33,326 nucleotides of DNA from an uncultured Thermococci archaeon (GTDB lineage: Archaea; Methanobacteriota_B; Thermococci; Thermococcales; Thermococcaceae). Where the stretch lies: assembly GCA_964487115.1 (NCBI GenBank), contig CAZAPD010000126.1, forward strand, positions 1-33,326, in the 5' to 3' direction. Below are positions 1 to 33,326 of this stretch, piece by piece (position 1 is the stretch's first letter; every line of letters begins with the position of its first letter). The notes beneath the pieces are model-generated. The model saw only the letters and a list, made by a program, of their open reading frames with translations, made no database searches and had not been told where the DNA came from. Made by a program: the position numbers and the translations under genes.

Positions 1-1
1 G

Positions 2-154
2 GCCGACCGTGATGTGGTCGGCTCTTTTAATATCTCCGTTAGAGCCTTGAAGATGTGGGGAGTCTCCGTTCCCCCCGAAAGCCAGCCGATGAAACCACGA
101 GGCTGGAAGCCTGCCCGTTACGAAATTAACACTTTACCCACAATTAACGGGTAG
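2..154 (+). CDS. tnpB: TnpB (RNA-guided endonuclease, OrfB), partial C-terminus
   Basis: Not in the ORF track. Frame +2 reads ADRDVVGSFNISVRALKMWGVSVPPESQPMKPRGWKPARYEINTLPTING*, with stop TAG at 152-154. DRDxxxxxNI is the RuvC-III motif of TnpB. Confidence 0.85.
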   Translation, partial: ADRDVVGSFNISVRALKMWGVSVPPESQPMKPRGWKPARYEINTLPTING

Positions 155-163
155 GCAGAACGG
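50..163 (+). ncRNA. TnpB omega/reRNA scaffold, HgcC-like structured RNA (5' boundary approximate)
   Basis: Stems GGGGA(57-61)/TCCCC(70-74), CCAGCC(82-87)/GGCTGG(101-106) and GCCTGCCCGTTA(109-120)/TAACGGGTAGGC(145-156, one G-U). Long-range pairing TCCGTTC(65-71)/GAACGGA(158-164). Confidence 0.7.
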
Positions 164-272
164 ATATAATCTCTTCCATAAATGCAAGGTTCTTAGTGAG
201 CTCTGTAACAAGCTCTTCTGGGATGTCATTCTCTTTAGGTATTGCTCAGATGGACTTTCTTGAGCAAAATGT

Positions 273-677
273 TCAGCAACCGCAGATTTTTATCAGAACC
301 TTTCTGGTTCTTGGTCCATCGAGCTCAACAAATAAAATACGTTGCCAAGTGCCGAGGATTAGCTCTCCTTCGTCTACTGGGATAACGACTTCAGGATTTA
401 ATAATAAAGTCGCTCTGAGATGCGAATGGGCGTTATGGTCTATTCTGTCGTGATTGTATCCGGCTCCTTTGGGAACCAATTCTTTCATCTTGTCTTTTAT
501 ATCTTGAAGCAAGCCACTTTCGTTTTCATTTATAAAAAGGCCGGTAGTTGTGTGCTGGGTGATGACAATTGCAATACCCTCTTTAATGCCACTTTTCCAT
601 ATTAGATGTTGCACATCATCCGTTATATCAATTATTTCGAACTTCCGGGAAGTTCTAATATTAATCTCATAGAGCAT
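273..677 (-). CDS. yjbQ: YjbQ/UPF0047 family protein (secondary thiamine-phosphate synthase-like)
   Basis: Motifs HTTxGLxINENE, YxHD, NAHSH and LGTWQxIxFxELDGPR. RBS GAGGTGA upstream. Confidence 0.9.
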   Translation of the reverse strand: MLYEINIRTSRKFEIIDITDDVQHLIWKSGIKEGIAIVITQHTTTGLFINENESGLLQDIKDKMKELVPKGAGYNHDRIDHNAHSHLRATLLLNPEVVIPVDEGELILGTWQRILFVELDGPRTRKVLIKICGC

Positions 678-686
678 GATCTCACC

Positions 687-977
687 TCAATGAATAAGCT
701 TTAATATGTCCTCAAGCAGCTGTTTTTCGTCAATCCTATTCTTGTTAGATAGGTGTTTTAATATCACTGACTTTTCATACGCTTCTATCAGGTTTTTGTC
801 CCCCTCTTTAATGGCCAATTTTCTTAACTGTCTATGTACTTCGTCTATGGTATCCCTAAAAAGAATCTCATTGGTATAGAGTTTATCTTCCCTCAGCATG
901 TTTTCTATAAGAGTCTTTACATATTCAACCCCATTCTCTTCCTTTCTTTTTTGTAGCAACACTTTGAGCCACTTCAT
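687..977 (-). CDS. Hypothetical helical protein, 96 aa
   Basis: Start overlaps the upstream gene's stop (ATGA). Ends 9 nt before yjbQ. Typical K/E-rich composition. Confidence 0.75.
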   Translation of the reverse strand: MKWLKVLLQKRKEENGVEYVKTLIENMLREDKLYTNEILFRDTIDEVHRQLRKLAIKEGDKNLIEAYEKSVILKHLSNKNRIDEKQLLEDILKLIH

Positions 978-2239
978 GATGTCACCTTCTTTTCTTTGAT
1001 TTCGTTATCCAAGGCTTTTACGAGTATTTCAGATATTAAAATCGATGAAAATCTTGGATCTCTAACCTCCAATGCCGTGTCAATGGCATCTGCAATCCTA
1101 TTTTTCTTGAGGAGATCATTGGCGACATCTGCAAGAGCAATCGAACGAAGGTGTGTATCTGTGATATTCAATGCGATTGCCCGGGCCTTTTCTACATTTC
1201 CTCTGAGAATGTAATATCTCACGAGTTTTACCATTATTTCTTGGCTGTTTATTTCCTTCACAGCCTTGATAAGTTTATCATGACCTTTCTCTGGGTGTTC
1301 AATTAGATAATTCATTATTTCTTTCCCTACAATCTCTTTCTCCTCTTGGGATAAAACATTGAGAAAATCAGGAATTACACTCCAGTTTTTTTCTAACAGA
1401 TCAAAAGTAATGTCAATTAAGCTCTTTTCAAATTCTGAAACTTTCTTTATAAGTTTGATAGCGGAGTCTGTTGCACCACTGAGAGCTAATGCTCTGGCCA
1501 TTTCAACCAAGAATTCATCTCCAAATTTTTTTGATAATCTTTCAGCTATCTGGTATAAAACAGAAACATAATGACTGAGTTCGTTTTTGTCTTTAAGGAA
1601 GAAAATAATCTCCCTAAATCCTAATTTAGCCCAAGATTTCTTTTTTATATCATCAAGCAAATTTATGGCTTTTTCATAACTTCCTAAACGCAGATAAATT
1701 CTAACAAGCTCTATATATGCTTCTGATATATAAGGTTCTGAACTTATGCTCTCCAATGCGAGTTTGGTTTTTCTAAGGCGATATGCGATTTTTATGTTCT
1801 CCCTTCCCAGCATGGATGTGTTTTTCTTTATTATGTCGAGAAGTGCAGCATCTCTCAGCTGTGGGTTTTGGATTTCCATTGCAAAGACTATTGCAGCGCT
1901 TATATCCCCGGCGGTTGCTACATACTTAGAGGCAGATTGCATCAGTAAATCGCGATCTGCTGGATTTAAAATTTTTGAACCCTCTAAAACCTGCTGAAAA
2001 ACTTTATTGGATGATTTTGCCCCGATCTTTTTTAAGTAGTATCCAACAGTGAGAAGTGCCTTAAACATCATGGCGGGATCTGTTATCTTGTCTACATTCT
2101 CAAAGGCTTTTGTGAATGCAGTTTTAAAGTGTTCGTCCTTTACCGTAGCTAACTTTTCACCTATTTTAGCGTAGGTAACCACTCTTAAATAAGGGTCCTG
2201 AATAGCATCAACTGAGGAAATTATCTCTTCAATGAGCAT
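974..2239 (-). CDS. Hypothetical alpha-solenoid (TPR/HEAT-like repeat) protein, 421 aa
   Basis: Recurring 'I.DP.LR..AL..I' units (IQDPYLRV, IQNPQLRD, ITDTHLRS, VRDPRFSS). RBS GGGGA upstream. Confidence 0.75.
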   Translation of the reverse strand: MLIEEIISSVDAIQDPYLRVVTYAKIGEKLATVKDEHFKTAFTKAFENVDKITDPAMMFKALLTVGYYLKKIGAKSSNKVFQQVLEGSKILNPADRDLLMQSASKYVATAGDISAAIVFAMEIQNPQLRDAALLDIIKKNTSMLGRENIKIAYRLRKTKLALESISSEPYISEAYIELVRIYLRLGSYEKAINLLDDIKKKSWAKLGFREIIFFLKDKNELSHYVSVLYQIAERLSKKFGDEFLVEMARALALSGATDSAIKLIKKVSEFEKSLIDITFDLLEKNWSVIPDFLNVLSQEEKEIVGKEIMNYLIEHPEKGHDKLIKAVKEINSQEIMVKLVRYYILRGNVEKARAIALNITDTHLRSIALADVANDLLKKNRIADAIDTALEVRDPRFSSILISEILVKALDNEIKEKKVTS

Positions 2240-2293
2240 TTTAATCCCCTGTTTTTAGGTAGTATTGTTATTTTACCTATAACTTTAACGCTC

Positions 2294-2308
2294 CAAACCT
2301 TTTTAAGA
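2294..2308 (+). promoter_or_regulatory. BRE/TATA promoter of the methyltransferase gene, probably a leaderless transcript
   Basis: CAAACC-TTTTTAAG about 22 nt before ATG 2329. No RBS is visible. Confidence 0.5.
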
Positions 2309-2328
2309 ATAGCCGAAATCCCCCAATT

Positions 2329-3417
2329 ATGTATGCTGTAATCCTTGGGAAGAATCCAAAGTTAAGTGAGGCTGAGTTTTATGCATTTATTAGACGTTTT
2401 AACCTTAAAGTTAGGGTGATTGAAACATACAATAACTGGTTGTTATTTGAAGGCAACAAAAAGATTGAACATCTTTTTAGAAAGCTTGGGGGTTCATTGA
2501 AGCTGGTTAGAATTTTAGGTGAAGGAGAAAACACAATCATGGATCTGGAGTTCTCTCGGTTATTCACGGTTAGTATCTATGGAAAGAATAACTGGAAGCT
2601 ATGGAGAAAGCTTGGGAGTGAGATAAAGAGGACTTTCAGGTCTGTGGGGTCAACAAAGTTCTTCAAGCCTGCTAAAACCTATGCAATGCCCTCTGAGCTG
2701 ATTCTCAAAGGTTTCCCTGAGACAAAAGATTTTGTATTTCTCTTCGGCGAGAGATTGTGGGTTGGAGAAACCATAAGGATTACTGACCCATTTGAGCTGA
2801 AAAAACTCGATGTTGGGAGACCAGTTCAGAGGCCAATACTCTCGATACCGCCGAGGCTTGCAAGGATAATGGTAAATCTGACAGAAATCCCTGCAGGGAA
2901 TTTTCTCGATCCCTTCTGTGGTATTGGCACCATTGTTCAGGAGTTCGTGCTTCAGGGCTTAAATGCTTATGGTAGTGACTCAAACCCTGAGGCAATCTAT
3001 GGTGCAAAGGAGAACCTCAAATGGCTGAAGAAGGAGTTCAGGGTCAAGAAAAGCGCCCATTTTGAGGTCTGTGATGCAAGGAGGCTGAAAAGGTGCTTCA
3101 GGATAAGGTTTGATGGCATAGTTACGGAACCCTATCTTGGAGAACCTCTTAAACACAATCTAACTCGGGGTGAAGCAATCCAAATAGCAAACAAACTTGA
3201 TAAATTCTATTTTTCTGTTTTTGAGTCCTTCTCAGATATTCTCAAAAGAAATGGCAGGATTGTTTTTGTTTTTCCCGCATACAAGCTTAGAGGTGGGGGA
3301 ATTTATAGGAAAGAACGGAGATGGCTTGGAAAACTCGGCTTCGAGATTCTCGGGAGATACACTGATTTTGGAGAGAGACATAGGCTCGTCAGGGATATAC
3401 ATGTGCTCGGATATTGA
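2329..3417 (+). CDS. Trm11-like (COG1041) SAM-dependent RNA amino-methyltransferase
   Basis: SIPPRLARIMVNL pre-motif, motif I LDPFCGIGT and a motif IV variant IVTEPY. Confidence 0.85.
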   Translation: MYAVILGKNPKLSEAEFYAFIRRFNLKVRVIETYNNWLLFEGNKKIEHLFRKLGGSLKLVRILGEGENTIMDLEFSRLFTVSIYGKNNWKLWRKLGSEIKRTFRSVGSTKFFKPAKTYAMPSELILKGFPETKDFVFLFGERLWVGETIRITDPFELKKLDVGRPVQRPILSIPPRLARIMVNLTEIPAGNFLDPFCGIGTIVQEFVLQGLNAYGSDSNPEAIYGAKENLKWLKKEFRVKKSAHFEVCDARRLKRCFRIRFDGIVTEPYLGEPLKHNLTRGEAIQIANKLDKFYFSVFESFSDILKRNGRIVFVFPAYKLRGGGIYRKERRWLGKLGFEILGRYTDFGERHRLVRDIHVLGY

Positions 3418-3418
3418 G

Positions 3419-3847
3419 CTAACCAATGAGTCTTTCGTGCTCCTGCTTCATGCATCTATGGGCCACCGCAGTTAATCCCGCCTTTTTTGCCTTTCTAAAA
3501 GCTTCACGGTTGTAGGTGTTGAACTGGAACCATACAATCTTAGCGCCTTTTTGAATTGCCTGCTCAACATAGTCCATTGTGAGCTCTGGCCTGACAAAGA
3601 GGTCGACTATGTCAATATCTTCTGGAATGTCAATGACGCTCGGATAGCATTTTCTCCCGAGCACCTCCTCGTACCTTGGATTCACAGGGATAACATCGTA
3701 ACCTTTCTTAAGCAGATACCTCATGACGTCATTTGAAGCCCTCTCTGGTTTGGGAGATGCTCCAACAAGGGCTATGCGTTTGCTTTTTACAAGGATTTCC
3801 CGTATGTCCTCATCCGTGAGCCTGTCTACCGGCATTATCCTAACCAT
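3419..3847 (-). CDS. CoA-binding protein (YccU/CoA_binding_2)
   Basis: Motifs IALVGASPKPERAS, VIPVNP, IDIVDLF, VWFQ and RCM. Start set at ATG 3847; the ORF track extends to 3874. Confidence 0.9.
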   Translation of the reverse strand: MVRIMPVDRLTDEDIREILVKSKRIALVGASPKPERASNDVMRYLLKKGYDVIPVNPRYEEVLGRKCYPSVIDIPEDIDIVDLFVRPELTMDYVEQAIQKGAKIVWFQFNTYNREAFRKAKKAGLTAVAHRCMKQEHERLIG

Positions 3848-3916
3848 TTTACCACCGTTGGAGTTCTCTCCCAAAAGAATATAAGCTTGTCTGTTGAAAA
3901 TCAGTCTGGTGGTTAG

Positions 3917-4354
3917 ATGCCTCTCTATGAAGAAAGGGTTATGAGTAAAATTTTTCTGCTGATTGTACTCATCCCGATAGTAACAATGGCTTGGGGAACT
4001 TGGGAGACATATCTGGCGGGGAAGAGTTTTGGGATTATGCTGGCCTCTTGGATTTTCTTAACACTCCTTCTGCTGGATATTACGATGCTTAAAATAGAAA
4101 TAGATGATTATGAGTTAAGAGTAAGAGGGGCTGTGGGGCTTGTTGTGAGAAAAACAGTTAGAATCGATGAAATCCTGAGCTTTAAGGTCAGCAATCACTG
4201 GATGAAATGTTACGGAACAATACATTTTACCTTCCCCGCTAATGGATGTGTCCTTATAAATCGCCGTAGCGGATGGAGTGTTTCATTTTCAACAAATAAT
4301 CCAGAAGACGTGGCTCGTATCCTTTCTACTCTTGGCGTTCCACGAGAAGCTTAG
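3917..4354 (+). CDS. Small membrane protein with two TM helices and a probable bacterial PH-like domain
   Basis: Two hydrophobic segments, then a beta-rich domain ending in FSTNNPE. Confidence 0.7.
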   Translation: MPLYEERVMSKIFLLIVLIPIVTMAWGTWETYLAGKSFGIMLASWIFLTLLLLDITMLKIEIDDYELRVRGAVGLVVRKTVRIDEILSFKVSNHWMKCYGTIHFTFPANGCVLINRRSGWSVSFSTNNPEDVARILSTLGVPREA

Positions 4355-4712
4355 TGCCTCTTGTTTTTACGACCCTTACCTTTTCCCCCGGCTTTGCGGA
4401 TCCATTGATACATTGGGCACTCCAGAATTCGTTTCCGATTTTTACCGTTCCTTCGGGATTTAGCTCGACAACCACCACAGCTTCTCTTTCGATGAGGGTT
4501 TCAGGACCGACTCGGGTTCTTCTTTCGAAGTCCTTCCATATGCGAGGAGCTGCAACTATGTCCTTACCCACAAGAACTGCAAGAAGTATTATCACGGCCT
4601 TTACAGAGACATGCAGTCCCATAGCTGGCAGAATTATAAGAAGTAGCAATCCCACAATGATCTCATCTGCTAACAGAAGTAGTATTCTCAAAGCCTTGTT
4701 TCGCTTCTTCAT
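4326..4712 (-). CDS. NfeD family protein (TM segments plus OB-fold)
   Basis: C-terminal GPETLI..EAVV..L.PEG.V...E.W.A...G..V.V....G.KL.V. Start set at ATG 4712. Confidence 0.85.
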   Translation of the reverse strand: MKKRNKALRILLLLADEIIVGLLLLIILPAMGLHVSVKAVIILLAVLVGKDIVAAPRIWKDFERRTRVGPETLIEREAVVVVELNPEGTVKIGNEFWSAQCINGSAKPGEKVRVVKTRGTKLLVERQE

Positions 4713-4765
4713 AATTGAACCTAATCGCAAAGGAATATAAACTTCATCCTCAAGTTGGAAATGTC

Positions 4766-5560
4766 ATGAAGATTATAAGACGCAAGGTGAAAAATCTCTA
4801 CACTAAAAGCAGGATTCCAGGGGTAGATTATTCAGTCAATCAGTATGTTGGTTGTCAGTTTGGTTGCAGATACTGTTACGCCCGCTTTTTAGTACGCTGG
4901 AAGGATTATGGTCCTTGGGGTAGCTGGGTTGAAGTAAAGGAGAATGCCCCTGAACTTGCAAGGAGGCACGTTACTGGTAATATCGTTATGTCTACTGTCA
5001 GCGATCCATATCAGCCCATTGAAGCGGAGCTAAAACTTACACGGAGAGTCCTCAGTTCCATGGACAGAAGGAATGAACTCTCAATCCTCACTAAGTCCCC
5101 CTTGATACTTAGGGATACTGATATTCTTGGGCAATTCCGGAGTATGGAAGTTGGTCTAACTATAAACACCTTCAGCAGCAGGGAGAAGAGGCTATTTGAA
5201 CCGCGGACACCCCTTCAAAGGGCAAGGATAAATGCCCTAAAGGAGTTACACGAGGCAGGATTGAAGACTTATGTCTTCGTTAGTCCTATAATTCCCAACA
5301 TCACAGATGTAACTGTGGTGATAGAAGAAACCAGAGATTTTGCTGACAGCTATTTCTTTGAGGTTCTGAATCTAAAGGCTTCTGGAATAGAGTTCCAGCA
5401 GATTTTAAAGGAGAACTACCCAGAGAGTTATGACATCATGACCAGCTATGAAAAGTTTAACAGTTTTATTGAAAAACTAAAAAAGGAGATAAAAGCAATA
5501 GATGTTAAAACAGAGGGAATAGAAATACACCAAAAGGGATGGAGGGTTATCCCCCTCTGA
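4766..5560 (+). CDS. Radical SAM protein, spore-photoproduct-lyase-like (COG1533)
   Basis: YVGCQFGCRYCYA (CxxxCxxC), SDPYQPIE, ILTKS and FEP. Start set at ATG 4766. Confidence 0.88.
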   Translation: MKIIRRKVKNLYTKSRIPGVDYSVNQYVGCQFGCRYCYARFLVRWKDYGPWGSWVEVKENAPELARRHVTGNIVMSTVSDPYQPIEAELKLTRRVLSSMDRRNELSILTKSPLILRDTDILGQFRSMEVGLTINTFSSREKRLFEPRTPLQRARINALKELHEAGLKTYVFVSPIIPNITDVTVVIEETRDFADSYFFEVLNLKASGIEFQQILKENYPESYDIMTSYEKFNSFIEKLKKEIKAIDVKTEGIEIHQKGWRVIPL

Positions 5561-6854
5561 CTATGGATATAACCATTGAATTAACGTTCGTGCCTGTGGG
5601 ACCAGTCTTGAGTAGAGCTCCTACTTCTTCCAGAGCATGATATGCGTCATGGTTCCTGAGGACTTCATCAACATCAATACCGAGATTTTCAAGTTTTTTC
5701 AGTGTTGTGGAATCAACCACACCCCCTGCAGCATCGGTTGGACCGTCCGTGCCGTCCGTGTCAAAAGCTATGACAACAGTTCCCTTTAGACCCGAAATCT
5801 TTTTTGCCACTGAGAGAGCGAGCTCCTGACTTGGTCCCCCAAGACCTTTTGCGTCTCCAACGCTAACTGTAGTCTCCCCACCCATAATCAGAATCGTTGG
5901 TTTCTTGAATGGCCGGTTTTTACAGTATATCTCATGGATTACAGATCCAAGGAATGTCCCAACATCCTTTGCTTCTCCTTCCATTACGGTTGTCAGTATA
6001 TGTGCTCTAAATCCGAGTTCTTCTGCCTTTTTCTTTACGGCTATACACGATTTCTCAACGCTACCGATTATGAAGTTGTGAACATTCGGAGGATCACTCT
6101 TGAGGGTCTCATCCCTTTTTCCTTCCAGACCGAGTTTGATGTGCTGTCTGACGCTATCTGGAAGTTTATCCCACAATCCATAGCGGATGAGTATCTCATG
6201 GGCATCTCTGAATGTTGTTGGATCCTTCACTGTTGGTCCTGATGCTATAGCCTCAAGATTATCCCCTACGACATCTGAGATGATCAAACTTATCAAAGTT
6301 CCCTTCACATGTTTGGCCAGCTTTCCTCCCTTTACTTTTGAAATATGCTTTCTTACGGTGTTTATTTCATGTATTTTAGCTCCACTCCTTAGAAGGAGGT
6401 CATTGGTTTTAATCAGCTCTTCAAGGGTTATATCGTCCTCAGGTAGCTCAAAGATTGCTGAGCCTCCACCTGATATCAGAACAAGTAGAATATCATCTTT
6501 TCCTACTTTTTCGGCAAGTTCAAGGCCGAGTTTTCCTGCTTGGATGGAGTTTTCATCCGGTAGGGGATGCCCAGCTTCGATTATTTTAATTCCCTGCGGA
6601 CAGTTGGATGTATAGCCATATTTCGTGGCTACAACAGTTTCAGCCATTCTTCTCCCAAGGGCATCAAAGGCAGCTCTGCTCATGCCACATGCAGCTTTCC
6701 CAAAGGCAAGGAGATAAATGCTACCCCTCACTGGAAATCTCCTGCCTAAAATGTTAATCTCATCACCTTCAATCTTCAGAGAGTTTTTAACGGCTTTGTA
6801 TGGATCGGCAGCTTCAATAGCAGTTTTCATGAGCTCAAGGGCCAGTTCCTTCAT
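5547..6854 (-). CDS. gck: Glycerate 2-kinase (class II, MOFRL family)
   Basis: Motifs FGKAA, EAGHPLPD, LISGGGSA, SDVVGD.LEAIASGP, GGETTV, TDGTDGPTDAAG and TGPTGTNVN. Confidence 0.93.
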   Translation of the reverse strand: MKELALELMKTAIEAADPYKAVKNSLKIEGDEINILGRRFPVRGSIYLLAFGKAACGMSRAAFDALGRRMAETVVATKYGYTSNCPQGIKIIEAGHPLPDENSIQAGKLGLELAEKVGKDDILLVLISGGGSAIFELPEDDITLEELIKTNDLLLRSGAKIHEINTVRKHISKVKGGKLAKHVKGTLISLIISDVVGDNLEAIASGPTVKDPTTFRDAHEILIRYGLWDKLPDSVRQHIKLGLEGKRDETLKSDPPNVHNFIIGSVEKSCIAVKKKAEELGFRAHILTTVMEGEAKDVGTFLGSVIHEIYCKNRPFKKPTILIMGGETTVSVGDAKGLGGPSQELALSVAKKISGLKGTVVIAFDTDGTDGPTDAAGGVVDSTTLKKLENLGIDVDEVLRNHDAYHALEEVGALLKTGPTGTNVNSMVISIVRGG

Positions 6855-6860
6855 TAGGAC

Positions 6861-7877
6861 TCACCTACCTTTTAGTATTATCTTATCTGCCTCAATATCT
6901 TCAAGCGAAGAATTCCATCCTCCAACGATGTATCTCTCACCATCAGGCGTCTCAATGGTGATATTTGATATAACTTTACCTTCACTTTCAAAAAAGCCCG
7001 CAATTCTCCCAACAACATGTGCGGGCTTTTTTGTTCGTATAAACTTTCCAAAAATCTCGACTTCGCATCCTACAAGATTGAAGTTCTTTATATCCTCGAC
7101 CAGCTCCCTAATGCGGAGGTATTCCTTCGGGAATTTCAACTTCCTCTCTTCTTGGTAGATTGTTTTTCCTGTAGGCCATAGAACATGATAGAAATAGCGG
7201 TCAAGCATGAAGAGCAGATTGGGGTCTTGAATTATCAGAGCATAACCATGAAGTGATGAACCACTGGTCATCAAGGCATCATAGGGTGCATATACACCTA
7301 ATTCTCTATCTTGGATTACTATGAGTGGATCTCCGACTTCTCTTATCTTAACAATCCTTCCAACTTTCGGAACATCTTCATTGCCATATGCAAATATATG
7401 GACTTCGGTCTGCTTTTTTTCCTTTAGCTCTGCTTTGAATTTTCTAATAAGGGAGATCGGAGCAGCAATGGATATGTTCAACTGAGCATTGTTTATGGCT
7501 TTTCTGATGTAATCTTCTAAGGTTATCTTGCTTTTAACAACTAAGACCGTGTTTGTCTCTTCAATGGGGGTGTAGAGTTTTTCAAGCTCATCCTTAACAA
7601 GGGAAATCTTCTTCTCATACCTTTCTTTCATTGCATTTAGGACTCTGGCGGGTTCTACAGGAATTACTTTTTTTGGTCTGCTGCCACTGGTTGTTACAAA
7701 ACCTTTACTCATCAGGGTCCGGATGACATCATATATTCTTGGCTGGGGAACTTTCGAGAGGGTTGCAAGTTCCCCAGCCGTGAGAGCCCCCATCTTTATC
7801 AGGGTCAAGTATGCTCTAACTTCATACTCATTCAAACCCAGTTCCTTCATCAGGGCTCTCAGTTCCTTCTCTTGCAT
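6861..7877 (-). CDS. TrmB-family sugar-sensing transcriptional regulator (paralogue)
   Basis: N-terminal LGLNEYE..AYL.L...G..TA.E....S.VP.PRIYD and C-terminal effector domain ending in VGGWNSSLED. Confidence 0.92.
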   Translation of the reverse strand: MQEKELRALMKELGLNEYEVRAYLTLIKMGALTAGELATLSKVPQPRIYDVIRTLMSKGFVTTSGSRPKKVIPVEPARVLNAMKERYEKKISLVKDELEKLYTPIEETNTVLVVKSKITLEDYIRKAINNAQLNISIAAPISLIRKFKAELKEKKQTEVHIFAYGNEDVPKVGRIVKIREVGDPLIVIQDRELGVYAPYDALMTSGSSLHGYALIIQDPNLLFMLDRYFYHVLWPTGKTIYQEERKLKFPKEYLRIRELVEDIKNFNLVGCEVEIFGKFIRTKKPAHVVGRIAGFFESEGKVISNITIETPDGERYIVGGWNSSLEDIEADKIILKGR

Positions 7878-7886
7878 CCCAGACCC

Positions 7887-8999
7887 TCAGATTATGGCCT
7901 TTTCAGTACTTTTATCAAAGATATGGATGTTATCGAGGTCAATTACTATTCTAACCTTCTCTCCAATTGGAAGAGGAATATGGCCAGGCAGTTTGATCTT
8001 TATAAGTCTGTCCCCTATCAGTGCGTGAACTATTGTGTCAGTCCCAAGGGCTTCGATGAAGTCTACGACTCCCTCTATTCTTGCCGCTCTTGTAACATGC
8101 TCTAAAGTTGAAACACCTTCGATTGTCATGTGTTCTGGTCTTATTCCGAATATGACTGTCTTACCGATATATTTTCTCAGTAACTCCCCTAAATCTGCCG
8201 GGAGAGCGAGGTTGAATCCTTCTCCCTCAAGAACAATTCCTCCCTGCGTTTCCTTAACACTAACTTCCATGAGGTTCATTTCTGGAGCTCCGATGAATGT
8301 AGCTACGAACATCGATTTTGGTTTCAGATATACTTCGGTTGGTGGGCCTACTTGGAGTAAATGACCTTTGTTCATTACCACTATTCTATCACCCATTGTC
8401 ATAGCTTCAACCTGATCGTGGGTAACATAAACTGTTGTAACCTTAAGTTTTGTCTGAAGTTTCTTTATCTCTGCTCTCATAGTTACCCTGAGCTTGGCAT
8501 CGAGATTGCTTAGAGGTTCATCCATGAGCAGTACCTCAGGCTCCACGACGATTGCTCTTGCCACGGCCACACGTTGCCGCTGACCACCGCTGAGTTGAGC
8601 AGGGTATCTGTTGAGAAGCTCCCTGATCTGAAGGAGTTCAGCGGCCCATTTAACTCTCTCGTTAATCTCGTTTTTTGGATATTTCTTTATCTTCAAAGGA
8701 AATGCTATGTTATCATAGACCTTCATATGGGGCCAGACAGCATAGCTCTGGAAAACCATTGAGATGTTTCTGTCTTTTGGGGGGAGGTATGTTACTTCTT
8801 TATCCCCAAACCAGATTTTTCCTCCAGTAGGTTCCTCTAATCCAGCTATCATTCTCAGTGTTGTCGTCTTTCCGCAGCCGGACGGGCCAAGAAGCACTAA
8901 GAATTCCCCATCTCTTATTGTCAAGTTAAGCCCGTCAACAGCTTTAACCCTTCCATTGTCGAAATATTTCTTTAGATTTTCAAGCTTAACCTCGACCAT
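7887..8999 (-). CDS. Sugar ABC transporter ATPase (MalK-like, with TOBE domain)
   Basis: Walker A GPSGCGKT, LSGGQRQR, LLMDEPLSNLD, VTHDQ and GIRPEH. Confidence 0.96.
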   Translation of the reverse strand: MVEVKLENLKKYFDNGRVKAVDGLNLTIRDGEFLVLLGPSGCGKTTTLRMIAGLEEPTGGKIWFGDKEVTYLPPKDRNISMVFQSYAVWPHMKVYDNIAFPLKIKKYPKNEINERVKWAAELLQIRELLNRYPAQLSGGQRQRVAVARAIVVEPEVLLMDEPLSNLDAKLRVTMRAEIKKLQTKLKVTTVYVTHDQVEAMTMGDRIVVMNKGHLLQVGPPTEVYLKPKSMFVATFIGAPEMNLMEVSVKETQGGIVLEGEGFNLALPADLGELLRKYIGKTVIFGIRPEHMTIEGVSTLEHVTRAARIEGVVDFIEALGTDTIVHALIGDRLIKIKLPGHIPLPIGEKVRIVIDLDNIHIFDKSTEKAII

Positions 9000-9010
9000 T
9001 TGTTAACACC

Positions 9011-9829
9011 TCATTTGAGTGCTATCCCCCACATTGAGATTAAATACTTCCTTGCAACAGCCACATAAATCATAGCTGGAAATGCCATTATAAACGCGGC
9101 AGCGAATTTATAATAATCTGGTGCGGTTTGCATCAGGGTTAACATTAATGCAGGCAATGTTCTATGACTGAATGTTAGAACTGAAGCCGCAAAGACTTCA
9201 TTCCATGAACCGACGAAGGTAAACATTGCCGCGGCGGCTAATCCGGGCAGGGCTAAGGGAAGGGTTATTTTGAGGAATGACTGAAATCTTGTAAGACCGA
9301 ATACCATACCTGCCTCTTCCAATTCCGCAGAGGTGCCTGCAAAAATACTTGCAGTTATCAGGACTACGAGTGGCAGGGCACCAGCACTGTGTGCAAGAGC
9401 AACACCAAGTCTGGTATCAATGAGGTGTAGTCTGATATAGAGCATTACCAATGGCACTGCCATTATTGGAACCGGGAATATCTTAAGGGCCAGCATTCCA
9501 AGCTTTATAGTATCTTTTCCCGGGAATATGAATCTTGCTATAGAATACCCGGCAGGTAGCCCAAGTGCAAAGCTAATTATTATTGCAAGAGTCGCTACAA
9601 TAACACTGTTTTTCAGGGCATTCCATCCACCAAGTGTAAAGAGCAGCATTTTAATGGTCTTTAATGTAAAGTGAAACGGAATTATTCTATGGGGGTTGTA
9701 GTACTCATCTGGGACTCCAAATGCATATAGTGTGGATACCAAAAGAGGCACACCCATCCATATTATAACAATGAAGATAAAGGTGTAAAATCCTATTTTT
9801 CTCAGTTCATGCATTGTTTTTTCGTTCAT
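9011..9829 (-). CDS. Carbohydrate ABC permease (MalG-like)
   Basis: Six TM segments, EAA-loop LEEAGMVFG and SWNE. Confidence 0.93.
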   Translation of the reverse strand: MNEKTMHELRKIGFYTFIFIVIIWMGVPLLVSTLYAFGVPDEYYNPHRIIPFHFTLKTIKMLLFTLGGWNALKNSVIVATLAIIISFALGLPAGYSIARFIFPGKDTIKLGMLALKIFPVPIMAVPLVMLYIRLHLIDTRLGVALAHSAGALPLVVLITASIFAGTSAELEEAGMVFGLTRFQSFLKITLPLALPGLAAAAMFTFVGSWNEVFAASVLTFSHRTLPALMLTLMQTAPDYYKFAAAFIMAFPAMIYVAVARKYLISMWGIALK

Positions 9830-10683
9830 CTTCTCACCTCCAGATATTCCGCTTTCGTTAGCTTCAGATAGACTATACCGATGGCCAAGGACATAATTGC
9901 AATTAGCAGTGCATAGAATGCTCCAACTCCGTAGTCTTTAATCTGTGTTACCTGGTAATATGCTTCTCCTGCTAATACTGGAATGTCTCTTCCAACAAGA
10001 ACCCATACAATTCCGAAGATGCTGAATGCGTATATCGTTCTTAGTAGGAGAGCAGTTTGGATGCTTGGTTTTAATAGAGGTATTATTATACGCCTTAATC
10101 TTGTCCAGTAGCCAGCACCGAATACTTCAGCCGCTTCAATGTACTCTTGGCTTATCATCTGTAATCCTGCCAGGACAATTACAAATATTGTGACGGTTGA
10201 TCTCCAAAGCTCGACAAACACTAACATAATGAATTCTCTCGTATGGAACTGGTATCCAAAAAGCTGGATAGGAGCATGGATCAAACCTAAATTCAACAAT
10301 AATTTATTCATAAATCCACTTGGGGAAAGGATTGAATACCAAATTAAACCTGCAGCAATATCACTTAATGTCATAGGAATTATAAGGAGGGTTAGTGCAA
10401 CGTTTCTTCCTTTAAATACTTTATTCATTGCCAACGCGAATATAAGAGCCAGTATTAGCTGGCTGGGAACAATTATAACGACTAAACCCAAGGTATTTTT
10501 CAAAGCTGGCCAGAAATAGTAATTGTTTATTGCTCTGTGTACTGTTGCGAGGGAAAACCCTCCATTTTCATAGAAAACAAGCTTGATACCTTCTATCATA
10601 GGATACCCAATGAATATGCCCAAATATATCAACGCGGGAGCGACTAAAAGATAGGGAACATATTTTGATACTTTCTTCGCCAT
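9826..10683 (-). CDS. Carbohydrate ABC permease (MalF-like)
   Basis: LAGLQ.I..EYIEAAEVFGA EAA loop and multiple TM segments. Confidence 0.93.
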   Translation of the reverse strand: MAKKVSKYVPYLLVAPALIYLGIFIGYPMIEGIKLVFYENGGFSLATVHRAINNYYFWPALKNTLGLVVIIVPSQLILALIFALAMNKVFKGRNVALTLLIIPMTLSDIAAGLIWYSILSPSGFMNKLLLNLGLIHAPIQLFGYQFHTREFIMLVFVELWRSTVTIFVIVLAGLQMISQEYIEAAEVFGAGYWTRLRRIIIPLLKPSIQTALLLRTIYAFSIFGIVWVLVGRDIPVLAGEAYYQVTQIKDYGVGAFYALLIAIMSLAIGIVYLKLTKAEYLEVRR

Positions 10684-10742
10684 CTAATGACCCCCTCCAG
10701 TTGTTAAGACTTAGTTTTTGGGCTGGAATGGTAGAATCTGAT

Positions 10743-10761
10743 AAAAATTAAAGAAAAATAA
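10743..10761 (-). terminator. Oligo-T terminator/attenuator after the binding-protein gene
   Basis: Minus strand TTATTTTTCTTTAATTTTT just after the stop, in the 86-nt gap between binding protein and permease. Confidence 0.5.
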
Positions 10762-10769
10762 GAGCCGCC

Positions 10770-12113
10770 TCATGGTAGCGGTACACCGGCTTCTTGGAAG
10801 AGTTTGTCCAACTGTGCGCCTATGTCCTTTGTCACTTGTTTGGGATCTTGTCCCTGAAGGACAATCCTTCTAAATGCCTCTTTATAGAGCTCTCCGAACT
10901 GCCCGCCGTATTTTCCGAGGTTTGGAATCATAACGACCAATGCATCTGATGTTGATTCTTGAGCTGCAACACCTTTTGCAAGTACTTTGAGTGGTCCTTC
11001 AGGTAGTTCTGCACTTGCTTCTTTAACAACTGGGAAGAAGCCTGTTTGTGCGAGTGTTTCTGCTTGGACTTTGGGTGTTGTCAGATAGTCTATGAGCTTC
11101 CATGCTGCATCCTTGTTTGGAGCTCCTTTCGGAATAGCCAGACCAGCAACAACTAATATGAAACCTCTGCCTTTTGGTCCTCTTGGAACTGGAACAACGA
11201 CAAACTTGTCAGGTTCTTTAGTTATCGCATCCTTGATTCTTGCGGTGTGGTCCCATGCAATCCACACATCCCCTCTTAGAAGAGGATCTGCCATTTCATC
11301 CCATGTTGTGCTTGAGGGGTTTACATACTGCCAGAGGTTCTTGAGGTAATCCCACATTTCAATGGCTTCCGGTGAATCAAACTTCTTGACTTCGTAACCG
11401 GTGTATGAGGGGTATAAATATCCATGTAAGAACCTGTGGAACAATCCCTTAACTGGGAATCCAACGAGCTTTTTACCTGTTTTCTCATATATATTCTTTG
11501 CCCACGCTAAGAATTCATCATATGTCCACTTGCTTGTGCCCTGCACAACATCCTGTTCAGTTAAGCCACTTGGCAGATACTTGAAAGCTTCTTTGTTGAC
11601 GACCATCACATAGGTAGCACTCATCCATGGGACATATACCTTCTTGCCTCTTATAACGGAGTATTTTTGGAAGGTTGAGATGAAGGTTCTTCCTTTAAGT
11701 GTGGGCATGTTGCTCAAGTCCATAAGCCAGCCCTGTGAGTCATAGTAATCCATAGCCCCATGGAGGTCTCCAACCAAGTCTATGGTAACTTTGCCACTCT
11801 TCTCTTCAGCTGCAAGTCTTGTGCTCAGATCAAAGTAACTTATCGGTATGAAGTCTACATCTATCCCGGTCTGCTTTTTGAAGCCCGGTAGAACTGTGTT
11901 GAGAATAAAGGCTCTCTCAGCAGGAGGAACTAACTGGGTTGAAGCCCATACTACTTTGCCACCTGCTTTACTGGTGGTTGTTGGGCTTGACGTTGTAGTT
12001 GTAGCTTTGCTGGAACTTGTGGTTGTAGTACCTCCACCACTTATACAACCGCTTGCCACTATTGCAAGTCCCAAAACACCAATTAAAAATAAACTCAGTA
12101 GTTTCCTGTTCAT
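10770..12113 (-). CDS. Sugar ABC substrate-binding lipoprotein; candidate glycosylglycerate binder
   Basis: Signal peptide with ASGC lipobox-like Cys and a T/S-rich linker. Motifs STQL.P, GDLHG, PWMSATY, WDHTAR and GPKGRG...AGLAIPKGAPN. RBS GGAGGTG. Confidence 0.92.
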   Translation of the reverse strand: MNRKLLSLFLIGVLGLAIVASGCISGGGTTTTSSSKATTTTSSPTTTSKAGGKVVWASTQLVPPAERAFILNTVLPGFKKQTGIDVDFIPISYFDLSTRLAAEEKSGKVTIDLVGDLHGAMDYYDSQGWLMDLSNMPTLKGRTFISTFQKYSVIRGKKVYVPWMSATYVMVVNKEAFKYLPSGLTEQDVVQGTSKWTYDEFLAWAKNIYEKTGKKLVGFPVKGLFHRFLHGYLYPSYTGYEVKKFDSPEAIEMWDYLKNLWQYVNPSSTTWDEMADPLLRGDVWIAWDHTARIKDAITKEPDKFVVVPVPRGPKGRGFILVVAGLAIPKGAPNKDAAWKLIDYLTTPKVQAETLAQTGFFPVVKEASAELPEGPLKVLAKGVAAQESTSDALVVMIPNLGKYGGQFGELYKEAFRRIVLQGQDPKQVTKDIGAQLDKLFQEAGVPLP

Positions 12114-12153
12114 GGAACGACACCTCCATACGTCAAAGCATATTTCACAAAGG

Positions 12154-12193
12154 GATATATAAGGTTTATGTCTTAAACCACTAAAAGTGGTTG
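12154..12193 (-). promoter_or_regulatory. Promoter of the ABC-TrmB-gck operon: TATA box plus palindromic operator candidate
   Basis: Minus-strand TTATATATC at 12154-12162. Perfect palindrome AACCACT-AAA-AGTGGTT at 12176-12192. Confidence 0.7.
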
Positions 12194-12224
12194 TTTTTAC
12201 AAAAATGTAAAAGAGGGCCTCAAG

Positions 12225-13238
12225 CTAAAGATCAACATGAACAACTTTTCCTTTGTTGGAGGATTCGTAGGCCGCCAACACAACAGCCAAATTCTTTTTG
12301 GCGTCTTCTCCGCTTATAGGCACTTCTTTGTCTTTCAAAACCGCCATCACGAAGTTATTCACTATCGCACTTACATCTGGTCTGTCCCAGTATATTTTCT
12401 CTGCCCTGTCTTGATATACAGTGAAATCCGGGTAGGCAGTTCTGACATCAAGGAACCCCTCTCTTCCCACGAGATAATACTTTATTTCAAGCCCGTAGGA
12501 GTATCCCTTTGGATTGCCCCATCCTGCTGTGAGGACTGCTAAAATTCCATTTTTGAACTCTAAAATTGCTGTCCCAATGTCATCAACAGGAAAACCATAT
12601 ATCTTTGCTCCAATGTCAGCGTAGACCTTTTTTGGAAGACTCTTCGTTATCCAGAGGAGGGAATCTATTCCATGTGGTGCTGTGTCCATGAAGCCTCCTC
12701 CACCAGATTTGTTGATATCTAAAAACCAGCTCATGTCAAGACCCTGAAGCAGTATGGGGGGTTTTACATTCTCAGATATTGCGTGAATGTACTCCAGCGT
12801 TCCAATTTCCCCTGCTTCTACCATGTCCTTTGCCTTGATAAGGGGTTCAGTAAAGCGGGGATTGAATGGGAGCATCAACTTTACATCGTTTCTCTCTGCT
12901 GCTTTTATCACCTCATCAGCATCCTTAAGGGTGAGGGCTATGGGCTTTTCAAGAAGTATATGTTTGCCTTCTTCAGCCGCTCTAATTGCGACTTCCTTAT
13001 GCCTGTAAGTCTCAATGGCAATATATACAGCTTCAATATTTTTGTCCTTCAAGAGTTCTTCATAATTCCTGTAGAATTTAGCTCCATACTTCTTTGCTTC
13101 TCCTTTGGCCACGTCTGGATTGGCACCATCTCCAGAGATAGCACAGAGTTTTGCCCTTCTACTTTGTGCTATAGTGGAAGCGTATCTGAGGGCATGGGGA
13201 TGGGCATAGCTTATTATTCCAAAATTAATCTTTTTCAT
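12225..13238 (-). CDS. Gfo/Idh/MocA oxidoreductase, variant N-terminus
   Basis: GKHILLEKP and GGG..D..PH. The nucleotide-binding loop reads GIISYAHPH instead of GxGxxG. Confidence 0.9.
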   Translation of the reverse strand: MKKINFGIISYAHPHALRYASTIAQSRRAKLCAISGDGANPDVAKGEAKKYGAKFYRNYEELLKDKNIEAVYIAIETYRHKEVAIRAAEEGKHILLEKPIALTLKDADEVIKAAERNDVKLMLPFNPRFTEPLIKAKDMVEAGEIGTLEYIHAISENVKPPILLQGLDMSWFLDINKSGGGGFMDTAPHGIDSLLWITKSLPKKVYADIGAKIYGFPVDDIGTAILEFKNGILAVLTAGWGNPKGYSYGLEIKYYLVGREGFLDVRTAYPDFTVYQDRAEKIYWDRPDVSAIVNNFVMAVLKDKEVPISGEDAKKNLAVVLAAYESSNKGKVVHVDL

Positions 13239-14245
13239 ACTCTCACCACCTCTCCACTTCTGGCACTTTCTTTAGCTTTTTCAGCAATTTTAAGTGCTAT
13301 TAGGGCATCATGTGCCGTAACAGTTGGTTCTTCGTCTTTTTTAATACATTTAAGGAAATGTCTTAGTTCTCTCTCAAAGGCATCTGGAAACGTTGAGAGC
13401 AGTGGTGAAAACCGTGGCATTTCAAAGTTTGCTTTTGCAACCCCCACAACAGGGGTGTCAAGAGGTGTATACCTTATTCTTCCGTTTCTCCCGATTATAT
13501 CAACATGATGGTAAAAAACTCCATATCTGGAGGGATAGGGATATGCCCAGCTTACTTCAGCTATACCGGTTTTTCCTCCTTCGAACTTTATCATCATGAC
13601 GAAGTGATCGAAAGTGTTGTTCACTTTGGCTTCCTTTTTTATAGCCTTTCCAGCTGCCAGCACTTCAACCGGCTCGCTATCGAAGAACCATCTGAGGAAA
13701 TCAGTTACATGAACTCCGAGGTCAAGGGCAACTCCACCACTCTTATTCTCATTCCAGTACCAGTAGTGTGCAGGGAAGGGAAGATTCTGAACCTCTGTTT
13801 TTCTTATATGCATTGGTAGGATGTTCCTTTTTCTAATCACATCTTTCATCTGAACCCATCTCTTGTCAAAACGCCTAACATGTCCAACAAAAAGCTTGAG
13901 CTCTTCTTTTTCAGCAGTTTTAATCATTTTCTCTGCTTCTTCAGTAGTTAGTGCTATAGGTTTCTCAACTATGACGTGTTTTCCAGCTTTTAGTGCTCTT
14001 ACAGCGATTTCTGCATGTGTGTATGTTGGGGTTAAAATCTCGACAATATCAAAATCCAGATCAAAAAACTCATCGAGATTCTGGAAAGCTTTGGCATTAA
14101 AGGCTTTAGCTCCTTCTCGGGCTCTTTCCTCATCTATGTCTGCGCATGCTACTACTCTAACGCTTTCTATGTTTTTTAAGGCTGGCTTATGGGCCAAGTT
14201 GAATATATTTCCACAGCCCACTACTCCGATTTTCAGCTCCTTCAT
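13235..14245 (-). CDS. Gfo/Idh/MocA oxidoreductase
   Basis: IGVVGCGNI, GKHVIVEKP and SGGVALDLGVH. ATG at 14245 has RBS GGGGA. Stop overlaps the next gene's start. Confidence 0.92.
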   Translation of the reverse strand: MKELKIGVVGCGNIFNLAHKPALKNIESVRVVACADIDEERAREGAKAFNAKAFQNLDEFFDLDFDIVEILTPTYTHAEIAVRALKAGKHVIVEKPIALTTEEAEKMIKTAEKEELKLFVGHVRRFDKRWVQMKDVIRKRNILPMHIRKTEVQNLPFPAHYWYWNENKSGGVALDLGVHVTDFLRWFFDSEPVEVLAAGKAIKKEAKVNNTFDHFVMMIKFEGGKTGIAEVSWAYPYPSRYGVFYHHVDIIGRNGRIRYTPLDTPVVGVAKANFEMPRFSPLLSTFPDAFERELRHFLKCIKKDEEPTVTAHDALIALKIAEKAKESARSGEVVRV

Positions 14246-14269
14246 GGGTATCCCCAAAGGGGGTGGGGC

Positions 14270-14316
14270 ACAAAAGATATATAACCCTTTCTAAAATAAA
14301 CCACTTTGGATGGTTG
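14270..14316. promoter_or_regulatory. Bidirectional TATA box with a second copy of the operator candidate
   Basis: GATATATAA at 14276-14284 has purine-rich BRE-like flanks on both strands. TAAACCACT-TTGGA-TGGTTG at 14297-14316. Confidence 0.65.
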
Positions 14317-14338
14317 CATTTGAAGAAGGTGAGGAAGC

Positions 14339-15481
14339 ATGAAGGTGATGGTTGGAATACCCAGCTACAACAATGGAGACACAATCTCCTTTGTGGTTGA
14401 GCAGGCAGCGAAAGGACTGAAGAAATACTTCGGCGGAGGCATAGTGGTCAACGCCGATGGTGGAAGTAAGGATAATACGAGAGAAGCTGTCCTGACTGCC
14501 AGAGTTCCTAACGGTGTTGAGGTAAGGAGTTTTATATATAGATGGCCGATTCCGGGCAAGGGCAGTGCTATGAAAGAGCTCATGGAAGTTGCGAGGGATG
14601 AAGGGGTTGATGCACTCGTTTTTGTTGACAGCGATTTGAGGAGTATAACTCCAGAGTGGATATATAAGTTTGCAAAGCCGATTGAGGAGGGTTATGACTT
14701 CGTTGCCCCTCTGTATATAAGGTATAAATGGGATGGCACAATAACCAATAACATCGCATACCCCATGACAGCATCGCTCTACGGCAAGAACATCAGACAG
14801 CCAATAGGAGGGGATTTTGGAGTCAGTGCTAAGCTTATAGATGTTTATCTTGAAGATGAAGATGTATGGAGAACTGATGTAGCCCGCTTTGGAGTTGATA
14901 TTTTCCTAACAACAACTGCTATAGCCAACAAATTTGAAGTAATTCAGACGGCACTTGGGCTGAAGATCCATGATCCTAAAGATCCTGCAGCTTCACTCGG
15001 TCCTATGTTCAATCAAGTGGTCGGAACATTGTTCATGCTTATGTTGAAGTATGAAGACGTATGGAAGGGGGTTAGAAATCTTGAGAATGTTCCTGTATGG
15101 GGGGAGCTGATTACAGGAGAACCCGAGCCTGTCAATGTGACATTGAGTCTCTTAAAGGAGAGAGCTCAGGAGTTGTTCAGAGAAAACGAGACAGTTCTGA
15201 AGAAAGTATTATCAGACGAAACTCTAAAGGGCGTTAGAGAAGCCCTGAAAACATTTGAGTTTGATGATGTCCTGTGGAGTCATGTGCTCTATGATGGTGC
15301 TGTGGCATACAAGAGAAATATGCTGAAAAATGCTGAACCACTTATACCGCTTTATTTTGCTAAAACTGCAGATTTCATTGAGAAAACAAAAGACATGAGC
15401 ACTCTTGAGGCTGAAAAATTGATAGAGACGAGGGCAAAGGTGTTCTTAGAGGAGAAAGACTACTTGTTACAACACTGGTAA
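14339..15481 (+). CDS. GT-A glycosyltransferase, glucosylglycerate/mannosylglycerate synthase-like (Ggs/Mgs)
   Basis: Motifs IPSYN, DGGSKD, PGKG, DSD (DxD), SITPEWI, DGTIT, RQPIGG and FGVD. From memory these parallel PGKG, DAD, DAMIT, QPLGG and WGID of Rhodothermus Mgs. Confidence 0.8.
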   Translation: MKVMVGIPSYNNGDTISFVVEQAAKGLKKYFGGGIVVNADGGSKDNTREAVLTARVPNGVEVRSFIYRWPIPGKGSAMKELMEVARDEGVDALVFVDSDLRSITPEWIYKFAKPIEEGYDFVAPLYIRYKWDGTITNNIAYPMTASLYGKNIRQPIGGDFGVSAKLIDVYLEDEDVWRTDVARFGVDIFLTTTAIANKFEVIQTALGLKIHDPKDPAASLGPMFNQVVGTLFMLMLKYEDVWKGVRNLENVPVWGELITGEPEPVNVTLSLLKERAQELFRENETVLKKVLSDETLKGVREALKTFEFDDVLWSHVLYDGAVAYKRNMLKNAEPLIPLYFAKTADFIEKTKDMSTLEAEKLIETRAKVFLEEKDYLLQHW

Positions 15482-15493
15482 TTCTCTCCACTT

Positions 15494-17041
15494 TTATTTT
15501 TTGAGTATCCTGCGAAAGATAACTATGATCACTCCAAGAATTATCAGAACTGCAAGCAGTTCTAATATTTTCGAAGATATGAGCTCTTTCACAGCTTTTG
15601 ATTCACGTATGGAGGTAGTAGTGTTGATAACGTGGAATGAGAGATTCTTTTGCAGGGTTTCATTACCTTTTTTTGCTACTATATAGAAAGTGATACTATT
15701 ATTCAAAACAACTTGTATCTCACCTTCTTTTGATTTAGCAAAATTTGAGGAGACTATATCCCCGTTTGTGTACCAATAGATTCTTGCTTTTTCATGCCGT
15801 CTAAGAACTTTTGTTGTTGCATTGCTCTTAAGGATGATATAGAGAGGTTCCTCAAATTTGGGATTTGAGGCTTTTATAAGTTTATAAATCATCCTCATCT
15901 TCTCCCAATTCACCGTTTTCCAGTCATTTAAGAATATTCCCCCTGTATCTCTGCTTTCTGGATTTAAACACCAATAAAAGAAATTGTAAATTCTTTTTCT
16001 TATGAGCCATTTAGAAAATTCATCCTGCCAGCTTCTATCAAGTCCCTTATAGGTACCACCCCATTCGCCGATGACTATAGTGTAGTTAAGTTCCCTGAGG
16101 TATCCAAAGTGGGTTTCCCAGATAGGGGGTAGATTATCGGGAAAGTTTTGGGATCTAAAATAATTCATCATATATACACTGGGGCCATAAACATGAGGGG
16201 AGTAAACTATTTTCTCCTTTGGTAACCTTACGGGGTATTTTCTCACTCCCATCAAATTTTCTCCCCAGAATGCCCACCATCTATTTTTCTTGATTACATC
16301 ATCGATATCTGGTACATGGGTATATTGAGTTCCTTCAATAAATATTAACCATTGAGGAGCAACTTTAAGTATCTCCCCTCCTACCCTCTCAGCAAATAAT
16401 CTGAAATCTGTTTTTTCATTTCCAGTTCCCCATGAAGCTTCATCATGAGGCTCGTTTTTTATGTCTGCTCCAATAACGTTATAGTACTTCCTAAATTTCT
16501 TTGCGAGAAAAACCCAGTCCGAGATATATTTCTCTTCAGGATAACTTTTTGTATGCCAAAGAGGTTCTATTTCCTTGCATCCGATACTATGGTAATCAAG
16601 GAGAACATAAAGATCGAGCTTTTCTGCTTCAACAATAATTTTCTCCATTACCTCCAAAGAGGTGAGATTTTTTAGGTCTGGATTGATATCATAGTTTATC
16701 CTATATGAATTTGGTCTTGCTCCATGTATTGTTTCACTGCAGAAAGGTAATCTTATAGCATTAAAACCCAGTTTCTTTACATCTAAAAGAATTTCACGCC
16801 AGTTTCTGTAATCTAAACCGTAGACTATATGATCTGAGGTTTCAAAACCAAACCAATTCACACCATGAATATAAATGGGTATTTTTTCTCCATTTGTTTT
16901 ATTTACCTGGTAAATGACCCCGTTTTCGGAGAAATAGGAAACCTCTGATTTTGAGTCAAAAATTTGGGAAGCCGCCACTGATTGTGACAGGGTAAGTATG
17001 ACCAAAAAAGCAATTACAAAGTAATGGAATGCTTTTCTCAT
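15494..17041 (-). CDS. GH5 endo-beta-1,4-glucanase, secreted and C-terminally membrane anchored
   Basis: GVNWFGFE, FNAIRLPF, acid/base KNEPH, YSPHVYGP and nucleophile IGEWGG. Signal peptide and C-terminal TM with basic tail. ATG 17041 has RBS GAGGGG. Confidence 0.92.
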   Translation of the reverse strand: MRKAFHYFVIAFLVILTLSQSVAASQIFDSKSEVSYFSENGVIYQVNKTNGEKIPIYIHGVNWFGFETSDHIVYGLDYRNWREILLDVKKLGFNAIRLPFCSETIHGARPNSYRINYDINPDLKNLTSLEVMEKIIVEAEKLDLYVLLDYHSIGCKEIEPLWHTKSYPEEKYISDWVFLAKKFRKYYNVIGADIKNEPHDEASWGTGNEKTDFRLFAERVGGEILKVAPQWLIFIEGTQYTHVPDIDDVIKKNRWWAFWGENLMGVRKYPVRLPKEKIVYSPHVYGPSVYMMNYFRSQNFPDNLPPIWETHFGYLRELNYTIVIGEWGGTYKGLDRSWQDEFSKWLIRKRIYNFFYWCLNPESRDTGGIFLNDWKTVNWEKMRMIYKLIKASNPKFEEPLYIILKSNATTKVLRRHEKARIYWYTNGDIVSSNFAKSKEGEIQVVLNNSITFYIVAKKGNETLQKNLSFHVINTTTSIRESKAVKELISSKILELLAVLIILGVIIVIFRRILKK

Positions 17042-17115
17042 TGTATCCCCCTCTTTGGACTCTCCAACTGATGATCCCACTCCCAGTGGTTATGGATGTC
17101 TCACGAGATTATCTT

Positions 17116-18078
17116 CTATTGCACAATATAACATGCCACCCAATGATCCTTCTCAACTTCAAGTAGTTCGGGTCTCTTCTTTTGACAAATTTCCATTTTC
17201 TTCGGACATCTGGGAGCATAGCGACAGCCATCTATTGCATAAATTCCTTTTTCCTCTTTTTCAGGTTTGATTCTTCTCTTAAGTTCCCACTTGACATTCA
17301 GATCGGGGACACTTTGAAGTAGCATCTGGGTGTATGGATGAAGAGGATTGTGGAAAACTTTTTTGATATCCCCCATCTCCACTATTGTTCCTCTGTACAT
17401 TATAATAGCCTTATCGCTTATGTAATATCCCAGGGATAAGTCATGAGTGATAAATAAAACTGACATGCCATATTTGTTTCTAAATTCTCCTAAGAGATTT
17501 AGAACACCTATCCTAACAGATGCATCGAGCATTGAGACTATTTCATCGGCAATCAAAAGCTCCGGACGTAAAATGAGTGCTCTGGCAAGTAACACTCTCT
17601 GAAGCTGTCCCCCACTTAGTTGGTGTGGATATTTTCCAAGAACATTTTTTGGATTAAGTTTAACGCTCCTTAGAGCCCCTTCTATGAGAGTATTTTGTCT
17701 TTCTCTATCTGCATCAGTGAGAAGATTTGTAAATATGATATCAAAGAGGTGATCTACTTTGTAGAGTGGATTTACACTGGAAAATGGATCTTGGAAGACT
17801 CCTTGAACATTTTGATAGTAGGCTTTGAGATTAACACCTTTTAGTTTAGATACATCCTGACCTCTGAATAAGATTTGTCCTGAAGTTGGAGTTAAAAGAC
17901 GTAGTATTAGTTTTCCGATAGTTGTTTTTCCACTTCCGCTCTCTCCAATCAGGGAAACAATTTCTCCTCTATTAATTGTAAAATTAACATTATCCACAGC
18001 CCTAATTTCAAAACCTTTTATAAAACCTGTTTTAAAGACCTTTGTAAGGTTTTTAACCTGTAATATTGCATTTTTCAC
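17116..18078 (-). CDS. Opp/Dpp-type ABC ATPase (OppF/CbtF-like)
   Basis: GESGSGKT, LSGGQ, HPYT and C-terminal C.YAPRC...C...VAC. GTG start 18078 with RBS GGGGGTGA. Confidence 0.93.
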   Translation of the reverse strand: MKNAILQVKNLTKVFKTGFIKGFEIRAVDNVNFTINRGEIVSLIGESGSGKTTIGKLILRLLTPTSGQILFRGQDVSKLKGVNLKAYYQNVQGVFQDPFSSVNPLYKVDHLFDIIFTNLLTDADRERQNTLIEGALRSVKLNPKNVLGKYPHQLSGGQLQRVLLARALILRPELLIADEIVSMLDASVRIGVLNLLGEFRNKYGMSVLFITHDLSLGYYISDKAIIMYRGTIVEMGDIKKVFHNPLHPYTQMLLQSVPDLNVKWELKRRIKPEKEEKGIYAIDGCRYAPRCPKKMEICQKKRPELLEVEKDHWVACYIVQ

Positions 18079-18082
18079 TATC

Positions 18083-19039
18083 TCACCCCCTATACATGTG
18101 ACATGCAACGAAATGATTTCTCCCAATTTTAATCATATCGGGCTCCTCTTTACAGATTTGCATTGCATATGGACACCGCGGATGAAGTCTGCATCCTGAA
18201 GGCGGTTTTAGAAGAGCGGGAGGCTCTCCGGGAATTTCTTGGAGCTTTATCTCTCTATAGCTAATCCCCAACCTTGGCAGTGAATTTAGGAGCATCTGAG
18301 TGTATGGATGAGCAGGTTCGTTGATGATTTTTTCTGTTGGCCCAATTTCAACGACTTTTCCTGCATACATTATCATTATTCTATCCGCTATTTTGTCAAG
18401 AAGTCCCATATCATGAGTGATAAAGATTATTGAATCAACAATTTTTTCTTCCTTGATGAATGAATAAAGAAGCTCCAGAATTATCCTCTGATTTGTTACA
18501 TCTAAAGCAGATGTTATTTCATCAGCTATTAAAAGTTTTGGATCGAGTAGTGTTGAAACAACCATGACAGCTCTTTGTTTCATTCCTCCACTGAGTTCTA
18601 TGGGATACATATTGGCTACTTGTTCGGAGAGACCCACCATTTTAAGGCGTTCTCTCAGCTTGTTCTCAATCTCCTCTCTGTCCTTATACCCATGTTCTTT
18701 TGCCAAATCGCGAACTATTTCTTTAATCCTTTTTGTTGGGTTAAGGGCATTAAGAGAATACTGGGGAATTATAGAGAGTTTGGTGTACCTAATTTTCCGA
18801 TATTCTTTTTCATTGAGTGTCATTATATTTTTCCCGTCAAGAATAGCTTCCCCACCCATATGTACCATTGGAGGTTTTCTCAAAACTAAGGAGTTAACCA
18901 AAGTAGATTTACCGCAACCACTCTCTCCTGCAATCCCAAATATCTCTCCTTTTTTAACCTCAAAGCTAACTCCATCCACAGCTTTTACGAATCCTAAGGG
19001 GGTTTTGTAATATATTTTAAGGTTATTGACCTTAAGCAT
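18083..19039 (-). CDS. Opp/Dpp-type ABC ATPase (OppD/CbtD-like)
   Basis: GESGCGKS, LSGGMKQR, HPYT and GCRLHPRCP. ATG 19039. Confidence 0.93.
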   Translation of the reverse strand: MLKVNNLKIYYKTPLGFVKAVDGVSFEVKKGEIFGIAGESGCGKSTLVNSLVLRKPPMVHMGGEAILDGKNIMTLNEKEYRKIRYTKLSIIPQYSLNALNPTKRIKEIVRDLAKEHGYKDREEIENKLRERLKMVGLSEQVANMYPIELSGGMKQRAVMVVSTLLDPKLLIADEITSALDVTNQRIILELLYSFIKEEKIVDSIIFITHDMGLLDKIADRIMIMYAGKVVEIGPTEKIINEPAHPYTQMLLNSLPRLGISYREIKLQEIPGEPPALLKPPSGCRLHPRCPYAMQICKEEPDMIKIGRNHFVACHMYRG

Positions 19040-19040
19040 G

Positions 19041-19964
19041 TCATTCCCTCCTGAGTCTTGGATTGAATATCTCATCGAGACCTGTGTTTATGAGATACAG
19101 TCCTGTGATTAATACAGCAATTACAAGTCCGGGGGGAATTGCCCACCACCAGTATCCAAGGTTTATAGCATTCCAGAGAACTGCCTGTTGAAGCATTATA
19201 CCCAATGACATGCCTCTTGTAGGTCCAAGACCTATAAAATCCAGACCCACTGCCGCGAGAATTGATCCACCAAACTGTAAGATGAATACCATAAAAACGT
19301 AAGACATCATGTTTGGAAGTATTTCTCCGAATAGTATCTTTGATTCGCTCATTCCACTAATTCTTGCAAGGTCTACAAATCCCCTGCGTTTTAATGAAAG
19401 AGTTTGAGCTCTTACTGCTCTTGCTGTCCATGGCCATGCTGTTAGGCCTATAATCAGGCTTTCTATCCCAACCCCTCTGTAAGGTAAATATGCCGCTATT
19501 ATAATAAGCAGAGCCATTGTTGGAATTACAAGCATTATATTTGTGATCATCATTAAACTTTCATCAGCCCAACCCCCTTTATATCCCGCCACAAAACCTA
19601 TTAACAATCCTATTAATGTGGCTAATCCTCCGGCAATTAGTCCTATAAACAGTGATGACCTTAGTCCATATACAAGTTGAGCATATATATCCCTACCAAA
19701 ACTATCCGTTCCAAGATAATGTTTTACCTCAACTGCCCCCTGAGGAGTAAAAATTTCTCCAACAGAACCCGGTTTTAGTGATGGAAGTGAGGGTTTTGGG
19801 GCTATTCTTTCACCAAATTTCACTGGATAGTATCCCATACTGTCAAAAGGAGTAAGCAGTGGGCCTATCATTGCCCATAACACAAAAATTAATATTATCA
19901 CAAACCCAACCTTGAATTTTGTATTCCCAAAAGCAATTCTGAGGGTTTCTTTACTTATTTTCAT
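19041..19964 (-). CDS. Opp-type ABC permease (OppC/CbtC-like)
   Basis: H.LGTD.FGRD, AR.VRAQ, ILPN and NPRLR. ATG 19964. Confidence 0.93.
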   Translation of the reverse strand: MKISKETLRIAFGNTKFKVGFVIILIFVLWAMIGPLLTPFDSMGYYPVKFGERIAPKPSLPSLKPGSVGEIFTPQGAVEVKHYLGTDSFGRDIYAQLVYGLRSSLFIGLIAGGLATLIGLLIGFVAGYKGGWADESLMMITNIMLVIPTMALLIIIAAYLPYRGVGIESLIIGLTAWPWTARAVRAQTLSLKRRGFVDLARISGMSESKILFGEILPNMMSYVFMVFILQFGGSILAAVGLDFIGLGPTRGMSLGIMLQQAVLWNAINLGYWWWAIPPGLVIAVLITGLYLINTGLDEIFNPRLRRE

Positions 19965-19965
19965 T

Positions 19966-20967
19966 TCAGGCCCCCTCCTCTGTATAGGAATATCTGATTC
20001 TCGGGTCAATAAAGGCATAAAGCAAATCTATTGTGAAATTAGCAATGAGTACAGTGAGGATTATCACTAAGAAACAGCCCTGGATCAGGAAATAGTCTTG
20101 ATTCATGATGCCCTGCATTAGAATATATCCTATCCCCGGATATGAAAAAACAACTTGGACTGTGACATTACCTGCAACTATGAGACCTAACTGAAGGGCT
20201 AAGCCTGTTATCTGGGGTAACATTGCATTTTTGAAAGCATGCTTCATGAGTAATCTTTCAGAAGCGCCGAGGCTTTCTAAATATCTGACATAATCTGCTT
20301 CAACTTCATAAATTATCATGTTTCTCATTCCAATCGCCCAGCCACCAAGCTGAACAAAGAATAAGCTTAAGAATGGAAGGATCCAGTGGTGAAGATAATC
20401 CTTTATAAATGTCCAGCTAAAAGAGGGTATTACTCCATATCCATATGCACCGGAGATAGGGAAAAGTCCAAGTTTCACTGTAAATACATAGGCAAGGATT
20501 ATAGCGAACCAGAAATAGGGTGATGCCTGAAGAAAGTAGAATATAGGCATTAAATATGAATCAAATCGTTTACTTTTACCCGCATATGCGCCAAGCCAGT
20601 TTCCTACTACCCAGCTACTTATTATAGACGGCAATAGTAAAGCAAGATCATATGGTAGTGCTTCTCTTATGATTTGAGCAACAGGCTTTGGATAATAGTA
20701 AATACTTATTCCGAGATCGCCATGCAGTACTGCATTCCAGAAGGAGAGGTATTGTTGCCACAGAGGTTTGTTTAACCCAAATGCTTCTATAAAATATCCG
20801 TGAAGATAATTCGCGACATCGGGTAAAGTGGCAAATCTGGATAGCAAAACACCTATTGGATCACCCGGCATTAGACGGGGAATTATGAAATCAATTGTCA
20901 CTGCAAATACAAATGTCAGTGCATATATTAGAGATTTCCTCATGAGATATCTTTTTATTCCACTCAT
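19966..20967 (-). CDS. Opp-type ABC permease (OppB/CbtB-like)
   Basis: RLMPGDP, GDLG.S, H.FKNAMLP, F.YPGIG and DPRIR. ATG 20967. Confidence 0.93.
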   Translation of the reverse strand: MSGIKRYLMRKSLIYALTFVFAVTIDFIIPRLMPGDPIGVLLSRFATLPDVANYLHGYFIEAFGLNKPLWQQYLSFWNAVLHGDLGISIYYYPKPVAQIIREALPYDLALLLPSIISSWVVGNWLGAYAGKSKRFDSYLMPIFYFLQASPYFWFAIILAYVFTVKLGLFPISGAYGYGVIPSFSWTFIKDYLHHWILPFLSLFFVQLGGWAIGMRNMIIYEVEADYVRYLESLGASERLLMKHAFKNAMLPQITGLALQLGLIVAGNVTVQVVFSYPGIGYILMQGIMNQDYFLIQGCFLVIILTVLIANFTIDLLYAFIDPRIRYSYTEEGA

Positions 20968-21010
20968 CTTGTACCCCTCGCTCATAGCTTGGATATTTTT
21001 AACCATAAGG

Positions 21011-21024
21011 AAAAATAAAATAAA
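21011..21024 (-). terminator. Oligo-T terminator/attenuator after the OppA-type gene
   Basis: Minus strand TTTATTTTATTTTT in the gap between binding protein and permease. Confidence 0.45.
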
Positions 21025-21050
21025 TGTAGGCTTAAGGTAAGTGGATGTTT

Positions 21051-22940
21051 TTATCTGCGTCTTCTAAACAGTAGAGGAATTAATGCTAAACCTACTAAAC
21101 TAACAGGTCCACAGATGCCTCCGGTCTTGTTAGTAGTGCTGGCTGAAGTAGGGCTTGTGGATGACGTTGTGCTTACAGTGGAAGTTGAACTTGAAGTTAC
21201 GGTATGTGTAGTAGTTGTCTCAGTGGGAGTCTGGGCTTTTACTGGCTTTATATGGAGGAGGACTTTTAGACCTCCCATTTGCCAATAGTTTTGCCATGAT
21301 AATGGAAGTGCATAGGGATGGTTAGCATCTGGCCAGTTTGTCCAGTATTGAGTGCTTGCTTCAAACCATGCCCCGTTATATATCAATGGAATGTATGGGA
21401 GATCCCTAAGGAATATCTCTTGGAGTTCATGATAATACTGAATCTTCTTATTCTCATCTTTTTCTATATTTATCATGTGTAGAAGCTCTGCTACTTTGCC
21501 GTTTTTGTATCTTCCCCAATTTCCTGAATATGATGCCTTACCTATGGGAGCAACGTCAGGATATAGAAGCCAATTAAACCATTCCCATGGTGTTGCATAA
21601 ACTTGACTCCCGAAGTTGTTTATTGCCATATCAAAGCTACCCTTTGTTATGTCCTCGTAGTATTTACTGTAATCTGGGAATTTAGGATCAACTCTTATTC
21701 CTACGAGCTGGAGATTTTCACTTATAACTCTGGCCATTTCCATCCAATCAGTCCATCCATATGGTACTTCGATTGTTAGTTTTAACGGTTTACCATCTGG
21801 AAATTCACGATAGCCATCCCCGTTAATATCTTTAAAGCCCAGTTTATCCAGTATCTCATTGGCTTTTTTAGGATCATATGAAAAACCATACATTTTAACA
21901 GCATTCTCATCGTAGATTTTCTTGAACACTGGATATTGGATGAGTAGGCCTGTCGGATTAGCTGGAGTTACCTGATTCTGTGAGGCTCTCTGAGCAATTT
22001 CATTTGGATTTATTGCGTATGCCAGTGCTCTTCTAAACTCTGGGTTATTAAGGGGCTTTTCCTGTGTATTAAGGAATAAGAAAGCAGTGTTAATGCCGAG
22101 ATGATAGGGTTTGTCCTTAAACCATGTCACTATTCCATATCTACTCTTAACATCAGGTATTCCAGGAATGAAGAAGTTGCTCCAGTCCAGATCGCCTTTG
22201 ACAAGCATTGAGAGAGCAAGATTGTTACTGTATACAATGACATAGACAATATATTTTGGAGCCGGTTTTCCATAATATTTGATTCCCCACCAGTTGTCGT
22301 TTCTGATCAGGATGAACCTCATCTGGTCTGTTTTGTAGAGCTTATACATTCCAGAGCCGATTGGATTTTTGGTGTTTGCATAGTTAACTGGATCTTTGAT
22401 GTTTTTCCATATATGTTCTGGAATTATTGCAATGTTATAAAGCCAATATCTCCATTCCTCATAGTGAGGTTCGCTGAAGATAAATTGGACTGTTCTGTCA
22501 TCAATTACTTTGACTTCCTTGAGCCATCCCCATACAGGAGAATAACTTAAACCTGAATGTTCCTTTGCATAGTCAAAGGTGAATTTGACATCTTCAGCAG
22601 TCAATGGCTTTCCATCTTGCCAGGTTAAGCCGTCTTTAAGTTTTACTTGATAAGTGTTGTCATTTATCCATTTTCCACTTTCTGCAAGCCAAGGTTCGAG
22701 TTTATCTTTTAATGGGTCATAAATAAATAGAGTTTCATATATAAGGCCTATTGTTCCTGTAACTGCTGCCCAACTTACAGTAGGATTAAAGTTATTAGGC
22801 TGGCTCCAGAGTCCTCCACCGACATAAAGAGTTTCGCCTCTTGGAAGCTGTACCTGCTCCTTGGCGCTTGTTAAATCTGCTTGTCCTAAAATGCTCAAAA
22901 CAAAAACAATGCCCAGAACCGTGGCTAGTATCTTTTTCAT
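21051..22940 (-). CDS. OppA-type (family 5) oligosaccharide-binding protein, CbtA-like, with CGP-CTERM anchor
   Basis: IYETLF, PWLAES, W.DG.PLTAEDV.FTF and VPYGWTDW. T/S linker then GGICGP-TM-RRRR. Flanked by GH5 and GH1 genes. ATG 22940. Confidence 0.9.
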   Translation of the reverse strand: MKKILATVLGIVFVLSILGQADLTSAKEQVQLPRGETLYVGGGLWSQPNNFNPTVSWAAVTGTIGLIYETLFIYDPLKDKLEPWLAESGKWINDNTYQVKLKDGLTWQDGKPLTAEDVKFTFDYAKEHSGLSYSPVWGWLKEVKVIDDRTVQFIFSEPHYEEWRYWLYNIAIIPEHIWKNIKDPVNYANTKNPIGSGMYKLYKTDQMRFILIRNDNWWGIKYYGKPAPKYIVYVIVYSNNLALSMLVKGDLDWSNFFIPGIPDVKSRYGIVTWFKDKPYHLGINTAFLFLNTQEKPLNNPEFRRALAYAINPNEIAQRASQNQVTPANPTGLLIQYPVFKKIYDENAVKMYGFSYDPKKANEILDKLGFKDINGDGYREFPDGKPLKLTIEVPYGWTDWMEMARVISENLQLVGIRVDPKFPDYSKYYEDITKGSFDMAINNFGSQVYATPWEWFNWLLYPDVAPIGKASYSGNWGRYKNGKVAELLHMINIEKDENKKIQYYHELQEIFLRDLPYIPLIYNGAWFEASTQYWTNWPDANHPYALPLSWQNYWQMGGLKVLLHIKPVKAQTPTETTTTHTVTSSSTSTVSTTSSTSPTSASTTNKTGGICGPVSLVGLALIPLLFRRRR

Positions 22941-22995
22941 GAGATATACCCCCATTTATATTAGACAGTGTTTGAATTTATCATTTTATAATCTA

Positions 22996-23072
22996 CATCA
23001 AATATTTATAAACTTTATGCCAAAATTATATTTAGTGTGATCTCTTATAAATTTGGGAAAAATTTATAAACT
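22996..23072. promoter_or_regulatory. Divergent promoters for the cbt-like operon and bmnA
   Basis: Minus-strand AAAG-TTTATAAATA (about 23002-23016) and plus-strand GAAAAA-TTTATAAA (23057-23070). Confidence 0.65.
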
Positions 23073-23114
23073 ATAGTATCTAAATACAGGTCAGATAAAA
23101 TTGGGGGTGGCAGA

Positions 23115-24647
23115 ATGCTTCACAAGGGATTTCTCTGGGGAGTCTCTCAATCCGGCTTTCAGTTTGAAATGGGGGATCGTTATCACAGGCATATAGACAC
23201 CAACACTGACTGGTGGCACTGGGTAAGGGATAAGGACAATATAGAAAAAAATCTTGTTAGTGGGGATTTGCCTGAAGAAGGAATTAATAATTACGAACTC
23301 TATGAGCGTGATCACACGATTGCAAGAAGCCTCGGTGCAAATATTTACCGTATAGGCATTGAGTGGAGCAGAATTTTTCCATGGCCTACTTATAATATTG
23401 ATGTTGATTATTCCATCGATGATTCATATGGTTTAATAAAGAATGTCAAGATTGATAAGGATACCTTGGACAAGCTGGAGAATATTGCAAACCAAAGAGA
23501 GCTCCTTTATTATCGTAATGTCATAAAGAGTCTCAGAGAAAAGGGTTTTAAAGTTATTGTCAATCTTAATCATTTTACGTTACCCTACTGGCTTCATGAT
23601 CCAATAGAAGCCCGAGAAAAGGCTTTAACTAATGGTAGAAATGGCTGGGTTAATTGGGAAACCCCTATTGAATTTGCAAAATTTGTAGCTTATATTGCTT
23701 ATAAGTTTGGTGACATCGTAGATATGTGGAGCACTTTTAACGAACCGATGGTTGTCATTGAACTTGGATACTTAGCTCCGTATTCTGGCTTCCCACCGGG
23801 AGTTATGAACCCCGAAGCAGTTAAACTTGCAATGATTCACATGATAAATGCTCATTCCTTAGCATATAAAATGATAAGGAAATTTGATCAAGAAAAAGCT
23901 GAGAAAGACTCAAAAGAACCAGCTAGTGTTGGAATTATCTACAATAACATAGGGGTTGCATATCCGCTCAATCCCAATGATCCAAAGGATGTGGAAGCTG
24001 CAGAAAATGATAATTTCTTCCATAGTAGACTCTTTTTGGAAGCGATTCATTGGGGAAAACTCAACATAGAGTTTGATGGGGAGACTTTTGTTAAGCTCCC
24101 TTATCTTAAGGGAAATGACTGGCTGGGTGTTAATTACTACACAAGGGAAGTTGTAACATATCAGGAATCTCCATTTCCTATGCTGCCGTTAATTTCATTT
24201 AAAGGTGCTCAGGGCTATGGCTATGCTTGTAGGCCGGGAGCAACTTCAAAAGAGGGGAATCCTGTGAGTGATATAGGATGGGAGGTTTATCCACAGGGAA
24301 TATATGACTCTATAATCGAAGCTGAGAGGTACAAAGTTCCACTATATATAACTGAAAATGGGGTTGCTGATTCAAAAGATGTCTTGAGACCATATTATCT
24401 TGTAAGCCATATAAAAGCCATAGAAGATGCATATGATGCAGGTCATAAGGTAAATGGATATTTCTATTGGGCACTTACAGATAACTATGAATGGGCTCTG
24501 GGCTTTAGAATGAGATTCGGTCTTTATGAAGTTGATCTAATAACCAAGGAAAGAAAACCCCGAAAAAGAAGTGTTAAAGTTTACAAAGAGATTATCGAAA
24601 ACAATGGTACAACCTCCGAGCTTAGAAAGAGGTTTAAGCTGGAATAG
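23115..24647 (+). CDS. bmnA: GH1 beta-mannosidase/beta-glycosidase (BmnA type)
   Basis: FLWGV.QSGFQFEMGD, TFNEP (acid/base), ITENG (nucleophile) and DNYEWA.G. 510 aa, closely matching P. furiosus BmnA as I remember it. Confidence 0.9.
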   Translation: MLHKGFLWGVSQSGFQFEMGDRYHRHIDTNTDWWHWVRDKDNIEKNLVSGDLPEEGINNYELYERDHTIARSLGANIYRIGIEWSRIFPWPTYNIDVDYSIDDSYGLIKNVKIDKDTLDKLENIANQRELLYYRNVIKSLREKGFKVIVNLNHFTLPYWLHDPIEAREKALTNGRNGWVNWETPIEFAKFVAYIAYKFGDIVDMWSTFNEPMVVIELGYLAPYSGFPPGVMNPEAVKLAMIHMINAHSLAYKMIRKFDQEKAEKDSKEPASVGIIYNNIGVAYPLNPNDPKDVEAAENDNFFHSRLFLEAIHWGKLNIEFDGETFVKLPYLKGNDWLGVNYYTREVVTYQESPFPMLPLISFKGAQGYGYACRPGATSKEGNPVSDIGWEVYPQGIYDSIIEAERYKVPLYITENGVADSKDVLRPYYLVSHIKAIEDAYDAGHKVNGYFYWALTDNYEWALGFRMRFGLYEVDLITKERKPRKRSVKVYKEIIENNGTTSELRKRFKLE

Positions 24648-24690
24648 TTTTTAAATAATTTTTGTGATTTATATACACGGGTGAGTTAAT

Positions 24691-24909
24691 ATGAAAACGA
24701 TAGCAGTCGACGAAGAAACTTGGGAAGCAATAAAGCAACTTAAAACTAAACTTGATGCTAAATCTTACACAGAAGTTCTCAAAAAGCTTATAGAAGTATG
24801 GCATTCAGTAGAGCTTGACACTAAGGCAGAAAAAGTTGTAATTGAAGATGAAGATGCTGATTTTGTAATTTCAATTCTTAAAAACAAAAAGAAGGGAAAA
24901 AATGACTGA
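24691..24909 (+). CDS. VapB-like ribbon-helix-helix antitoxin/DNA-binding protein
   Basis: MKTIAVDEETWEAIKQLK...SY.EVL..LI is an archaeal RHH-type N-terminus. Lies directly upstream of a PIN gene. Confidence 0.7.
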   Translation: MKTIAVDEETWEAIKQLKTKLDAKSYTEVLKKLIEVWHSVELDTKAEKVVIEDEDADFVISILKNKKKGKND

Positions 24910-24932
24910 AAACATAGAGGGAGGGCAATGAT

Positions 24933-25406
24933 ATGAGAACACTACCTCAGAGGATATCTTTTGATCCATTTTCATTCTTGAAGATAACTCAGAGGCAGAA
25001 CAAGGATATACTTGAATTTCTACTTGCAGAATTCGAGATATACATATCACTTCCCACTCTTCATTCTTACCTTCTCGCGAAAGCTATTAGAAATATGAAC
25101 ATATCCAAAGAATTGGAAGATTTGAAGGAAATCTTCAGAATAGTCGATACATCCAACGAGTTGTTAGAGAAAATGGCTAAGATAGAAAGTGTGCTTGTAA
25201 AAGATAGTATTTTTGTTGATTTTGATAATCTTATGACTGCGGTATCTGCCATTGTTACTAATTCTTTACTTGTGGTTAATAATGAAGACTCCAAAGACTA
25301 TGAACCATTTATAAAGTATGGTCTGGATTTTATAAGTTACAAAAAATTTTTAGAAGAGATTGAGGCACTTGCGGAGGAAGAAGCTAAAAAAGAAAAAATT
25401 TTGTAG
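24933..25406 (+). CDS. PIN-domain (VapC-like) protein, degenerate active site
   Basis: PIN layout: ISFDP, IYISLPTLHSY, FRIVD, FDNLMTAVSA and LLVVNN...DY. RBS GGAGG. Confidence 0.7.
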   Translation: MRTLPQRISFDPFSFLKITQRQNKDILEFLLAEFEIYISLPTLHSYLLAKAIRNMNISKELEDLKEIFRIVDTSNELLEKMAKIESVLVKDSIFVDFDNLMTAVSAIVTNSLLVVNNEDSKDYEPFIKYGLDFISYKKFLEEIEALAEEEAKKEKIL

Positions 25407-25422
25407 GTATATTGAGATCCGG

Positions 25423-26361
25423 TTATCCCCTGTAAATTTCTTTTATTTCTTCCATGGAAGATATATCGGCTATTCTGGGAACACTCCATGCTCCCCGCTT
25501 AAGTGTCGAGAGTGCGGCAACGAGATTTGCAAATTTTCCGATTTTTGTAAGTTCATCTTCACTCAGCTCAAGATTTCTTAACTTTTTAAGATGCCAGAGA
25601 GATGCTAAAAGGGCTGCCATGTATGCGTCTCCGGCTCCAGTTGTGTCAACCGGTTGCACCTTATATGGGGGGATGTGCACTTCAATGTCCTTGTGTATCA
25701 AAGTGCTTCCTTTGGAACCTCTTGTTATGGCAAGAAGCTTAAAATCATAATCTCTGACCTCTATTCCATGTTTCGTTAAATAGTGCATTTCTTCTTCTCC
25801 TATTTTGATTATGTGTGCAAGCTTTAACCCTTTTTCAATGTCTTTTAGCATCTCGTCCTCTCTTTCTCTCCATAGATCAAGGCGAATATTTACATCATAG
25901 CTTAGAGGGACTCTTGTTGTTTTTAGGAAATTAAAAACCGTGGATCGGCTTGGCTCTCTGGCAAAGAGTACGCTTCCGAAATGGATTAAACTTATCCTAT
26001 CAGTATCGACTGCAATCAGATCTTCCTCTTTAATGTTGAAGTATGCCACTCCATCATAGAGGATAAACTCAGGTTTGGCTCCTATCAGTTGGACAAAGAC
26101 AACACCAGTGTGCTTTTCTAAGTCCCTCCTGATGTATTTCGTAACGACCCTTTCTTTTTTTAGCATCTCCAAAAGGAAGTCTCCAAAGGGATCGGCTCCA
26201 ACTTTGCTTATTAATGCCGTAGGAACTCCTAATCGAGAAAGTCCGACCACGACGTTAGCTGGTGCTCCGCCCGCATGCTTCTCAAAACTCCTGACGTTTT
26301 TTAACGGATCCTCTTGCTGGGCTATGAAGTCTATCAATATTTCCCCAATTGCGAAGATCAT
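25423..26361 (-). CDS. PfkB-family carbohydrate kinase (fructokinase-like)
   Basis: IGEILIDF, GGAPANV, VG.D.FG, D.NIR..LW and VDTTGAGDA. Confidence 0.93.
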   Translation of the reverse strand: MIFAIGEILIDFIAQQEDPLKNVRSFEKHAGGAPANVVVGLSRLGVPTALISKVGADPFGDFLLEMLKKERVVTKYIRRDLEKHTGVVFVQLIGAKPEFILYDGVAYFNIKEEDLIAVDTDRISLIHFGSVLFAREPSRSTVFNFLKTTRVPLSYDVNIRLDLWREREDEMLKDIEKGLKLAHIIKIGEEEMHYLTKHGIEVRDYDFKLLAITRGSKGSTLIHKDIEVHIPPYKVQPVDTTGAGDAYMAALLASLWHLKKLRNLELSEDELTKIGKFANLVAALSTLKRGAWSVPRIADISSMEEIKEIYRG

Positions 26362-27557
26362 TATTGATCACCTAATTGTTCGATGAATTTGTGATAGAGG
26401 TTGATTAAGTTTTCCTTGGGATTTTTGTAATAATCATTGGGGACTTCAATTGGAAACTCTCTTTTCTTAAGTCTTCTCAGTTTTAATCTGGATTTAAATT
26501 CCCTAAGGACTATTGCAGTAGGTTTAAGGCTACCATCCCCTCTCAAGAGTCCAAAAAACCTTTCATGAATAGCTGTATTAAACGGAGGTCTGTCCCAGAG
26601 GTCCTCAGGATAGTCGGCGAAGTTCCAATACAATGCTCCAAGGGTACCTACCTCATAAAGACATTTTAGGGTTTTTTCAAGCCAGTTTGCCGCTTCTTTT
26701 TCATTGATTAAATAATGCTCAGTAATATGCTTCCCTGTAGCTGATTTTATCTTCCTTGTTTTTCCTTGGGTTATGGGCATTCCAAACTCTTCCATGAGAA
26801 CCTCTTTACCTCCAAGAGCCTTTGTCAAGAGACATGCAAAAGGTACAAAATATGGATCGAGAGGATCCGTAAAGTCAGTATAAACTGAGTAAGCATGCAT
26901 GCATAGAAAGTCATTATATCGGGCAACATCTTGAACTCTGAAGTGCTTATCCCTGTCTATATCCTCTTGGTGTATTCCAAATGTGATCGGTTTACTGCTG
27001 TTTTCTTTTATAGTCTTGTAAATAAATTTAACCCACTTCCTACCAATATCTGGGGTTCTTGGAATTCTGACATTATCTATTTCATTTGAGATGTCCCAAG
27101 CATAAATCACAGGGGAATCATCAAATTCTCCAGTTACACTGTCTAAAAGAAGTTTTTCTGCTTCTAAGATTTCTTTGTCCTCGTAGATATTCCTTGCTCT
27201 CCTGTCAATAACTCTTCCGCTGGAGTATGTTAAAAATCTGTCATGGGGTGTATCTTCCAATAGCCATTCTGGAAGCCAGTTTATACCACTCATGTGCCCT
27301 ATAAAGAATGTGGGAATTATGAGTAACTCCAAGTCACTGGCGATATCGAGGACTCTGCTTAGATTTCTCATGTTCTTGTCATCTATAATGTCTGGTTTTG
27401 GCTGAAAATCCTCCCAGAGTAGAAAAATCCTGATAACATCAAGATTAAGTTCTTTGATTATTGAAAACTCCTCTTTAACCTCTTTTTCATCGAATTCTTT
27501 CCACCAGTACATAGCTTTTTTTCTTGGCCAGTAATTTACTCCCAGTAGAAATTCCAT
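26361..27557 (-). CDS. Cytoplasmic clan GH-A glycosidase, GH5 exo-beta-mannosidase-like
   Basis: LGVNYWP...M..W, RIFLLWEDFQP, GHMSG.NW.P, WDISNE (acid/base), H.Y, MEEFG (nucleophile) and E..FGL. No signal peptide. ATG 27557 with RBS GGAGG. Confidence 0.85.
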   Translation of the reverse strand: MEFLLGVNYWPRKKAMYWWKEFDEKEVKEEFSIIKELNLDVIRIFLLWEDFQPKPDIIDDKNMRNLSRVLDIASDLELLIIPTFFIGHMSGINWLPEWLLEDTPHDRFLTYSSGRVIDRRARNIYEDKEILEAEKLLLDSVTGEFDDSPVIYAWDISNEIDNVRIPRTPDIGRKWVKFIYKTIKENSSKPITFGIHQEDIDRDKHFRVQDVARYNDFLCMHAYSVYTDFTDPLDPYFVPFACLLTKALGGKEVLMEEFGMPITQGKTRKIKSATGKHITEHYLINEKEAANWLEKTLKCLYEVGTLGALYWNFADYPEDLWDRPPFNTAIHERFFGLLRGDGSLKPTAIVLREFKSRLKLRRLKKREFPIEVPNDYYKNPKENLINLYHKFIEQLGDQ

Positions 27558-27598
27558 GTTTCTTCCCTCCGACGAATTATAAAAAGATGAAAAGGAAG

Positions 27599-28423
27599 TC
27601 AACCTTTAATTCCGCCGGAAACTCCTCTCATATAGTATTTCTGAAGCACTATGTAGACTGTTATGGGCACTATTATCGCTAACACACCTGCTGCTGTGAG
27701 CTGTCCCCAGTTGGGATTATAGCGACTTATGAATTTCGTGACACCTGCAGATACTGGCCATTTTTCGGGTCTGAGTAAAGTCAGTGCAAAGAACAGGTCT
27801 TGCCATACAAAAATAAATTGAACAACAGCGACACTGATTATTGCCGGTAGTGCTATTGGGAGTATAACTCTAAAGTAAATCCCTACGTCACTGAGCCCAT
27901 CTATCCTGGCAGCTTCTTCATAATCTTTTGGGATAGATATAAAGAAATTACGGAGGAAGAATATTGTCCACGGAAGAGCAAATGCAGAGTGGACTAAGAT
28001 TATTCCATAGTATTGGTTATACATATGTAAGTCCCTGAAAATCCTTAGGAGCGGTACGATAACGGCCTGTTGTGGGATAACTTGAATTGCGACGAGTGTT
28101 AAAAATAGGAGAGTTTTAATTGGAAAACTAAATGATGTAAATCCATATGCAGCCATACCTGCTATTAAGAGCGGTAGAACTGTTGCGAAAACAGCAATTA
28201 ACAGAGAGTTAAGGATATTTCTACCCAGACCCTCCTGTAGAACTGTCTGGTAATTGGATAGTGTAAAGTGAGCATTGTGTAAATTCCACCATCCAGCCAC
28301 TACCTCACTAAAGGGTCGTATGGATGCCATTATCAGTGCAACCAGTGGAACAAGGAGTATTATACCTATGCTCCACGCCACTACGTTAATTGTTATTTTG
28401 TATTCTCTTGTTACTTTAACCAT
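27599..28423 (-). CDS. Carbohydrate ABC permease (MalG/AglG-like)
   Basis: IP.DYEEAARIDG and QFIFVWQD. ATG 28423. Confidence 0.93.
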   Translation of the reverse strand: MVKVTREYKITINVVAWSIGIILLVPLVALIMASIRPFSEVVAGWWNLHNAHFTLSNYQTVLQEGLGRNILNSLLIAVFATVLPLLIAGMAAYGFTSFSFPIKTLLFLTLVAIQVIPQQAVIVPLLRIFRDLHMYNQYYGIILVHSAFALPWTIFFLRNFFISIPKDYEEAARIDGLSDVGIYFRVILPIALPAIISVAVVQFIFVWQDLFFALTLLRPEKWPVSAGVTKFISRYNPNWGQLTAAGVLAIIVPITVYIVLQKYYMRGVSGGIKG

Positions 28424-29297
28424 TGCTAACACCTCTCTCTTCAATCATCTTCTTCAGCATGCCTACTGAGAACAGGAACACTGCTACAGTAAGCAATGTG
28501 GCAATTGCGGCTGCATAGCCCCACTTAAGCATGTAGAATATCTCATAATAAACCATGTATGCAAGCACTGAGAGGTACATTGGTATAGATTCTCCACCGG
28601 AGAGCACATAGATCAAGTCAAAGACCTTCAGGATATAAATTGAGCTCATCGTAACAACAACTATGAGTGCCGGTTTCAGTAGAGGTAAAATGATATACCT
28701 GAATCTCTGCCATGAGTTTGTTCCATCTATGACAGATGCTTCAAGGACTTCTACGTCAAGTCCTTCTAAACCTGCTAAGAAAACTGTTGTGGTAAATCCC
28801 TGCCATGCCCACAGAGATCCTATTATTACAAAATAAATTGCCGTGGAGGGATCTTGTATCCATGCTCGAGGTGCAACACCAAAAACTTCCAGTATCCTAT
28901 TTACAATTCCAGAATATGGATCTAAAAGCAGCATCCAGACTATACCTACAACCGTGAGAGGCATTACCATCCCCAGCATGACAATACCTCTGAGAATGTT
29001 TCGTCCTACCACAGCTTTGTTATGCAAAAGCAGGGCAAATCCGAGCCCAAGAAGTGTCACCAGTGGAAGAAAGATCAGGAATATAAATATGTTATTCCGA
29101 ACTGAGGTCCAAAACAGTTGATCATGAAACATTAATCTGTAGTTTTGCATGCCTACAAACTGAGGAGGATTAAATCCATCCCACTTTGTAAAACCGAGAT
29201 AGAATGTATTGAGAATTGGGTATATTATAAAAACAAAAAGAAGGACAAAAGCGGGCGTCATCAGGATGAAGAAATCCTTATTTAGCCTTCTGCCCAT
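28416..29297 (-). CDS. Carbohydrate ABC permease (MalF/AglF-like)
   Basis: FVG..NY, LAGL...EVLEASVIDG and LKVFD. ATG 29297. Confidence 0.93.
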   Translation of the reverse strand: MGRRLNKDFFILMTPAFVLLFVFIIYPILNTFYLGFTKWDGFNPPQFVGMQNYRLMFHDQLFWTSVRNNIFIFLIFLPLVTLLGLGFALLLHNKAVVGRNILRGIVMLGMVMPLTVVGIVWMLLLDPYSGIVNRILEVFGVAPRAWIQDPSTAIYFVIIGSLWAWQGFTTTVFLAGLEGLDVEVLEASVIDGTNSWQRFRYIILPLLKPALIVVVTMSSIYILKVFDLIYVLSGGESIPMYLSVLAYMVYYEIFYMLKWGYAAAIATLLTVAVFLFSVGMLKKMIEERGVSNG

Positions 29298-29307
29298 TAT
29301 CTTCACC

Positions 29308-30651
29308 TCATGACTTATAGTACTGTTCTGCTGACTGTTCAAGCTCTTGTGCTATCTGCTTGTAATTGTCTGGGTTTGCCCAGAGTTCAAAGAGTTTGTT
29401 CCATATAACGGGCTGGAATCCAGGTGGGGCATTGTCGTCGAGATCTGGTACAACAGGATATTTGGCCATCATGTCAACGATTTTAGCGTCAACAGCATCA
29501 TATGCACTCTTTGGAACTTCTAAGTTTGGAGCCAAGTATCCTTTCTGCTCAACCATTATCTTCTGGTATTCTGGTCCAGCAAGCCACTTTGCAAGCTCAA
29601 AAGCAGCCTCCTTGTGAGGAGCACCCTTCGGAATTATAACCCAATCTCCACCAGCAACTATAGCAAACTGGGCATTTGGATTAATCTCCGGGAAGGGTAT
29701 AAGGTCGTAATCTGTTCCAGGTTTGTATCCTTCTTTTTGGAGCATTAGGTTAATCCAGTTACCCATGAAATACATGGCAACCTTACCTTCGCCGAGTCTT
29801 GCAACTTGGGCTTCCCACTTTTCACCAATTGCCACCTTTGGATCGCCGTAGCAACCCTCTTTTAATAGATCGCTTAAAACTTTGAATGCCTGAAGAACTT
29901 TTGGATCAGTCCACTTAACTTTGTGGAGCATTAAATCATTGTGGAGTTCTGGGCCACCGACCCTTATAAGAACAGCCTCAAATATATCACTGAGAGGCCA
30001 CTTATCAGCGGCACCACTTGCCATGGGTTGAATCCCCTTACTCTTAAGAACCTGACAAACTTGTTTTAGATCGTCTAATGTTTTTGGTGGCTGAAGATTG
30101 TTGTCCTTAAATACATGCACATTGTACCATATTCCAGGCTTTGCCCATGCCTTTATTGGAACAGCATAATAGGTACTTCCGGACTTTACTGGTGCTAACA
30201 GGTTCTCCATAATGTCACCTTTATATGCATCAACAACAGAATTCATGGGTTCAAGCTGTCCCTTTTGACCAAGTTCCTTAATCAAAGCAGGCCAAGGCAG
30301 TATAGCAATATCAAACCCAGGAGATCCAGTTGCTAATTCTGTGAGAACGGCATCTCTCAACTTTGACTGAATGACATACTTAATCTTAACATTTGGATGT
30401 TCTTTTTCATATTGTTTTAATGCATTCTGGAAGTTCTGTCCTTCAACACCACCCCATTGTCCGTATACAACAATTTCAACGGGTTTAGCAGTTTGGGTGG
30501 CGGAGGATGTGGATGTTGAGGAAGTAGGTGCAGATGTTGTCGATGCTTTAGAGGTTGTTGAGGTTGTACCGGAGCTTATGCATCCTGACGCTACAACGAC
30601 ACCAAACATTAAAACAACCAAAAATAAAGCAATTTTTCCACCATGTCTCAT
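29308..30651 (-). CDS. Sugar ABC substrate-binding lipoprotein (AglE-like subfamily, not MalE/TMBP)
   Basis: ASGC lipobox-like Cys and T/S linker. Motifs W.G.E...F, K..IWYN, WP..D..E, WTDP.V..A and GGD. RBS GAGGTG. Confidence 0.9.
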   Translation of the reverse strand: MRHGGKIALFLVVLMFGVVVASGCISSGTTSTTSKASTTSAPTSSTSTSSATQTAKPVEIVVYGQWGGVEGQNFQNALKQYEKEHPNVKIKYVIQSKLRDAVLTELATGSPGFDIAILPWPALIKELGQKGQLEPMNSVVDAYKGDIMENLLAPVKSGSTYYAVPIKAWAKPGIWYNVHVFKDNNLQPPKTLDDLKQVCQVLKSKGIQPMASGAADKWPLSDIFEAVLIRVGGPELHNDLMLHKVKWTDPKVLQAFKVLSDLLKEGCYGDPKVAIGEKWEAQVARLGEGKVAMYFMGNWINLMLQKEGYKPGTDYDLIPFPEINPNAQFAIVAGGDWVIIPKGAPHKEAAFELAKWLAGPEYQKIMVEQKGYLAPNLEVPKSAYDAVDAKIVDMMAKYPVVPDLDDNAPPGFQPVIWNKLFELWANPDNYKQIAQELEQSAEQYYKS

Positions 30652-30688
30652 TTATGGACACCTCGACTTAATTGTTCATTGGTGTGTT

Positions 30689-30715
30689 TACTTCAAGTAT
30701 ATTTATATTTTTCGG
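30689..30715 (-). promoter_or_regulatory. Promoter of the SBP operon with a TrmB box
   Basis: Minus-strand CCGAAAAA-TATAAATA, immediately followed by TACT-N3-AGTA (30689-30699), the known TrmB palindrome. Confidence 0.72.
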
Positions 30716-30834
30716 AAAGTATAGGGTTTAATTTTAGGAATATTCCTACAAAATGTTCATAAATTTCAGAAAATTATTTGTTAATATTCCAATCTAATGG
30801 GATTTACATGTGTATTATGTAAAGAGTATTTAGT

Positions 30835-30897
30835 AAAAAACTTTTTATACGATCAGAATCAAGACAATTCTGGTAGTTGTGTATACTAAAAGTATAC
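30835..30897 (+). promoter_or_regulatory. treT promoter with a TrmB operator
   Basis: AAAAAAC-TTTTTATA (30835-30849) and perfect palindrome GTATACT-AAA-AGTATAC (30881-30897). Confidence 0.8.
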
Positions 30898-30920
30898 CAA
30901 AAAATGAAAGAGGGATGGGG

Positions 30921-32159
30921 ATGTTCGAAGTCACAGGATTTAAGAGAAAACGTATCAGGGATTACGTGGAGATTGTTGGAGGAGAAACTATCAGAAAAAT
31001 AACGGAAAAAGCAGAAAAACTTGATAGTGCCTCCTTTGTACATGTAAATTCCACACCTTATGGTGGGGGGGTTGCAGAAATACTTGGCAATTTAGTGCCC
31101 TTAATGAGGGACATTGGAGTAGATACAAAATGGCTTGTAATTGAAGGTTCAGAGGAATTCTTTAATGTTACAAAGAAATTCCATAATGCTCTTCAGGGAA
31201 ATAAAGATCTTAAACTTACAGAAGATATGAAAGATTTGTATATCAAAACAAACAAGAAAAACTCTGAAGACTTTGATCTGAGTTCTTTTGATTATGTTTT
31301 GATCCACGACCCCCAACCAGCCCCTCTGATTGATTTCTATAAAAAGAATCAACCATGGATCTGGAGATGTCACATCGATTTAAGTGATCCAAACAGAGAG
31401 TTCTGGGAGTTCTTACGGAAATTTGTTGAAAAATATGATAGCTACATCTTTCACATGAAAGACTATGTGCAGGAAGATTTGAATGAAGAAAAGGTCGTTA
31501 TAATGCCACCTTCGATAGACCCCCTAAGTGAAAAGAATATGGATCTCAGTTATAATGAAATAACAGAAATACTCGAAAGATTTGATGTAGATCCAGAGAG
31601 GCCAATAATAACCCAAGTTTCACGCTTTGATCCATGGAAAGGGGTCTTTGATGTTATAGATGTCTACAGAAAGGTTAAAGAAAAGATACCCAACGTTCAG
31701 CTTCTCTTAGTGGGTGTCATGGCTCATGACGATCCAGAAGGTTGGGTATATTTCGAAAAGACATTAAGAAAAATTGGAGAAGATTATGATGTTAAAGTGC
31801 TAACCAATCTCATTGGAGTTCATGCTAAGGAAGTAAATGCATTTCAGAGAGCCAGTGATGTGATTCTTCAGATGTCTACTAAAGAAGGATTTGGTTTAAC
31901 TGTGACTGAAGCTATGTGGAAAGAAAAGCCAGTGATTGGGAGAAAAGTGGGCGGCATCAGACTTCAAGTGATTGATGGAAAAACCGGATTTTTGATTCAA
32001 ACTGTCGAAGAAGCTGCCGAAAAAGTTGTGTATCTACTAAAACATCCTGAAGCAGCTAAAAGTATGGGAGAAAATGCCAGAGAACACGTCAAACAAAACT
32101 TTCTCATAACTAAACATGTGGAAAGATATTTAGACCTCTTAAACCTACTTAGCAAGTAG
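30921..32159 (+). CDS. treT: Trehalose glycosyltransferring synthase TreT (GT4)
   Basis: HVNST..GGGVAEIL, TK.FHNALQG, HDPQP, WRCHID, SRFDPWKG, DDPEG and EGFGLTVTEA. Start placed at MFEV by comparison with remembered orthologues. Confidence 0.95.
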   Translation: MFEVTGFKRKRIRDYVEIVGGETIRKITEKAEKLDSASFVHVNSTPYGGGVAEILGNLVPLMRDIGVDTKWLVIEGSEEFFNVTKKFHNALQGNKDLKLTEDMKDLYIKTNKKNSEDFDLSSFDYVLIHDPQPAPLIDFYKKNQPWIWRCHIDLSDPNREFWEFLRKFVEKYDSYIFHMKDYVQEDLNEEKVVIMPPSIDPLSEKNMDLSYNEITEILERFDVDPERPIITQVSRFDPWKGVFDVIDVYRKVKEKIPNVQLLLVGVMAHDDPEGWVYFEKTLRKIGEDYDVKVLTNLIGVHAKEVNAFQRASDVILQMSTKEGFGLTVTEAMWKEKPVIGRKVGGIRLQVIDGKTGFLIQTVEEAAEKVVYLLKHPEAAKSMGENAREHVKQNFLITKHVERYLDLLNLLSK

Positions 32160-33187
32160 TGATATCAATGGAAATAAGTGAAAAAGTACTCACAATGCTC
32201 ACAAGACTTGGTTTCACAAAATACGAGGTTTTAACCTACTGGGTATTACTGGTTCATGGTCCAAGTACTGCAAAAGAAATATCAGAAAGAAGCGGGATAC
32301 CGTATAACAGGGTGTATGATACAATAGCCTCTTTAAAATCCCGGGGTTTCGTAAGTGAAATAGAAGGATCTCCTCGTGTCTATGTTGCATTTTCTCCTTC
32401 AATTTCGTTTATGAAATTTAAGAAGGAAGTCGATGAAATACGACAGAAACTCGATGAGGAATTAAAAAAAGTAAAAGTGAAGAAGGAAGAACGGCCGGGC
32501 ATTTGGAGAACCAAAGACTTAGAAGAAGCCGTTGAGATGGTAAGAGAGTCGATAAACGAAAGTCAGTATGAGATTATCTTAGTCGCACCTGAAAAGTTCT
32601 TAGAGAAACTGGAAAGTAGCATTAAAACTGCCCTTAAGAAGGGAGTTACAGTATCCTTATACACCGAAGAAAAAATAATGCTTTCGACATTAAGTGGCAT
32701 TGGCAATTTGTTTGTTAGGAAGTTTCATAAGCTTAATCATTTCATTGGAATGTTTGATGGAAAGGAAGTTATAGATATCCAGAATATTGGATTTAGACCG
32801 CGAAACCCCCCAAGTTTTAAAGCAACATATCCAGAAATAATCTTTTCCCAATACAGCTTTATAAGGGAGGCTTTTAAGGAATCTACCCTTATACTTGAAG
32901 AAATCAAACGTAGTAATGATCTAAGATTTTTCACAACGTTCCATGCAGTCGATGTTATTAGACGCCATATAAACAATAATTCAATCTTCGCTGAGATTAT
33001 CGCAAAAAATTTAACAACTGGAGACCTTGAAGAGCTTAGAGGTAGGGTGGTAGGGTATACAGTGGGTTTGGAAGAGGGCATAGACAGTTTCGATTTAGAA
33101 ACAGATGAAGGTATTGTTAAGATAGGTGGAATGTTTGCTGTACTTGAGGAATATGAAACAACCAAAATTAGGTTAATACTTGAATGA
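32159..33187 (+). CDS. trmB: TrmB transcriptional regulator (start may be ATG 32168)
   Basis: LGFTKYE..TY..LL..GPSTAKEIS..SGIPYNRVYD and GGMFAV.E.YE. Lies between treT and malK. Confidence 0.93.
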   Translation: MISMEISEKVLTMLTRLGFTKYEVLTYWVLLVHGPSTAKEISERSGIPYNRVYDTIASLKSRGFVSEIEGSPRVYVAFSPSISFMKFKKEVDEIRQKLDEELKKVKVKKEERPGIWRTKDLEEAVEMVRESINESQYEIILVAPEKFLEKLESSIKTALKKGVTVSLYTEEKIMLSTLSGIGNLFVRKFHKLNHFIGMFDGKEVIDIQNIGFRPRNPPSFKATYPEIIFSQYSFIREAFKESTLILEEIKRSNDLRFFTTFHAVDVIRRHINNNSIFAEIIAKNLTTGDLEELRGRVVGYTVGLEEGIDSFDLETDEGIVKIGGMFAVLEEYETTKIRLILE

Positions 33188-33198
33188 GGTGGTGGTTT

Positions 33199-33326
33199 AT
33201 GGCTGGTGTTAGGCTTGTGGGTGTTTGGAAGAGGTTTGGTGGTGTTGTGGCTGTTAAGGATTTGAGTTTGGAGGTTAGGGATGGGGAGTTTATGGTTTTG
33301 CTTGGGCCTAGTGGTTGTGGTAAGAC
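33199..33326 (+). CDS. malK: MalK ABC ATPase, 5' partial
   Basis: Not in the ORF track. Reads MAGVRLVGVWKRFGGVVAVKDLSLEVRDGEFMVLLGPSGCGK with Walker A. RBS GAGGTGG. Confidence 0.92.
   Translation, partial: MAGVRLVGVWKRFGGVVAVKDLSLEVRDGEFMVLLGPSGCGK

Follow-up and report, generated by a model that had tools for sequence, protein, structure and literature searches.

A Thermococcaceae gene module for the probable salvage of glycosylglycerates, possibly by a redox pair and a reversed synthase

Introduction

Mannosylglycerate (MG) is the main salt-stress solute of Thermococcales. The known breakdown of MG and of glucosylglycerate (GG) proceeds via the GH63 hydrolases MgH/GgH, via E. coli MngAB, or via the GH13_18 glucosylglycerate phosphorylase of the E. 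coli ycj operon, which couples an importer with the GG-cleaving enzyme and also has a Gfo-type redox epimerisation step. In the open-access literature, we found no described route of MG uptake or breakdown in archaea. Several other systems are close to the locus presented here. Ggs (Petrotoga mobilis, Persephonella marina) and Rhodothermus MgS are single-step synthases described as biosynthetic. TreT is a reversible NDP-sugar synthase linked to the trehalose importer in Thermococcales and Thermotoga; T. maritima treTR is described as strongly induced on trehalose. The UgtR regulon of Thermotoga maritima (TM1228-TM1235), one catabolic-looking operon with the importer UgtEFGK, is listed as a hypothetical sugar system (PMC3750489). 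Finally, the Gfo fold is used by the NAD+-dependent GH109/GH177/GH179/GH188 enzymes and by 3-keto-glycoside pathways (BT2158/BT2159, DgpA, LgdA).

Here, we describe a conserved gene set of a hot-vent Thermococcaceae archaeon which, judged by gene content and sequence relationships, probably imports and breaks down mannosyl- or glucosylglycerate, apparently without the usual hydrolase and via a redox pair and a reversed synthase.

Results and Discussion

Organization of the module

The module occupies positions 5547-15481 of the analyzed window, a contig stretch of 33,326 nucleotides. All ORF coordinates in this region checked out and the assigned families were confirmed by domain search, so that the genes named in the initial annotation (importer, TrmB paralogue, kinase, Gfo pair, and divergent transferase) stand as placed. 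On the minus strand lie gck, encoding a MOFRL/DUF4147 glycerate 2-kinase (5547..6854; PF13660 and PF05161; PDB 1x3l, 2b8n), a TrmB-family regulator with effector domain, orthologous to TrmBL5 (6861..7877; PF01978 and PF11495), a MalK-type ABC ATPase (7887..8999; PF00005, PF17912), the MalG-like (9011..9829) and MalF-like (9826..10683) permeases (both PF00528), and an SBP_bac_1 solute-binding lipoprotein (10770..12113; PF01547). The intergenic gaps from the binding protein to gck are 86, -4, 11, 9, and 6 nt. The genes of two Gfo/Idh/MocA oxidoreductases, gfoB (12225..13238) and gfoA (13235..14257), follow on the same strand with an overlap of 4 nt, and a Ggs-like glycosylglycerate synthase homologue (14339..15481, plus strand; GT2/MGS_GT, PF00535 and PF21969) is divergent. 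A GH5 gene begins 12 nt past the transferase as part of an insert with lower GC.

The domain search returned no glycoside hydrolase family match within 5547-15481, GH63 included, in line with what had been proposed for the module. This absence does not extend to the genome, in which two GH38 genes and an MGH1-like/GDE gene lie on contigs other than that of the module. The kinase resembles PH0495 (E 1e-164) and 2b8n, a “glycerate kinase, putative” (E 4e-107), and has DUF4147 and MOFRL over its full length, which places it in the MOFRL class; it scored below the cut-off of two lineage-specific NCBIfam kinase models.

Co-inheritance in Thermococcaceae

We surveyed 97 family genomes, 79 of which were near-complete and used for co-occurrence counts; the remaining 18 were left out for completeness <90% or contamination >5%. 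Related genomes are not independent, so Fisher p-values on these counts overstate significance. The importer binding protein was found in 53/97 genomes. The importer is present in 43 of the near-complete ones, all of which also have transferase and gfoA, bearing out the predicted co-inheritance of transferase and importer. Presence and absence of transferase and gfoA agree in 77/79 genomes; an intact transferase never occurs without gfoA (47/48 have it, the exception being G081, whose module is decayed). Transferase, gfoA, and gfoB are adjacent in 9/9 genomes of genus g3, whose importer and gck are found at other sites, and in the importer-less genomes G009, G025, G079, and G084, all four of which encode MpgS; in G025, gck is joined to them. 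The Gfo pair is thus the closest partner of the transferase, although the initial annotation had given it no role. In the genome studied, gck is single copy. It is found in 89/97 family genomes, hence is not module-specific, and is unlinked to the module in four of six genera. Within genus g1, mpgS occurs in 14/19 genomes with the transferase vs 8/31 without it, and it is absent from five near-complete transferase genomes.

Both gfoA and gfoB are intact in three genomes in which no transferase was found (G052, G067, and G069, with a completeness of 81%, 88%, and 99%). There, they are under purifying selection (dN/dS about 0.04-0.06 vs a median of 0.05), and G052 keeps an operon gfoA-gfoB-gck. 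In G052 and G069, gfoA has pfkB and fucI-like genes next to it, which we rejected as pathway members; they are ancestral neighbours left behind when the transferase was deleted.

Orthologous importer loci in other lineages

The binding protein has no close solved structure (best PDB match E 2.5e-6) and no ligand-bound relative. It is 60-68% identical to Thermoprotei and 50-58% to bacterial proteins, including the Thermotoga UgtE cluster. No Thermus locus was among the 80/114 loci kept. Loci of other lineages combine a Ggs-like transferase, mostly co-oriented with the importer in one operon, with one variable gene: a GH38 alpha-mannosidase in 15/20 Thermotogota loci, GHL6 in 22/52 Thermoprotei loci (locus types GHL6 with gck, 4; GHL6 with transferase, 13; transferase only, 3), and a true Mgs in 2/16 bacterial loci. 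No gfoA/B orthologue was detected in these 88 Thermotogota, Thermoprotei, and bacterial loci. By this comparison of neighbours, the slot that is held elsewhere by a mannoside-type enzyme is filled in Thermococcaceae by the Gfo pair. The expected profile of either GH63 or the transferase does not hold; GH63 was not among the recurring neighbours scanned, and the alternatives GH38, GHL6, and Mgs usually occur together with the transferase.

An MggS-like gene is present in 16/20 Thermotogota loci, and no match to it was obtained in the Thermococcaceae loci. In four lineages gck joins the importer, namely Thermococcaceae, Thermoprotei (4 loci), Thermotogota (L279), and a deltaproteobacterium (L167, where Mgs and then gck stand behind the importer). 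Synthases are the only enzymes behind the importer in L165 (Mgs and Ggs-like) and L278 (Ggs-like and MggS-like), and a Ggs-like enzyme is the only one in L128, L152, L153, L282, and L283. Such loci lend weight to the earlier idea of a synthase run backwards. Three glycerate-glycoside synthase families and gck thus recur beside one importer family, a pattern which argues for the glycosylglycerate substrate proposed initially; we regard it as quite likely that the substrate is a glycosylglycerate.

Identity of the transferase

The transferase is 47% identical to the TM1229 protein. Its structure model predicts a GT-A fold with DSD 97-99 as DxD and a C-terminal helical domain like that of MgS, and aligned over the full length with a TM score of 0.72-0.76 to R. 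marinus MgS vs 0.45-0.48 to GpgS, at a structural identity to MgS of only 17-18%. Conserved residues comprise R128, D132, I135, T136, QPIGGD, FGVD, and H211. The loop R128-YKW-D132-GT-I135-T136 aligns with R131...D135-AM-I138-T139 of MgS, where GpgS has GGRVT; we take the R-x3-D-x2-I-T residues to be a free-glycerate acceptor loop. The protein is not an MgS proper (GT78), as PF21967 MGS_C is absent and MGS_GT scored 34 bits, compared with 299 bits plus MGS_C in the L165 protein. In a quick tree of 55 rows, none dropped, it clustered with importer-linked Thermotogota enzymes (SH-aLRT 94), and some family members carry the database label glucosylglycerate synthase. In the importer-less genome G084, dN/dS of the transferase is about 0.26.

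The Gfo/Idh/MocA pair

Domain search and motifs identify gfoA as canonical (GCGNIF, EKP 98-100, DxxxH 179-183; best PDB match 3ezy TM0414, E 3e-37). Its true start is probably the ATG at 14245, as read from the sequence; the database form has 336 aa. In gfoB, SYAHPH (residues 10-15) replaces GxGxxG, and EKP (97-99) and DxxxH (185-189) are retained. Identity of both proteins across genera is 71-87%. The gfoB structure model (pLDDT 91.7) resembled most closely GenD2 (Z 40.3, rmsd 2.0 over 323) and KanD2 (Z 39.4). Top matches are annotated as glycoside and levoglucosan dehydrogenases, which are presumably C3-acting enzymes, and inositol dehydrogenases score 3-4 Z lower. GH188 reached a Z of about 35 (about 5 below top; rmsd 2.4-2.6) among many similar rows. 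As far as the model goes, these fold matches give no preference between C2 and C3 chemistry.

IolG (TIGR04380, cut-off 355 bits) was the best model for both proteins at 191.5 and 148.8 bits, below its cut-off, and the BT_2158/2159 models gave 32-52 bits against cut-offs of 650-750, i.e., no family-level match. By alignment spacing rather than superposition, equivalents of the GH188-type His321/Tyr136 are not evident in either protein: the pair has neither a Tyr ~29 residues past the EKP lysine nor a His in the loop that precedes the final helices. The domain search found no lyase or hydratase gene in the module. A similar Gfo tandem in Thermoprotei adjoins ordinary glycosidases, kinases, and isomerases, a context which, by analogy, interconversion would fit better than cleavage. 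A metagenome scan for bacterial gfoA relatives was set aside, its patterns being too generic (1/80 loci held an orthologous module, which was Thermococcales-like). With a bacterial gfoA relative as query, 391 genomes of the phylum of G099 yielded one weak match and no bacterial transferase-gfoAB cassette.

Operator and TrmBL5

The promoter regions contain a palindrome with the consensus AACCAY-N5-GTGGTT. Operator 1 (AACCAC-N5-GTGGTT, 0 mismatches; 12176..12192) lies 13 nt upstream of the importer TATA box (TTATATA, 12156..12162), and operator 2 (1 mismatch; 14299..14315) lies 14 nt upstream of the gfoA TATA box (14278..14284), which is located between the divergent gfoA and transferase genes and putatively shared. 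Both TATA boxes were read from the sequence and are kept in relatives. One recurring motif in both promoter regions, as had been noticed before, is thereby confirmed and kept across TrmBL5-bearing relatives. Within the window alone, enrichment was not significant (3 matches at <=2 mismatches vs 0.94 expected; 6/100 shuffles reached 3). Thermococcaceae loci carry the motif only where TrmBL5 is present: among genomes with the TrmB paralogue, it was upstream of gfoA in 39/39 and of the binding protein gene in 38/38 loci, compared with 0/12 and 0/8 upstream regions, mostly of one genus, without the paralogue. Comparison across relatives shows the motif-TrmBL5 association to be clearly real, yet based on few independent events.

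The TrmBL5 gene was found in 49/97 genomes and in 0/9 of genus g3. Orthology to TERMP_01835 is indicated by a primer translation (LLFMFDRYF vs LLFMLDRYF, residues 221-229), one short segment with 8/9 matches, and the gene sits at the end of its sugar ABC cluster; the role of TrmBL5 has been described as unclear (PMC10667668). The operator shares the 6-5-6 palindrome architecture of the TrmBL1/Tgr motif TGM (TATCAC-N5-GTGATA), but has the half-site AACCAC, follows TrmBL5, and differs at at least 4/12 positions; no promoter TGM occurs in the module at up to 1 mismatch. It is upstream of the BRE for gfoA and importer and over the predicted start of the transferase transcript, placed by the -26/27 rule (PMC4158304). 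Under the TrmB-family rule that an upstream site activates and a downstream site represses (PMC4158304, PMC4706686), the operator position may, by analogy, place the transferase under control opposite to that of uptake. The operators lie 12-16 nt from the TATA box, closer than the 19 nt seen in the genome's own TGM-fbp promoter, so all three promoters could also be repressed sterically. A sigma-70 and terminator scan, whose models are ill-suited to archaea, gave nothing. At locus L060, RNA-library contigs of four runs from one study cover all genes and stop between gfoA and transferase in 4/4 runs; they may stem from DNA and give no level, strand, or start.

Proposed pathway and rival explanations

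Our preferred, still tentative reading is a TrmBL5-controlled salvage, for which we infer the ligand, redox chemistry, glucose specificity, and reverse direction. The ABC system would take up MG and probably GG, and the cell's own MG may enter too. One Gfo protein would oxidise MG at a ring hydroxyl, either directly at C2 or at C3 with subsequent enolisation at C2. Its partner would reduce the resulting keto sugar to the gluco form, so that NAD(H) is recycled and GG is formed. The transferase in reverse would convert GG and NDP to NDP-glucose and D-glycerate, and Gck would form 2-phosphoglycerate, trapping glycerate. Reversal of an NDP-sugar transferase is uphill, and the kinase could pull this step. 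In its favour stand the co-occurrence of transferase and gfoA, their adjacency with gfoB where the importer lies apart or is absent, the mannoside-type slot enzymes of other lineages, gck beside this importer in four lineages, the MgS fold and acceptor loop of the transferase, the osmolyte result in T. barophilus given below, the context of the Thermoprotei Gfo tandem, and the mpgS distribution in genus g1. Several findings count against this reading: the enzymes that hold the slot elsewhere split the mannoside themselves, which makes direct cleavage the more parsimonious assumption; gfoAB persist without the transferase in three genomes; the operator position would mean opposite regulation of the transferase; five near-complete transferase genomes have no mpgS; the transferase of G084 has a raised dN/dS and the module of G081 is decayed; and the fold matches do not favour C2 over C3 chemistry. 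Of the original proposal, substrate, co-inheritance, and reversal idea are retained, and the role left to the Gfo pair and the GH63 profile are not.

We rank the salvage somewhat above a close rival in which the Gfo pair itself frees glycerate from MG as an NAD+-dependent glycosidase system (oxidation at C3, heat-aided elimination, hydration, reduction) and the transferase handles imported GG in a parallel branch. Elimination from an alpha-mannoside is stereochemically awkward, which counts against it, as do the missing lyase or hydratase gene and the GH188-type His/Tyr, not evident by spacing. It would nevertheless account for slot enzyme and transferase occurring elsewhere alone or together, for gfoAB surviving in G052, G067, and G069, and for the dehydrogenase annotations of the gfoB matches, and GH188 sets a precedent, as a Gfo-fold enzyme that stands in for an absent glycosidase in catabolic clusters (PMC10755693). 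Against this, the transferase in importer-less genomes is left unexplained, and the GDE-like hydrolase, matched in all three transferase-less genomes (partially in G052), could be the other GG outlet. Less likely still is a substrate other than a simple glycosylglycerate, such as an inositol compound, a mannoside of an unrelated kind, or a di-glycoside like MGG. The binding protein without ligand-bound relative, the MggS-like genes pointing to MGG in Thermotogota, the IolG scores (though far below cut-off), and the near-universal, often unlinked gck would agree with it; the synthase families and gck recurring beside the importer, the Thermotoga counterpart being UgtEFGK and not an inositol transporter, and the Thermococcaceae loci free of MggS-like matches speak against it.

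A forward transferase (NDP-hexose and glycerate to glycosylglycerate), with TrmBL5 activating gfoAB and importer and repressing the transferase from one site, we hold to be improbable. The operator geometry under the TrmB-family rule (PMC4158304, PMC4706686) and the forward reaction of characterised Ggs in vitro (PMC3736172) favour it, but the transferase is co-oriented with the importer in most other lineages and the operator spacing also permits repression of all three promoters. Moreover, T. barophilus encodes the transferase (P0597), and PMC4932500 reports neither MG nor any other detected osmolyte in its mpgS mutant, so the transferase is not a backup synthase there. Slimmer yet is the chance of the initial version, in which the reversed transferase cleaves MG and GG by itself, with the Gfo genes in an accessory role. 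The five importer loci with a transferase only would suit it, but no Thermococcaceae genome in the counts has an intact transferase and lacks gfoA, the Gfo proteins are well conserved across genera, and L165 keeps both Mgs and a Ggs-like enzyme, implying that the latter does not handle MG. The slimmest chance we give to a conventional hydrolase encoded elsewhere (GDE/MGH1-like or GH38), with which the pathway would have a hydrolase after all. A partial match of the GDE-like protein to the PF22422 MGH1-like model exceeds the cut-off, and the gene occurs in 41/43 importer genomes; in many g1/g2 genomes it is three genes away from the transferase. GH38 adjoins the module in L049, L058, and L065. 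However, G012, G025, and G096 have no GDE-like gene, 7 genomes keep it without the transferase, and on contig C37 of the genome studied it is accompanied by a separate importer; GH38 is found in only 18/43 importer genomes.

Implications and comparison with known systems

The route had been proposed as an undescribed, energy-conserving one. Its novelty lies in the enzymes, not in the principle, as an energy-conserving glucosylglycerate route via phosphorylases is already known (PMC8950772). We consider it conceivable, with slightly more doubt than for the pathway itself, that Thermococcales recycle MG without hydrolase or phosphorylase, by a Gfo redox epimerase and then a reversed synthase storing the bond energy as NDP-glucose; that the importer family is an unrecognised salvage system of Thermococcales, Thermoprotei, and Thermotogota; that the “synthases” Ggs, Mgs, and MggS serve breakdown for the most part; and that the widespread tandem of a canonical and an SFAHxH Gfo protein acts generally as a redox epimerase of glycosides. 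The module gives the question of archaeal MG salvage named genes in genetically tractable hosts, and testable functions to four orphans: TrmBL5 with its operator, the Thermotoga UgtR regulon, the Thermoprotei GHL6 proteins, and the Gfo/Idh/MocA tandem. If Ggs-family enzymes reverse in vivo, many annotations as solute synthesis would need revising.

The cleaving enzymes of the known MG and GG routes (GH63 MgH/GgH, the ycj phosphorylase, MngAB) are absent from the module, which like the ycj operon would couple an importer with GG cleavage. The Gfo pair shares the fold and the Lys/acid/His core of the NAD+-dependent Gfo-fold glycosidases and 3-keto-glycoside enzymes, but has no family-level match to them, no lyase gene, and no evident extra His/Tyr. 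With Ggs and MgS, the transferase has the synthase fold and acceptor loop in common, its likeness to Ggs being at family level, but it is tied to importer and kinase. TreT, which in this window scored above its NCBIfam cut-off, is likewise linked to uptake, but has a GT4/GT-B fold and needs no redox pair. A close relative is the UgtR regulon, with an orthologous importer (binding protein 55-57%) in a single operon of similar appearance; in place of its GH38, MggS, and RpiR regulator, the module has the Gfo pair, gck, and TrmBL5.

Composition of the module and its surroundings

The contig C126 belongs to a Thermococcaceae genome (G000) of 96% completeness. Family profile matches place on its minus strand the Gfo/Idh/MocA oxidoreductase genes gfoA and gfoB (12225-14257), a sugar-binding lipoprotein (SBP), two permeases, an ATPase, a TrmB-family regulator and the MOFRL glycerate kinase gene gck (5547-6854). 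Divergent from gfoA, a GT2/MGS_GT transferase gene is found on the plus strand (14339-15481). All open reading frames of the initial annotation were recovered at their positions and with the families assigned to them. Short intergenic gaps make the operon proposed there, reaching from SBP to gck, plausible, and by the same measure gfoA-gfoB plausibly forms a second one. In agreement with the earlier claim, the family profile search detected no glycoside hydrolase between the module ends. On other contigs, the genome encodes GH38 twice and a GDE/MGH1-like protein once, and a search of the genome contigs gave no match to GHL6. The GDE/MGH1-like hydrolase gene lies in a separate cluster with a family-1 importer and a fucose-isomerase-like gene (L269, C37:274-6691); in one genome of genus g5, a GH38 and two GH130 genes are located within at most 8 kb of mpgS (L267:3093-11414).

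A radical SAM gene (4715-5560), a recurrent neighbour in genus g1, converges on gck with a 14-nt overlap. On the other side, a block of lower GC content (15494-25400; 0.378 vs 0.428) carries a GH5 cellulase, a family-5 ABC importer and a GH1 glycosidase, and separates the transferase gene from pfkB, the two being adjacent in 19 related loci; it is probably an inserted beta-glucan island. The region 25423-33187 comprises the pfkB kinase, a GH42/GH5-like hydrolase, a second family-1 sugar importer, and TreT and TrmB, both exceeding the NCBIfam cut-offs.

Features of the transferase and the Gfo pair

In structure comparison, the transferase model (pLDDT 95.2) matched the R. marinus mannosylglycerate synthase (MgS) over its full length (TM 0.72-0.76) and GpgS only partly (TM 0.45-0.48). 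The MgS-type acceptor loop, QPIGGD, FGVD and His211 are retained, and the Pfam profile search found the MGS_C domain to be absent. The enzyme shares 47% identity with TM1229 and appeared in a quick tree as sister of importer-linked Thermotogota enzymes. As its family is large and some copies are found far from any importer, donor sugar and nucleotide are not readable from the sequence.

GfoA and GfoB both retain EKP and DxxxH in the alignment; GfoA possesses the usual GxGxx motif, in whose position GfoB carries SYAHPH. Neither reached a named-family cut-off in the family profile search. The top structural matches of the GfoB model were GenD2 and KanD2 (Z 39-40), followed by levoglucosan and inositol dehydrogenases (Z 36-37) and GH188 (Z 35); a fold in common with any of these does not establish function. 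The same two-type tandem, at 25-35% identity, was present in 8 of 12 fetched Thermoprotei loci, several of these tandems adjoining GH127, GH116, GH106, FGGY kinases, TIM-barrel isomerases or family-5 importers. This points to a reusable sugar-redox unit, often placed alongside real glycosidases. Diverse Thermoprotei sugar clusters (L312-L319) pair a canonical Gfo/Idh/MocA gene in tandem with one of the SFAHxH type, which looks like an obligate two-gene unit.

Inheritance within the Thermococcaceae

Among the 97 genomes compared, the binding protein was detected in 53, the transferase in 57, a gfoA orthologue in 60, gck in 89, mpgS in 63 and the TrmB paralogue in 49. Co-inheritance of transferase and importer was borne out, with all 43 importer genomes among the 79 near-complete ones possessing the transferase as well as gfoA; transferase and gfoA were concordant in 77 of these 79. 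The module is real and conserved and, judged by gene content, its invariant core is transferase-gfoA-gfoB. This core lies far away from importer and gck in genus g3, is kept in four genomes without importer match (G009, G025, G079 and G084), and is joined directly to gck in G025. In genera g1 and g2, 19 loci carry an intact gck behind trmB; the remaining genera have the gene unlinked. In single loci, gfoB is split and the promoter carries an insert (L054), GH38 is inserted between malK copies (L065), gfoA and gfoB are separated by a 1.3-kb insert (L075), the module has decayed (L088) or a gck remnant is present (L031).

A candidate operator and its putative regulator

The palindrome AACCAY-N5-GTGGTT, read from sequence at 12176-12192 and 14299-14315, represents a candidate operator. 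A motif shared by both promoter regions had been noted before; within the window alone it does not exceed chance, but it is conserved across the loci of relatives. In fetched loci whose genomes have the TrmB paralogue, it was found upstream of gfoA in 39/39 and of SBP in 38/38 cases, compared with 0/12 and 0/8 in genomes lacking the paralogue, most of these negatives coming from a single genus, with G025, G052 and G069 in addition. A relaxed whole-genome scan gave just two further matches, both apparently inside coding sequence. The translated primer published for T. barophilus TERMP_01835 matches the paralogue near-exactly, identifying it as TrmBL5, a regulator whose role is described as unclear and whose gene cluster was raised at high pressure and hardly altered by maltose (PMC10667668).

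Upstream of SBP, the motif is separated from the TATA box by 12-14 nt; upstream of gfoA the distance is 14-16 nt, and here the motif also spans the expected transcript start of the transferase. Combined with the TrmB-family rule (PMC4158304, PMC4706686), this geometry would make TrmBL5 an activator of uptake and a repressor of the transferase. Since both spacings fall short of the 19 nt seen at the TGM-fbp promoter of the same genome, all three promoters are possibly repressed. Canonical TGM sites (TATCAC-N5-GTGATA) occur at fbp, tpi, aldolase and sugar-uptake promoters (C1:11675, C1:38113, C68:2535, C80:4953 and others); thus, a TrmBL1-type regulon coexists with the TrmBL5 module.

Related importer loci in other lineages

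The binding-protein alignment scan retained 80 of 114 loci (12 Thermococcales, 52 Thermoprotei and 16 bacterial), and a further 20 loci of Thermotogota were added, taken from about 41 strong matches in 129 genomes. The transferase follows the importer in 16/52 Thermoprotei, 8/16 bacterial and 16/20 Thermotogota loci, contig ends cutting many of them. The variable gene beside the importer is GHL6 in 22/52 Thermoprotei loci and GH38 in 9/16 bacterial (11 by clustering) and 15/20 Thermotogota loci; L165 and L167 carry a true MgS homologue there. None of these 88 loci (52 Thermoprotei, 16 + 20 bacterial) contained an orthologue of gfoA or gfoB at 40% identity or above; by position, the Thermococcales Gfo pair appears to occupy the slot that elsewhere holds a mannoside-processing enzyme. 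The importer is adjoined by gck in four Thermoprotei loci, L279 and L167.

The GHL6 protein (~740 aa; L091:4433-6634 and 21 other Thermoprotei loci, four of them with gck) distantly resembles the Paenibacillus-type alpha-L-fucosidase structure 6tvk and is a candidate new mannosylglycerate hydrolase. Two bacterial importer operons are followed by a true mannosylglycerate synthase, together with a Ggs-like gene (L165:3579-10167) or gck (L167:10001-19667), which suggests that MgS serves catabolism there.

Proposed pathway and alternatives

The module most likely serves glycosylglycerate salvage. The core idea of the initial annotation, cleavage of the imported solute by the reversed transferase, stays plausible and is incomplete, as it gave no role to the Gfo redox pair, the distinctive part of the module. 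In the reading that we tentatively rank as most likely, mannosylglycerate (MG), either taken up or supplied by the internal pool of the cell, would be epimerised by GfoA/GfoB to glucosylglycerate (GG) via oxidation and re-reduction. The reversed transferase would cleave GG into NDP-glucose and glycerate, and the latter would be phosphorylated to 2-phosphoglycerate. This would explain why transferase and gfoAB are kept together without importer in MG producers. Tight coupling of these genes is challenged by G052, G067 and G069, in which no transferase was found and gfoAB are intact and conserved; pairwise dN/dS cannot date the losses. Such genomes are better accounted for if the Gfo pair itself releases glycerate, as GH188 does for its own substrate (PMC10755693), a doubtful possibility by analogy that ranks next.

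A substrate other than a glycosylglycerate is unlikely; gene context makes a glycosylglycerate the likely one, mainly because three glycerate-glycoside synthase families and a glycerate kinase recur beside one importer family. Reverse running is plausible from context, mainly because synthases are the sole enzymes behind the importer in some operons (L165, L278, L128, L152, L153, L282, L283); that the transferase of the module, with gfoAB at its side, acts alone is very improbable. The motif placement would imply a transferase regulated opposite to uptake, which argues against a simple co-induced pathway, and a forward-running, oppositely regulated enzyme is quite improbable, though less so than one acting alone. 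T. barophilus has the transferase gene and its mpgS and mpgP mutants showed no MG and no other detected osmolyte (PMC4932500), so the enzyme does not act as a backup synthase in the conditions of that study. Least probable of all is a hydrolase acting in trans: the GDE-like gene tracks the importer in 41/43 genomes, yet it has its own importer in the source genome and its own gains and losses, and GH38 occurs in only 18/43.

Relation to known systems

Within the open-access literature searched, we found neither an archaeal route of MG uptake or breakdown nor an assignment of this locus. MG and GG are broken down by GH63 hydrolases (PMC5381378), and GG phosphorylases are known, among them E. 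coli YcjM (PMC8950772, PMC6599011); the energy-conserving breakdown initially taken as undescribed is, therefore, not new in principle. The Thermotoga counterpart locus, with TM1229, mannosylglucosylglycerate synthase, alpha-mannosidase and an RpiR regulator identified by exact look-up, is the UgtR regulon, catalogued as an uncharacterised sugar pathway (PMC3750489).
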